A stretch of DNA of 64,000 nt from positions 62,001-126,000 of the forward strand of contig CDRNVI010000055.1 in NCBI GenBank assembly GCA_977017575.1. Direction: 5' to 3'. Each line of letters opens with the position of its first letter. Positions within the stretch are counted from its first letter, which is position 1. Origin of the DNA: Paramoeba atlantica. Lineage: Eukaryota; Protista; Discosea. Both the position numbers and the translations under genes were made by a program. The notes below the pieces were generated by a model. That model ran no database searches. It saw nothing but the letters and a program-made list of their open reading frames with translations, and was not told the DNA's origin. Shown here piece by piece: positions 1-64,000 of this stretch.

Positions 1-196
1 TCATGGGGAAGTCCCGGGGGAAGGCCAGGGAGGCGGTGAAGGTGAGGCCGTGGTAGGGGGAGTCCGGGGGACCGCGCAGGGTGAGGTCCCAGGCGAAGAG
101 GTTGGCCTCGGAGACGTAGGTGCAGGAGAGGACGCCGTCGGAGGGGGGGAAGGACTGCATCAGGGCCATGTTTTTTTGCAGCACGCGGTGGGCCAT
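1..196 (-). CDS. Ubiquitin-conjugating enzyme E2, N-terminal part (runs off the window start)
   Basis: Manual translation from ATG at 196: MAHRVLQKNMALMQSFPPSDGVLSCTYVSEANLFAWDLTLRGPPDSPYHGLTFTASLAFPRDFPM. NLFxW..GPPDSPY.G..F...L.FP.DFP is the UBC fold signature. Not in the ORF track because it is truncated. Confidence 0.85.
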   Translation of the reverse strand, partial: MAHRVLQKNMALMQSFPPSDGVLSCTYVSEANLFAWDLTLRGPPDSPYHGLTFTASLAFPRDFPM

Positions 197-451
197 GGGG
201 AGGGGAGCGGGGTGGAAAGGGGTTAAGGAAAAGAATGGGCGACAAAGATAAAGGAGAAGTGGAGTGAAAAATTTACTTTTTGAGAGTCATAACAATTCCC
301 AAATCTTCTTTAATGTAATGTTCGAATAACCATTAAAAAAAGATGGGTACCGACCACAGTTTCGTTATCCAATAAGGGATGAACCACTCACACGTTGCAT
401 GCTTCATCCACGTCGCACATCCACGGGGATTTGGCTACACCTCCAACGACC

Positions 452-1798
452 TTAAATAAAATCGTCCTCGAGATCAAACGCGTCCTTACTGTCCTGCTCA
501 TGCACTTCGCCTTGCTCCAGCTCTTCCAGTTGTACAAAATCAATTTGATACCGAAGCAAACCTCCAATCCCACCGAACCCACGCACAAACTGCGCCCCCT
601 CTTGGCTTCGGTTCGTGACAAACTCCAGCGTGCAGCCGTACTTCCGGTACTTCTCTGCGAGGTGTTCGACGAGGGAGCCCGACTCGACCTCGAGCGTACA
701 AAGCCCAGTCTCCGGGTCTCGAGTAAAATCCTGTTTAGCAGCCTCCGCTGCACTCATGTCGTACTCGGTCACCGTACCCGTATTGGGGTCTGTTACCTCA
801 AAATGCTTCGTAGCGAGCTCCTCCCACACAATAAGTGTCTCCACGGCACCCATACGTAGTGCTTTCATGGTATCCTTTACGGAGTAGCAATACCGATTGG
901 TGTTTTGCGCAATTTCCTCCATAAATTTTTGCAGCAATTTCTTCTCTTGCACAAGTTTCACCCCCGCGAGCACAGGGCCGCTGAGATCAATTGCTTGGTT
1001 CAGCCCCACCTCCCCGGGGTGGGCAATATCCAGCACGGCGACGATCACGGCACGTAGCCGGGGGTCAAACAGGTCAGAGCCCGCGAGGACGTCTTTAAAA
1101 TCCGCGCTACCGGCCAGAACGAGACCAGAAATATTTGGACGATCGACGGCAATAAAAAACTGTGTCGCGAGCTCGGCGACTTTATGCACGTAGTTGTGTC
1201 GACGCTCCTCACGGATGCGTGCGAAACGGTTTTTACTTTGTCCCCCGCGTCCGTGTTTCTTTGGGAGATCCACGGCGAAACGGTGCAGGACATCGCGCTG
1301 GCTGCCCTGTACGGTAGCGTAGAGAGTCCCGGAGCCGTCGATAATAATAAACCCGAATTTGTCATCGCTTTCGAGCATTTTACGAAGCTCGTCGGTGTGG
1401 AATTTGTTGTCGCAGTGGTACATGCTGCGGGTGACGGGTTTAACGGGCTCAAAGTCGAAGGTGATTTTCTTCTCCTTGTTGTCCTCGGTGAGTACAGTGC
1501 CGCAGTACACAATAAGGCCATTGGGGGGTACCCCACGGTACATTTTTAGCCGACCCAGACACGCGGTGATGGCTGTCTGCACGGAGTTCCGGTTGCTTGC
1601 TGATTTAATGTTCGAAGCGGTGCCATGCTCCTCCGTAAGCTTTGTAGTCATTTTGGTGAGCTGATCTCGGGGAGTGAGGTAAAGGGAAATGACGGAAGTT
1701 CCGTTTCCTTTGGCAGCTTCCAGGTTTTCAATTAGCTTCTTTAGGCGCCATCGTTGCACCGCCTTGTCGCTTTCTTCGACAGATTTATCGTCTGACAT
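452..1798 (-). CDS. eRF1: Eukaryotic peptide chain release factor 1
   Basis: GTS, TASNIKS, YxCxxxF (YHCDNKF) and GGQ motifs intact; 448 aa; kinetoplastid-like VLTEDNKEKK segment. Confidence 0.98.
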   Translation of the reverse strand: MSDDKSVEESDKAVQRWRLKKLIENLEAAKGNGTSVISLYLTPRDQLTKMTTKLTEEHGTASNIKSASNRNSVQTAITACLGRLKMYRGVPPNGLIVYCGTVLTEDNKEKKITFDFEPVKPVTRSMYHCDNKFHTDELRKMLESDDKFGFIIIDGSGTLYATVQGSQRDVLHRFAVDLPKKHGRGGQSKNRFARIREERRHNYVHKVAELATQFFIAVDRPNISGLVLAGSADFKDVLAGSDLFDPRLRAVIVAVLDIAHPGEVGLNQAIDLSGPVLAGVKLVQEKKLLQKFMEEIAQNTNRYCYSVKDTMKALRMGAVETLIVWEELATKHFEVTDPNTGTVTEYDMSAAEAAKQDFTRDPETGLCTLEVESGSLVEHLAEKYRKYGCTLEFVTNRSQEGAQFVRGFGGIGGLLRYQIDFVQLEELEQGEVHEQDSKDAFDLEDDFI

Positions 1799-2202
1799 GT
1801 GGAAGAAATAGTGTGTGAACGTATGTTCTTCTAATTTTGTTTGTTGATAAGTATTGAGATTTTTCCCAAATGCCTCTTGAGTCTCATACTCACTATGTAA
1901 AAACTGTGTATATTTTAATCGAGGCTTTACTATTCTACTTTCCCAATACAGTGTAATTGGCCGATCACGCGCACTATTTTATTACGAGGAGCGAAACAGT
2001 AATGTAAACGAAGGGTCACAGTTTAGCCACATAACTTATCCACTAAATCGGAAAGGACCATCCTAATAACACCGTATTCAAATATTCAAGACATTATTCG
2101 TATTTCTTTCATACTGCTCTTCTGCCTTATGTTAGTCAAAAGTTACAAGTTTCCTTTCTCTCTTACACCAACTGACGCGTGTGCGTAATATTAACACGGG
2201 CT

Positions 2203-2307
2203 TTACTTGCTGCGTTGACGCATCTTTCGTCGTCGTCGCTTCAATCGCTGCAGTCTCTTCTTTCTCCATTTCGGGCGCATGCCTCGCGGGCGTGAGATTG
2301 TTCCCAT
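2203..2307 (-). CDS. RPL41: 60S ribosomal protein L41 (eL41), 34 aa
   Basis: MGTISRPRGMRPKWRKKRLQRLKRRRRKMRQRSK. Start moved from the track position to ATG at 2307. Confidence 0.85.
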   Translation of the reverse strand: MGTISRPRGMRPKWRKKRLQRLKRRRRKMRQRSK

Positions 2308-2681
2308 GAAATAGATTTTTAAAGTCTTATTAAGAACCACGTAAATGAACGTGTCTAAGCACAACTGCAAAGTCAAAATACAAAATATGATAAACGCTAT
2401 GATTTCCAAAGCATACAGACGAGTAAAATAAGGTTAAGACATTATGTAAGGAAACTTTGCAGTCACACTACAGAGTAGATTTTTAGCGGAAAAAATTATT
2501 AAGAATTTAGAATCAAATTCATTTTGAACATCGCTACGATAAAATAAAATGAATTTAGTAAAGCTACATACAAATAGTCGATGTGTTAAATACTCCATCT
2601 CAATAACGCTGTTTTCTATGACGAGAGAGTCCTTCACCTTATTTACCTTACCATGCTATCTACAAACTTGTACAGCTAAAC

Positions 2682-5600
2682 TCACAAAGCTTCTTCTTCA
2701 CTCTTTTGTGAAAAGCCTTCCTTCTTTTGTGGCTGTATCTCCATAAGCGCGACAGAGGCACTGATCTGCTTTTCCGATTCCTCTGAAAATTCACACACTT
2801 GATTAATCGCGGATTCTAAATACCGCTTCATTTTTTGTGCTCGGGTTCGAGTTCCCATACAAAGTTGAACCGCACTGCCTCCATTGCCGTGCTTGTTCAA
2901 CAATCCCTGCGCGGTCTCCGATGGCAACACAGCCAGTGCGCTGGTGACGGCACGAGCAAGCTGATCATCGATAGCTAAATTTCGCTCCTCCTCTGAACTC
3001 TCCGGCTCAATCACGTCATTTTCCTCCAGAAATTGTTGCACAAATTTGTGCGCTAAAACATCCTGTGGGATCCGGAGTGTGTTACATGGGGATCGCTCAA
3101 ACTGTTCGACAATACGAAAATACAGATGAGATAAGCGCAGCATAAATGTACTTCGCGGGTATCGAAATTTCCAGTGCCGGGGGGTCACGACATCAATGGT
3201 ACACGTGAGATCACTGTGCACAACGAACGGACGAACGGCGAAATCCGAACCTCGAGTGTGGGATCTCATCAATCGTACTTTCGCGAGGCCAGCGTAGGCG
3301 TCGGTGACCACGCGGGTGGATCTTGAAGAAAACCATAGATAGCGAGGAATGGTCTCTTCTCCGTTTACATGGTAGCGGGAAGGAGAGACTGTGTGCAGCA
3401 GAGGTCGTACAAAACTACGCGGGAGTCGGTAATACCACCACGTGGCACCGACCAGTCGATGGTGCGCGAGGGAGGCACGAAGTGCGGAGTGGAGATACAA
3501 ATTGGGTACACACAGGGAAATGGATTTTTGGAGCAACGCATGTGGGTCGCGTTGTTCGATTTGATTTACGGCGGTGGTAAGGCTCTTGGCCGTGAGATCG
3601 ATGAGTCTATTTGAAGAAAATGTGATCCCCGGGAGTTGTGAGTAGAGTAGGGGGTACAGTCGTAAATGGGAGCACTGTCCGTTGCGCAGGAAACTGTCTA
3701 AAATTTCTGCGTATTGTGCGGTTAATTCTTCAGTGAGTAGTTCAATGTGCTTCGAGATGTAGGAGGGAACGGATAAAATATTTTTCGATACCTCATCCTC
3801 CCAGAGCAAGGGGAGGGAGAGAGTATGAATAGGTCTCTCGACTTGATCGTCTAAAAGGAGATGCATTTCCGATACATGCTCTTCTTCTAAATTTGTTTCT
3901 CCTTGAGGCACGTTGACCTGCTTTTCTAAAACCGCATACGGTGTGCTGAGGGTATTATACCGTCCTGTGGGTATCCATGAGCGAGGACCAAAGAAGAACC
4001 AGCGCCGATACCCCTTTTCAAAGGTTTGTCCTTCAATGTCTTCGGGAAGTACATCTAGGGAAACATGCGGTAGGGTGCGCAGTGGATAAAAATCGTTCAC
4101 TTCAGTATTTTCTTGTAATAGGCGTGATGGTGGATACGTATGATGGAGGGCGAGCGCTCTTCGTAGTACCTTTTCCAATCTTCCTTCTCGAAACATGACT
4201 TTAGGTAACTTGGGAAGGTACTGGAGTAGATATCTTTCCTCGATACTCAGCATATCCTTTTTGTCTTCCAATAACATGGACACAGTAACGTAGAGTGGCA
4301 TCATCAATGGGTCAGTTGCAAGAAAGAAATCAACGAGTCTCATCATCACCGGCATGCATGAATCTTCTCGGAACGCCCCAACAAACATAAATGAATTCCA
4401 TGCATGCGCATACGCACCTTGCACGACATAAGGGTCTGATGATGATAAATGTGTCGCCAGTTCTTCAGATTGCGTGGCTACTAGTGGCAGCACCAGTCGA
4501 CTCATTGTTAGAAATTTGTCTCCAGCATTTCTGCCTGAAAAATACTCATGTAGCCAGTATCGTGCCAGACCTTGTAGCACCTGTCGGGCACCCGTTTCCC
4601 CACAAGCAGCCATGGCGACGCTAGTAACATCGTTAATCCCCTGGTAGTACTGCCAGCTCATGTCCACCCCCATGCTCTGCTCTAGTATTTCGCGCAACAT
4701 TTTTTGATTTACGTTCTCGTAGTTCGTTCGAGGAACATCTGCGCCTATAATGGCTCTCTCCGCCGGTTTTCCTCTACTAAACTCCATGTAAGATATGGAT
4801 CGGCGCATCAACAAAGGCCATGCAAGCCTTCTCTGCTCTTCTGACAAACCCTTGTCGATAGCTTGCTGGCGAAGCACACTTTCACTAGGAGCAAATTCTT
4901 CAAAATGTTCATGCTCCACCTGCCGTAACATGTCACAATGATCAGCAAAGCGGTCTCGGTTAAAGACTACGAAAGGGCTCGATCTCCAACGCAAAGTGTT
5001 ACCCCACAAAGAAGGTTTTACGCGTGAGCATTCCATCACTAAATGCATAACAGAGGTCCGCGTGACTTTTTTCGTGAGATCACCAAGATCCACAATCACA
5101 TTGTTCTGCTCCTCTGGGGATAAGCGTATATCCATGGCGTAAAACAGGTCCTTATCCGCAGCGTCCGGTAGCCCAGCAAAAAATTGAAGCTGACATTCGG
5201 CCCTCATATGGGGCACCGTATTCCACTGCACGGAGAGTTGCTCCGTTGTATCAAAGACGGGCATCCGTAATTTTCCAGCATTTCTACCCGATAAACATAA
5301 CTGAGGAGCCGGTGTGGTAAACGCCGCCACAGATTGTGGTTCAGCCGGCATCCAAATATCAAAAGAATGCGTACTCGGGGGTAAATTTCCCACTCGAAGC
5401 ACCAGACGGTACTGTCCAGGGCTTCCTTCCCTGTCCGGCAAGAGAATCCTCCAACGATGAGCAGATGTCTGTTCCCGCAAACTCGCAAGAAGAAATTCCC
5501 GAACCTGTAGTTTACCCTCATTGCAAGGAGCAGTGACTCCCTGTGCGGTTCCAAAGTTTGAGTCAATCGCAATGTCCCTTAAGGTCTCATAATTCCGGCT

Positions 5601-6314
5601 TCCTGGTGCACGATACTCCACGAACAGTGTACTGGAAGCGACCCTCTCTGGAGATTGTAACCGGAAAATAAAACTAAACTCCACGGCGTGCGTGTGGAAG
5701 TCGACCGTCGAATAAGGAGCTGCCGTAAAAATCGGATTGTGCACGACCTCCGAAGAATGGATTTCGCCCTCGGTAATTACAGAAAAAGGAGGTGAAATTT
5801 CAGTGCCCACTTTGATAATATATTTTCCAGGCTGTAGGGATGGGGGAAGAGGGCAAGCCTCAGTGACCTCATCTAGTCGTCGATCGCAGGAAACACACTG
5901 AAGTTTGTGGCTTTGGAGCCATGGCATGGGAATCTTCTCGTCGAATGGACAGATCCGCTGCCTGGACTCCAGGCGGTTGTCCTCAAAAGGGAGCTCCGAC
6001 ACAGGAGGGAGGTTCCCGTAGGCCTCGACGGATCTTCCTTTCACAAGGATGCTATCCCCCACGCAGGCAAAGGGTCCTACTTTGTCATCGTAGCCCGGGG
6101 CCTCGATCGATAAGTCTGTGTACTCTGTCCAGTGCGGGATATGATATTTCGGGCGAGTAAGAATGTGACTTAAGAGCAACCCCTCATGGGTGTCGAGGAG
6201 GCGTGAGGCCTCGTGTTTCGAGAGATGATAATCCTGAAGGAGTTGCTCATGGGAATCGCGGGAGAAAACAGCATCTCCGGTGGACACTAAATGAAGGAAT
6301 ATCGGTAGAAACAT
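2682..6314 (-). CDS. Large protein with a central TBC (Rab-GAP) domain
   Basis: RRLAWPLL..IIGADVPRT (IxxDxxR) and YYQGINDV (YxQ) motifs; 1210-aa uninterrupted ORF; flanking regions not recognised. Confidence 0.7.
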   Translation of the reverse strand: MFLPIFLHLVSTGDAVFSRDSHEQLLQDYHLSKHEASRLLDTHEGLLLSHILTRPKYHIPHWTEYTDLSIEAPGYDDKVGPFACVGDSILVKGRSVEAYGNLPPVSELPFEDNRLESRQRICPFDEKIPMPWLQSHKLQCVSCDRRLDEVTEACPLPPSLQPGKYIIKVGTEISPPFSVITEGEIHSSEVVHNPIFTAAPYSTVDFHTHAVEFSFIFRLQSPERVASSTLFVEYRAPGSRNYETLRDIAIDSNFGTAQGVTAPCNEGKLQVREFLLASLREQTSAHRWRILLPDREGSPGQYRLVLRVGNLPPSTHSFDIWMPAEPQSVAAFTTPAPQLCLSGRNAGKLRMPVFDTTEQLSVQWNTVPHMRAECQLQFFAGLPDAADKDLFYAMDIRLSPEEQNNVIVDLGDLTKKVTRTSVMHLVMECSRVKPSLWGNTLRWRSSPFVVFNRDRFADHCDMLRQVEHEHFEEFAPSESVLRQQAIDKGLSEEQRRLAWPLLMRRSISYMEFSRGKPAERAIIGADVPRTNYENVNQKMLREILEQSMGVDMSWQYYQGINDVTSVAMAACGETGARQVLQGLARYWLHEYFSGRNAGDKFLTMSRLVLPLVATQSEELATHLSSSDPYVVQGAYAHAWNSFMFVGAFREDSCMPVMMRLVDFFLATDPLMMPLYVTVSMLLEDKKDMLSIEERYLLQYLPKLPKVMFREGRLEKVLRRALALHHTYPPSRLLQENTEVNDFYPLRTLPHVSLDVLPEDIEGQTFEKGYRRWFFFGPRSWIPTGRYNTLSTPYAVLEKQVNVPQGETNLEEEHVSEMHLLLDDQVERPIHTLSLPLLWEDEVSKNILSVPSYISKHIELLTEELTAQYAEILDSFLRNGQCSHLRLYPLLYSQLPGITFSSNRLIDLTAKSLTTAVNQIEQRDPHALLQKSISLCVPNLYLHSALRASLAHHRLVGATWWYYRLPRSFVRPLLHTVSPSRYHVNGEETIPRYLWFSSRSTRVVTDAYAGLAKVRLMRSHTRGSDFAVRPFVVHSDLTCTIDVVTPRHWKFRYPRSTFMLRLSHLYFRIVEQFERSPCNTLRIPQDVLAHKFVQQFLEENDVIEPESSEEERNLAIDDQLARAVTSALAVLPSETAQGLLNKHGNGGSAVQLCMGTRTRAQKMKRYLESAINQVCEFSEESEKQISASVALMEIQPQKKEGFSQKSEEEAL

Positions 6315-6747
6315 GGAGTGAGCCTCGTGTTAAATCACGCGATCAAAATGAGCTCTAATGATAATTTTTATGTAAGAAATGCAGTGGATTGATAACGTAT
6401 GAATATTTGTTGAGTGACATCTCTATTGTAAGACACACGGCGTAAATATTGCTTAAGCTGAAAGGCTTAAAAGGTTTTAATCTATTTATTTTTGTTAATT
6501 CCACAGATAAAACATACAGACGATAAAAAGGTAAAAAAAAAGTCGTAAAGAAGTCGACTCTCTTTTCCGTGTTGCAAGGGTTCCCAAAAAGTGAACGACG
6601 CGAATATGAATGTGCAAGTATAACAAACATGAATCAGAAGCATGACTATGTCTCTGAAGAAGAATAGCGAATTGTCGAGAGATCATATCCCCCATGTCAT
6701 TGTAAATCACATACCTCCGATGCGCTGAATACTGGTTTGGCTTGTTT

Positions 6748-8163
6748 CTATGATTGAGTTACGGGAGAAAATTTTGTGACCTGAGGAGCGAAAGGCGTGG
6801 GAAAAGAACTTTTCGTTTGTGGATTGCTAGGATTCGAAAACGTTGAGTACAAATTAATTCGGTTCCCATGTGTTGCGTGTCCACTATTTTTTGATTCTGA
6901 TTTAGGAGCCGTGGGATCTCCTGTCGGTTGCGCCGGGGCGCCACAAAATTTGGTTGCAAAAGTTTCACTGGAATGATTTTGAGTGCTTGGCTGCGGTACG
7001 TCCTGATCGAGTTTTACTGCTTTCTCCATTTGTGGTATTATTTTTGCTCCATTCCTACCGAGGTCCATGTATCCCAGACCGTTAATCTGAGCCTGGTGTA
7101 GCGCCAGGCGAAGCATTCCGTATCGTAGAGGAGTAACGAATCGCCCCAGGTTAAGGCGATCCTCATACGGATCCTCAATACAGAGACGGTAAAAGAAGGC
7201 ATTACCGTCTCCTCTCATCTTCTCCTCGTCTTGAGAGGTCCACTCAAGGTCAGCTTTTTTCGTCTTGCTCGGACGACTCAGTGTCACTACGTCGTTTGAA
7301 AAGTCAAATTCATGGTTATAAAAAGTAAGAAAATCACGCATGTGAAATCCAAGTTCGTTGCGTTGCTCTTCCAAATCGAAAACGCTGTATTTCGGAAGAA
7401 CAGGCTCCTGAGTTGGTACCGTAATACTCTGTGGATCAATAAAATTCATCTTTGATCGCTGTATCATGTAGTAGCACAGTAGAATATTAAGCGCATAGGA
7501 CGTGAGGTAGGCTTGTGCTGGATCAATAAGCCCCGTTCTTTTACCCCAAACCTTTATCGCAAGTGACATGAAACGAAAAAACGAATTAGAGGACCCGGAA
7601 AGTGTAGAGTTACTCGACACGAACGGCTGTGCTAAATAATTTCGTAGCAAAAGGCTGTTTCTTACACCATTTCTGCGGTTGGCGCTGATGTCTATTTCTT
7701 GCCCATTTTTCATAACACATCTAACGTATGGAACACGTGCACGAGGCTTTTCTTGGATCGCAGAGAAAGTCTCTGTATATCGCATCAGAGTTTTCGCCAC
7801 TAAATTGAGCACAAAATTTTGTTCTGAGCGCGACTGTGAAGTACTTGGGTCTCCAACAGAGGGAGGTTGCTTCAAATCTTTCTCGGTGAGTAGTACACAA
7901 TCGACATCACTTTTGGGCTCGACTACACTATTGACTACACAGGACCCGAAGAGGTAGAGCTTCGCTTTGTGCACACGCAATATGTCGGATAATTTGGAGG
8001 TCAATACACTGTGGGTGTCTCGAATACGATCCATGCATTGCGGGTCCCTGTCAACGAGGCTGAGCAAGGCTCGATGTGTGGCCGTGCTCCAAGGCGAGAG
8101 ACACTCATCTGGAATGCAAACTCGTTGCCGAACAACTTTCTCCCAAGATCCGTCAAAATTCAT
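6748..8163 (-). CDS. TUT4: Terminal uridylyltransferase, TUT4-like (RET2/MEAT1 family)
   Basis: FGS..N...KSDVD catalytic motif, RRNGVRNSLLLR, YLTSY, LCIEDPYEDRLNLGRFVTPL, all resembling trypanosome TUT4 as recalled. Confidence 0.88.
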   Translation of the reverse strand: MNFDGSWEKVVRQRVCIPDECLSPWSTATHRALLSLVDRDPQCMDRIRDTHSVLTSKLSDILRVHKAKLYLFGSCVVNSVVEPKSDVDCVLLTEKDLKQPPSVGDPSTSQSRSEQNFVLNLVAKTLMRYTETFSAIQEKPRARVPYVRCVMKNGQEIDISANRRNGVRNSLLLRNYLAQPFVSSNSTLSGSSNSFFRFMSLAIKVWGKRTGLIDPAQAYLTSYALNILLCYYMIQRSKMNFIDPQSITVPTQEPVLPKYSVFDLEEQRNELGFHMRDFLTFYNHEFDFSNDVVTLSRPSKTKKADLEWTSQDEEKMRGDGNAFFYRLCIEDPYEDRLNLGRFVTPLRYGMLRLALHQAQINGLGYMDLGRNGAKIIPQMEKAVKLDQDVPQPSTQNHSSETFATKFCGAPAQPTGDPTAPKSESKNSGHATHGNRINLYSTFSNPSNPQTKSSFPTPFAPQVTKFSPVTQS

Positions 8164-8287
8164 TACAGTGATAAAGATGAGATGTAGACGCTATGTGAGT
8201 GTGGTGAAAGTTATTTCGTGGCAATAGAAAGCAGAAATATTGTACTGAATAAGTATAAAAATAATACCGAAAGAACGATTCATTACT

Positions 8288-10441
8288 TTAGACACAGGCC
8301 CCGTTATTCATATCACTGGTACGATGATGGTATAGCGGAGAAAAACTAGTCACAAAAGGATGAGCTGCAATGTCACGAGCTGTGAGACGACTTTTTTGCT
8401 CATAATGGAGCAACCCTTGCAAAAGAGAGAGAAAAGCTGCTGCTACATGTGCGTTTCCGCAGCATCTCTCGACGAAATCCGGCAAGGAGCGCATACGACT
8501 AAGCTTTATACAACTACTAGACAGAGGAGGCCGTAACGCGGAGCCACTAAAAAACCCTTTTGCTTCAGGAGAGCAGTTTCTAACCCAATCGCTCGGCAAC
8601 GGTCCCAAGATACGCTGCATCATGTGAAGGTGCTCCAGGTTGTCATGGGTCTCGAAGAGCAGTTTCCCTGTCAGCATTTCGACTAGGATGCACCCTACGC
8701 TCCACATATCCGCGGGATACATCCAGCCGAGACCTAAAATAACTTCCGGAGCCCTGTAGTGTCGGGTGGATACGATCGCGTACTTCGCGTGTGTCTCCTC
8801 CGTGCATCCGCCCAGATCACATATCTTAAGCCGAAGAGGGGCTCCTGCGTGATTGGCCGGGGTAAAATTACATTCCAATGACAACACGTTCTCCGGTTTT
8901 AAATCCGTATGCATCAGTCGCAACCGAGAGTGTAGGAAGTCAAGACCGCGACCCAACTCGTAGGCTAAGTCCGCCACATGGGCAATCGAAAAAGGGCCAT
9001 GTTTTTGTAAAAGCTCCAACGCGCAGGGACCGTATCGCGGCATCACAATGCACATATGCCCCCCGGCGTTCAAAAAACTTTTCCATGGCTTAATAAACGG
9101 CTCGGTATCCGACGGATCGGCCAACGCAATACGCTGCATGTACTGCACCTCAATTGTCGCATCCCGGGTGTATTTCGGAATGTTCCGGACGATTTTCACT
9201 GCACAATACTGCCGTCGTTTCCGGTCCCAGCACTCGACGACCTTCCCGAATGTTCCTTGCCCCAGCAAGGATAGAATTTTAAACCGCCCCTCGCCGGGGT
9301 CCGCGTCCTCTCCCAGCACCACATAAAAGTGTCCCTGCTCCATGCATTGATTCGGTAGCGCATAGGTTACTTTTTTTCGTGTCTGTGATGAGGCCAGCGG
9401 GACTGCAGCCCTTTGTTCCCCATTATTTTCTACATTTGTGCTTTTGTCTGCCACTGCGCTCGCAACCCCATTCGAGGGTACAGTCGGGTGCATTAACGTT
9501 TGAAACGCAGGAGGGGGCGGAGGGAGACGACGAGGGGTAAGTCCCATCTCCTCTCTTTGTGGCTTTCTATTTTCCTGTGGGGTTTGCTGTACCGAAAACA
9601 CATTTGTTGGCATTCGTGGAGTCTCATGCATTCGTGAAGTCTCATGCCTTCGTGGAGTCTCATGAATTTTTAATGTCTCATGCATTCGTAAAGTCTCATG
9701 CCTTCGTGGAGTCTCATGCCCTCTCTCTTCTCGAGGCGTTGCCAAATTGAGCTTCCCTTTATTACGTGTTGGATGGAACTCGAGTCGAGAAAGCTCTTGT
9801 GGGTCTCGAGGCGTCATGGGGAACACAACACCTCGAGGGGTCGTGTTGGGGTCCCCTGTTTTCACTGTGCCTTGAAAACGGTTTTGAGGGTTTCCATGAA
9901 ACTCAAAAGGGAAGGCTGGATGAGAGGCTTGGGGAGGAGGAGCAGCGTCGGGAGCGTTTCCTCCGGGAAACAAAGGAAGAGGAGGAGCCGGGCCTCGAGG
10001 GGGTAGAACGTTAAGGTTTCGTCGAGACGCCCTCGGGGAGACCAGCGGCGCTGTGGTCTCTGTTGGGTTCACACGGGACCAGTAGGCTGGGGGCATGGTG
10101 TGCCATGCGGATTTAGAGGGATGGGTTTGGGCGAGTTTGGAGGGGTGGAGACGCGCTCGTGGCGTGAGCATGGAGTGAGAGGTCTCGGGATGAGGAAGAA
10201 GGGGGTTCGGGGGAAACAACCCCCCGATGCGGGACTCTCGAGTAGTGAAGGCTCCGTTGAGCTGAGCGCGAGGCGTGTGACGTGCACTGTTTGTAGCATT
10301 GGAAGAAGAAGGGGGGTGGAGGGAGAGTTTCTCCACGCGGTCGAGTGCGAGGTTGGGTATGGCGGGTGGGGCGGTGTTGGGTCTTCGCGCGCGGAGAGGC
10401 CGACGGATGGGGTCAGGAATGCGATCGGCGACGTGTTGCAT
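8288..10441 (-). CDS. CLK1: CLK/LAMMER kinase, KKT10/KKT19-like kinetochore kinase, with long Pro-rich N-terminus
   Basis: LGQGTFGKV, AVKIVRNIPKYTRDA, HTDLKPEN, STRHYRAPE, EHLHMMQRILG (LAMMER motif). Confidence 0.92.
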   Translation of the reverse strand: MQHVADRIPDPIRRPLRARRPNTAPPAIPNLALDRVEKLSLHPPSSSNATNSARHTPRAQLNGAFTTRESRIGGLFPPNPLLPHPETSHSMLTPRARLHPSKLAQTHPSKSAWHTMPPAYWSRVNPTETTAPLVSPRASRRNLNVLPPRGPAPPLPLFPGGNAPDAAPPPQASHPAFPFEFHGNPQNRFQGTVKTGDPNTTPRGVVFPMTPRDPQELSRLEFHPTRNKGKLNLATPREERGHETPRRHETLRMHETLKIHETPRRHETSRMHETPRMPTNVFSVQQTPQENRKPQREEMGLTPRRLPPPPPAFQTLMHPTVPSNGVASAVADKSTNVENNGEQRAAVPLASSQTRKKVTYALPNQCMEQGHFYVVLGEDADPGEGRFKILSLLGQGTFGKVVECWDRKRRQYCAVKIVRNIPKYTRDATIEVQYMQRIALADPSDTEPFIKPWKSFLNAGGHMCIVMPRYGPCALELLQKHGPFSIAHVADLAYELGRGLDFLHSRLRLMHTDLKPENVLSLECNFTPANHAGAPLRLKICDLGGCTEETHAKYAIVSTRHYRAPEVILGLGWMYPADMWSVGCILVEMLTGKLLFETHDNLEHLHMMQRILGPLPSDWVRNCSPEAKGFFSGSALRPPLSSSCIKLSRMRSLPDFVERCCGNAHVAAAFLSLLQGLLHYEQKSRLTARDIAAHPFVTSFSPLYHHRTSDMNNGACV
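9611..9718 (-). repeat. Six in-frame 18-bp repeats (HETPRR-like) in the kinase N-terminus
   Basis: Unit c[a/c]ttcgtggagtctcatg with variants; encodes HETPRR HETLRM HETLKI HETPRR HETSRM HETPRM. Confidence 0.95.
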
Positions 10442-10806
10442 GAGGGGACATTAGTAGGAGGAATTCAGAGGACGGTTTTTAAGATCGCTAAAGGTATGTT
10501 ATTGCGAAGAAAAAGGTTTGCTTTTATGTCCTGTGATTCAAATCTTATAGATATACAGATATATCTTCTAGATATATAGATATATCTTTGTAGATGTATG
10601 ACACTATATTTTTTTGATAACCCTATCATGCCCCGTCATGCAAAAAATAAGCATACGGCTTTGATATTTAACTTAATAGGCATGCTTCATTTTTTGATGA
10701 GCTTCTGTTTCAAGCGTAAGAAATTTATTTTTCCCCAAAACGAGTGATTGCAGAGATCTTTGTAGATTTCCCAATGCGTTCATTTTTTCAGAGAGTTTTA
10801 CGAATC

Positions 10807-11226
10807 TTACCCATCGGCAAAGACAATGCCTTGAGTCTCGAGAACTCGGCTTCTCTTCGCCTTTATCTCGGCAGCTCGTTCAGCGCGCTCTTTACTGAAA
10901 TAGCTCACATTCAGAAAGCGGTTACCAATTTTCATGTTGTGTAGGGTATCGACTGCTTGTTTTGCATCATAAATGTGAGCAAACAGCACGAATGTCGTTC
11001 CTTTAGTATGAGGTGTATTCCCCCTCCACACATTTTCGATTTCTCCACAGCGTCCAAATAACTCGTAGATTTGTTCCACCGTCACTGCACGGGGAAGTTG
11101 ACGTATGAAAAGCAGGCGGCATGCCTCGTTGGGTAACACGGGTGGGAGAGAGACGATAGACTGATACTCATCTGCTGCTTGTGAGGAACGAATGGCCGAG
11201 AAATTACTCCTGTCGGTAGAGTGCAT
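10807..11226 (-). CDS. SF3B6: Splicing factor 3b subunit p14 (RRM)
   Basis: LFIRQLP..VT.EQIYELFG..G.I....GNTPHTKGT.FV.F..IYDAKQA matches the p14 consensus. Confidence 0.9.
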   Translation of the reverse strand: MHSTDRSNFSAIRSSQAADEYQSIVSLPPVLPNEACRLLFIRQLPRAVTVEQIYELFGRCGEIENVWRGNTPHTKGTTFVLFAHIYDAKQAVDTLHNMKIGNRFLNVSYFSKERAERAAEIKAKRSRVLETQGIVFADG

Positions 11227-11400
11227 AAAACGTTGAGAAGTAAAAATAAGAAATTCGAATGACTACTACCCTCGTTTAATAGTTGATGCGATCACTATTC
11301 CAACAATACGATACACATTAAAACTCAACTATAGCACATGTATACAGTATAACACTATAGCACATACATGCACATTAAAGCACAACTATAGCATCCTCTT

Positions 11401-12108
11401 TCAAATCGTAACCTTTGCAGGGGCCTTTTCTGGAAGCATGTCTTGAAACTCATTGTTGGACGCATCTAACTGCTCGAAATGAATCGGAAGGTCACGGACG
11501 TCCAGTATTCCACTAAAAGAATTTTCTGCAACGAGCAATACGTTCAGGTTATGTAGAAACCCGTGTAGATGAAGTTCTCCACTTAGTTTATTGGCTGAGA
11601 GGCTTAAGTAGTGCAGGGAAGCAGGAACCACACTCAGGTCCAAAGACCCACTTAAACCATTTCGTTCTAGTGATAGATACTCAAGAGGGATCTGTATATC
11701 GCCTAGTTGTACTCTTCCCTCAATAGAGTTGTTATCAAGACACAGAATGCGCAGACCGTCGGGGAGATCCCGGAGCTGCAGTTCTCCCGAAAAAGAGTTC
11801 ATCGGAGCTGATATTTCATGCACTTGAGCAGGGAAATCTTTCAACGTGATCGGGTGGAGGAGCACGTTGCCTCGCAGATGAAACGACCGCAAGGAAAGGG
11901 GGAGGGAATCCCAGTTCAGCTTGCCCAATAGACCGTAATCGAGCCACGTAATCTTAACCACCTCGTTGCTAGAGTCACAGATCACCCCTTTCCATGTACA
12001 CACGGAGACAGGGCGCCTTCCCAAGAGTTTGCGGGTAGAGACAACCCACGATTTATCCGGATTCGTGATATATTGAATAAATCGCGGTAGACACATCTCG
12101 GAAGACAT
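11401..12108 (-). CDS. Leucine-rich repeat protein
   Basis: CTWKGVICD N-cap followed by LxxLxLxxNxxxGxLxLxxLP repeats. Start MSSEM (12108) preferred over the upstream ATG. Confidence 0.75.
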   Translation of the reverse strand: MSSEMCLPRFIQYITNPDKSWVVSTRKLLGRRPVSVCTWKGVICDSSNEVVKITWLDYGLLGKLNWDSLPLSLRSFHLRGNVLLHPITLKDFPAQVHEISAPMNSFSGELQLRDLPDGLRILCLDNNSIEGRVQLGDIQIPLEYLSLERNGLSGSLDLSVVPASLHYLSLSANKLSGELHLHGFLHNLNVLLVAENSFSGILDVRDLPIHFEQLDASNNEFQDMLPEKAPAKVTI

Positions 12109-12632
12109 GGCAGTGCCCTTGACTTTATGTGTGCGAGATGGCTTATCAGCTTGATGCGTCCAACTCACGCTCAGAAGTAAAATCAAACTTTTGAACAAAA
12201 AGTACATCGGCATATAATCTAAAAAAATACGCACCGTTTCCAGAAAAAGGACAAGGTGAAGACTTATGCACTGCTCCTTCGTACAACAGTAGTAAGAAAT
12301 CCAAAGGCATTTTTTTCACGATATAAATTACACGTTACATGAATCCAACGTACACACAAATTCAGACGTATTTTTACAAATGATGGCATTTACCTCAAAA
12401 TGTGTTGAGTAAAAAAGATGTAATTTCGAATGAACACGCAGAACACTATCACACACACTTTTCCTAAAATTATAAAAGAACGAAGAATACACACCGCTAG
12501 ACTTTCATGTGAGATTACATACTGCTCTTGGCATACACCAAATCGGAGATAATTATCCGGAAATATCCCTCTACCACGCAAATGGTATTCCTCGAAATGC
12601 AGTCACACCATAGTGTTGTCACACTATTCCTC

Positions 12633-15600
12633 TCACCGTGAGCGATACTGACTGGTTTCATTCTTATTTCGGATGCCCTCCAATTTCCTCGTGACCGTTT
12701 CATTCGTGTGCGTCACTAAGTAGCAGTTCTTCCGTATCCTCACCGACTGGCCCAGGCACATAAACGTCCCGAGCCGTAGCGCGTCTTGCTCCACCTCCCT
12801 TGTATGGACCTGGATGTGTCCGCACCCCTCCAGCATGGAGGTCGGGCCTACTTTCGCCCCAATGGCCTCCCCGAGCGCTTTTGCGAGAATAAGCGGAATG
12901 TTTAGCTTTGCATTTCCTTTCGGTACCGGAATGGGCTCCACCAGTACCGCAGGAATACTACTCACCAGCTCCTCCTCACTGGCATGGGTCACCACTACCT
13001 TTGCGGAGACTGCCGAGCGCATATGGGAACTCGCTACGGCGTCCTGCATGCTCTGCTGTTTTCGTAGGCTGCTGTTCACATAGGGCCGCATTTCATTCCG
13101 GAAATCCGACAGGGTTCGAGCACTTCGAGAATCATTGATGGAACGGTGACTCGCGTCCTCTTCTCCTCCAAAAACATGATCGATGGCACGTTTCGCGGCT
13201 TCTGCAGCCTCGTGACTATCCCGGGTTTCACTCGAGGCTTCTTTATGGTTTGCAGGACGCGGGACGAAATTAACCGTTTGGGTTTCCCCATGTCGCATCA
13301 ATCCTTCCGAAGAAGAAGCTAAAGTCCCATTCCTCATGTTCGAAGGCTCCGATTGGATAATCCCCTCCTGCTGCAGCCGCGTGAGATAGTCGCGTTTCTT
13401 TGAGGCCTTCTGGCCCTCACTGCGGGCCTGTGTCCCGGCAGAATCCGATCGTTGCGTCATGGAGAGCAGAAGCCGACTGGTGTCGTATGGGTTATGGGCC
13501 ATAGGAATGGAGGGGCAGGCGTGGAGTAAACTGGACTCATAAAAACGATGGAGCTCGTTTGAGGGGGTGAGGAACTCGAGCAGATTTCGCACCTCTTTGA
13601 GAATTTCAGGAGGGCTCTCAAGCGCGGAGAGTTGCTGGATTTTGGACTCCAGGTGACGTTGTTTCGTGGCGGTAATGAGGGAAACAACGCGGTCCAGGAC
13701 GCTTCGTTGGAGCACACTTCGAGGAGGCTCGGGGCGGTCTGCGGTGAACGTATCGGATGCCATAGTGTTTTTTGACAAGGAAGTGTTGCACAGGGGCGCT
13801 TTGTACGCAGTCGAGGTCAGCCATGTGTGTTGCTCCTGTTCTTTGTCTTCCATAGGTTCGTCCGAGCTGTCTTTGGATAAGGTCCATACCAGGGCTTGCA
13901 TAATTTCATCGGATGCCTTGAGAGGAGAGCTACTGAACACATGTTTTAAATGTTTACGAAGAACCATAAAGTGGGGCACTGTAATGTCACCATCACCTAC
14001 AAACAAGAGTCCCTTATCGACTAAAACAGAGCTTAGTGTGGTGTTCATTGGCAGCTTGTCATCATAGGTAAAGGTTTTTCCCGGTCGACGTACAGAGGTG
14101 ATGCGCCATGCGTCTTCTGGGCCCTGTGACTCTTCATTGGTCTCCAATATGGAGGGATGAAACCATTTGCGAGTCAGAGGCGGGTACCAACCCCTGGTGA
14201 GCGTACCGGTTCGAGACTTCACAGAGGAATGGCTCTGTTTCCCAGGCGTTGGCTTGTTTTGTGATGAAGAGTGGTACGGGGTTTCCACAATACATTCTTT
14301 GGCAATAAGAAGCAGAGGAAGCGTTGACAATTCACAGCAGTCAAAGTATTTGGACGGTACAAAGTCGGTAGTGGGAAAGGCGGTGCAAAGATACATGGTG
14401 CCTCCTATTTGAATTCTGGAAGTGTAACAAAAAATAGAATCGCCCCAAGAATATTTTGGCTTGATAGCAGGTAATGAAATGTTCTCTGACAGGGCTTTCA
14501 GCAGGGATTGTGTTGTCCCAACGAACGGAATTAGTTCCTTAATGCTTTCTTTCTTCTGAGACAAATTTTGATCCCGCTTCAGACTATTTATTAGTGGTAG
14601 GATCATGATTTCTTCGGGGGTAGTATTGCCCGTGTAAAATTTTGAGCGACGAAGACATATCTCTGGATAAGTTGCCCCCATTCGCACGAACTGATGAATA
14701 CAATCTAGCTCCTTGGCTCCGTCATCTGATAAGGAGTTTGTTTTCATGAGCAATAAATATTCCGCGAGGAAGGCTGCAGGAGAATAAAGCAGTTGGTTTC
14801 CTTCCTGGAAAGTGACCTGATAGGTCTTTTCCGGATACAATTTGGGAATACATTGACTCATAACGTCCGTAGGCTCCCAGTCATATTCAAGCAAAAGATC
14901 GGCTGCTGCTGCGAAAGCAGCGTCACTTGAACAAGAAAATGCTGTGCCTAACCCCAATAACTTTAGAGAGGATAATCCGGGCCCGAGGCAAAGAAATTTC
15001 CCGGTCATGACACCTAGTGGCGTAACTTCCCCTTTCAAGCCTATCAAGCCATTTAAATACAGGCGATGCTCGGTAGTCTTCGCACAGTACTCGAGTGCTG
15101 GTTGCGGGATTGCGATGCCAAACAGCACCATCTGCTCTGAAATATTCAACCGCATCAGATGTGCTATGAAAATTGGAAGCCCTAAATCAATTTCTGAGCT
15201 TTCTGGCAGCAATGAATACATGTTTTGGCTCGATGCCTCAGATCGATCCCCTGGAAAGCGAGCAAGAAAATTTTGACGCTCATGCCGTACATAACCTTTT
15301 TCAACGCCCTCAGTAACGAAACTCGAAACTTCAAATTTCTCAGCATTTTGACAGTAAAAGAAATCGCACCTGGGAATTAAGCTTGCTAGCACAACATTTT
15401 TCTCCAGGTCAAATACTGGATGGACGCGCTCCGGACGTTTTGAGTAATAGTACGTGTTCGTTGAGGCGTCATAGTCTGGGCCCACGTTTGGGGCACATCC
15501 GTCAGACACAACCAGGACACTTTTAAAAGGTGAGTCTTCGTATTCATTCAAAATAATCGAAGCCGTGCGCGTGTCCAAAGGAAACCGCGCCAGAGCGAAT

Positions 15601-16814
15601 GATCGCATCAGTTTGTTTGATGGAGACTCGTTCTCCTGAAATTTTTTAGTAAAAAGATCGAACCCGAGCTCTCCTGGCAGATAGTGTCTCTGTGTGTAGT
15701 CTTCCAAGTCACAGCTCTTCCAAACAGCAGCGAAATGTTTTAACAGTAAGTTGCGAAATTGGCTGACACTTTCGACGAGCAGTAAGCAAGGCAGGGGAAT
15801 ATTGGAGCCGACTACTCCTGTTAAAGCATCGATCAACACGTTATGTTGTATTTCAGAAATACAAGAGATTTCGCTGCTCGGTGGTGAAGGGAGATATGGT
15901 GTCACGAAATTTGATGTCAGTTGGTCCGCAGGCTGCGCAAGCGAAAATGTCAAAGCCCGTAGCAAGTTTTCCTGCGACATGGGATCTACTTCCCCTTGCA
16001 GATAGCTCCGAAACCACGCCCGAGTGAGGGGTGCAACCGTAGAAGATGTACCAAACATAATCCGAGTCACTGCGTTGCGTGTTAAAAAGTGGCGAAGGAC
16101 CATTAACAGCGCAATCTCGTCCTGCAGCACTTGAAAAGTGGGGCAGGACCTCTCGCATGGACGGCTCCCCCAATTTGTCTCACAGTACGCTATGACATCC
16201 GTTATATCCTCCACAAACACAGAGAACCGTTCCATGCCTGTTTTTGACATTAAGAGATGAAGCATTGACCGGGGAGTGAGATAAATCACCTGGGAGGCTG
16301 CCGTTGTCCGTAGTTTTTCACTTTCCACCTGAAGAAACGGATTATACCACGTGATTAGACCGTCTTGCTCGCTACACGTCTCCGCTGCGGCCTGTTGCGC
16401 GGCTTTCTGGCACAGTAGGTCCGAGAGGCGCACCACGAACGTGCGTTCCCGGGAGAACTCCTCGAGCTCTACCCAGGCTTGAGGGATTTGTACCGCGGCG
16501 CCTACACGCATGGGGTCCGGATAGCATTCCAGAATAGCAACTTGTCTTCCTCGGAGAAATTGAATCGCCTCATGACGGGCTGAGTACGCTGCGAGATTTT
16601 GTTTTCGCGCGACGTATTTCATTTTGTTCATTACGTTGTGTTTTCGCCGACGTAATGCCGCCCGATCTTGTGGGACAAAGGGAGGGGGGAGGGTGGGGTC
16701 GAGGGGTTGTGGCTCGCGGGGTGGGGCTTTGGGAGTTGCGGAGAGAATGGAGTCCAAATGGGCGGCCTCGTCCTCGGAGACACGCAGGGAGAGGTCGATT
16801 TTGATTGGAGCCAT
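12633..16814 (-). CDS. Large protein with a degenerate DEAH/RHA-helicase-like N-terminal half
   Basis: About 1390-aa ORF on the cluster strand; VQIPQ and VIYLTPRSML resemble DEAH motifs I/Ib but GxGKT and DEAH are absent. CDS status is secure, the product is tentative. Confidence 0.6.
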   Translation of the reverse strand: MAPIKIDLSLRVSEDEAAHLDSILSATPKAPPREPQPLDPTLPPPFVPQDRAALRRRKHNVMNKMKYVARKQNLAAYSARHEAIQFLRGRQVAILECYPDPMRVGAAVQIPQAWVELEEFSRERTFVVRLSDLLCQKAAQQAAAETCSEQDGLITWYNPFLQVESEKLRTTAASQVIYLTPRSMLHLLMSKTGMERFSVFVEDITDVIAYCETNWGSRPCERSCPTFQVLQDEIALLMVLRHFLTRNAVTRIMFGTSSTVAPLTRAWFRSYLQGEVDPMSQENLLRALTFSLAQPADQLTSNFVTPYLPSPPSSEISCISEIQHNVLIDALTGVVGSNIPLPCLLLVESVSQFRNLLLKHFAAVWKSCDLEDYTQRHYLPGELGFDLFTKKFQENESPSNKLMRSFALARFPLDTRTASIILNEYEDSPFKSVLVVSDGCAPNVGPDYDASTNTYYYSKRPERVHPVFDLEKNVVLASLIPRCDFFYCQNAEKFEVSSFVTEGVEKGYVRHERQNFLARFPGDRSEASSQNMYSLLPESSEIDLGLPIFIAHLMRLNISEQMVLFGIAIPQPALEYCAKTTEHRLYLNGLIGLKGEVTPLGVMTGKFLCLGPGLSSLKLLGLGTAFSCSSDAAFAAAADLLLEYDWEPTDVMSQCIPKLYPEKTYQVTFQEGNQLLYSPAAFLAEYLLLMKTNSLSDDGAKELDCIHQFVRMGATYPEICLRRSKFYTGNTTPEEIMILPLINSLKRDQNLSQKKESIKELIPFVGTTQSLLKALSENISLPAIKPKYSWGDSIFCYTSRIQIGGTMYLCTAFPTTDFVPSKYFDCCELSTLPLLLIAKECIVETPYHSSSQNKPTPGKQSHSSVKSRTGTLTRGWYPPLTRKWFHPSILETNEESQGPEDAWRITSVRRPGKTFTYDDKLPMNTTLSSVLVDKGLLFVGDGDITVPHFMVLRKHLKHVFSSSPLKASDEIMQALVWTLSKDSSDEPMEDKEQEQHTWLTSTAYKAPLCNTSLSKNTMASDTFTADRPEPPRSVLQRSVLDRVVSLITATKQRHLESKIQQLSALESPPEILKEVRNLLEFLTPSNELHRFYESSLLHACPSIPMAHNPYDTSRLLLSMTQRSDSAGTQARSEGQKASKKRDYLTRLQQEGIIQSEPSNMRNGTLASSSEGLMRHGETQTVNFVPRPANHKEASSETRDSHEAAEAAKRAIDHVFGGEEDASHRSINDSRSARTLSDFRNEMRPYVNSSLRKQQSMQDAVASSHMRSAVSAKVVVTHASEEELVSSIPAVLVEPIPVPKGNAKLNIPLILAKALGEAIGAKVGPTSMLEGCGHIQVHTREVEQDALRLGTFMCLGQSVRIRKNCYLVTHTNETVTRKLEGIRNKNETSQYRSR

Positions 16815-17045
16815 GGGATGCAAAAAGGGAATGCGAAAAAATGAGAAATATGTAAAAATAAATTGCACGAATGAGTATTCATGAAATATTTTGTGCAGTG
16901 GCAATCAAGATACACGTATGCATCCATTCAGCTTATTTTATAGCTTTTTTACAGAACAATACCTTCTTTAATTTATTCCTACAATTTTACCGTTTTCTTG
17001 TGACTTCCATTTCCACTTTTGCTCTTTACCACCGCAACTCCCTTC

Positions 17046-17690
17046 TCACGCACTACCAAACTTTCGCAGCAGCGCCACGTCCTCCGCGGACATGGCCTTC
17101 TGCGCTGCCGCCTCCCGTTCCTTCTGGGAGCGCTCCTTCGTCATGCGATCCGCAAACCACTCGGTGGAGGCCGCAATACGCTTGTTCTCGTATTTCTCGA
17201 CCACGCTTCGGTGATTCCATCCCACTTCCTTACAAACGTTTCCCAATTTCGTATATTTCCGGTGCGGGGCGTAGCGCGTGGGTCGCAGACACCCAGGGGC
17301 ACAGACCCGGCGTCCCTCGGTCAAAAGAAACTTGGGAATGCCCTCAAACACCTTCAGGCGGCTCAGGGCCTCCTGCCCTCGCTTATCCTTGGGGAGCATG
17401 CCGCGAACCACACGACGAAACATCATGCGGGGGGAGCGAAAATGAAACGGACCCTTCTTCGGGTTTGTCAAATGTTTTTTACGTAAAAAGTCCAGGAATT
17501 TCTTTTTATTTCGGAGCTCTGGCCCCGCAAGGTTGAGCTGTTCAGTTCGTGTGGCCGTGATGGTGTGACCCTCGAGGAGAGCTTTTGCAATCACCGCGGC
17601 AGTGCGCCCCACGAGGTGCTCTTTCAGGTCAATGACGGTGCCGTAGGTGACGGGACGGGTGGAGCGGTTAAGATCGCGTTTCTTGACCAT
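17046..17690 (-). CDS. RPL13A: 60S ribosomal protein L13a (uL13)
   Basis: IDLKEHLVGR, EQLNLAG, NPKKGPFHFRSP, LKVFEGIP; start at ATG 17690. Confidence 0.95.
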   Translation of the reverse strand: MVKKRDLNRSTRPVTYGTVIDLKEHLVGRTAAVIAKALLEGHTITATRTEQLNLAGPELRNKKKFLDFLRKKHLTNPKKGPFHFRSPRMMFRRVVRGMLPKDKRGQEALSRLKVFEGIPKFLLTEGRRVCAPGCLRPTRYAPHRKYTKLGNVCKEVGWNHRSVVEKYENKRIAASTEWFADRMTKERSQKEREAAAQKAMSAEDVALLRKFGSA

Positions 17691-17879
17691 GGAAAAAACG
17701 ATAGAGGGATAATAATAATAAAAATCTAGGGGAGGTTTGTGTTGAGGTTTAAGGAAAGTGATACGCTGGAAAAATATGTAACATAACGCAGAAATAAGAG
17801 TACAGCTTCTACAAAACAATCTGAGCTGCTATGTTTTCGAACAACTTTGTGGGATACGCCACATCTTGATATCAAAAAT

Positions 17880-19040
17880 TTAAAAATCCGCGTCAGCAGC
17901 ATGAAAAGCCTCACGCGTGACGCTGCCCACATTTTTTGGATTGAAACATTCCTCATTCGTGAGATACATGGTAATCAGATCCGGGGGGACGTATTCCACG
18001 CTGGGACACACCACCTGACATAACTCATTGGGATGAATTGCCCCTAGCACCCCATTTTGAGGAAGAACGGTGGCCGGATTCTGGCTTTTAAACGGATACT
18101 CCCCCAGTTCCGATCCCTTAATCATTCGATTCCTATTCGAAGGGTGTGGAAAGTGAGGCACAAAACACTCCACGGGGGCGATCACAACAACTGGTTTTTG
18201 AAAATGACGTGCGCATAACGCCATCGGGTAGCTTCCGGCGTTCGCCATCATACCCCCATTGGCCAACACAAGACGAGCCTCGATGAGCACTTGAGTCACT
18301 CTGGTCATGAAAGAATACAGGGAACTGTCTCCGAGGACTTCGGTTGTGATCCCTTTTTTGCGTAGTCGCTCGGGATTGAGATCGCTGGAGGCACAGCTCT
18401 CCGGGAGAGTCACCGAGAACGTTTTCTGAGATGCAGATTTGGTGAGCATTTGCTCCATAACGGGTGAGTGGCCTGACACAAGGAGTCGGTCGCCTTCCCG
18501 GATGCTTTGGACGAATTGTTCACGGAGACCGTCCGGGGTATGAACGATTTCTTGAATGTATTCTGTAATCCCGCAGAGAACATCTTCCTGGATCGTATCC
18601 CATGATACGTCGAAAAGAGGGTGGATCATGTCATGGCTGGGGGATAAGACTGGTTCGTTTTCATTTTCCAGTGTCTTCTCATTTAGATTTGTTTCTTTTT
18701 TTTCCACTTTTTCTTGCTGTTCGTGAAGTTCTTCACGAATAACTGCGAGTACACGTCGAAAAACGTTGGAGAGTAAAGGGCCATGTGTTGTGATGCGAGA
18801 AAATAACTTCCCATATTGACGCAAAATATCAATAAGTTTCCGAGTAGAACACTCCGACGGTTGAGCTGCCAGAACGGACCTGAGGGATTCCGTTGTTAGT
18901 TTCATGTAAGATAAGGTTGATAGAGGTTTGGTGTGGGTGAAGTAGTGCCCATAGACAACCTTCTCTCGTAATTCTTCAAGTGGTTCGAAGCCTGGTATAA
19001 CTTTCATTGCGCCATCTTTTACAGAGGTATCAGTCGTCAT
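17880..19040 (-). CDS. EIF2B2: Translation initiation factor eIF2B regulatory subunit, beta-like
   Basis: IF-2B family motifs LLSNVFRRVL..IREE, VLANGG....GSYPMALCARHFQKPVVV, EYVPPDLITMYLTN. Confidence 0.8.
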   Translation of the reverse strand: MTTDTSVKDGAMKVIPGFEPLEELREKVVYGHYFTHTKPLSTLSYMKLTTESLRSVLAAQPSECSTRKLIDILRQYGKLFSRITTHGPLLSNVFRRVLAVIREELHEQQEKVEKKETNLNEKTLENENEPVLSPSHDMIHPLFDVSWDTIQEDVLCGITEYIQEIVHTPDGLREQFVQSIREGDRLLVSGHSPVMEQMLTKSASQKTFSVTLPESCASSDLNPERLRKKGITTEVLGDSSLYSFMTRVTQVLIEARLVLANGGMMANAGSYPMALCARHFQKPVVVIAPVECFVPHFPHPSNRNRMIKGSELGEYPFKSQNPATVLPQNGVLGAIHPNELCQVVCPSVEYVPPDLITMYLTNEECFNPKNVGSVTREAFHAADADF

Positions 19041-19260
19041 GATTCTTTTGAAACAGGTTTAAGCAAAGTCGCAAATCATGGGAATAGCATCTTAGTAGGC
19101 CATGTAACAAGTAGCTAGTATACAAATAAGAGAACCAATGCACCGTTAACAAAAGTTTCTGCCACATATCAACTAAAAGGAGTGAAATGAAACAATACTT
19201 GAACTAGAATCTGTATTTTGGCATACTATGTACAAAACATTTCACAGAACCAGCCCCCAT

Positions 19261-20910
19261 CTAAACCTTTTGAGGACCAAGAATCGATTCTATCTCACTC
19301 GCATCGAGCTCTTTTTTCTTAACGAGCTCCTCTGTGATGGCCTGCAGCTCCTTTTTTCTGGGACGCAAAAGGCTAAGTGTGATCTCCTGTGCCTTGTGCA
19401 GCAGCTCATTCGCCTTCTGTTCCGCCACGTTTTGGCTCTGCTCACTAAAACTCACAAACGCCTGCCCGCGGCCAATCTCGTCCGGCGAATGCGACAGCCG
19501 TCCCACCCCTTTATCAAACCCAAATGTCAGCACGTGGTTCAAACACACCTTTGTGGCCTTTTGTAAATCATCGACGGCTCCGGTACTGATTTGCGCATCA
19601 TACATCAGCGTCTCCGCGACCCTCCCTCCCAACAACACACAGACCTCGTGAAATAACTTCACATCGGTGTCATACTCATACGCCTCCGCGCCTTTTCGTT
19701 GGGTATACCCCAACACGGAACCACGAGGGCGGACACTCACCTTTAGCACCTCCCCTCGTCGCTGTTGGGACAACGGCAGCAGCCACGCGGTCATCGCATG
19801 GCCACACTCGTGACAGGCCGTGCGGGTCGTCCCATCCACCCCGACCCGGGAGCGTGACAGTTGTTTCCCAATCGTGACATCCTCAATCGCGTCACGTAGG
19901 CATTTCGGGGTCACCGCCGGGAGTCCTTTTAGCGAGGCGCCCAACGCTGCCTCATTGACAATGGTGGCAATGGTGGCCGGGGAGAGCCCGGGGGTGAGAT
20001 CTGCGAGTTGTGTTGCGACCTCCTCCCCCTTACATTCCGGAGAGAGCGTCACACGCCCGAGGTAAAACTGAAATAACTCCTTTCGCGCTCCCTTATCTGG
20101 CATTTCAATATCCACTTTACGATCGAATCGGCCCTCTCGTAGTAACGCCGGGTCAATGCTGTCTTTCAAATTTGTCGCGGCGAAGACCACAATGCGATCC
20201 GTGTTGCCGTGGGCCAATCCGTCGAGCTCCGAGAGCAGCTGGTTCACCGTTCGATTCTCCTCACTGGAGACCCCCCCGGGTCCTCCTCCTCGGTTCGCGT
20301 GCCGGCTCCCGATGGCATCGATTTCATCTATAAAAACAACCGACGGCATGGACTTCCGAGCCTCTTCGAAAAGTTCGCGGACTCTTTTCGGTCCACTGCC
20401 GCCATAGATTTCCACAAAATCGCTGCCATTACAGGAGAAAAACGGAACCTTGGCTTCTCCCGCCACCGCCTTGGCCAATAAAGTCTTTCCGGTGCCCGGC
20501 TCCCCGGTGAGTAGACACCCCCGAGGCATGCGCGCCCCCAGCCTTGTGAATTTCCCGCTGTCTTTTAAAAACTCAAGGTACTGCTGTATTTCCCGTTTCG
20601 CTTCCGGGATGCCAATGACACTATCAAAGGAGGTCCCTTTGAGGTCGACTCTAAAGTTGCGTGGCGCCACCGGGGAGAACAGATCCATCATGCCGCCGCT
20701 CCCCCCACCCCCGGGGCGGGAGACTTTGCTCATCCGACGAAATAAGGCAAACGACAGCGCCGCGGGGATCCCGACCCAGAGGAGCGGGCCAAAGGTGTTT
20801 CGCAGGAAATTAGGCTGCGAACGTTCGTAGTGCTGCTGGGCGTCACGGCGTCCACGCTCGTAGGGGTCCTCGTAGGAGGGGGGGAGGGGGGAAGGGGGGG
20901 AGGAGAACAT
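19261..20910 (-). CDS. FtsH: FtsH-family AAA+ zinc metalloprotease (mitochondrial, m-AAA-like)
   Basis: One hydrophobic segment, Walker A GEPGTGKT, Walker [33 protein letters not shown]. Confidence 0.95.
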
Positions 20911-21168
20911 GGAGAGAGGGAGGGAGTGGGGGAAAGAGAGTTAGATCTTGTGAACAAGAAATAAAGAATAAGTAAGGTTCAAGTCAAAAAATTGATCCCA
21001 ATACGTGCATATGGAAAAAAGAAAAGAAAGTTTGAGAAAATAATATTTATCTAGACATTTTCAATGCTCTTACCTCCGCTTTCTGTTTCAATATGGAGAA
21101 ATGTTACCCACATCGACTCCACCTCCCACAATATCATCTTCACTTTCCCCCATCTCTCCCTGCCGTGC

Positions 21169-21594
21169 TTAACGGTAGGACTTCGTAAACTTCGAACGTG
21201 CTCCGTGGCAGCCATACTTCTTCGGCTCCCGACGGCGTGGGTCAGCGACCAGCAGGCTGCGGTCAAAGTGCAGCAGCGCCTCCTTCACCTCCTGTTTCTC
21301 CAGCTCGCTGTGGTGTTTCTGGTAATACGCCACCAGGGCCTTGGAGATGGCCTGTCGCGTGGCATAGACCTGACTCACCTGACCCCCTCCACGGACGCGG
21401 ATGCGAATGTCAATGTCCCGGGCGCGGGCGGCCCCGATGATGTGAAGCGGCTCGAAGAGCTTTTGGCGCAGCGGGGCGGGTTGCACGAGGTGAAGCGGCT
21501 GGCCGTTGACACGAATCTGGCCGTGTCCGCGAAACGCGGTCGCACACGCCACGCTGGTCTTCTTTTTCCCAAAGGTTTGGACTTTATCGCTCAT
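21169..21594 (-). CDS. RPS16: 40S ribosomal protein S16 (uS9)
   Basis: VQTFGKKKTSVA, GGGQVSQVYATRQAISKALVAYY, DRSLLVADPRRREPKK, SYR C-terminus. Confidence 0.97.
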   Translation of the reverse strand: MSDKVQTFGKKKTSVACATAFRGHGQIRVNGQPLHLVQPAPLRQKLFEPLHIIGAARARDIDIRIRVRGGGQVSQVYATRQAISKALVAYYQKHHSELEKQEVKEALLHFDRSLLVADPRRREPKKYGCHGARSKFTKSYR

Positions 21595-21814
21595 TTATGG
21601 GAGGAAACGTGGAATAAATGAGAAAATAGAAAAAAGACTAAGGACAAAGGATTATACGTTGTGCAGTTCGCTTTAAGCACTTTATCGTACTTTATTGTAC
21701 TTTATTGTTTTTCTAGACAAACCCTATGTGCCGCTTTTATATCCAGACCCTCACCTAATATTCAAACCTACCCATTCTACCATGGCAGAGTACATTCCCC
21801 CCCTCCCTGCCCCC

Positions 21815-22666
21815 CTACACCGCTACCGTATCACTCGGATACCTCCCCGGGATAGATTCCTCTACCCCTTTTTCCTTTTCCTTCCCCCCCTCCCCCTTTT
21901 CCCTCTCCTCCACCCCTTTATCCCCACGCTGCCGATGCACCCGGAAGCCATAAATCCGAGGCACGTAGGCAGCACTCGGCCTGTTCTTATCCATTTCAAG
22001 AATTTCTTGATTCTTTTCTGTATTCCTTTCTTGATTCCTTTCTCTATTCCCCCTCCCCCCCTCGGAGAGCAGCAGCAGGTGGGCCGCCGTGCTCCCCCAG
22101 AAGGCGCCATCGAGCCCGCGGTGGGCGCGGTGGCTGGGGGCGTACAACTGCTCGCAGCCCGGGCAGAACACGCTCACCGCGCTCTGCCCGGGCTTGTCGT
22201 GGAGACCCACCGGGAGTACCCCGCGGGAGCGGCACCCCACCCGGGGACACACCCCGAAGTCCTTGTTTTGGAATTTGTCGAACAGCAGCCGCTGGCCCCG
22301 GGGGGTCAGCAGGAAGCGGGCGTGGATCAGACCGTAGAGGTTCTCCGCGTGGGCTTCCAGGGTACGGAGGGTGGACTCGGAGAGGGGGTCGAGCTCCGGG
22401 GGGGTTAAGTTTTCTAACTCCAGGTCGAGGATAATGTGGAGCGCGTGACGGTAGTGGGGGGTGGTGGCGGGGAGACCGGTAAGGTTGAACTCGTCCTCGA
22501 TGTAGTCCTCGTCGACGGCGCAGAGAAACTCGTTACCGCGCTGGGAGGTGTACCAGTGGATCCAGGACTCGTCGACGCTGGAGTCCTCGTCCATGCTGGA
22601 GCAAGGGCTGGAGGAGGAGGAGAGGGTGTCGGTGTCGTGAGGGGGGAGAGGGGTCGTGGGGGTCAT
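21815..22666 (-). CDS. CK2B: Casein kinase II regulatory subunit beta
   Basis: SWIHWY...GNEFLCAVDEDYIEDEFNLTGL, LYGLIHARFLLT, FGVCPRVGC, CPGC zinc site, LDGAFWG. Exact start codon uncertain. Confidence 0.93.
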   Translation of the reverse strand: MTPTTPLPPHDTDTLSSSSSPCSSMDEDSSVDESWIHWYTSQRGNEFLCAVDEDYIEDEFNLTGLPATTPHYRHALHIILDLELENLTPPELDPLSESTLRTLEAHAENLYGLIHARFLLTPRGQRLLFDKFQNKDFGVCPRVGCRSRGVLPVGLHDKPGQSAVSVFCPGCEQLYAPSHRAHRGLDGAFWGSTAAHLLLLSEGGRGNRERNQERNTEKNQEILEMDKNRPSAAYVPRIYGFRVHRQRGDKGVEEREKGEGGKEKEKGVEESIPGRYPSDTVAV

Positions 22667-22907
22667 GGGAATAGAAGGGAAGGAAAGGGGTGCTTTAGTG
22701 GGTAAGGGGGATACGAAGGAAAAATAGTAAAACATGAACCACGATAAGGAAAACCCTTTTCTTATTCACGTGGATAGATCCTCGTCTAGTTTCATATTTT
22801 ATGTTTCGAACACCGATGCAACAAGACAGAAATACCCCTGTGTAGATTTTCACCGTCTTTTTTCCACCCCAACCCATAGCACTTCTCTACCCTATCGATT
22901 CACCCCC

Positions 22908-23561
22908 TCACACCCCCCTTTGCGTGCCAAAACTCCTTTTCAACACCCCCAACTGCACCACCGTCATCACCCCCAACCCCACCACCTCCGCGACCCCCCA
23001 CACCAACACCCTCGTGTTGGTACTCTCCACCGTATCCCGATGGTGTCTCTCCCGGGTCGCCACATACGCCTGCTCCCCACGCATCTCCTGCAGCCCATTG
23101 GTTATCCGAATCAGCCCCGCCTCCATCACCTGACTCCCTGTTACTCTGTGCCTCCCCTGAGTCAGCCCCCCCTCAGCCTCCACATCCCCCTCCCCCCCGA
23201 CTTGGCTTAGAAACGAGATGGTTTTCATCCCCGGGCTCACCCCTTTGTTGTTTTTAAAGCAAGTGGTGTAGATCCCAGGCGCCGGGGCCCTCAGCAGCAC
23301 CCGCTCCTCGGGGCTGCGCGGGAGACTCACCATCTCACTCCCGTCGGGGGCGGTGAGGGCGAAGGCGATGTCGAGACCCCCGCCCTCGGTGACGGTGAAG
23401 TGCTGGTAGAGCTTGTCGTTCGCGCGGGGGACCTCGACGTAGAGACACTCCTCGGCGCGCGGGGGGACGCGGAAGGTGAGGACCCCGGGGCGCAGGGCGG
23501 TGAGGGGGGGGAGGGAGGAGAGGGCGAGGAGGAGGAGGAGGGGGAGGAAGGGGGGGCGCAT
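22908..23561 (-). CDS. p24/emp24/gp25L (TMED) cargo receptor
   Basis: Signal peptide, GOLD domain (EECLY, GGGLDI, GIYTTCFKN), coiled coil, RERHHRDTVESTNTRV, C-terminal TM with FG. Confidence 0.9.
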   Translation of the reverse strand: MRPPFLPLLLLLALSSLPPLTALRPGVLTFRVPPRAEECLYVEVPRANDKLYQHFTVTEGGGLDIAFALTAPDGSEMVSLPRSPEERVLLRAPAPGIYTTCFKNNKGVSPGMKTISFLSQVGGEGDVEAEGGLTQGRHRVTGSQVMEAGLIRITNGLQEMRGEQAYVATRERHHRDTVESTNTRVLVWGVAEVVGLGVMTVVQLGVLKRSFGTQRGV

Positions 23562-24081
23562 GGGGGGATGGAGGAGAAGGTAAAAAAAGGGAGAGGGAGA
23601 AAATCGATGGGTTTAGCTGTGAAATGGGGTGGAAATGGGGCTTAGGAAGTAAATTAAATTTTTATTTGTCCTTGTTTTGGGTTTTAAGTGTTTAGGTTTT
23701 TGGGACGGTGAAATGAGATTTACCGTTACAGGTGCAGAAGAGTTTGGATTTCGTTTGATCGTTTAGAAGATTATATTTTGTGTTTAGTGTTCCATCAAAA
23801 ACAAATAGGATAATGTGGGCAATATGTATCACACAGCCATAAATCACTAAATTACGATTTAGAAATAGGTAAAAACAGAATACGAATAGCAAATAAACAA
23901 AGCACAGATTGTATCTCCTGTCTAAAGCTGTCTAACGCCGGAAAATAAATCAAAAAAGTATGCTTCCTATAATCGATACATGTGTCAAAATTCTTTTTTA
24001 AACCAGCCTTATCCTTAAACCCGACTTATTTTCTCTATTCTAAGATCACCCTTCCCGTCCGACCGACCTTATTCCTCACCC

Positions 24082-25707
24082 TTACGCCTGTTTCCGACGA
24101 CGGTGCCATGCATTGGGGCCGTACCGCGCAATCACCGCCGGGTCAGCGAAAATCGACTTACGGCACTCCGGCGCCCCACAGTTACACTCAAACGGCTTCA
24201 TGGTCTCATCGCAGAACGCGGCGTAGTCCATCGTGAGCTCCTCCCCCTTCTTAATATCCCGTGAGGCGATCATATTCAGCGAGTGCGGGGCGGCAAAGAT
24301 GGTACTCGGGGAGCAGCTGTGGTTGATGGGGCGCCACTTGGTGTGGTCCTCATCCCACACGGCGTAGATGTGGCCGTCATCGGAGAGCGGCCACGCGTAG
24401 CGCTCAAAGTCCGCCTTGCTGTCCTCGTCCCAGTGCTTCATCACGTACGGGCGGGTGACCATCGGCATCGGCTTGCCCTCGTCCTCGAACACCAGATCGC
24501 CCGCACGCAGGTCCCGCGCGGCCCGCAGGTGGTACCCCTTACGGGGGTCGAAGCTCACCACGTACCGCTTCGCGCGCTTCTCCTGCTCCAGAAACGCGGA
24601 CTCGATCAGCGCCTTGGTCACCTCCTGGTGTCCAAACTCCGCGGCGTTGTACTTCAAAATCATATCCGCCGAGCCCTCGTCCCCGGGGGCGTAGAAAATC
24701 CCCGGGTTCGGGTTGATCTCCAGAAAATACACCTCATTGGTGCGTCGATCCACCCGCAAATCACACCGCCCCAGCCCCACCCCTTGCAGCATACTCTCAA
24801 ACGCCACCTTCCCCACCCGCACCATCTCCCCATACGCCGGATCCTCCACCGGCACCGGAACCCACTCCATCTCCCCAAACGTCTTCCACTTCAAATCAAA
24901 ATGCTTAAAATCCTCCCCCTCCGGAAACCTCATCTGCACCGGCGGCAGCACCCTCGTCCCCCCCGGGGTCTGCACCGCCAGCACCGTCACCTCATCCCCC
25001 GTCACGAACTCCTCCACCAGGGCGCCCTGGAAACTCCCCACCGTCTTCCCCACCTGCTCCCAGCACGCGCGGTCGTCCCCGCACTTACTCCCCCTCGTCA
25101 TCCCGACCGAGTTAAACCCGTGGGGGTGTTTCACGATCAGCGGGTAGGCCAGCCCGTGGGCGCGTACCACCGCCCCCATCGCCCCCACACTCGCGGGGAC
25201 CTCCTTCAGTACCACCCAGGGGGGGCACCGGATGTTGGCGTAGTGGGCGAACATCTTCATCTCCGCCTTGCTGGGGTCGAAGTGGGGGAGGGCGACGCCG
25301 GTGTAGGGGACGTTGAACTCCTCGAGGGCGCGCAGGACCTCCTCCCCGGCCCGGTCCTCGTCCTTGGCCCCGTCGCACAGGACAAAGTAGCAGGCGTAGC
25401 GCTTGGCGTGGACCAGGGAGCGCAGGACGCGGTAGCTGGTGGATTTGTAGAGAGGGATGGTGGTGAAGGTGTAGGGGGAGGGGGGGGTCGTCGTAGAGGG
25501 GCTCGTCGTTGCTGTTGCTGTTGTTGTTGTTGTTGTCGTAGGGGGGGTTGAGTTGGGAAAGTAATGTGCAGGTGTCTTATCGTAGTCATCGAGTCCGGTG
25601 AGGGCGGCAATGGTGTCGCCGGAGGGATCGGGGGGTTGGGGGGTTGTGGTGGAGGTGGGGTGGATTGAGGGTTGGGTATAGGCACTTACGAGAACGGCAA
25701 TGTTCAT
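24082..25707 (-). CDS. ATP-grasp (D-Ala-D-Ala ligase-like) and SET/post-SET fusion protein
   Basis: YPLIVKH..G..S.G, LVEEFVTGDE, GRCDLR, YFLEINPNPG followed by INHSCSP, DIKKGEELTMDY and CNCGAPECR. Confidence 0.85.
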   Translation of the reverse strand: MNIAVLVSAYTQPSIHPTSTTTPQPPDPSGDTIAALTGLDDYDKTPAHYFPNSTPPTTTTTTTATATTSPSTTTPPSPYTFTTIPLYKSTSYRVLRSLVHAKRYACYFVLCDGAKDEDRAGEEVLRALEEFNVPYTGVALPHFDPSKAEMKMFAHYANIRCPPWVVLKEVPASVGAMGAVVRAHGLAYPLIVKHPHGFNSVGMTRGSKCGDDRACWEQVGKTVGSFQGALVEEFVTGDEVTVLAVQTPGGTRVLPPVQMRFPEGEDFKHFDLKWKTFGEMEWVPVPVEDPAYGEMVRVGKVAFESMLQGVGLGRCDLRVDRRTNEVYFLEINPNPGIFYAPGDEGSADMILKYNAAEFGHQEVTKALIESAFLEQEKRAKRYVVSFDPRKGYHLRAARDLRAGDLVFEDEGKPMPMVTRPYVMKHWDEDSKADFERYAWPLSDDGHIYAVWDEDHTKWRPINHSCSPSTIFAAPHSLNMIASRDIKKGEELTMDYAAFCDETMKPFECNCGAPECRKSIFADPAVIARYGPNAWHRRRKQA

Positions 25708-26038
25708 GGGTGGATGTGGGGGAGGAGGGAAGGGGCGTGTGGGGGTATTGGGGGGTAGGAGGAAGAAAGCGGTTGAGAGAGAGTGTGGGTGGGTGAGAAA
25801 GGTGTGAGGATAAATGGAGTACAGGGGTTGTGATTGAAAAGGAGGTTATGTGGGATGATGTGCTATTTTGGAAATTAAAGATTCGCTTTGTTTTTGACGT
25901 GGAAAAAATAGATATCGTGTGTTTTTGCTTTGCTTTTTATATATTCCGGATTAGATTCTCATTTCTTCTCGCTTTATACTTCGTCGCTTTCTAGTTTCAC
26001 GATACGTCATCTTCGTGAAAGCCCTTCAAAGCTACTTC

Positions 26039-26791
26039 TCACTCTGCCACATCGACGGCCATTCCAATTTCCTCGCGCGAGGCGGGAAGGTCATTGCCGT
26101 GGGCGTCCATCAACTTTTGCAGATTGGCGGCAGGAGTTTTCAACGTTTTCACTTTCCGTATCATGACATTTTGCAGCGGATACACTTGCGAGCCACTCTT
26201 CTCGATCTCGGAAACAATGGTCTTCGTGTGAAGCTTGCGTACGACGTTGTTCAAATCGGTTTTCGTTACGTGTTCACGCAAAATGTTGGAGATTCGGCGA
26301 CGGATTTGCTTCTTTTGGGAAGTGTTGGCATAGGCATTGCGACGCACTTGCTTCTCATGAGGCTTAGTGAAGGCCAACACAAAGAATCGGAGGCGATAGC
26401 CGTCGTTAGTCGTGGCATCCACAACGCACTCAATCAAACTGATCCACTTACGCACCATCGAGCGCAGCTTGTCTGAGGTGGTGTCCATGCCATAGAACTG
26501 CGTGAGACAGTTTCTTCCAACTATCTCCTCCACACGAAGGCGTATCTTCACGTGTCCGTGCTCGGGCTGATCCTGCAAATCGCTTAAAAACGTCTGGAGA
26601 ACGCGGTGACGGAGGTTGTCCGAAGCGAGACGTGTCCCAAACGTTTTTGTCACAAGAGTTTTCGCCGCTTGACGATTGCGAAACGTTACAGGTGCCAAAA
26701 TGTCGTACCACTCTTTGCGCGACATGGAATCCACCGTCTTCTTCTTGCCACCTTTGCGCCCCGTAACCTTCTTGTTTTTCCCGATTGCCAT
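26039..26791 (-). CDS. RPS3A: 40S ribosomal protein S3a (eS1)
   Basis: MAIGKNKK, KEWYDILAP, CLTQFYGMDTTSDKLRSMVRKW, IRKVKTLK. Confidence 0.97.
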   Translation of the reverse strand: MAIGKNKKVTGRKGGKKKTVDSMSRKEWYDILAPVTFRNRQAAKTLVTKTFGTRLASDNLRHRVLQTFLSDLQDQPEHGHVKIRLRVEEIVGRNCLTQFYGMDTTSDKLRSMVRKWISLIECVVDATTNDGYRLRFFVLAFTKPHEKQVRRNAYANTSQKKQIRRRISNILREHVTKTDLNNVVRKLHTKTIVSEIEKSGSQVYPLQNVMIRKVKTLKTPAANLQKLMDAHGNDLPASREEIGMAVDVAE

Positions 26792-26999
26792 AGATAGAAT
26801 GAACGACGAAGATGAAAATAAAAACTGTCAGATAGCAAATGTAAAAAAAAGATAGATCAAATAAATAGTTGTAAACAATAATGCAATTACCGTTACTCTA
26901 CCGCTAGATATATCCGGAAAAAAGTCTAAAATGGCAAAATTTGGGATATGTGCATACTAGGATATGTTACGTACGAGTAAGGTGAGACGAAAAAATGTT

Positions 27000-28100
27000 C
27001 GAGGTAATCGAATGTGACCCACAAAGAAATATCAATCTCAAAAAGATACCGAGCTCAAAAAGATATCAGAAGTCCTGTACTCAGATCGCGGTTGGGGCCT
27101 AACAGCACTCTCTAAGCTTTGGTTCGAATGCACTGCCACCGCGATGACTCAAATGAATAAATCCAGAGACATCAATGTCCAAGCAGCGCTACGTTCCCGC
27201 ATTGAAGAGGAGCAAAACAGGCGAGCTAGAGGGCAACTACGACCAGCATGCGAAATCCTCCAACATCTAAACGACGCAAAACGCGCCAAACAAATCATGC
27301 GGGAATATTACGAAGCGAAAATTGTACAAGACCTTCAGAAACGAGCACCGGTCGCAGCCCAATGGTGGACAACACCTTCCGAAACTGAACTTGCGAAGGA
27401 GTTTTCCGCCGTACTGAACAACCTGAACAGCACGAAGCTAACACGTTTTGCGACCTCGGTTCTACTTACCACTCCTTTACCCTCAAAGTCAAACCTTCGG
27501 ACATGGGGCCTTCACTTCTCAAATGCGACATGTGTGGTATGCGGAAAAGAAGCACAGACGGTACGACACGTTATTTCAGGTTGCAAAACATCTCTTGATC
27601 AGGGGCGTTATACCCTCAGACACGACACAGTGCTAGCTGAACTGGCCAAACGCATCCAAGAATCCCCGCATACAAAATACCAGCATTTTGACCTACTAGG
27701 TCACCGAAATCCACCACACTGGCTGCACAACAATACAAATCATCAACGCCCAGACGGATTCGTTGCACTGACTGACGGTACAGAATTCATCGTTGAGCTC
27801 ACTGTCCCCTGGGAAGAAAACTGTATGCAGGCAAATGAATATAAACGCCTCAAGTACAACGCCCTATTACACGAACGACGAACAGTGCACCCGAACACGT
27901 ACCTCCTCGTATTCGAAATTGGAGCACGAGGTGGTCTGGTAGCCTCCTCAGCGGATATTAATCGGTTGTTTGGAGGGGACGAAGATTTGGGGGCTAAATG
28001 TCGGGCGTCACTCTCCCGAGCTGCTATCCGTTCCAGCTTCTTATTATGGCATAAGCGTGATTCCCCGCAATGGAGCGATGCAGAGACACTGTCCGCATAA
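27000..28100 (+). mobile_element. 3' fragment of a REL-endonuclease non-LTR retrotransposon (R2/NeSL/HERO-like)
   Basis: LY..RGWGL thumb-like segment upstream of the ORF, LPSKSNLRTWG, C-x2-C..H..C zinc knuckle, QGRYTLRHD, REL RPDG..IVELTVPWEE...K..KY. No RT core. Confidence 0.85.
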
Positions 28101-28118
28101 GGGATGCACCTAACAGCG

Positions 28119-28409
28119 TCATATGCGCAAGTTAGTTACATCCTCAAAATACTCTATCTTAAAAGATATGATATCATCATCAAAAATTCCTAATGAGATT
28201 CCTAATGAGAAGAAGAGAGGTCCGAGGGGGTCACCTTGTCGGACTCCGAGTGTGCTGCGAATCATGTCTTCGTCTTGCAAGCGTAGGATTCCTGGTGCAG
28301 TATAGCAAAAGTGGAAGTACCCTATCAGTGCTCGGAACTTCGACTCGGCTTTTATCGCTTTCCCTATGCAATTGCGATCGATGCAGTTCAAGGGATTTGC
28401 CACGTCCAC
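28119..28409 (-). pseudogene. Reverse transcriptase fragment, CRE/SLACS-like
   Basis: GVRQGDPLGPLFFSL motif; the downstream YxDD region is disrupted. Confidence 0.75.
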
Positions 28410-28833
28410 GGTTATTAGGAGTCCACGGCTATTAGTATACGTTTAGGGCCCGCAAGTGCGACCCCCCGTCTGGGGGCTCGCTCGGGGGCGTCTACGTGAG
28501 GGTTTGGTGGGGGGTTCCCGTGGGGAAGTGTTTGCGGGTCCATTCGAGGGGGTGGGGGTGGGTCTACATCGATGTTCCTGCTTTCAGTGGTCCCGTATAT
28601 GCCGCCTCCACATAGGGCTATGCTTTGGAATTCGTCGAGCCATGCATTGTGCATCGCTAAGGAAGATGTCCACTGGAGACCCGAGATTTTCGATGTTCCG
28701 CGACGGTACTCTTTGAGAAGGTGAAAGGCGGTCACGCGAACTGCTCGTGAACGGATTTGTGTTCAGATAGCTTACACGTACGTTAGTCAAGGTACACTCT
28801 CCCACAAATACATGACTTATGAAAACGGGGGCC

Positions 28834-29124
28834 CGGGATAACATACCTGTAACACGATAACATACCGGGGGGGTATCTTAACGTGAACAGGGGTGGATAA
28901 CATACCCCCCCTCTGGATTTTGGAGTTTAGGGGTCAATTTTTATAAATTGAGATTTTTTACATGTGCAGTACTGATCATTTTTTCTATTTTTTTGTCAAC
29001 ATGAGCACTCAAGAACTGAGTGGCAAAAAAGTTAACAGCTTAACATGTAACAACACTGTAACAGCTTAACATACCTGTAACATGTACCTGTAACAAGATA
29101 ACATACCGGGGGGTATGTTATCCT
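28834..29124. repeat. MITE-like segment built from GATAACATACC motifs and G-runs
   Basis: Motif at about 28837, 28856, 28896 and 29098; inverted copy at 29112-29122 gives a perfect 11-bp hairpin. TSD not resolved. Confidence 0.45.
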
Positions 29125-29136
29125 GTAACACCGTTT

Positions 29137-29185
29137 ATGTGTGTGACTTATGTGTGTGTGTGTGTGTGTGACTTATGTGTGTGTG
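29137..29185. repeat. Interrupted (GT)n microsatellite
   Basis: Direct reading of the sequence. Confidence 0.9.
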
Positions 29186-29407
29186 CTCTGTCCTCGACGA
29201 GTTTTCGCTCTGTACTCCTGCCGGGAGTCGTGGCAGAGTAGGGTTAGTCGCTCGGAGATGTCATCTCGCACCCTCATAAAGTCGGCCTCGAGGTCCCTGG
29301 CTGCGTTCGCCAGCCTGTACGCTTCTACCTCCTGCGTAAGGCACACCGTCCTTGCGTCACCGATTGAAGAGGGCGCCAACAATCTCTGCGTTCTTCCTGG
29401 CAATGAT

Positions 29408-29446
29408 TGCTAGCTATGACAAAGATACAGTTTCTGTACCTTGTTG
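29408..29446 (+). other. Spliced-leader (mini-exon)-like sequence not followed by the SL intron GT
   Basis: tgCTAGCTATGACAAAGATACAGTTTCTGTACCTTGTTG: 39 nt, with GATACAGTTTCTGTAC identical to the conserved kinetoplastid SL core as recalled and a TTG end; followed by TTTCC. Confidence 0.7.
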
Positions 29447-29942
29447 TTTCCTATCTCATCTTTTCTCTCCCGGAAACGGGCATACTTTTACTGTTTTAAT
29501 GCCCGTTTCCGGATGGCGCTAGGAGAGGAACTGTCCCTCTTGTCGTAAAGTAGGGGTGCGCCTCCCTTTCTTCATTTCCGACCGCCCCGCTCGGAACACG
29601 GTTCCGAGTCCCCATGCGCTGCAGGACCCTTCTACGGGGCCACGCGGCGTTCCTTCCCCATCTGGGGAATCTGGTTGTCGAGATTTGAGACAAGCAGGGC
29701 ACCCACATAGTGGCAGTTAATAATTGAGGGGGTGCGGGTGGGGATTCGGTGCGGTCTTTGATGACATCAAAGTGTTTGTCTTCGGCACTTGTCTCAGGCT
29801 CAAGAGCAGTCAATCGCTCTTGCAATGCGTCATTGCTCTCAATAGACATATAATTTAGGAGAACATTTAACTGGAAAGGAAAAACGTACTGTTGTTAGTA
29901 AAAAGGATGAAAATGATCCAGAGAAAGAAACAAAGGAAAATA

Positions 29943-31134
29943 CAGGGTTCGCAGAAACTTTAATAAGTAAAATAAAGTTTTCTTTTTGCGAATAAAGTTA
30001 CTATATAGTACTTTATTGACTTTATTTTACTATAAATTTTTCATTTTTCAATAAAAGCGACAGAATACGGCTGCCTAGTGGAACAGTGGACTTTACTGAC
30101 GGGTGGCGTGGCAAAAAATCTGGCGGGGCAACACTCTGGACTGTAGAAGGAGTCTACAAAACTCCATGGGGAGTTATGGTGTATCCGTAATGGCTCTACA
30201 GGAGACGCGTTTGTCGTTAAAAAGTGGGGATCCGATTCTTCATCGTCGGCTCTACCTTGCTGGAAAAATCTATCTATCTTTTTATCTAAAGGGGTCCGGG
30301 AGAACGCCCTCGTCAACCTTTTGTTATTCTGACATATTTCATGCCCCCTGGCGCGATCGCGCGGCTCGTCCCGTCGAAGAAGCTGGCCAGAAGAGTGGGG
30401 AAGTTCGGGGGAAGCCTCAATGAAGGACGCGAATGTGACAGACAGTCAAATGCGATGTATGGTTCAGCGTCTCGGGCAAGTTTCGCACTAGTGTTGAAGC
30501 ATCGGGAAATTTCATATTTGTGTCCTTTGATCGCCGAACTCCCTTTTCTGATCGGGTCTCAGAAGTGTAAATTCTCAGCGCATCGATGCTTGATTTCCGA
30601 CGAGAGAGAGACCGCAGCGCTTGAGCTATTAAACTCTTTTTCTGCTCGTGCTGCGTGCTTCGTTTTCGTCAGAAATGCGGAGATATGTCGCGGGTCATCC
30701 CCGAAATGCGTGCTAGGCCGTAAAAATACACTCATCCAGGAAGCATTGAAAATTGCTCTTATGAATCTAATTCGAATAAACCTTTTTGGGGATCTCTTCG
30801 CAATGAAAATATAAGGGACATGTTTATTAACAACATTGCGAGCTCAATGCAAGGGAGCAGCAAAAGACCGAGAGATGTAATGGTTCATGTAATGTGGGAT
30901 AGGCTCTCGAGTGCGATAAAAAGAGCGTCAGAACAGCTACCCTTAATTAACCCGTACCGTAATAAAGCCCCGCACTGTACATTGGATGCTCAAAAAGTAA
31001 ATGTGCTAAAGAGCCGTCAGCCTCCTTAAAAAATGAAAGGGAAAAATAAAGTAAAATAAAGCTTTTTTTTCTTAAAAAAAATAAAGTTACTATAAAGTAC
31101 TTTATTTAAAGTTTTAAAGTTTCCGCGAACCCTG
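29943..31134. mobile_element. Non-autonomous hAT-like DNA transposon (1192 bp)
   Basis: TIRs CAGGGTTCGC[A/G]GAAACTTTA; 8-bp TSD GGAAAATA (29935-29942, 31135-31142); uninterrupted paralogous site at 59216-59223. No intact transposase. Confidence 0.85.
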
Positions 31135-31299
31135 GGAAAATATAGCTAGAAGAGTACATCGAATCGGAAATTCCACATAAAAATAACACATAAATTTATA
31201 ATATACAAATGTAGACTGGTTTTTCTATCTCTCCCCACCGAAAATACGAACCGTAGCCGAGGGTAAGTATATCTCTATTAATAGTTTTAGAAGACACGT

Positions 31300-31772
31300 G
31301 TATACCCTTTCTTTACATTTTTCCGCGAATCTTGCGAGTAGATCCATTTATAGGAACCCCTGCTAGGTCTAAAGGCTCAATAAAGCTTGTAACGAGATTT
31401 TTCCGGTTTTTGATTCGTTTTTTTGCTTCAAGGCTTAGAGTATAGTTTCTTTTATCAGGCGAATTATTTTTCAAATATTTTCTAATATATTTAACATTAA
31501 CATTAAACTCGCGAACTAGTTGCTTCTTCGCGACCCCCTGACCATACCTCATGCGCAATAACACCTTTCCGCTTTCTGTAAGACTACCCCTCTGGAGTCG
31601 ATACGTACAAAAACAAAAAAGGGGATATTTTCATTTTTTGACCTTCCAAACGGGCTAAAAACAGCGGGAACATGTATAGCTCAAAAATTTACACGATAAA
31701 GTGGTGTCATGACCTATACACGTCGCGTTGTGCACAAAATAAGAGGGGGTGCCTTTTTCATGTCTAGGAGTT
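31300..31772 (-). mobile_element. 5' fragment of a Tc1/IS630-family element, followed by a solo right end of another copy at about 31780-31901
   Basis: ORF 31313-31564 aligns with the N-terminus of the 53848 transposase; TA|AACTCC terminus at 31772; 31800-31901 matches the right ends at 34380-34471 and 56160-56256. Confidence 0.75.
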
Positions 31773-32254
31773 TATAAGGTTAGTGACCAAGTGTCGGAGG
31801 AAATAAATCCCAAACTGAGATCTGCAAAATGCCACTGAAATTAGCTCAAACAAGCAAAGCGTCGAAATTTTACAGGGGGTGCCTTATTTTCGCCAGGGGT
31901 TTATAAGTACTGTACACCCCCTAGTTATCTGTCGCTACTTTTCTAGAAAAGGTGACAGAAATAAATATATGAGGGGCTGCGGGTCGCAGGTTCGGTGCGG
32001 GTTCGGCGCGGGTTCGGCGCGGGTTCGGCGCGGGTTCGGCGCGGGTTGAAAAAAAATCCTCTGAAAGCATGCGAAATTAGCCGGAGCTGCAGACATTGAA
32101 GGAGAAAAATAGTTAGATCGAAGGAGAAATCATAATGTGCGACATACATAGTGTGCATAATATACGATAATAACAAAAATTTATAAGCCATGTATACGAT
32201 ATGACTACGTAGTTTACATTTCGCAATTCATGGAAAACGACTAGATACTTAATT

Positions 32255-33478
32255 TTATTTAGTTTTTGATCCATGCTGTGGTTTCTTGGGAACATATCCC
32301 ACATCGTATATGTGTTCTTTGAGCCAATCCCTCCGTTCATCAATCGGTTTGACTAAACCACACCCTTTGCTACACCAACAAAAAGATGAGTCATCGATAT
32401 TTTGTAAGTGTACATTTATTTCACTATCAAAGTCGTATTGGGGTTCTGATGCAAGCAAACCATACACTGCAACAGATACAATCTGAACGGCATCCTTTAC
32501 CCACGTAATATCGTGGTCCGTTCCATGAAAAAAACGAAATTTATCGAAATGAGCGAAACAACGCTCGATTCTTGAACGAATCCAAGAATGCATGCGGTTG
32601 AACCGATCCTGGTGTTCATCAAGGCAACCTTTGCGTGGTGCTTTGAATTGAACAAATCAGTGGTTGCAACCCACGTATCTTAGATCCGCCAAAAACATTT
32701 CATCTTCATGATGGTCAAAAAGAAATGTTCCGTGCGTGGTTCTTTCTTTATAAATTTTCGCATCATGTACACTGTCCGGAACGGGTCCGCGAAAAAAAAT
32801 AGGGACTCCGGCAAGCGTAAGCCAGAACACCACTTTAAAACAGTGTTCCCTGTGCTTACCGGAGTAGGTCGCATCTTTTTTTCTCATTTCTTGAGAGGCT
32901 TCGTCCCATACGTCCCGCGGTTTCCTTGCACGACATGGGATTGTCGTGACGTCCATCATACATGTCACGTCAGATATCCAAGATACCCCATGTTTGAAAC
33001 GAAGTTTCGGATTCATTAAAGCAGGAGAGCGGCAAAGATCAGCGATGCGGCTAAAGTCATCGCGGAGAGTCCTGATGGATAGACATGGGATTGTCGTGAC
33101 GTCCATCATACATGTCACGTCAGATATCCAAGATACCCCATGCTTGAAACGAAGTTTCGGATTCATTAAAGCAGGAGAGCGGCAAAGATCAGCGATGCGG
33201 CTAAAGTCATCGCGGAGAGTCCTGATGGATAGAGGAGGAGTTTCGGGAGCAATCCACATGGGCTGTAAATCATACAGTTGCTCCCATGTGCAGTTCAAAG
33301 CGCACATAGCTAAGGAAGAGCTAAGGCGTCTGAGATCAGTGTCCGTGGCGACAAGAGGACTTGCTCTCTGCAGCTCAAGAAAAAAATCTGTGAGTTGCTC
33401 TCTGGTAATGCCGTACATGATAGAATTGCAGGATAAAATATCGCCTAGAGAGAAAACAAAAAGTAAGATGACATTCAT
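32255..33478 (-). pseudogene. DDE_Tnp_4 (Harbinger/IS5-like) transposase with one in-frame TGA and a 150-bp tandem duplication
   Basis: MDVTTIP, YSGKH, GPVPDSVHD, ADLRY, RSRIERCF. Track ORFs 32657-33478 and 32255-32593 are in the same frame; duplication spans 32932-33233. Confidence 0.85.
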
Positions 33479-33538
33479 GGGTAAGATACCTAACTTATTC
33501 GTGATACAAGATGCATGATATCTAAAAAAAGAATGATA

Positions 33539-34471
33539 AACCCCTCCGCATCAAAAAGGCACCCACCCTTATTTTTCGCACGAGGGGGGCTAGGGGGGTT
33601 ATCGCACCACTTTATCGTGCAAAATTTTGAGATCTGTACGTTCCCGTTGTCTTTAGGTCATTTCGAAAAATATAAAAAAGTTGAATGTATTTTTTTTAAA
33701 AAATCACTTTTCATGCCAAAAAATACGTATTGACTCCCCAGGGGTGGTCTTACAGAAAGTGGAAAAGTGTTATGGCGCATGAGGCTTGGTCACGGGGTTG
33801 CGATAAGGTAACTAACCCGCGGGTTTAATGTCAATGTGAAACATATTGGAAAATATTTGAAAAACAATTCGCCTGAAATTCTTTACACTCTGAGCCCTGA
33901 AGTAAAAAAAGAATCCAAAGACACTTTGTTATTCTTCCATCCAACTGAATTACATGTGTTTCGTATATTAAAACATTAAAAAAAGTATCATTCACCCCAA
34001 ACTGTATTTTTCAGCAAGATGGGGCAACACCTCACACTGCGAAGGAAACAAAAGCGTACCTTGATGACAACAAAATGAAATTTTTGAAAAATTGGCCGCC
34101 CAACTCCCCCGATCTCTCACCAATAGAAAACGTGTGGAGCATGGTACAAAGTCTTGTAGATGAATACAATCCGGCAAATAAAGAAGATCTCATAAAAAGC
34201 GTACGTAAAGCTTGGCGTAAATTGTCTCAAGATTATATTTATGATTGGGTTTTGAGCTTAGATGCTCGCCTCAAAGCTTGTGTGGCGAGTAACGGAGAAA
34301 AGGTGACAAAATGGTAATCTTTCTCTAAAATATACGTATTCGTTTCTTTTTGTTTCATTTCTTCACGCGCAAAGTCTTTATGTTGAGATCTGCAAAATGC
34401 AACAAAAATCAGCCCAAACGGAGATTTGGCTGAAAAGTTAAGGGTGGGTGCCTTATTGGTACGGAGGGGTT
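33539..34471 (+). mobile_element. Internally deleted Tc1/IS630 element
   Basis: TIR AACCCCTCCG...AAGGCACCCACCCTT, TA on both sides; remnants FQQDGA and WPPNSPDLSPIENVW...GEKVTKW. Confidence 0.9.
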
Positions 34472-34590
34472 TATATTAAGGTTAGCACTTCAAACTTCAA
34501 AAAAAACGAGCTTATCACTTCTCTTGAATTACAACTCTTTTTCTCTTACGTACGCTTTGTGGGGGAAACGTTCGCTTCTGCGAGGGAAAA

Positions 34591-35256
34591 CTAAAGGGAA
34601 GGAAAGCGCATCACGCGAGAGGAACGTGGCTTCAAAGAGGCTTCCCCAAGCGAAGGTTGAGGGAGCGAGGAAGGTTGAGTGCGCAAGTTGGGTGAAGAGA
34701 TCACCGTACAAGAAAGGGATTCCTCTGCTACGTTTTCTTTACCCTGGCCACTCTTCTGTTTGCGCCACAGAGTGCATGATCTGGAACGCTTTCCTGAAAC
34801 AGAACGCCACACGTTCTCCACAAACTCCTCCACAGCTCCTCCATGAGGAGGGGCGTAGAGAGGGTTCTGTTCCAAGAAAGCTTCCAGATCACGCGTCGCC
34901 TCTGCAAGGAAGTAGACCCCTCGTGGCAGACAATCCAAGAGAAGGTGTCCTCGGCGCTCCACAAGGTGGAAGATGACACGCTGCAGCACTTGGGAGCTAA
35001 CCTCCACGCCAAACACAGAGCGTGTGGCATGTAAGTAGCTGTCCATCGTGCGCGATACGCGCCTCATGCATTCTTCCACCTTGGCTCCCAACTCCTCCTC
35101 AGTGATAACGAGCGCTGGGGGGGCGAAAGGAGTTTTGCGCTTCGTGAAGGTGCGCATAAGCGATGCGACAATGACGTCGTATACGTCATCATCCCTCGCA
35201 GATGTTACCTTCATACGTGAAGTGAAATCTTCGTTGCTCTCAACAGGGCTCATCAT
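34591..35256 (-). CDS. Accessory ORF of the PHIS-like element, function unknown (221 aa)
   Basis: N-terminus ESN....R.....D.V[Y/F]DVI.AS..R.FTKR recurs in fragments starting at 29849 and 59129; the 59129 copy is likewise upstream-bounded by the same TIR. Confidence 0.65.
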   Translation of the reverse strand: MMSPVESNEDFTSRMKVTSARDDDVYDVIVASLMRTFTKRKTPFAPPALVITEEELGAKVEECMRRVSRTMDSYLHATRSVFGVEVSSQVLQRVIFHLVERRGHLLLDCLPRGVYFLAEATRDLEAFLEQNPLYAPPHGGAVEEFVENVWRSVSGKRSRSCTLWRKQKSGQGKENVAEESLSCTVISSPNLRTQPSSLPQPSLGEASLKPRSSRVMRFPSL

Positions 35257-35906
35257 ATAAAAAGGAGGATAATGTAAAAGAATTATGCATGTATTGTGGA
35301 GGGTATATTAATTGTACATTTGATTTGTGTAATGCATACACCGTTCGGATACAGCACCGTATACAGCGTACACCGTATTTTCACAGTAGGGCGGCTATGT
35401 ACGGTAACAAACTAAAAAAACTACACTTTAAGCTACTTTGTACGTGTACAATCCATTTTTTTTCGACCTCAAATGCAAAGCGCGGGTTCGGTGCGGGTTC
35501 GGTGATGCACACCCGCAGCCCCTCATATATATTATATGGAGGGGATAACGAGCTCCGACTCCTATTTTCCAATTTTGACCGTAGAACTCCACGCAAAACC
35601 ATTAGCCTAAAGGCAGAGCAGAAAAACAATTGAAGTTTCGCTCCTAATTTTATAAATTTTTCATTTTGTTTAGAAAAGCGACAGATAACTAGGGGGGGTG
35701 GTCGACGAAAAAAAATATTCGAAGGGCCGAAAAGCGACAGATAACTAGGGGGGGGGGGTGACAGATAACTAGGGGGGGTACAGTACTAAGTATTACTAGG
35801 ATATACATAAATAATTTATGGTAAATAACTTATGGTATACTGGGGTATAAATTCAAACTTTTTTATTAGCCAAACGGGATAAAGTAAATCCAACCAAAAA
35901 CATTTA

Positions 35907-37555
35907 ACCCCCCCCCCCACGGTTATTGTTCACAATTTTTATTGCGAGTTTTGTGAACAATAACCGTCATTGTGAATAAGTCGCGTAATTTCCACGTATT
36001 GTTCACATTTTTTAAACTGGAAATGTTTTCCTTTGTAACACGAGGCAAAATCCGTGTCAATCCACTGAAGCCAAGATGTGCAGCTAGAAGGAATTATGCA
36101 GGGGAAGCAACCGAATGTCACGCATAGCGTCTAAGCTGTTTTCCGTCATGTGAACTTTACACGAGTCAAAAATTGCAACTCCATTACTCATTTTATTGCG
36201 CTCAAGGACACGCTTCAGATCGGGCAAGAATGTTCGCTGATAAAAAACGGATGTTACAACACCCTTGGGGGTCCAAGCTCTTTTTGTTCGGGAATCATAG
36301 GCTTCGTTTCTTACAGATGAACGTTTTGGGGAACCTTTCAAAACTATAATAATAGGAAGACGAAATACAGTAAAAGTTTCCAAGATCACACCCGCACCAG
36401 TCAAAAGAGTACCAATTATCTTGAAGTCATTTGGGTCGAGGTTCACACGAACATCGTGATCCCCCGCCTCTGTTATCGTACGAACGCTTCCCATTTTACC
36501 AGAGAGCGTAATTGGAATTTCATCGAAATTGGGGACAAAGGAACAAAGTCTGGTTTTTAGACACCGGTAAAGGTGACAATGTATTTGTTGCGCTTTACGA
36601 GCAACCGTTTCAGGAGTTAAAGAAGACTGTCGCTTGACGTACTTGAGTCGTAAATGGAACCTTTTTAGAAACTTCAAGATGTAGGAGTACGACACAGTGG
36701 TTTTGTTCCCGCAAAGAAAACGCATATCAGGATCTTGCAGGGCTCTTATTGCTTCCTCATGAACCATAGCGGGGCTTACAAACTCTCCAGAAGCGCGCTT
36801 CGCCTCTACAAAGGACTTAAATGAATTTTCAAAGGCGCAGTACGACATTTTTCCAGCGGAGGTATTTTTCGCAAGCCCTTCTGAGTGCGCACTTCTGACA
36901 GAGAACTTTCCCAACGCGCAATTTGCTCCTTTCGATGAACAGAATATAGACCCTTCCACTTAATTCGAACCCATGCTTGTAGCCTGGCTATGGATTTTCT
37001 GTCCTCCTGATCCAGGTCGTTCCACTTTCGTACGATTTTACCTTTGACCTTGTTTGGAACGTCCCGTCTAACAAAGCTTCGTGTATCGGTGCCTCTTAAC
37101 AATATTCGACTTCCCCGCACTTGCTTTTGTGCAGGAGTTGGAATGGGGGACATATTAAGAGCAGCTTCTGGTTCCGAGGATCCTGCAGAACTATCTTCTG
37201 TCTCAGTTTCATTGGAGTCATCTGTTCGAGAAGATTCGCTTGCTTCTGTTTCAGAGGAATTTTCCTCAGATCTTGCTTCGTTGAGTGTCGCATCACTTGT
37301 GCTAATATTGGAAGAATCATCATCTGACAACGCGTCCGCTGAAACAGAGCTTGCTTCACCGTCGCTCGGAACAACACAATATGTTATTTCCCTTGAAGTT
37401 TCCCGATGAAATTCCTTCTGCAATTCAAAAAGATTCTGCAAATCAAGACGGTGATCCCCCAAGGTCATTTCAAAAAATTGTGAACAATAAAGAATGTGAA
37501 CAATAAGTGTCTTTGTGAACGATAAAAAATGTGAACAATAACCGTCGGGGGGGTT
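35907..37555 (-). mobile_element. pogo/Tigger-like transposon with frameshifted transposase
   Basis: TIR A(C)nACGGTTATTGTTCACA; CENP-B-like HTH region (YILKFLKRF), NFDE, P.IIVLKG, IFDSCKVH, IIPSSCTSWLQWID spread over three frames. Confidence 0.8.
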
Positions 37556-38352
37556 TAGTTTACAATTCCAATTTAGTATCTTAGTTGCAGACACTCTGAT
37601 GGCTACATTTCAAGAACTTCAGAGGAAGAGTAAGTATACCATATTTCTTCAAGAAATGGATATCCAGTACGCACACCGAATGGTCTCGATTTGTTAAGTA
37701 AATCGAAGTCCTGAGCAATTGTCTGTCCCGTAATCTCACTGTAGGAATAATCGACTTCTGCGCTAGGAGACTTCTTCCCCAAAGATACAGCAGCTTGACT
37801 CCTTCGCCGTACTTCGCCGTCAGTATCCAGATTCACCTTTCTATTCCGTTGTTGTCTCGTGGAGGACATGAAAACTAATAACTCAATTTACTGTAATATC
37901 TTATTGCATTACCAAATAAATATAGCAGACAAAGAAATACGATACCTGATCCGATTTCAAAGAAATTTACTCTGACTATAACAAAATTACGGCTACAGAC
38001 TACTTATATTGTACCCTACTTTTATAAGTTTTACTCTTTATACCACCTTTTTACTCTTTTTCGTTTATTCGGTACACGAGCACATACGGGACAAAAATAC
38101 GTAGGATAGATATACAGAACCAAAAAAAATATTACCGTAGAAAAAAAGCGCGACAAAATACAAAAAAAAAATGAAAAAAAATGAATATTTTTTTTTGGGT
38201 ACAATGTAAGTTCCCATTTTCCTAAAAAACATTTGGAATAGCTTTGTGGGAGATTTGAATCGAAGGCGTGTGACGATTCGGTCCGATCTACAGTCTAGAA
38301 TCATGAAGAAGCTATCAGGGCATGAAGAGAAGTTTCGTGTACCGTTGACTTA

Positions 38353-38410
38353 CTGTGACCCCCCCTTTTAATATGCACACGTTTTTGGGGTTTGTGCATA
38401 TTAAGGGGGG
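38353..38410 (+). repeat. TA|CTGTGACC terminus with an adjacent long hairpin; paralog at 45867-45920
   Basis: TAATATGCAC/GTGCATATTA versus TAATACGGAC/GTTCGTATTA arms flanked by C-run and G-run. Confidence 0.55.
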
Positions 38411-39336
38411 GCATAAGAGGGGGGAGAACCCGTCCCCCTCCCGATAAAAATTGCGCTTTTATTTCCTGTGCGTTTTTCGGTGGAATTAACCCAATATTGC
38501 ACAATTTTTTTTCCTTCTTTTTTTTAACACTTTTCCAATTTTTACTTCTTCGCCGCCATCCATGAAAGAATCAAAGATTCGCATGGAGGATCAATTTCCT
38601 TCGTGAAGAGGGCATTGGATTGCGACGACTACGAGCGCATCCGTAAGAGCAAAGATTTGGGAAGTTTTTCGAACTTACGTGGAGGTGAGGCGCATACTGT
38701 ACACCCCTGTATTAGGGGGGGAAGCTTGATCACGAAAGCGATATCTGGCCAAACGTTTACATCGCACAGCGTATTGGGCAAGTTCTTCGAAATATTTTTT
38801 GTTTCCATGTTAAAGGGGGTGCTACATTTAGCAGAGATGATGGCCCGGGAGGGGGGCGGGGTTGTTCGTGTGTGCCAGCATTAAAAATGTTAAGAACGTG
38901 TACATATTAAATATTAAAATATTTACTGTGCAGTAGTATTTACTGTTGCGGATTACAGGAACTCCTTAATTCACATCGTACGGTACAGGCTTCTATCATC
39001 ACGTTATCCAAGGTTCCCAACTACAAAAAGTGGTACGGTAATACATTTTGCAGCCTGTGCAAAGAAAAATGATAGAGAGGAGTCGTGTAAATAGCAAAAA
39101 TATGATGCTTAATCCCTCACTTGGAAAATACTGAAATTTTGTCTGCGCTACCACCGTGGAAAAAAATCGCGTTTTTTGTGGGCAAAGACCCAGACAATGT
39201 GGAACGATTACAGGGGGGAAATTAAGTTATGTCAGCAAAAGTCGTGCTAATTTCTGGGATTAACACGATTTATGTTGACTCTTAGGCCGGATGATGGGAC
39301 TTAGCGATCCCAGCTTCCCGATCTAACTCACCCAGC

Positions 39337-40045
39337 GTACCTTGTTGAATTCAACAATATATTTAACTTCTCAGTCCCCCATGGCCCCTTCACCCCATCC
39401 AGCAAAGGAAGAATACCGCCTGGTGTGTCCGCTGCCCTCTTCGCCCCATTCCCCCCCATCACCACCTTGTTTAGCACCCCAGCGCCCTTCATCCCACAGC
39501 GCCGCCCCCTTCGCCGTCCCCCTCACCCCCTTTCGTCACCCCTTCATCCCCCCCTCCTCGCCCCCTTCGCCGGCCCGTATCGTCCCCCCCGATTTATCCC
39601 CTCTTCGCCGCCCCCTTCATTCGCTTCCGCTACACGTTTGCCCTTCTTTGCTGCCCTCTTCGCCGCCCCTCAATGCCGCGCTTCTCCCCACGCTCCCCGC
39701 CGCTGCCTCTCCCCCCCCTCCTGCTCTGACTTCGTCGCCCCCCCTTTCGCCCCCCCTCCCCGCTCACTGATCTGCGCATCCTACGCCGCCTCGCTCACCA
39801 CCAGCGCCGCCCTCCTGGCTCCCCTCCTGCGCAATCTTCTTCACCCCTTCGCCCCCTGCCTGGCCACCCTGTCCGCGCCCCCCTGCGCCCTGCACCGCCT
39901 TTGCATCCGGCGTCCTCTTCGTCCCCCTTCGCCGCCCCTTTCGCCGTCCCCCTTCGCCGCCCCACTCGCTGTCCCCCTACACCCCCTTCGCCGAAGAATG
40001 GCGCCGCCCGGTACCGAATATAACAAGGTACAAAAAAACTAGGGT
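39337..40045 (+). repeat. C-rich low-complexity repeat family, copy A (copy B about 52670-53334 and copy C about 48324-48800, both inverted)
   Basis: Shared end CCGGTACCGAA.ATAACAAGGTACAAAAAAACTAGGG in A and B; degenerate equivalent in C. Confidence 0.7.
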
Positions 40046-40608
40046 GTGCGCCATTCATGCCAAACTTTGGAGTCGTTTTTTCTTCTTCCTTTGTGCGGCT
40101 TGCAACTAGCCCATGATAACGGGGCTACAGTGTTAATTCGGAAAGATACGAGCTCGTTGAAGCCGAGGTTTAGCCCTTTGAAGCTGAGGAGCCAGTCCGC
40201 TCAAGGGTATAACACCCTGGATGACTTGGTCCGTTGAAGCTGAGGAGTCTAAATCGTTGAAGCTGAGGAGTCTAAATCGTTGAAGCTGAGACTCGAGACT
40301 CTCGAACTATGCCAGCAAGCCGTTTTCGAGCTAATTTCTCCTTTGGGAGACGTGGGGCGTTCGGAATGAATCAGGGATAGCACCCGATTCGCCGAATAGC
40401 GAGGGCATAGCTCTCCACGTGCCCGGGGGAGGCGACACTAGGACCTGCGGAACACTCGTATGTAATCGTATGATTACAATGTGAAGTCCTAGCCCGAAAG
40501 GGTTAGGATTGTTCAGCGGCCAAGGTGGGTTAAAACCCACCTTTGAGTGGCGACCTTCCCCCAAGCTACCTCGGCTTACTCCGGGGAGGCAACACCCCTT
40601 TACGGGAT
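40046..40608 (+). ncRNA. Putative structured RNA module, copy A (unknown class)
   Basis: Many hairpins with GAAA and cUU(C/U)Gg loops; differences from copy B are mostly compensatory or G-U preserving on this strand. Confidence 0.55.
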
Positions 40609-41790
40609 AAAAAGCCTTATAAACCATCTATCATCTTGATTTACCATCTACCATGTTCACTTTTTTCCCAAGCTTTGCCAATTCTTACTGTTCCTTAAAA
40701 AACACGCCCATTGAAGAAAAGTTTCATTTAGTCACTCATTTCACAAAGAAAATTGTAAACTTCAAATGCAGTAAAATATTTATTAGAGCACGGACCCATT
40801 TACAAAAGATTCCGAAAAATATATTATAATTTACAAAAGACAATTACCAATCAATCGAGTGACATTTTGTAGCGGAACTCGCGCTCTTTAGCCGCTCGGA
40901 CTATCAAAGGTGACCGTTTTAAGAGTGTTGCATTTCTAGAAATTTTCTTCAGGTTTTCAATTTCTGGGTGAGATATTTTCTTACTTTTTTTCGTCGCTTT
41001 CTTTATGTTCTGACGTGGGACTTCAATCGGAAGCATCACCAAACCATTGCTATCTAGTGAGATAAGTATTTTGATAAAAAGGAAACTGAGTGAAACGTAC
41101 CATGAACCCTCTCCCATTCGCGAGAAGCTTTGCTCGGACCCAAGCTTTTCGCCATTTGTGTGATCATGACCTTTTCCTCTAGGGAAGAAGGTTACTGCTT
41201 TGGGGTCTCTATGGAAATTAGGTCGCGCAAGACCTTCGCTTCAAGCGGGGTGAGCAAATATGCATCCATTTTTTAAAAAAAAGAACAAAATCTATTTTTT
41301 AACATACTTTCGTAACGCACTTTTGTTCCTCACAACCTTTTTCGCATTAACACGACTTTTGTTGACACAACTTTTGTTGCCTCGACTTTTGTTGCGATAA
41401 CGTTTTTTCCCTCCTGTATCTGGAAGAAATATTCTCCTCACACGACAGCGATAGCGCAATATTCATGGTCTTCACCAGCTCACAGAAACTTGCGAGAGAG
41501 AGAGAATACACTTTTTTAGCGAAAGCTATAGATTGCTTGGGGCAATCTGCAATTGTCTGCTTGTGGGATCAGGCGTGCGATGTGGGACTACGAACCTCGT
41601 CGAAAGCCTGTTATCGATGAATTAAAAAGAAAAGCAGGCACGGTAACTTTATCGAAACTTGAACAACAAGAAAAAGAGTTCAGCGAATTTGCTGTCGAAA
41701 GTTCTCTGGTGGAGAATACTATGCGTCCGGAGGGAGCAACTACAAATGCCTCGTGGAAATCGCTTTCTGGTGCTCCAAAATATAAAAAAT

Positions 41791-41878
41791 GGGGGGTCCA
41801 GGGGGTTCCTGGGGGGGGGTCCAGGGGGGGGGTCCAGGGGGGGTCCAGGGGGGGGGTCCAGGGGGGGTCCAGGGGGGG
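41791..41878 (+). repeat. (G5-9 TCCA)n array; second array at 48850-48899
   Basis: Direct reading; multiple runs of at least 5 G. Confidence 0.9.
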
Positions 41879-42584
41879 AACATACGCTCTTACCCCATGG
41901 ATAAGGTGGCAAAGTTTGTTGTTGTAACGGATTGCTTGCCGGCGAAAACCTCAGCAATCAACGGATACAGCGGTTCTTTGGAAGCGTGTAATATAATTAA
42001 CCGAATTTGGAATCTGAAGACGCTATATGGTTTTTCGCTCTCTCAGGTGGATACCTGGAGATCAAAATGCAGCAAATCCTCCGTCAATGCAGAAACTCTT
42101 GGAGGACATTCGAAATAGGAAAACATGTGAGATTTTTGTAAACTGTATCTCCCTTATGGCATGGGAAGATAGCCACACATAACGAGGTGAAGATGCCGTT
42201 TTTCCTGTGAAACTTCCCCACCTGTACTATTGGTATCTCCCTCGTCCGCTTTAGCCTGGATTTCGAAGATGATAATTTCATATTTTTGCATGAATATGAT
42301 GCCACAAAAAATGAATGAAAGAAAATGAAATTAAAAAAAATGCCGCTTCGAGGCAGGATGCATTCTCTTCGAAAGCAACGCTAATAGGGAGGGTACCGGG
42401 GCAACGCTAGGATAGGGGGGATACATTATACATACTGTATTGTATGTACGAAAATTCAATAAATCACTTTACAGAAATGAATTGGTCTCTTGTAAATCGC
42501 TTTTGCCCGAATCACATGACTCATAGCTGGATAAACTGAAGGGAGAAGAGCAATCCAAAAAAAATCAAACTACTTACTGTACAC

Positions 42585-45467
42585 TTATGGCACGTATTTC
42601 GGCTTCTGTTTATCTCTTAAATTCCGGTCTCTCATGGGAATAATTTTGCGTAACTTCATCTTTTTTGCCAGAGCTCTGCTTGTCCCGCGCACGACACGTG
42701 ACCATTCCTCTGTACTAACTTTTCGGCCTCTCACTTCAGGAGATTGCATCGAGTCCGGTTTTGCTTGCCCTTGTACCTGAGCACACTGATAAGTATGAGA
42801 GTTCTTATGGATGTTTGAGAGCCCACCTTTTGATTTGACAACAGAGACATCATGCCCAGCGCTGAAGCTATGCAACAATTCGTCCTTTATCTCATGCGCG
42901 CGAAATTTTGGAGATACATTCCCAGATACCTCGTCTTCAAATGAAACTCCGTCCTTTGTGGGGGTCTCAGAGGTGAAACGGTGTTCTCGTGGCGTTCCTA
43001 AAACCATAGATGTCTTTTCCAAGTGAGTATTATTCGCATCGTCGATAAATGTATTCGGTGTTTCCATTTGCTCGTACACTCTTTTAGAAAAGAGGGGAAG
43101 TTCTGGCGGAAATAACCCTCCACATACAGATGATTTCAAAAGCTTCCAACCCCCCATGATTTGCCATTTTTTTGTTGGTGGCAAGTGTGAACGTGGATAT
43201 AATTTACTATCTCGAGCGTAACAACGGCGATACACTTTTCCCCGGACGAGCTCTCCTTCTTTATTACAAAAGGTCGCCCACATATGACCACGATGAACAG
43301 GCTCTTTCACAATTCGAGAATATCCGTGAAGTTCCTTGAGAAAATGGGTAGAGTACTCATCAATCTCACTGCGTACTACGTAAAGTTCATTCTTTCCTAT
43401 TATTCTTGTTGCGTTTTGCACGTGAGAAGTATTGCTCAGCCTGTTGTACTTGTGGCAGGGAACTAGCAGTTTCGTTGGCGAGTTAGGATGTTCGTCGTCC
43501 TTGATATTATCGTCAGCACCTCCTTCGGAGGATGCGGCTTCCAAATTCTTCTCGTAATGATTTGTTTTTTCCAACTCACGAGCCAGCTCCACTTGACGTG
43601 ATCTTTGCGCTGCATCGTCCTCTTGTTTAGTGCGCGCATTCTTTTTTTCGGCTCTTTCTTTACGTGTGGGGGCAACTTCATTCCGAGCAACAACTAAGTA
43701 GCAAAATTTTTCCTTTGCCCGAGAGCAGCGCGTACGTCGGACCCATTTTTCCACAAATGTCAAATCAAATCCCACCGTCGCATGGCATACTCGCATTGTC
43801 TTGTCCTTCGTGCCAACGCAACAATGTTGCATTGGGCAACGTCTTTCGTGTGGGCATGGCGCTATAATGGTTGGCTGCTCGTTCCATACACCAATTCCTG
43901 CCATATCACGAAGCGCTTCTCGAAGCTCCATCATTATTGCGAAACACGCTATGCTTGCATGGTCAATGATCACAAGAACTTTACCTGTTCGCTTCCACAA
44001 TTTTTCCAGTGCAGACTTGCGTGCTGATGACGTTGGGATTTCGCTGAACGTGTACGCTGCTACTACTAGGTCTTCACGCCCATCTGCATCGTCGGCTGCA
44101 AGGTATCTCCTCCAATGCACAAGTGGTAATTCTTCCGCTAAGTTTACCATCGCTGTTTCCATCATTCCTTGGCTAGGTTCAATTGCAATGATGTGCTGCA
44201 TGGGGCGAAGTTTGGAATCACGCTGATTCATTTTATGCTGGACTTCCACAAGCTTTTCCCACCAAGTCTTTGACTCTTCATCAATCTCATCGGACGTTTT
44301 AGAGGTTTTGTTCTTCGCATCATCCTCTGCGATAACGTCCGCTTTTGCAGAATCTTCATGCAACGTGGAGACAAAATATTGAAGTTGATCTACCTTCTCA
44401 TCCGATTCTTGTGTCCAAATTCCCTTTATGTTGTATTGCTTTTCCCCTCTTTCTAAAGAGCGAGTCAAACCTAATCTGTTTTTTACTCTCTCTATTGCAT
44501 TGGCCCCAACCCGGATTAGTTCGCGCTGCAAGTCTAATGGAATGAATTTCATATCTATCTCACCTCGGCGCAGCATTCCCAAAACAGTCATGAAGCGCGA
44601 TCGTCTGCGTCGAGTATTCGTATTGGCTACTTCGCTGGTTTCATCATTGAGAAGTCCAAAGGTATATTTGCGATGAGAGACATTGTGAAAGAACGTTCTC
44701 TTTAAGTGACGCATGGTGGGGCTCGTGCGAACCATGGATTCCGGATCATACACTTCCTTGATAGCGAGCAATGTTGTTCCTGTACCAGCACCAAAGTCAA
44801 GGACGGATTTCGGAACGAACAGAGGCATAAGTTTTGAAAGTTCATGGAATACGCGATATGTTGCGGCGTACATAGCTGGCGCTCTGTATAGAAAAAAAGC
44901 AACACTGTCCATGCTATCGTACAATGCCGTTCTATTTTCTATTGCATTAAAAAGTGCAATTTTTTTGTGAAATTTCTTGAGCTTCATCTTAATCTCGCGT
45001 CTTAGCTGGGCCTGTGCTTTTTCATCAACGATTAGCATGTTCTTGTTGAGATCATCCAAGGATTCTCGTCGCGTCCACATTTTTCGCTTTATCTCGTTTA
45101 AAGTTCCGGGTTGATTCGACGGCAGCATTTCCTCTGCGTTCAGGTCGTTGAAAAGATGCCGTCGGTCATCCTCAGCTCTATATATGAGAATGGGAACCAA
45201 ATCCACCAGTGCCCTTCGTATATCGCTTTTGTCGTGAGTGCGGTATACTCTCATATAAGCAACCTGCATCGCAGTTGACATTCCTATAACCCCTGGATTC
45301 ATATTTGCAAGATCATCGCGTACTCGATACTGCCGCAGTTTTGGGTTCATTCTGCAATACCGAACCAGGCGCCGAAATTCATAGCTCTCTCGTGGTCGAG
45401 AAACTTGAGTACGCAAAAGTCTATAATGATGTCTCGCAAGTCGGTCCAGAAACGCGCGACATGGCAT
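42585..45467 (-). CDS. RSM22: Mitoribosome small-subunit assembly factor, Rsm22/METTL17-like methyltransferase
   Basis: YRAPAMYAA..RVF.E, SVLDFGAGTGT, DLVVAAYTFSE, IIAPCPHERRCP, EKFCYLVVAR. Confidence 0.88.
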   Translation of the reverse strand: MPCRAFLDRLARHHYRLLRTQVSRPRESYEFRRLVRYCRMNPKLRQYRVRDDLANMNPGVIGMSTAMQVAYMRVYRTHDKSDIRRALVDLVPILIYRAEDDRRHLFNDLNAEEMLPSNQPGTLNEIKRKMWTRRESLDDLNKNMLIVDEKAQAQLRREIKMKLKKFHKKIALFNAIENRTALYDSMDSVAFFLYRAPAMYAATYRVFHELSKLMPLFVPKSVLDFGAGTGTTLLAIKEVYDPESMVRTSPTMRHLKRTFFHNVSHRKYTFGLLNDETSEVANTNTRRRRSRFMTVLGMLRRGEIDMKFIPLDLQRELIRVGANAIERVKNRLGLTRSLERGEKQYNIKGIWTQESDEKVDQLQYFVSTLHEDSAKADVIAEDDAKNKTSKTSDEIDEESKTWWEKLVEVQHKMNQRDSKLRPMQHIIAIEPSQGMMETAMVNLAEELPLVHWRRYLAADDADGREDLVVAAYTFSEIPTSSARKSALEKLWKRTGKVLVIIDHASIACFAIMMELREALRDMAGIGVWNEQPTIIAPCPHERRCPMQHCCVGTKDKTMRVCHATVGFDLTFVEKWVRRTRCSRAKEKFCYLVVARNEVAPTRKERAEKKNARTKQEDDAAQRSRQVELARELEKTNHYEKNLEAASSEGGADDNIKDDEHPNSPTKLLVPCHKYNRLSNTSHVQNATRIIGKNELYVVRSEIDEYSTHFLKELHGYSRIVKEPVHRGHMWATFCNKEGELVRGKVYRRCYARDSKLYPRSHLPPTKKWQIMGGWKLLKSSVCGGLFPPELPLFSKRVYEQMETPNTFIDDANNTHLEKTSMVLGTPREHRFTSETPTKDGVSFEDEVSGNVSPKFRAHEIKDELLHSFSAGHDVSVVKSKGGLSNIHKNSHTYQCAQVQGQAKPDSMQSPEVRGRKVSTEEWSRVVRGTSRALAKKMKLRKIIPMRDRNLRDKQKPKYVP

Positions 45468-45866
45468 TTTTTGCGTAAAAGCACTAATTATTTTAATTAA
45501 GATATTCGGACAAAAACTACCTAAATTACTAAAAAATTAGAATATTGTTTTTAGCGCAAAAAAGCATTTTATGCTTAATTTTTACACTTTTTCTTTATTT
45601 TTAGACTGTTAGCTCATCACAGATTCGTAGAACTTTTTATTCAAAAGCAAGGGGAGGAACAGAGAGTTACCATTTACTTTAACTTTCCATTTATGTACTC
45701 CGTCATAAACTCTTATCCTCCCGATATTCTCTTGGGATTTATCTTTTACTCCTAACCGGTTCCAACTTTAAATGAAGCTTTAACTGATTATTTATGCTTT
45801 CAGCATACCGTGTTTGTTGGTATGCTTTTGGAGGTTGCCCGTTCGATTCTGTCATTCACTAGTTTA

Positions 45867-47200
45867 CTGTGACCTCCCCTTTAATACGGACAGATTTTTG
45901 GACTGTTCGTATTAAAGGGGGCGGTGCCCATGGCACAGAAAATGACGCTATTTCTTACCCGGAAGACCTACTTCTCTTATACCAGAGCTCGATCCTGCGC
46001 CTTGTCGTGGCGCTCTGGATTAACACCCGCAAGGGTTAACCAAGACAGGATCATATGTAGCTACAGAACACGACCGGCACTTAGACGGAGTGCATCAATG
46101 GTCGTGGGAGCACCCTCACCGGATCCTGTCCATCACCCTGCGTTGCGCGGCCAGCATTGAGCCTGGTTGGGACACGTTGGCTGATGTTGGCCAACATGTT
46201 GGCACATGTATGTATGATGCCATGTACAGGGATGCCAACTCCGATCTGGGGGGGTCTAAAATTTGTAAAAATTGTCCAATTTTGAAAAATAATAGCGCAT
46301 TGGAGACCTCTCGCAAAGTTGTATGTCTTTGCCATACTCGGACCGCTCAACTATAGATATTCGATCCGACGAAAAAAAACATGTTTTTTTTGTTCAAAAA
46401 TACGGCAATTTTTAATGTTTTTTTCCTTTTTTTGGCCCAGAAGCGTGTTCGCCCAAGGACTTCCCGTGGCGTTTTGAGCGCCCGGTCCTACTCTTCACCA
46501 GGGAAGACGAAGGAAACCCACAGGATGCTTTTTGTGGCGGACTATGAGAAAACTAACTCATATTCCCGCATAGGCCAAAATTTTGGGGTCCACGAGGGGA
46601 CCCCAAAATTAAGCTCTGGGTTAAGCTCTGGGTCGAGCGTTACAACGCCACTGGGGACGTGACCAGTCGGTCTCCTAAACGTTTGCCTAGGGTCAGTATA
46701 CCAGATCTCAAGGAAGTGGTCTTAAAGATTATTGACGCGGCTTATCGCGACCTTCCTTATGGCATCGCTAATTGGAGCGAGCTTTGGAGAGAGGTTAAGC
46801 GCCATGGTTCCACGTGTTCATTAAATTCCCTAAAGAACATGTTGAAAAAATCAAAAGAAAAAATTATTCTTAGAACGGTAAAGGTTCCTCTTAACTACGA
46901 ACCACAAGGAACGAAGAGTACAATTTGCCACTGAAATGCTACAGTGGAGTGACTCTGCGTTGGAAAATAATATCTTCTGTGATGAAAAAAGGTTTACATG
47001 CAAAACGTCTTCCCGACCCACCTACCTTTGTCAAAAATCTGACCCTCCCAAAGAACAGACAGGTGAATTAGAGCCTTATCATGGTGGAGAAGGGATTATG
47101 GTATGGATGGGGGTGAGTTTAAAGCAACCAGACAGAGTCCGACCAAAGAAGCTTGGAATGCAAGCATCGCTGCGAAGATAAAAAGAAGTCTGGTCATGAG
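45867..47200 (+). pseudogene. Degenerate Tc1/IS630-like transposase region
   Basis: IFCDEKRF and GGEGIMVWMGVS motifs in broken frames at 46659-47181; left terminus TA|CTGTGACC. Right end not found. Confidence 0.55.
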
Positions 47201-50200
47201 TGGTGTAAGCGACATCTTGCAAGTGTGAAACCCTAAAGCCTCAATGTTAACATTCATTGGATCTTTTTAGAAAAACTCTTAACCACGAAAGTGGTACTAT
47301 TATTATTAATATTATTCATGTTCACAGGCGCGCTAGCGCCACGGAGAAAGCGAGCGGATGGGCGTGGTTGCGTCACCTCTAAACTATATTCCCGAAAATT
47401 CACACTCACTGCGTCCGGCCTTCGTTGTTGGAGACATGTCGTGCCAGAGCGTTCTCGAAAGCTTTCCTATCTTGAGCATATAAAACTCTTTTCAGCTCGA
47501 TTGGAAACCTTTTTGTGCGTTTTTGTGCACATGGCGCGTCGACGGTGAACAAAAGGTCCGAATGCACGGGGACGGTAGGTCAAATGAAGCGTGTTAATGT
47601 CATGTATGCTCTTCAGCGGAATTGTAGAAATGATAAGTCTAGAGACAAACGACGTATGGTGGTTCTCTTGAGCGCCGAAAATCCTATTCAGCTCGGTTAC
47701 TACCCATCGAACTTTGTTTCTGTGCGCCCAAATTTCTCGCAGTGGCACACAGCACGTTCGTTTTACCGTCGTCCGAAACGTGCCCTACCAGAGATTGTCC
47801 GACAGGATTTCACATAAAACCCCGGTCAAAGTGAAGCCCCGGTCAAAGTTTGTAATTTTAATAATCTGACACTCTAAAAGAAAACGTATTTATTTTAGAC
47901 CAATATTTGAAAAATATAAAAAAATATCTTTTTGGCGCAATAATGCTTCACTTTCACCAAAACCCCTTTCAGCCCGATTGGAAAACCTTGGTGGATGTTT
48001 TTGGGATGGTGAACATGGCGAGTGGATAGTGAACAGAAGCGTTGGACGCACAAGGGCAGCAGGTTGCGTAAACCTCGTTGATTTCACGGACAGTTTTCAA
48101 CGGAATGGTAGAAATAACAAGCCTAGAGACAAGCGACGTATGGTTATTGTGTTGTTGTTGGGTCCGGGCCGTTTGTCTCCGAGGAGATATGGTCTCCTCA
48201 CTTTCCGCGTAGGTAGCGGTGCGGGTGCTCCACGCGGGGAGTAAATATACAGCGCGAGAGCCTAGGCTCAGCCGCAGCGTGTAGACACCCGACTTGCTTC
48301 CTCCGGGAGAATGAGGTGTCATGCCCTAGTTGTTTAGTGTCTTGTTATCTTGACACCGGGCGACCCATGCAAAGCGCGTGGCGATGGGGTGTTGGCGAGG
48401 GCGGCGCACCGGGGCGAAAAGGGAGACCAAGAGGGGGGGCAAACCGGCGGTGCGGAGGTGGCGAGAAGGGCGGCGCAGGGGGGGAGGCGAGGGTGGTCAA
48501 GAGGGGGGTGAGGCGGCGGTGAGGAGTGGCGCAGGAGGGTCAAAGGGGGGCGAAGGCGGTGCTGGGAGTGGAGGGGACGGCAAAGGGTGTATCGATGAGG
48601 TGGGAGTGAAAAAGGGGGTGACGGGGAGCTGAAGGGGGCGGCGAGGAGGGCGGTGAGGAGGGTGGCGAGGAGGGCGGTGCGGAGGCCAGCGTGGAGGGCT
48701 GGCACTGGAGGCGGCGAGGTGGATGAAGCGAGGAGGGAGGGCGAAGAAGTCGACCAAGGAGGGCGGCAAAGAGGACAGTAACGTTGGAGGCGCAGGGTGG
48801 TGGAGGGGGGTCGCGACTACAGGAAATCGGGCGGCGAAATCGGACCCTTGGGGGGTCCAGGGGGGTCCAGGGGGGGTCCAGGGGGGGGGGTCCAGGGGGC
48901 ATACCGCACGAAATTTTTTTGAAAAAAATATTTTTCGAAATAAAAGCGCAGAAGGGGTAGACAGGGTCTTGGCGCGCATTTTCCACCCCCCTACCCGGGG
49001 GTGATCCCCCCTCGTATGCGCAGGACGGGTCCGTCAAATTCGGATTTTTTCGGATCTTTTTTTGAAAAAAATTTCCACTTGACGAAAAAAATGGTAAAAA
49101 AAAGTATTTTTACAAAATTGTTTCCCCTATTGTAATTTGATAGTTTGGGACCTATTCTAGCTTTCCACGCCATTGTTTTCGCGAGGTGTCGCTTCTTGAA
49201 GCCGTGGTACGCCTCCCAAAATCACCGATTTTTGACCAAAAAGTGCGAAAAAGTAATTTTCGGACCCAAAGGTGTCTTTTTGGGTCGGAAGAATGGTGTA
49301 GTTGGAGTCGCATTCTATACCCAATACCTTCTGCAGCCTCGAATGCATGTCTATGAGTGATTTCCCGCGCGTAAAAGTCGAATTTAGTGCTCTGAGAGCA
49401 AAAATACCCAAAAATCACCCTATTTTTACCTGAAAATCGGCTATTGGCTCAAATCCCTCCGTTTGCTTCAGCGTCCCTGGCCAATTTTCTTTTTTAGGCT
49501 CTTCGTTAAACGCGGTGGTAGTTTTCAACGCGAAGCGCGCAGCATGAGTGACTTCTAAGTTAAAGGAAATTAACACCCCGAAAGGGTTAATTAAACTCTA
49601 ACATACCGAAAGGGTTAATTCTTCGCCCGGACACGTAAAAGCATGCTGGTGCGTGCTCTTTGTTGTCGACGACGAAGCAACACAATCTTTCCCCTCACTG
49701 CGCGTAAATTTCAATGTTGCGTTTGATGAGGAAAACTTACCAAGAAATCAGATTGACATTGTCAAGAGTTTTGACCAGTTGGGGTATAGTAACCACGAAA
49801 ATAGTTAATATGTATTTATACATATAAATATATTTGTATGTATTCAAATAAATATTTATATGTATTCATGGCATTTCATGTTCTTTTACCCCTGAAAGCC
49901 CCGGAAAATAAACTCCCCCCACACTCGCTCACGTTTCCCCAGGCGCAATAGGGAAACTTGCCAATTGATCATAACATGTTGTGGGCAATACAAAAAGGAA
50001 TGCGGTGCGAAGCGGCGCGAATTTTTTTTACCCCTTAAGCAAAGTTATTATATCTAGGGACACTTATTATACCTAGGGACACTTATTATACCTCCTAGGT
50101 ATAATAACCAGGACGGTGGTTTATATATTTTATTATCTAGGACGTTAATCCACTATTTCCATAGTAAAAAGTTTTTCCCACCTGCCCACCTGGGGAGGCT

Positions 50201-50693
50201 GTAAAAGGTTTTCCCGTTCGTTAGTATGGTGGCAATAATAAAAATATTATTAGCATATGTTATAGTAATAAATTCAATGGTTGTTTCTCTGGGTACGTAC
50301 AGAAAAATATACATGACATGATTTATGATACTACCGTTCAAAATTACATATAGTTTGATTTAGTTTAACCTAGCGCGAAAGTTGTGATTCTACAGATTAA
50401 AACTCTAGGAATTGTAATTATCCCCTTTTTATCTACAATGAAAGTTATTCACGAACATTGTATTATTGAACGCAAACTTTATCTCGGGTATCGAAAGCTT
50501 ATTCTTCCTACGATATTTTATAATTCTCTTAAAAAATGTACCTTGTTGAATTATAAATTAATTCAATTTTATAATAAGAAATGGTGAAATCAAGAGCTCA
50601 AATCTCCGAGTTAAATCAAGAATCAAGCCTCGAACAAGATGAGGTCCTCGATGTTCCGATATATGATAGTTGTTGATAGTTGTAGGCCTTTTT

Positions 50694-52669
50694 ATCCCGT
50701 AAAGGGGTGTTGCCTCCCCGGAGTAAGCCGAGGTAGCTTGGGGGGAGGTCGCCACTCAAAGGTGGGTTTTCGCCCACCTCGGCCGCTGAACAATCCTAAC
50801 CCTTTCGGGCAAGGACTTCGCATTGTAATCATACGATTACGTACGAGTGTTCCGCAGGTCCTAGTGTCGCCTCCCCCGGACACGTGGAGAGTTGTATGCC
50901 CTCGCTATTCGGCGAACTGGGTGCTATCCTTGGTTCATTCCGAACGCTCCACGTTCCCGAAGGAGAAATCGAACGGCTTGCTGGCATAGTTCGGGAGTCT
51001 CGAGTCTCAACTTCAATGGTTTAGAGGGCTGAAACCACCTGGGTTTGCCTGGGTTTGCTAATTTTCTATATTGTATTAGGCAACTCAGTTTCTTCCTTGA
51101 CGAAAAGCACAGTGTATTCTTTAATGCTTTTTTCGCACAATAAGTAACTTATTTTTCTTAGATTTTGTATTTATCCTGAACATACCACAATAGAATGCTA
51201 CACTATGATCTTCCGCCTGACGACGATGAGTTTGTCGTACATGAGTTTTCCTCTCCGGATTCCGAGAAATATGTCTCCCTCAGAAAATGGGTTTCGTTGC
51301 GAGAAACGTTTCGCATCCCTCTTGTCCGGACGGAAAGCACGATGCAATGGCTCCGCATGAGCAAGGCGGAAAGAGACGCCATGAAGTACGCTCCAGAGCG
51401 CTTGCCACCCCCAGAACTCATGTATCGCATGGAAGACAACATTGTCTCTCTATGCGTCAAGTGGGTGACAGACAGGCTTCGCCTGATTTGACGAAGAGCG
51501 AGATAAAGGACAGAGATTCTGAAATAAGAAATCAGAAAAGAATTGATCAGCAGGAACGAAGGAAACAAAGCAAACGACTTAATCGTCAAGCTCTTTCGGA
51601 ATTTAAGCTAGGTGAATGAAGCAGTCACATGTAGTAGTCATGTATGACTATGACATCTATACCTATGACATCTATATCTATTTCTGTACCTTGTTGTACT
51701 TTTTCCTTAGTTCATCCTTTCTTTCCCCGGCAACGGGCATACTCTTACTGTATTTTCATGCCCGTTGCCGGTCGGTACTAAGGCCGAAACTGTCCCTCTC
51801 TATTGTTGAAGCAGGGGACGCGCTTCCACCCCTTCATCCCTTCCCGACTCACTCCCCTGGAGTGAGTGTGCTTCCCTCTCTCGGCTTCCCCTTCTCTCGC
51901 AGTTACCTTTCCGAAGAGGCCATGCGTCACGGTGACCTCCCTTGAGGACCACTAGGCGTGTCCTCCGCCGACGAGACTCCCGGCTCTCCGCACCTGGAGG
52001 TCGCCCAGCTCTCTGCACCTCGGCTCTGTCGCAGCTCTCTGCACCCGGATTGCCCCCGAAACTGTGATATGGGGATTACGCATCCGGCTCCTGCACCTGC
52101 ACATGACAACCGAGCTCTCTGCACCTGGGACTCCAGCTCTCTGTACCCGCACACCTCCGGCGAGGGCGAACCCTCACTTGATCCACCCGTCGTATGCGGG
52201 CACGGACTTTGTGAGCATAATCTCTGCACTATAAGTGCATGAACGAACACTGAAAGTAATGATAATTTCGTACGATTTACATGGACCTCGAACTAGTCTC
52301 CCTGCACCCCCCACCTGGACCCGCCTTCCACCCCCGGGAACCCCCACCCGGATCCTCCAGCGAACTCCATAGCCGAAAAAACGCCAAGTACCTTTGCCAT
52401 TGGTTTCTCTTGGGACCTGACTGGGTTTGCCTGGGTTTGCATTTTACTGGTTTCAGCCCTCTTAGACTCCTCAGCTTCAACGGACCAAGTCTTCTAGGGT
52501 GCTGTACCCGCGAGCGGACTTGGTTCTTCAGCTTCAAAGGGCTAACCCTCAGCTTCAACGAGCTCGTATCTCTCCGAATTCTGACCCTACTCCCGTTATC
52601 ATGGGCTAGTTGCAAGCCGCACCAAAGTAAAAAGAGAGATCGCTCCAAAGTTTAGCGTAAAAGACGCAC
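50694..52669 (-). ncRNA. Putative structured RNA module, copy B, interrupted by a transposon at 51024-52461
   Basis: Reverse complement of 50694-51020 and 52465-52669 aligns closely with 40046-40608. Confidence 0.55.
51024..52461. mobile_element. Non-autonomous PIF/Harbinger-like element (1438 bp)
   Basis: Perfect 14-bp TIR GAGGGCTGAAACCA, 3-bp TSD TTA (51021-51023, 52462-52464); copy A of the host module shows the empty site. Confidence 0.88.
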
Positions 52670-52957
52670 ACCCTAGTTTTTTTGTACCTTGTTATGTTCG
52701 GTACCGGGCGACGCCATTCTTCGAGATGCAGCGTGAGGGGGTGGGCGGCGTGTGGGTGAGGGCGGCGCTGGGAGGCAATGGGGGTGAAGGCGGCGAGGAG
52801 GGCGCTGAATAGGGTGGTAAAGAGGGCGGCGAGAATAGTAACGGTAGGGGCGGAGCGAGGAAGCGGGGAGCGGAGAGGAGAGCGGACAGGATCGCGGCGG
52901 GGAGTGTGGCAGGGAGCGCGGCGGGGAGCAGGGCGGGGGGAGCGGCGGGGGGAGCGG

Positions 52958-53150
52958 CGGGGAGTAGGGCGGGGAGTAGGGCGGGGAGTAGGGCGGGGAG
53001 CAGGGCGGGGAGCAGGGCGGGGAGCAGGGCGGGGAGCAGGGCGGGGAGCAGGGCGGGGAGCAGGGCGGGGAGCAGGGCGGGGAGCAGGGCGGGGAGCAGG
53101 GCGGGGAGCAGGGCGGGGAGCAGGGCGGGGAGCAGGGCGGGGAGCAGGGC
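52958..53150 (+). repeat. 12-bp minisatellite (GCGGGGAG[C/T]AGG), about 16 units
   Basis: Direct reading; the source of the CSPP/ALLP/GAGR repeat ORFs. Confidence 0.95.
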
Positions 53151-53334
53151 GCGAGGGAGCAGGGTAGGAAGCACGGCGGCGCAGGAGGGGTGGAAGAGGG
53201 GAGGCAATTGGCGAGCAAGGGCGAGCATGGCGGCGCAGGAGGGGGGGTGCGAGGGGGCGGCGGTGGAACGAAATCCACGCTGAGGGGCATCATCGAAATA
53301 AAATAACATCGAAATAAATAAAAGACAAGGTACA

Positions 53335-53560
53335 CAGGCGGTGTAGCAGGCGTGGCGTGAGCGGCTCCATTTGCCGAACCGGTTCGCCCGCTCCTTGACC
53401 CTTCAGGGCTTTCGCGCAGAGCTTCAGAGGAGTCACGTTCATGTCCTGCATGGCTAGGAGGGCCTGAAGGCTTCGGCCGTATCCTAGCTTCGTCGATATA
53501 TAGCACGCCTTACGCAGCGAATACCTATCTTTTAAGAACGGACAGTGGGTGTGTCCTAAA
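53335..53560 (-). pseudogene. Fragment of a second, diverged tyrosine-recombinase gene
   Basis: ISTKLGYGRSLQALL....VTPLKLCAKALKGQGAGEPVRQMEPLTP aligns with TSTRMGYAGALRTLF....GTPLSLYVKALQAQGGLEPTRQMLPITP of the 60845 ORF. Confidence 0.8.
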
Positions 53561-54803
53561 GGAAACTGTCGTGCCCGGTTTGCTCTGGAAGAGACCTTGC
53601 TATCCAACAGGAGCAAGCTGACACCCCGAAACGATACTTCCCCTTTCATAATTCTTTATAAATAAACCCCCGCTCACGAATAAGTGACCCCCCCTTATTT
53701 TTAGCATAGGGGGGCGTAGGTGGGTTGTCATACCACTTTTTCGTTCAAAATTTCGAGATCTGTACGTTCCCGCTGTTTTTAGCTCATTTTAAAATTTTAA
53801 AATTTAGTCAAAAAAAATAATTGGTTTTTCAGCTTTTTTTTTCAAAAATGACAAAATCACGATATCGGCTCCTAAAAGGGGGGTTTACGGATAGTGGTAA
53901 GGTTCTTTTGAACATGAGACAGGGAGAAGGTGTTCCGATAAAACAATTATCCCGTGATTTTAACGTCTCTAGAAGGATAGTCAAAAAATTTCTGAACGAA
54001 AAAAAATGTAGCGGGGAATACACTTTGAGTCCTGTGACCATTAAAAAAATCGAATCTCGCAAAAAGAAAATTGAAAAGATATTGACTCCTTTCGACCCCG
54101 CTGGGGTACCAAAATTCAATTCTTCAAGGCGTATAAAAGGCCAACTGTGTAAAAAAGGTATACAAGTTTCGCAAAGCACTGTAAAGCGAGATCTAGCATC
54201 GCTGGATTACAATTATGCCGCTCGGCCAGTATGCCAAGGGCTTACCGAACGACAAAAGCAAAAAAGAGTTCAATTTGCTTTGAATTACAAATTGGATACT
54301 GCCCGTGTTATTTTTACGGACGAAAAGATATTTGATACCAACGATAGCAGAAGACACATGTGCGTAAAGCGCGGTCAAAAAGCGGCCCCGCGTCAAAAAG
54401 TACGTTGGGCACCAAGATGCCAAGTTTTGGGTGCTGTAGGAGTGGGGTGGAGGTATTTGGTTACTCTACGAAATGACACATCTATTACAAGTGAGACGTA
54501 CATAGAAACATTAAAACAGGTAGATTTCCCCCCTAATAGTGTATTTCAACAGGATGGGGCAACGGCACACACTGCCCGTGCCTCCAAAGAGTATATTGAG
54601 AATCGAATGAGTGATGTTCTAAGAAACTGGCCTCCCAACTCGCCCGACCTTTCCCCCATAGAAAACGTCTGGTCTATGGTCCAAGAGGCGGTAGACGAAC
54701 AAACGCCACCGGACAAACCTTCACTTATCCGATGTGTACGTAAAGCATGGTCTTCTTTAACTCAAAAAGTGATCGACAAAACAGTATTAAGTTTTGATTT
54801 TCG

Positions 54804-56045
54804 GGTGAAATTAAAGCAAAATTCGCCTTTTTTGAAAAAAAGGAAAGTCGTCCCCACTAAAAATAATTGTATCTTTTTTTGTATCGTATCACGTATTTCC
54901 ACTTTTTCCATTATTTTTCAGATTCATTTTTTAGATTCAGACTCCTCAACTCCAACACATGCCCTGTAAAGGATGCAACGGTTTCGCTTGCCGAGGAAAT
55001 CTCACTTTGAGCAAAGTTTCTGTGTGGAGCGAATCGAAATGCAGGGAGTGGTTAAGAACCCATAAGTTGGTGGCTCAGAAGGTTGTATGTTATAAAAGAC
55101 TACACAAGGCGCCCTATACTATGCACGTCACTGACGGGAAATGGAGGTGTACTAAAAAATGCAAAGGAATGTACGCCACCTTAGGACCTCTCGTACCTGG
55201 AAGGGCACAAAGAAGTGCAAAGCAAACATTAAAGTACATAATTTTGTACGCTCGTGGTGGACGACATGCGGATTCGGCAGCGGAGACAGAACTTAGCCAG
55301 CAGACCATTGTGTCTCTAAGGCAATGGATGGATGGCATGATGGCCACAGCTCATGTTCGCCGACGTATCAGGAATCGCGGCAGCGTTGGTTCAATGCAAT
55401 GCGATGAGACATATTTTTCTGTACGGAAACGTCACCGAGGTTCTCATGGTGCAAGACGGGTGCGAGATGATGGTACAGAAGTTGCACAGACAATTGCTGT
55501 GACTACTCGAGCGAACAAATTATCTGAAATGTTCATGGAAGTTGTACCTGATCGTAAGGCGAGCACGTTACTTCCTCGAATTGAAGATCTGGCGAGCGGG
55601 GGGAGGACACGAATTTGGACCGACGGGGCGCGTCACAATATCTGCCTTGGTGGATGCTATAAGTGGAATAGCGTGAACCACCGCCGAGAATGGATAACAG
55701 AAGAGGGTGTCCACAAGAACACTGTGGAGTGCGCGAATTCGGTGGCGAAGAAGAGACTTAATCGAGAAGGAAACGTATTAGGAAGGAAAAAGGATAAACG
55801 GGCAGATCGTGTGCAAGCCAATGCTGAAAAATGCAACGGCAGCTTACGGTACAATGGCGGCGATGTAATGCTGCGCATCCTACAGAATCTACAAGATCAT
55901 TGTCATTGTATTCATTTATAAGTCTTGTCCAAGTATTTAAGTAGAAAACTAGAAGCGGAAAGTGTTGATTTCATTGCACAAAATTTTTGAAAACCGCAAA
56001 AAAAAACTTTTTTTAAAAAAAGGCGAATTTTGCCTTAATTTAACC
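54804..56045 (+). mobile_element. Merlin (IS1595-like) DNA transposon, apparently intact (1242 bp)
   Basis: GG-starting TIRs of about 37 bp, 8-bp TSD GATTTTCG (54796-54803, 56046-56053). Confidence 0.93.
54959..55921 (+). CDS. Merlin/IS1595 DDE transposase (320 aa)
   Basis: QCDETYF..RKRHRG, TLLPRI, IWTDG, VNH, GVHKNTVE; Cys/His-rich N-terminus. Confidence 0.92.
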   Translation: MPCKGCNGFACRGNLTLSKVSVWSESKCREWLRTHKLVAQKVVCYKRLHKAPYTMHVTDGKWRCTKKCKGMYATLGPLVPGRAQRSAKQTLKYIILYARGGRHADSAAETELSQQTIVSLRQWMDGMMATAHVRRRIRNRGSVGSMQCDETYFSVRKRHRGSHGARRVRDDGTEVAQTIAVTTRANKLSEMFMEVVPDRKASTLLPRIEDLASGGRTRIWTDGARHNICLGGCYKWNSVNHRREWITEEGVHKNTVECANSVAKKRLNREGNVLGRKKDKRADRVQANAEKCNGSLRYNGGDVMLRILQNLQDHCHCIHL

Positions 56046-56805
56046 GATTTTCGGCTTAAGGAGTGTATAAGATTGAAGGGCGAAAAAGTGACAAAATGGT
56101 AATTCTTCTCTAAATTGTGCGTATTCGTTTCTTTTTGTCCCATTTCTTCAGGCGCAAAGTCTTTGTTTTGAGATCTGCAAAATGCAACAAAAGTCAGCTC
56201 AAACGGACGTTTGTACGAAAAAAAAAGAGGGGGGTCACTTTTCTTGAGCGGGGGTTTATAAACTATAAGTGTTTCGGCGATTTATATTTATATCTAAATC
56301 TGTGCAGTATTGATATAAGAAATATTTCATCGTATGTTCATAGTATTAAATTGCCTTTTGAGACGCTTCCGTAGCTACTGCTAAGAACTTTCGCAGTTAA
56401 GCATAAATTTGTGACCCATTTAGCTCTTGTAGCAATAGTTTAAATGATAAGATGGGATTGTACCTGTCCGTAAGCGACGCATCTGCAAGTTCGTGAATCA
56501 GGTTTAACGTGTTCGCGTGGAGAGACCCAGAGGAGAGCATCGGTAGGCAAAGAAACGACTCTTCGGATATCATACCTGATCGGACATACGTTTCTATTTT
56601 AGGCTACAGATGACTTATATTGTAGTCATTTTTCGGAAATTTGCGAAAGTGCATGAAAGGACTATTACTCATTTTTTCGAAATATGAAATGCGGTTTTTC
56701 GATATGCTAGATGTTATTTCCCTATATTTTCCATTCCTTGTCTCAAAAGAAATACAGATCCTGATACAAATACATATCCTGATTGAAGAAATACACCGAT
56801 TTTGA

Positions 56806-57903
56806 TTATAACTGCAATCTTTGTATGAACTTCCAATCTTCATCTTCACTTTCATCAACAAGCGACTCACTAGAGTCTTCTTCTTCTTCTTCTTCTTCTT
56901 CTTCCATTTTGTCGTGTTCAAACTCGCTTTCCACTTCATCTTCTTCCGACTCGCTTTCACTATCACTTTCTGTCCCCATGTCTCGAGCTACTTTAAACGC
57001 ACATAACAGTACTTGTAACTTCTCTTGCCAAGACGGCTTTTTAAAAAATAAGGTAAACAACGCCACCGTCCGCTTAGACTCTCTCAACGACATCGATAAC
57101 CTACCTTGTTTACGTATAGCCCGCTTCACCGCTGAATGACATGACTCCGCGTTGTTGGTGTGAGTTCCATCAGCAGTTACAAACTTAAACTTTCCTTTAC
57201 TAGAATGGTTCACAGTGCGGTGATCGCGAAATGCAATAACGTTCGAGTATCCTTTCCACCCGTCTGTAGTTACTATGGTACGTTGGCTGTCCAATGTGTG
57301 CTTCCTGATCGCCTGCTCCAAGGTTTCCTTATTTCGATTTTTTACGTGTAACCACACCGTGCTTACCGATTTACCGTTCCTTGCAACTTCCGTAAGAGTC
57401 AATACCCACGTTGGTTTCTTACGAGTTCTTCGTCCGCGGTTGTACTTCCGGCTCCATAAATAAGTCTCGTCAACCTGACAACGCGAGTACTGTATCTTGG
57501 AGTTCCGATACTTCATGTACCGATAAACTGCATCTAAGAGCTCTTTTTTCCACGTAAATGCAGTTTTCCGGTCAACTTCGCATTGCGAAGCAATTGAGCT
57601 CATTGGAACACCTTGACACAGTTTTACCCAAAAAGAGAATTTCTGCTTTCTTTTCTTTTGTTTGCAAGACATGTAGGGATACAGCAGTGATAGACGTTTT
57701 CGACAACTCCCCTTCTTCCGTCGTTTCCAGCAAATGTTTTCAAAGCGTCTCGCTGCACACCCTGTACCCCCATGCCTGCGACAAGTTTCGGACTTCACAA
57801 TACCATGGCTTATAAGAAATTTCTCGAATTGCTCGAATGGAATTGGGCCATCGTTTTTCCACTTGAGAACACAACGCATATCCGAGCACGAACAGGAGGC
57901 CAT
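56806..57903 (-). CDS. Second, divergent Merlin transposase (365 aa, acidic tail)
   Basis: QVDETY..RKYNRGR, TTDGWKGY, TVNHS, GTHTNNAES; perfect 16-bp inverted repeats at 56617-56632 and 58011-58026. TSD not found. Confidence 0.9.
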   Translation of the reverse strand: MASCSCSDMRCVLKWKNDGPIPFEQFEKFLISHGIVKSETCRRHGGTGCAARRFENICWKRRKKGSCRKRLSLLYPYMSCKQKKRKQKFSFWVKLCQGVPMSSIASQCEVDRKTAFTWKKELLDAVYRYMKYRNSKIQYSRCQVDETYLWSRKYNRGRRTRKKPTWVLTLTEVARNGKSVSTVWLHVKNRNKETLEQAIRKHTLDSQRTIVTTDGWKGYSNVIAFRDHRTVNHSSKGKFKFVTADGTHTNNAESCHSAVKRAIRKQGRLSMSLRESKRTVALFTLFFKKPSWQEKLQVLLCAFKVARDMGTESDSESESEEDEVESEFEHDKMEEEEEEEEEDSSESLVDESEDEDWKFIQRLQL

Positions 57904-58060
57904 TTAGTGGAAAAAAAAGAAATGAAATAAGCCAAATCTTGTTTCACGCATAAATACAATGTATTCTGAGGGAGATGTCATGTTATATATTTGCTTCTCA
58001 ACGTTTCCCCAAAATGACTACAATATATCACCCCATTAACCCTATTTTACGTTCAATCGC

Positions 58061-58960
58061 TTATTTCATCAGTTGTCCTGGATGGCTCTTCGCATGTGTG
58101 GCTGCCAATTCGTGAATCACGGTTAAGTCGTAGAAAACAGCTCCCGTATTCCAGTATATGACGATATCTGGTCCTGAGCGGTGATAATTTTTGCCACTGC
58201 CTGTTTTATGGTGCAACTGATGATTGTCTTGGTCAACGGTTCGTTTGCATGTGAGGCATGTCCATGTGCGAAATTCACGGATCCTTCCTGTCATAAACGT
58301 GAATCAAAATAGCAAAAGAAGAAGCAATAACTCAAGTATAAATATAACTTCCTTCAATTCAGCCAAAAATATCAGTTTCCCATTTTCTCTCATCTTCTGT
58401 CATAGACGAATCAACAACATCACAGAATCAGTTGTATCTAACGAACGGGCTTCATGCCCACCACGTCGCGAACCAACCGATTCAATGCAGTAGCCGATGT
58501 TAAAGTGCACTTGCAACCAGGACAAAGTAAATCATTTGGAAGTCGAGGGTGTTTAAGCGCAAAACGTGGCATTATCGCCAATTTGAATTTGGAACTCGGA
58601 ACCAGACGCACTTTAGAGGTAATCCAGGAAAATTGTCCCTTTTGAGATGAAAGCATAATGATGGGAGCGAGGCTTTTATCTTTCAGTAACTCTTCACGGA
58701 CCCCATTGTGATATTTCTCTTCTGTCACGAACTCATCATTAGGTGGATTAATGTCGCAATTATCTCTTCCAAGAGGGACCGGAGCGTTCCGTATTTGTGT
58801 AGCCCGAGCTGAAAAAGCTTTTCTGTGCTCCAGAGCTGCACTGCGGGACGCGTCATAAGAGGCTCCTCTCAACGGTTCCATGGGAGTGCTGCCTAAGCCT
58901 CCTTTGCGAGTTGGAGGACGGATCCATGAAATTTGAGTATCTGTCAGTTGGCCAAACCAG
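58061..58960 (-). mobile_element. 3' fragment of a CRE/SLACS-like non-LTR retrotransposon
   Basis: RPPTRKGGLG thumb motif, SWITS..F..AI..R, CPGC knuckle, REL PDIVI...FYDLTVIH; several stops and frameshifts. Confidence 0.7.
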
Positions 58961-58974
58961 TTTTTCAGGACATC

Positions 58975-59365
58975 ATCTACGTTTGCATCGGACCCATAAG
59001 TATGGGTCTCTTCGTAAAGACCCGGATCGTCGAAGCCTTGATGACATCGAAGAGTTTGTCTTCGGCACTTGTCTCAGGCTCAAGAGCAGTCAATCGCTCT
59101 TGCAATGCGTCATTGCTCTCGATAGTCATAAAAATTTAGGAGAAAAGTTTACGGGAAAAGAAAAACGCGCTGTTGTTAGTAAAAAGGATGAAAATGATTC
59201 AGACAAAGAAACAAAGGAAAATATAGCTAGAAGCGTACACCGAATTCGAAATTCCACTTAAAAATAAAAACAAATGTAAACTTTTGGCTGTTTTTCTATC
59301 TCTCCCCACCGAAAATACGAACCGCGGTTTCGGTGCGGTCTCGGTCGAAGTACCCGCAGCCCCTC
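58975..59365 (-). mobile_element. Right end of a PHIS-like element with a truncated accessory ORF
   Basis: ACCCGCAGCCCCTC terminus (59352-59365), GGTTTCGGTGCGG subterminal motif, MTIESNDALQERL...DVIKASTIRVFTKR. Confidence 0.75.
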
Positions 59366-59440
59366 ACATGGATATTTTACTATTTCTGATATATCCTTGT
59401 TAGGTTGTTGCTTCTACCACGTTTAAGTTTTTGTGTTACG

Positions 59441-60841
59441 ATGAGATCCCAACGTTTGCGGGCTCCACAGGAGTCGAGCCAGGACCGTGATCGCTCCCCA
59501 AAACGAGACCGGGCACCGACACCGATTGAGACCTCTTCCTTTGCTCGTTCTAAGCGCCAGTCCCTGTCGTGCCCTCCCGTTCGCCCCCCTCTTCCCCCTC
59601 TCCCCACGCAGGCAGCTCCGCAGGTAACCGCGAAACCTACTCAGATTCCCCCTACCCCAGGCCCGGCGCGGCGGAAGGTACGTCCGTCTGGTAGAGCGTT
59701 GAGCCCCGCCCGCGAACCGCCGAGTCCGCTCCCGAGTAATCTCCCCAGTCTTCCTGCAAGCTCCTTTAATAGCCCTTATCCCATTCCACTCGATGCTCCG
59801 GAAGTCCCGATACGTCGCAAGGGAACCTTTAACCCTGACCAGGTTGAGGCTTCCCGCTCACCTCGTCGATACGATGCCCTCGACATTGACCACGTCGAGG
59901 TGCCTCAGCGTTCACGCCTTGATGCCCGAGGAATCATGACCAGCCAAAGCAAGGAAGAGTTTGTCATGAAAGTGATTGACCTTCTGCGCAAACGCTATGA
60001 GGTCACCGTCGAAGCTGTATGGTCTCTTCCCCGAGATGGCCTACGGCAGACGGCTATAGGGCGGGTGCATATGACGCATCCTAATGACCCGGAATCAACT
60101 GAGTTGTTTACAGAATGGGATGGGGACGTGAATACAGCCTACCGTTTTCCCCATCCCGATATCAATTACCACTCCTTGGACCTTGCCCATGTTCGGGCAC
60201 AGATGCCGGGTGGGAAACCAGTTGAAGATTTGATTCCGGCGTTTGAACGCGTCCGTGTTACGGACCCGAAAAGCTTCTACCCCTACGACCCGGTTACTTG
60301 GCAACCGTGGATCGACACGGATGATTTGTTCAAGCCACGTGAACTCATCCGTGAGCTGCGCGAAGCTCCGCAGCTTGGGGTACGCTTCAACCCTCCGCCG
60401 CAGCGTGAGCGCCTGTTCAAAATGTTGACTGAATGGGTTTACGCTGCGCGCAACACAGAGGGTTGGCTAGAGAAGCACAACCTCGCCGTAGCCCTTCTCA
60501 TCATCGAAGAGCTTCGCAACCATTATTGGGCTGCGGCGGGTGTTGCAGTCAAACGAGTGCAACAGCGGTTGCACCGTGACGACGACCCTCAGGACCGTTA
60601 CGGTCAGCTTGTGGTCGACGAGCAACTGAGGGGCCGGACTGCGCAGCGTGCTCCTCGTCGACGCAGCCAGGGACCTTTCTGTTTTGGCTGTCATCAGCCA
60701 GGCCACCTCCGATCGAACTGCCCCCAAGCGTCCCAACAGCAGGGGGGGCAGTTCCGTACCCAATGCGCCCCGCAACAGGATTTTCGCGGCGGGGTGGTGG
60801 GCGGCGCCAACCGTTACGGCGCATCGCGGGCTTTCCACTAG
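59441..60841 (+). CDS. Gag-like protein with CCHC zinc knuckle
   Basis: CFGCHQPGHLRSNC near the C-terminus; first ATG at 59441. Confidence 0.85.
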   Translation: MRSQRLRAPQESSQDRDRSPKRDRAPTPIETSSFARSKRQSLSCPPVRPPLPPLPTQAAPQVTAKPTQIPPTPGPARRKVRPSGRALSPAREPPSPLPSNLPSLPASSFNSPYPIPLDAPEVPIRRKGTFNPDQVEASRSPRRYDALDIDHVEVPQRSRLDARGIMTSQSKEEFVMKVIDLLRKRYEVTVEAVWSLPRDGLRQTAIGRVHMTHPNDPESTELFTEWDGDVNTAYRFPHPDINYHSLDLAHVRAQMPGGKPVEDLIPAFERVRVTDPKSFYPYDPVTWQPWIDTDDLFKPRELIRELREAPQLGVRFNPPPQRERLFKMLTEWVYAARNTEGWLEKHNLAVALLIIEELRNHYWAAAGVAVKRVQQRLHRDDDPQDRYGQLVVDEQLRGRTAQRAPRRRSQGPFCFGCHQPGHLRSNCPQASQQQGGQFRTQCAPQQDFRGGVVGGANRYGASRAFH

Positions 60842-63702
60842 GAAATGCTCCCCACCCCAGTTACTGCTCGTGCCCGTCGTCCCAGGCGACGACGGGTGGA
60901 TATTCCTACCCCCGCTCCCTCTCCGCTCCTCCGCCAACGAGAAAGGCGGCCACGTGTGCGTGGCAATACTCCTCCTCCGCGCCAGTCCTCGCCAATGCTC
61001 CTCCGTCGCCGCAGTGTCTCCCTCCCGGCTCGTCCTCTCCCCCGAACCCCCGTTCCCGCCAAAACCGCCGCCGCCGCCAAAACCGCCGCCATACAGTCGC
61101 CCGGGAAACGCCGCCAAGAGTTACTGGGGACCATTCTTCAAATGCCCCCCGAGGACCCGCGCGCCACCCAGATGAACGAGGCGCTCCAGCCAATGTGGGC
61201 GACGGCCACGTGGGCCACAAGGGAGCGATTGTGGTTCCGCCTGCGCGAGTATTGCCAGGCGAAGGGAATCACCGCGAATCCTGCAAACGCGGTGCTCTTC
61301 CTGGAGACTCTGCCTCTCGCTACCTCGACGCGCATGGGGTACGCAGGGGCATTGAGGACTCTGTTCGAGCTCATGGGAATCGAAGGCACCCCATTGAGTC
61401 TCTACGTAAAGGCCCTGCAAGCGCAGGGGGGGCTAGAACCCACGCGGCAGATGCTACCAATCACGCCACTTCTTCTAAAGAAGCTGAGACGTCATCTCGA
61501 CGTAAAGGAGAGCATGTGTTGCCTCCTGTGTTGGAAAGCCGCTGCGAGATGGACCGAGACCGCCGACCTGAGGCGGGAGCAGTTCGTGAGTGTGGCCAGT
61601 CACGAGGTAATCATTTATTGGGGCAGGGGGACCAAGACGACCCGTCTGAATCCTTACCGGCCGTACCTCTACGCGATAGTGACTGGCCCGGGGACACCCG
61701 AACTGGCTCAGTTTGTGGGAAGTTTGAGACCAGGCCAGCGCCTGTGTTACACGACGGTCCGGGAGATGGACCACAGGATGAATCAACTTCTCGGTCCCGG
61801 GTATGGAACACATTCCATAAAAAGAGGTGCAATTACATACCTGTTTCACGAGATCTCCCTCGGGAATCTCAGGATGGAGGACGTCCAGAACCTCACGAAA
61901 CACCTCAACGTCGAATCACTGTTGCGCTACAACGCAAGCAGTATTACAACGGCAAGGGCTCTCGGGACGCAGAGAGTCTCAGCACGTCTCCCAGTGCTGT
62001 AACCTCGGAGCACGTGGCAAAGTGCTTCGAGGAAGTGCCTTACCTTCGCAGGCACTCCGTTGTTTGTGCACGCCGCTCTTCACGGCTAGCCAAGGCACAC
62101 GACGCACACCTGCCTTTGCACTTTAAGAAGTCGATACCTGTTATCCATATGGATCAGGTTAAGGAGTGGATGAGCCTTTCAGCTGCCACTCGTTTTCGCA
62201 AGGTAGTGGATGAATTGTTATGGGTACCTAAAGCCCCGTACCCCGAACCTAGTGTGAAAGGTTCGTTGCCTGAGGCGGACGTCCGATTGTTGGAGGACGC
62301 AGGCATAATGTATAAGGTCCCGGCGCACGAGTTGAGAAAGCGCCCATCGATGCGGTTCATGATTCCCTTCACGGTTGTGGAGACCGATGATGAGGGCAAT
62401 CAGCGCAGAAGGTTTATTTCGTGGACACGGGACGACAATGACAGACTTAAATCATATGAACCAAAGGTCCCTTTATATCATCCCTCCAAATACCTTCATA
62501 AGGCGCACGAGCCGATGGCTGTGAAGCGGGACTTCACGTGTGGGTTTTACCAGATTGGTATCCCAAAGAGGGCGCGGCCCAAATTCCGCCTTAGAACGAA
62601 CAGTGGAGACGTGTATGAGATGAACGTCCTCCCGATGGGCCATAGGTGTGCACCGGAGGTTATGCACACGGTTACCGCCGCGATTGCTGGCGAGGCGTCG
62701 ATTTGTTCTCAGCGCTACTCGTTTCACCGAGGCGCTATCGACGTTTATGTTGACGGAGTTCGGTTTGCAGGAACCAACTCCGAGGCCACCACGTACTCTC
62801 AGTTCATCGACGAGCGTTGCGACAAGGCGAACGGTCTTTTCAAAGATCGGGGTCAGCCCCCTGTAGCACAGTACGTGTTTAATGGGGTGGCGTTCGACCA
62901 TAACGCGCATACGGTCTGCCTGGGACCGCGAGTGATCAGGAAACTGCGAGCCGACTCTTTCTTCAACATTTCCTTTGTTGACCTAGAGGCGGTGGTGGGG
63001 CGCCTCATTTATGGCTCCGCAGTTCTCCGACTCAAAATGCCGCGATTTTATTTCGCTTTAAAGGTGGCGCAACGGCGTATCAACTTGTTGAACCGTTGCC
63101 CGAAGTTATGTGACCGTCCGGTCGCACTCCCTGTCGTCACTCGCTCCATGCTAGCAGAGTGGAGAAACGAGTTGCTGGAGAATGTTCCACGGTCTCCACC
63201 TCCCCATCCCGATGTTGTTCCACACAAGCATCGTCTCTACACCGATGCCTCGGTGAAAGGATGGGGAGCGATTATGTATTTAGACAGTGGAGAGGTTTTG
63301 ATTACGGGTGAGGCGTGGCCTGAGTCATCCTCGTATGAGGTGAATCGTGCGGAAGCTGCAGCAGTCCGCTTAGCCCTCGAGAAGTTTTCCGCGCATTGCC
63401 CCCGTGGAACCTGCTTGGATGTTTTTGTTGATAACACCTCCTGTCAGGCTGCACTGAACAGGAGGATCTCCAAGTCAGAGGGGGTTTCAATGGAATTGCG
63501 CGAAGTCCTGCGACTGACAGAGGAGAAAGGTATTTGTGTGAAGGCAGCGTACATATCCACGGATGAGAACCCGGCGGATGCTGTCAGTCGTGGGAAGGAG
63601 GTTGAGAAGGAGAAGGTGGAGACATATAGAGGAACGATCGAGAAATACATTAATCATAATCACAGTGGTAAGGTAGACAGTCATTTTGAGGAAAAACCCT
63701 AG
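60763..63702 (+). CDS. Reverse transcriptase and RNase H; the N-terminal ~410 codons overlap the YR gene
   Basis: DFTCGFYQ, LPMG..CAP, YVDG; RNase H YTDAS, AEAAAV, VDNT, ENPADAVSR. Confidence 0.9.
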   Translation: MRPATGFSRRGGGRRQPLRRIAGFPLGNAPHPSYCSCPSSQATTGGYSYPRSLSAPPPTRKAATCAWQYSSSAPVLANAPPSPQCLPPGSSSPPNPRSRQNRRRRQNRRHTVARETPPRVTGDHSSNAPRGPARHPDERGAPANVGDGHVGHKGAIVVPPARVLPGEGNHRESCKRGALPGDSASRYLDAHGVRRGIEDSVRAHGNRRHPIESLRKGPASAGGARTHAADATNHATSSKEAETSSRRKGEHVLPPVLESRCEMDRDRRPEAGAVRECGQSRGNHLLGQGDQDDPSESLPAVPLRDSDWPGDTRTGSVCGKFETRPAPVLHDGPGDGPQDESTSRSRVWNTFHKKRCNYIPVSRDLPRESQDGGRPEPHETPQRRITVALQRKQYYNGKGSRDAESLSTSPSAVTSEHVAKCFEEVPYLRRHSVVCARRSSRLAKAHDAHLPLHFKKSIPVIHMDQVKEWMSLSAATRFRKVVDELLWVPKAPYPEPSVKGSLPEADVRLLEDAGIMYKVPAHELRKRPSMRFMIPFTVVETDDEGNQRRRFISWTRDDNDRLKSYEPKVPLYHPSKYLHKAHEPMAVKRDFTCGFYQIGIPKRARPKFRLRTNSGDVYEMNVLPMGHRCAPEVMHTVTAAIAGEASICSQRYSFHRGAIDVYVDGVRFAGTNSEATTYSQFIDERCDKANGLFKDRGQPPVAQYVFNGVAFDHNAHTVCLGPRVIRKLRADSFFNISFVDLEAVVGRLIYGSAVLRLKMPRFYFALKVAQRRINLLNRCPKLCDRPVALPVVTRSMLAEWRNELLENVPRSPPPHPDVVPHKHRLYTDASVKGWGAIMYLDSGEVLITGEAWPESSSYEVNRAEAAAVRLALEKFSAHCPRGTCLDVFVDNTSCQAALNRRISKSEGVSMELREVLRLTEEKGICVKAAYISTDENPADAVSRGKEVEKEKVETYRGTIEKYINHNHSGKVDSHFEEKP
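60845..62002 (+). CDS. Tyrosine recombinase
   Basis: AAR (Arg I), HSIKRGA (His-x-x-Arg-type box), TKH and terminal LRY catalytic Tyr. Confidence 0.88.
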   Translation: MLPTPVTARARRPRRRRVDIPTPAPSPLLRQRERRPRVRGNTPPPRQSSPMLLRRRSVSLPARPLPRTPVPAKTAAAAKTAAIQSPGKRRQELLGTILQMPPEDPRATQMNEALQPMWATATWATRERLWFRLREYCQAKGITANPANAVLFLETLPLATSTRMGYAGALRTLFELMGIEGTPLSLYVKALQAQGGLEPTRQMLPITPLLLKKLRRHLDVKESMCCLLCWKAAARWTETADLRREQFVSVASHEVIIYWGRGTKTTRLNPYRPYLYAIVTGPGTPELAQFVGSLRPGQRLCYTTVREMDHRMNQLLGPGYGTHSIKRGAITYLFHEISLGNLRMEDVQNLTKHLNVESLLRYNASSITTARALGTQRVSARLPVL

Positions 63703-64000
63703 GGGACAGGATCACCAAATACAAAAAATAAAAAAAAAACAAAGACAAGAAAAAAAGAAAAAAAAACTAAGACAAAAAAAAAAAGAGCGGTCCTGGGGTT
63801 TGGAGGTTGTCCCTATAATTTTGGAAGGTTATGGATGTTAATCGGTTAACAGGCTTTATTCTCACGCCTTGTTTCCTTTTCGGAAGCAAGGTTCCCCAAT
63901 GTGAGGTAAATATGAGTAAAGGTTTCCTTTACTCAACGATTAGCGCCTTAATGTTTTTTGACCGCGTCACTGTTGACACGGCCGTACACCACGCCTAGTT

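Follow-up and report, generated by a model that had tools for sequence, protein, structure and literature searches.

A structured RNA-like module recurs in a 64,000-nt stretch of Paramoeba atlantica DNA (hereafter the window) and very probably represents the ~520-nt 3' untranslated region (3' UTR) of an RTE-like LINE family, carried in the window by two passenger copies, A and B, and mobilized by a mechanism in which it would serve as a handle for the LINE reverse transcriptase (RT). Both window copies are old, non-coding passengers that depend on the LINE. The module of copy A occupies 39992-40622, as homology to copy B and to other genomic copies starts at 39992 and not at 40046, where the original prediction had begun it. 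Comparison of the arms 39992-40252 and 40271-40622 with the inverted arms 52462-52723 and 50680-51025 (85-95% identity) confirmed the second, inverted copy, which spans 50680-52723 and is split by a 1438-bp (1.44-kb) insertion at about 51021-52461. The earlier view that the module has no coding explanation also held, with 5-13 stops in each of the six frames across 40046-40608, and no ORF with a Pfam match lies upstream of the module in either copy. The features of the two copies are as follows.

39337 to 39347, + strand: head of copy A, consisting of the final 11 nt of the spliced leader (SL), GTACCTTGTTG.
39348 to 39995, + strand: leader and C-rich minisatellite of copy A, made of CCCCTTCGCCGCC-like units; its length differs among copies and its ORFs have no Pfam match.
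39996 to 40056, + strand: head stem-loop of copy A, with outer stem GAAUGGCGC/GCGCCAUUC and loop AACAAGGUAC; common to all passenger families.
40095 to 40322, + strand: 5' half of the LINE-derived 3' UTR, with five UUGAAGCYGAGG motifs at 40157, 40178, 40234, 40257 and 40280 and short hairpins between them.
40232 to 40290, + strand: 23-nt tandem duplication of 2.6 units (TRF, 100% matches), private to copy A, which adds one motif.
40330 to 40608, + strand: 3' half, a multi-helix domain of 70 pairs, marked by covariation and folding z.
40609 to 40652, + strand: 3' tail of copy A, AAAAGCCTTATA and then a short degenerate repeat resembling CCATCTA.
50680 to 51020, - strand: 3' part of copy B, with the final motif, then the structured 3' domain and a tail resembling (CAACTAT)n; 91-95% identical to A.
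51021 to 52461, no strand given: nested non-autonomous DNA transposon in copy B, bounded by terminal inverted repeats of 13 bp (GAGGGCTGAAACC) and a duplicated TAA target; outside the RNA module.
52462 to 53333, - strand: 5' part of copy B, comprising the SL fragment, leader, C-rich minisatellite, head stem-loop and first three motifs.

Contigs from two DNA runs join position 39279 to 40653 with 22 other letters between, resembling an empty site for copy A. The 22-mer of this joint recurs at six other genomic places, where the host repeat is uninterrupted (C20:575949 and C109:12383 are examples), indicating that copy A sits inside another repeat family; its insertion was perhaps accompanied by a small target deletion. 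The 5' limit of copy A is ambiguous between 39280, given by the empty-site joint, and 39337, given by the SL fragment 57 nt away. No target-site duplication (TSD) is recognisable for either copy, and our search of the genome for an intact LINE with the 3' UTR of their subfamily (fam1) returned only a remnant, L005. Given these two observations and the disruption of copy B, both copies are probably dead. The 1438-bp nested element carries a 3-bp TAA target duplication of the kind seen in PIF/Harbinger-type (PHIS) elements and holds an SL-like stretch at 51678-51696.

Between A and B lies an intron-less 960-aa ORF (42585-45467, - strand) in which Pfam recognises a mitochondrial ribosomal methyltransferase domain of Rsm22 type (E = 1e-25), flanked on both sides by (GGGGGGTCCAG)n tandem repeats (41791-41878 and 48850-48899). 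Farther along, 53821-55921 holds a Tc1/mariner-type DDE_3 transposase ORF followed directly by an IS1595/Merlin-type DDE ORF. The region with A, the Rsm22-like gene and B, nested MITE included, recurs at ~96% identity on contig C6 (149542-163600; L002, L003 and L027), matching 38547-42144 and 50680-52723 on the window side; the counterpart may be a haplotype left uncollapsed or a recently duplicated segment.

This arrangement bears on the idea that the module is the terminal repeat (an LTR, or a repeat of inverted or split type) of some larger element. Tyrosine-recombinase retrotransposons, which are common in this genome, would be one candidate, and A and B would form the ends of a 13-kb unit. 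The inverted orientation of A and B 10 kb apart, its recurrence on C6 and further convergent pairs on contigs C1, C3 and C27 are what such a unit would look like. The interval between A and B, however, contains an ordinary gene for an Rsm22-like methyltransferase and encodes neither a recombinase nor an RT or transposase; the outer flanks of A and B are unrelated to each other, and single copies elsewhere have their own TSDs. The C6 match, moreover, extends far past the repeat at 96%, as a haplotig or segmental duplication would, and we regard the terminal-repeat reading as highly improbable.

The module is far more abundant than the two copies originally counted. A BLAST search of the 45.7-Mb genome from which the window comes returned 76 matches to it. 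The 13-nt core motif, GTTGAAGCTGAGG, was counted 132 times (reversed control, 0), which at about two to three motifs per copy corresponds to ~55-65 repeat copies. We distinguished five subfamilies among the copies examined; others lie on contigs C63 and C20.

fam1: A, B, their C6 duplicates and L005; the window's own subfamily.
fam2: L006-L010 and the outlier L011; identity with A over the 3' half, ~74%.
fam3: over 30 copies, which match one another at 97-99%; has the 5' half and the last ~45 nt in common with A.
fam4: L047-L052; the autonomous LINE.
fam5: L043-L045; the same 5' half on an unrelated 3' end.

In the fam5 copies (contigs C66, C43 and C19), the head stem-loop and motif array are joined to another 3' end, with the hairpin GCCCTGTAATAGGGC and a (TTAACA)n-like tail, which suggests that tails are swapped modularly between LINE partners. 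Young copies are 98-100% identical. Read depth in the DNA runs placed the fam1-specific middle near the single- to two-copy level and the shared parts 20- to 100-fold higher. Among the sequencing runs, the stretch was present in three DNA assemblies, and one possible RNA run contained none of it.

An intact autonomous LINE links the module to retrotransposition. In L052 (contig C40), a 1180-aa ORF (3321-6863) with an RT domain (RVT_1, E = 5.8e-32) and a weak Exo_endo_phos match ends 3 nt ahead of the module (6866-7395), which runs into an (ACATTCA)n-like tail; the ORF begins 24 nt past an SL head, and the 14-bp TSD AACAAGGCTTTCAG brackets the complete unit of 4.1 kb. A second autonomous copy on contig C74 (L051/L047) is flanked by the 12-bp TSD ATATGCATGAA(C). 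The module also follows the stop codon in L051 and L053 and adjoins ORF C-termini in L007, L008 and L047, with 13-14-bp TSDs in L007 and L008. Truncated or internally deleted LINEs, L007 and L008 among them, have the module at their end too: L009/L010 retain an RT motif with YADD upstream of it, and in L005 an RT remnant is joined to a fam1-type 3' UTR 91% identical to A. At least nine copies of the fam4-LINE 3' UTR are 100% identical, indicating that the family was active recently. A second LINE lineage, represented by the ORF P0001 on L053, shares 50% amino-acid identity; its 3' UTR is nonetheless the same and runs into an (ATCACT)n tail.

The marks that target-primed reverse transcription leaves are spread across the copies, namely variable 5' ends, TSDs of 12-15 bp (L052, L051/L047, L021, L007 and L008) and variable simple-repeat tails, with (ACATAA)n, (AAAC)n, (ATTC)n, (TATC)n, (ATCACT)n and (ACATTCA)n occupying the corresponding position in different copies. 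That the module is a LINE 3' UTR follows from its position next to the stop codon of an endonuclease and RT ORF, its hairpin and microsatellite end and its inclusion in an element with TSDs. The nearest database relatives of the ORF are AP-endonuclease and RT proteins of 950-1100 aa (PF03372/PF14529 with PF00078) on 3-4-kb contigs. The RTE-like label is an architectural one, given for a single ORF with an N-terminal AP-endonuclease and RT and without ORF1 or RNase H.

The 3' half of the module (40330-40608) adopts a covarying fold that includes a UUYG hairpin, a three-way junction, a long-range helix (40425-40432 with 40554-40561), a GNRA-capped hairpin (40485-40510), a penultimate hairpin (40565-40590) and a terminal hairpin (40594-40608). 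All the individual pairings first proposed from copies A and B reappeared in the consensus fold. These include the change of GAAU/AUUC (40368-40371 with 40387-40390) to GAAC/GUUC in B, the A-U to G-U change in AAGGUGGG/CCCACCUU, and the pairing of GGGGGAGG (40425-40432), whose partner is 40554-40561 and which contains a G-U in A and a G-C in B. The GAAA, UUUG/UUCG and GUAU loops are likewise present in both the sequence and the consensus fold, and the mismatch noted for CCUAGCCC in copy B is a U-U. As to the claim that the differences between A and B preserve structure, in the 3' half three differing pairs stay paired, two of them by compensatory change, and five are broken; on its own, the comparison of A with B is not convincing.

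The statistical case for the fold is drawn from a comparison of subfamilies. An alignment of 11 sequences over the full module was used with the RNAalifold structure, to which the terminal hairpin was added. Across its 120 pairs, 96.5% of cells were paired, compared with 34-52% in slid controls, and 14 pairs had changed on both sides compared with 1-3 in the controls, a result that none of 500 shuffles reached. With L053 added, the 3' half alone gave 95.4% of cells paired over 70 pairs (35-56% when slid) and 13 of the 70 pairs compensated (0-3 in controls), and again none of 500 shuffles reached either value. The hairpin at 40485-40510 by itself contains five compensated pairs in five sequence versions. 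The shuffle control is generous, since the structure was predicted from these same alignments, and the slid controls together with multiple independent pair types are the stronger argument. The expectation that covariation would hold with more copies was thus realised for the 3' half, over five diverged subfamilies, but not for the 5' half, where it did not rise above shuffles.

Folding z-scores were -3.55 (+ strand) and -2.88 (- strand) for the whole module and -5.87 and -5.22, respectively, for the 3' half. We tried folding energy as a strand test and discarded it as uninformative, given how close -5.87 and -5.22 lie. The + strand is instead fixed as the RNA strand, as had been proposed, by the excess of G-U over A-C cells (121 versus 25) together with the orientation of the upstream same-strand ORF, the tails at the 3' end and the target duplications. 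The 3' half is a real, selected RNA fold.

A fold of this quality, with GNRA and UNCG-like loops and a z of -5.87, might also be expected if retroposition had amplified a self-cleaving ribozyme or a free-standing family of ncRNA genes, and the 5' half is better conserved than the LINE protein. However, in each copy that we examined the module closes the 3' side of a LINE or of a LINE-type passenger bearing a tail or TSD; in the window copies, mutations have broken pairs and a transposon has inserted. Comparison with Rfam (15) gave no matches at gathering thresholds over the whole window, and a cmscan search at E<=10 over 39500-41200 returned three chance-level matches of 13-17 bits, with nothing credible for any family, ribozymes included. 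An independent ncRNA or ribozyme is accordingly very unlikely. Of the description of the module as an unclassified, multicopy mobile or retroposed functional RNA, the TE RNA element is what survives, and the ribozyme and the free-standing ncRNA gene found no support; unclassified remains apt in that no Rfam model exists, but LINE 3' tails that non-autonomous partners also carry are a well-described kind of element.

The 5' half of the LINE 3' UTR is organised differently. It contains four nearly invariant copies of the 13-nt motif GUUGAAGCUGAGG, and five in A, where the fifth stems from the 23-nt duplication, which none of the 15 other copies in the alignment shares, not even L002, the near-identical duplicate on C6. 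Its sequence is 83-99% identical across all subfamilies (column identity 82%), its folding z is -2.05, and it yielded one compensated pair, with no covariation measure exceeding shuffles. Between the two LINE lineages the 5' halves are 89% identical and the proteins 50%, whereas the 3' halves are only 59% identical yet keep their fold. The identity of the 5' halves fits both strong primary-sequence selection on the motif array and segment exchange between lineages. Candidate helices here, namely two GGGGCUAG pairings and two closing helices involving the last motif or GCAAGCCG, are compatible with the sequence and were set aside for want of covariation support. The CUGAGGA within the motif resembles by eye the CUGANGA box of a hammerhead, a candidate that we rejected, as it has no GAAA or stem III context and no cmscan match. 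A metagenome scan with a 15-nt version of the motif returned at least 120 single chance matches and no locus with a motif array, the pattern being too short.

We infer that the invariant array is a sequence-specific docking site. A broader proposal, which we consider rather unlikely, would make the 5' half a multivalent docking platform for a host or element factor, for example a poly(A)-independent 3'-end-forming or RNP-assembly device in a host whose 3'-end formation is as a rule tied to trans-splicing downstream, with the SL-antisense loop of the head likewise pairing with the spliced leader.

Elements that end in the module and have no ORF comprise A, B, fam3 (more than 30 copies) and the L006, L011 and L043 types. 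These passengers share a layout of SL fragment, C-rich minisatellite, head stem-loop, LINE 3' UTR and microsatellite tail. A complete fam3 passenger, L021, is ~1.0 kb long and has a 15-bp TSD, a CCTTGTTG head, a C-rich body, the module, an (ACATAA)n tail and no ORF. C-rich tracts, differing in unit and length, precede every non-autonomous copy; the minisatellite of copy B has a 12-nt C-rich unit (52896-53179), and a DNA contig joint from 39338 to 39915 reveals length variation of the C-rich body in A. The head, which lies at about 52719-52657 in copy B, is a 60-nt, three-tier stem-loop whose loop AACAAGGUAC is antisense to the SL 3' end. Over 17 distinct aligned copies its outer stem covaries, with a G-C pair replaced by A-U, a G-U in fam3 and UGACACC/GGUGUCA in one copy. 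Its read depth is ~100-fold the single-copy level, and it is absent from the autonomous LINE.

A search with ARAGORN over 38500-54000 found no tRNA-like head, nor did we find a tRNA-, 7SL- or 5S-derived one with the internal pol III promoter of a classical SINE; the head has no Rfam match and consists of the SL fragment and C-rich repeat instead. Since a tRNA-like head is missing, SINE-like passenger is a safer term than SINE. At L052:2640-2690 and in the 5' flanks of L020, L024/L025 and L030, the opposite strand reads an A-run, then a full-length spliced leader, then mRNA-like sequence, and in three independent fam3 copies the junction of A-run and spliced leader falls at the T-run of the C-rich body. 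These junctions may represent another SL-headed retroposed sequence that prefers A-runs, or template-switch chimeras.

The identity of the spliced leader itself is secure. Its RNA gene lies on C74 (L051:4178-4300), ~350 nt upstream of the LINE insertion, where the exon end, written ...CAGTTTCTGTACCTTGTTG, ...GATACAGTTTCTGTACCTTGTTG or ...ACAGTTTCTGTACCTTGTTG, is followed by the intron start GTATGAGAAGC (within 4178-4226), an exon/intron junction typical of kinetoplastids. Copies A and B keep the last 10-11 nt of the leader, with the fragment GTACCTTGT of copy B at about 53333-53324 (- strand). LINE heads carry it too, as CCTTGTTG in L051 and as one 16-nt and two 10-nt SL reiterations in L052. 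By analogy with the relict leaders of dinoflagellate retrogenes (PMC6050394), these remnants may mark a trans-spliced RNA intermediate. Elsewhere in the window (29410-29446, + strand), a near full-length spliced leader, ...GACAAAGATACAGTTTCTGTACCTTGTTG, is followed in the DNA by non-intron sequence and may be another SL-headed retroposed copy.

The use of trans-splicing by this organism also invites the thought that dispersed copies serve the host, for example as 3'-UTR stability or processing elements like Leishmania SIDER, and not that selection for transposition maintains them. In trypanosomatids, 3' UTR elements dominate gene regulation, and the copies here are intergenic. However, the covarying changes set active lineages of LINE and passengers apart, not orthologous genomic copies, the young copies are nearly identical, and copy A lies on the strand opposite to its nearest gene, leaving a host function with little probability.

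The reading that we favor, a LINE 3' UTR shared with passengers, suggests the following route. Element RNA would be made on the + strand and trans-spliced like host mRNAs, which would leave the SL remnant at the 5' end of the DNA copy. The LINE protein would bind the folded 3' UTR, nick the target and reverse-transcribe from the tail by target-primed reverse transcription. Because passengers carry the same folded 3' UTR, the LINE protein could select them through this handle and copy them in trans. By analogy with characterised LINEs, a recognition handle by which the RT chooses its template is the most likely role of the fold.

This assignment removes a false lead, as the module is not a novel ribozyme or ncRNA gene. 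In its place stands a well-delimited LINE and passenger system in a little-studied spliced-leader protist, with an intact, recently active master and several passenger families. The large covarying 3' UTR is a candidate RT recognition handle open to probing, and the consensus fold and the 13-nt motif are handy markers for masking some 60 genomic copies.

Proteins of stringent-type LINEs recognise a stem-loop in the 3' tail that is common to their partner SINEs (PMC4176376, PMC1636434, PMC3747384). The module shares with the tails of eel UnaL2/UnaSINE1 and zebrafish ZfL2 its position after the ORF, the short tandem repeats that follow, its presence on passengers and a conservation of structure beyond that of sequence. 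The UnaL2 and ZfL2 tails are, however, stem-loops of a few tens of nt, whereas the module is ~520 nt with some ten helices; unlike tails of that type it also carries a repeated, invariant 13-nt motif array, and its binding by the LINE protein is proposed by analogy. RTE LINEs and their SINE partners (BovB/Bov-tA) offer a second parallel, with the same single ORF of ~1000-1200 aa encoding AP-endonuclease and RT in a compact element (4.1 kb here), the same microsatellite-like tails, many 5'-truncated copies and passengers that use the LINE 3' end as their base. Unlike BovB/Bov-tA, the elements described here have an SL remnant at the 5' end and an unusually long 3' UTR, and their clade is assigned by architecture only.

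In size and complexity the module recalls the 3' UTR of R2, which is long and multi-helical, is conserved in fold rather than in sequence and is the RT binding site. The endonuclease of R2 is restriction-like and its rDNA target is fixed, whereas the LINE here has an AP-type endonuclease and dispersed targets, and the two have no sequence or Rfam similarity. The hominid SVA is a composite non-coding passenger in which a C-rich 5' repeat and a VNTR body are joined to a 3' module taken from elsewhere, and a LINE mobilises it in trans. Our passengers resemble SVA by analogy, the sequences and hosts being unrelated; recognition of SVA is of the relaxed type and depends on its poly(A) tail, whereas the passengers here carry the LINE's own structured tail.

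In dinoflagellate retrogenes, relict spliced leaders at the 5' end mark an mRNA-like intermediate (PMC6050394, PMC5585692). Here, in contrast, the SL mark is found on a LINE and its passengers in an organism with a kinetoplastid-like spliced leader, and it comprises the last 8-16 nt, sometimes reiterated. Set beside these systems, the module defines a new family of a known kind of element, a structured LINE 3' tail shared with passengers, and is unusual in its ~520-nt size, its invariant motif array, its SL-marked 5' ends and its SVA-like composite passengers.
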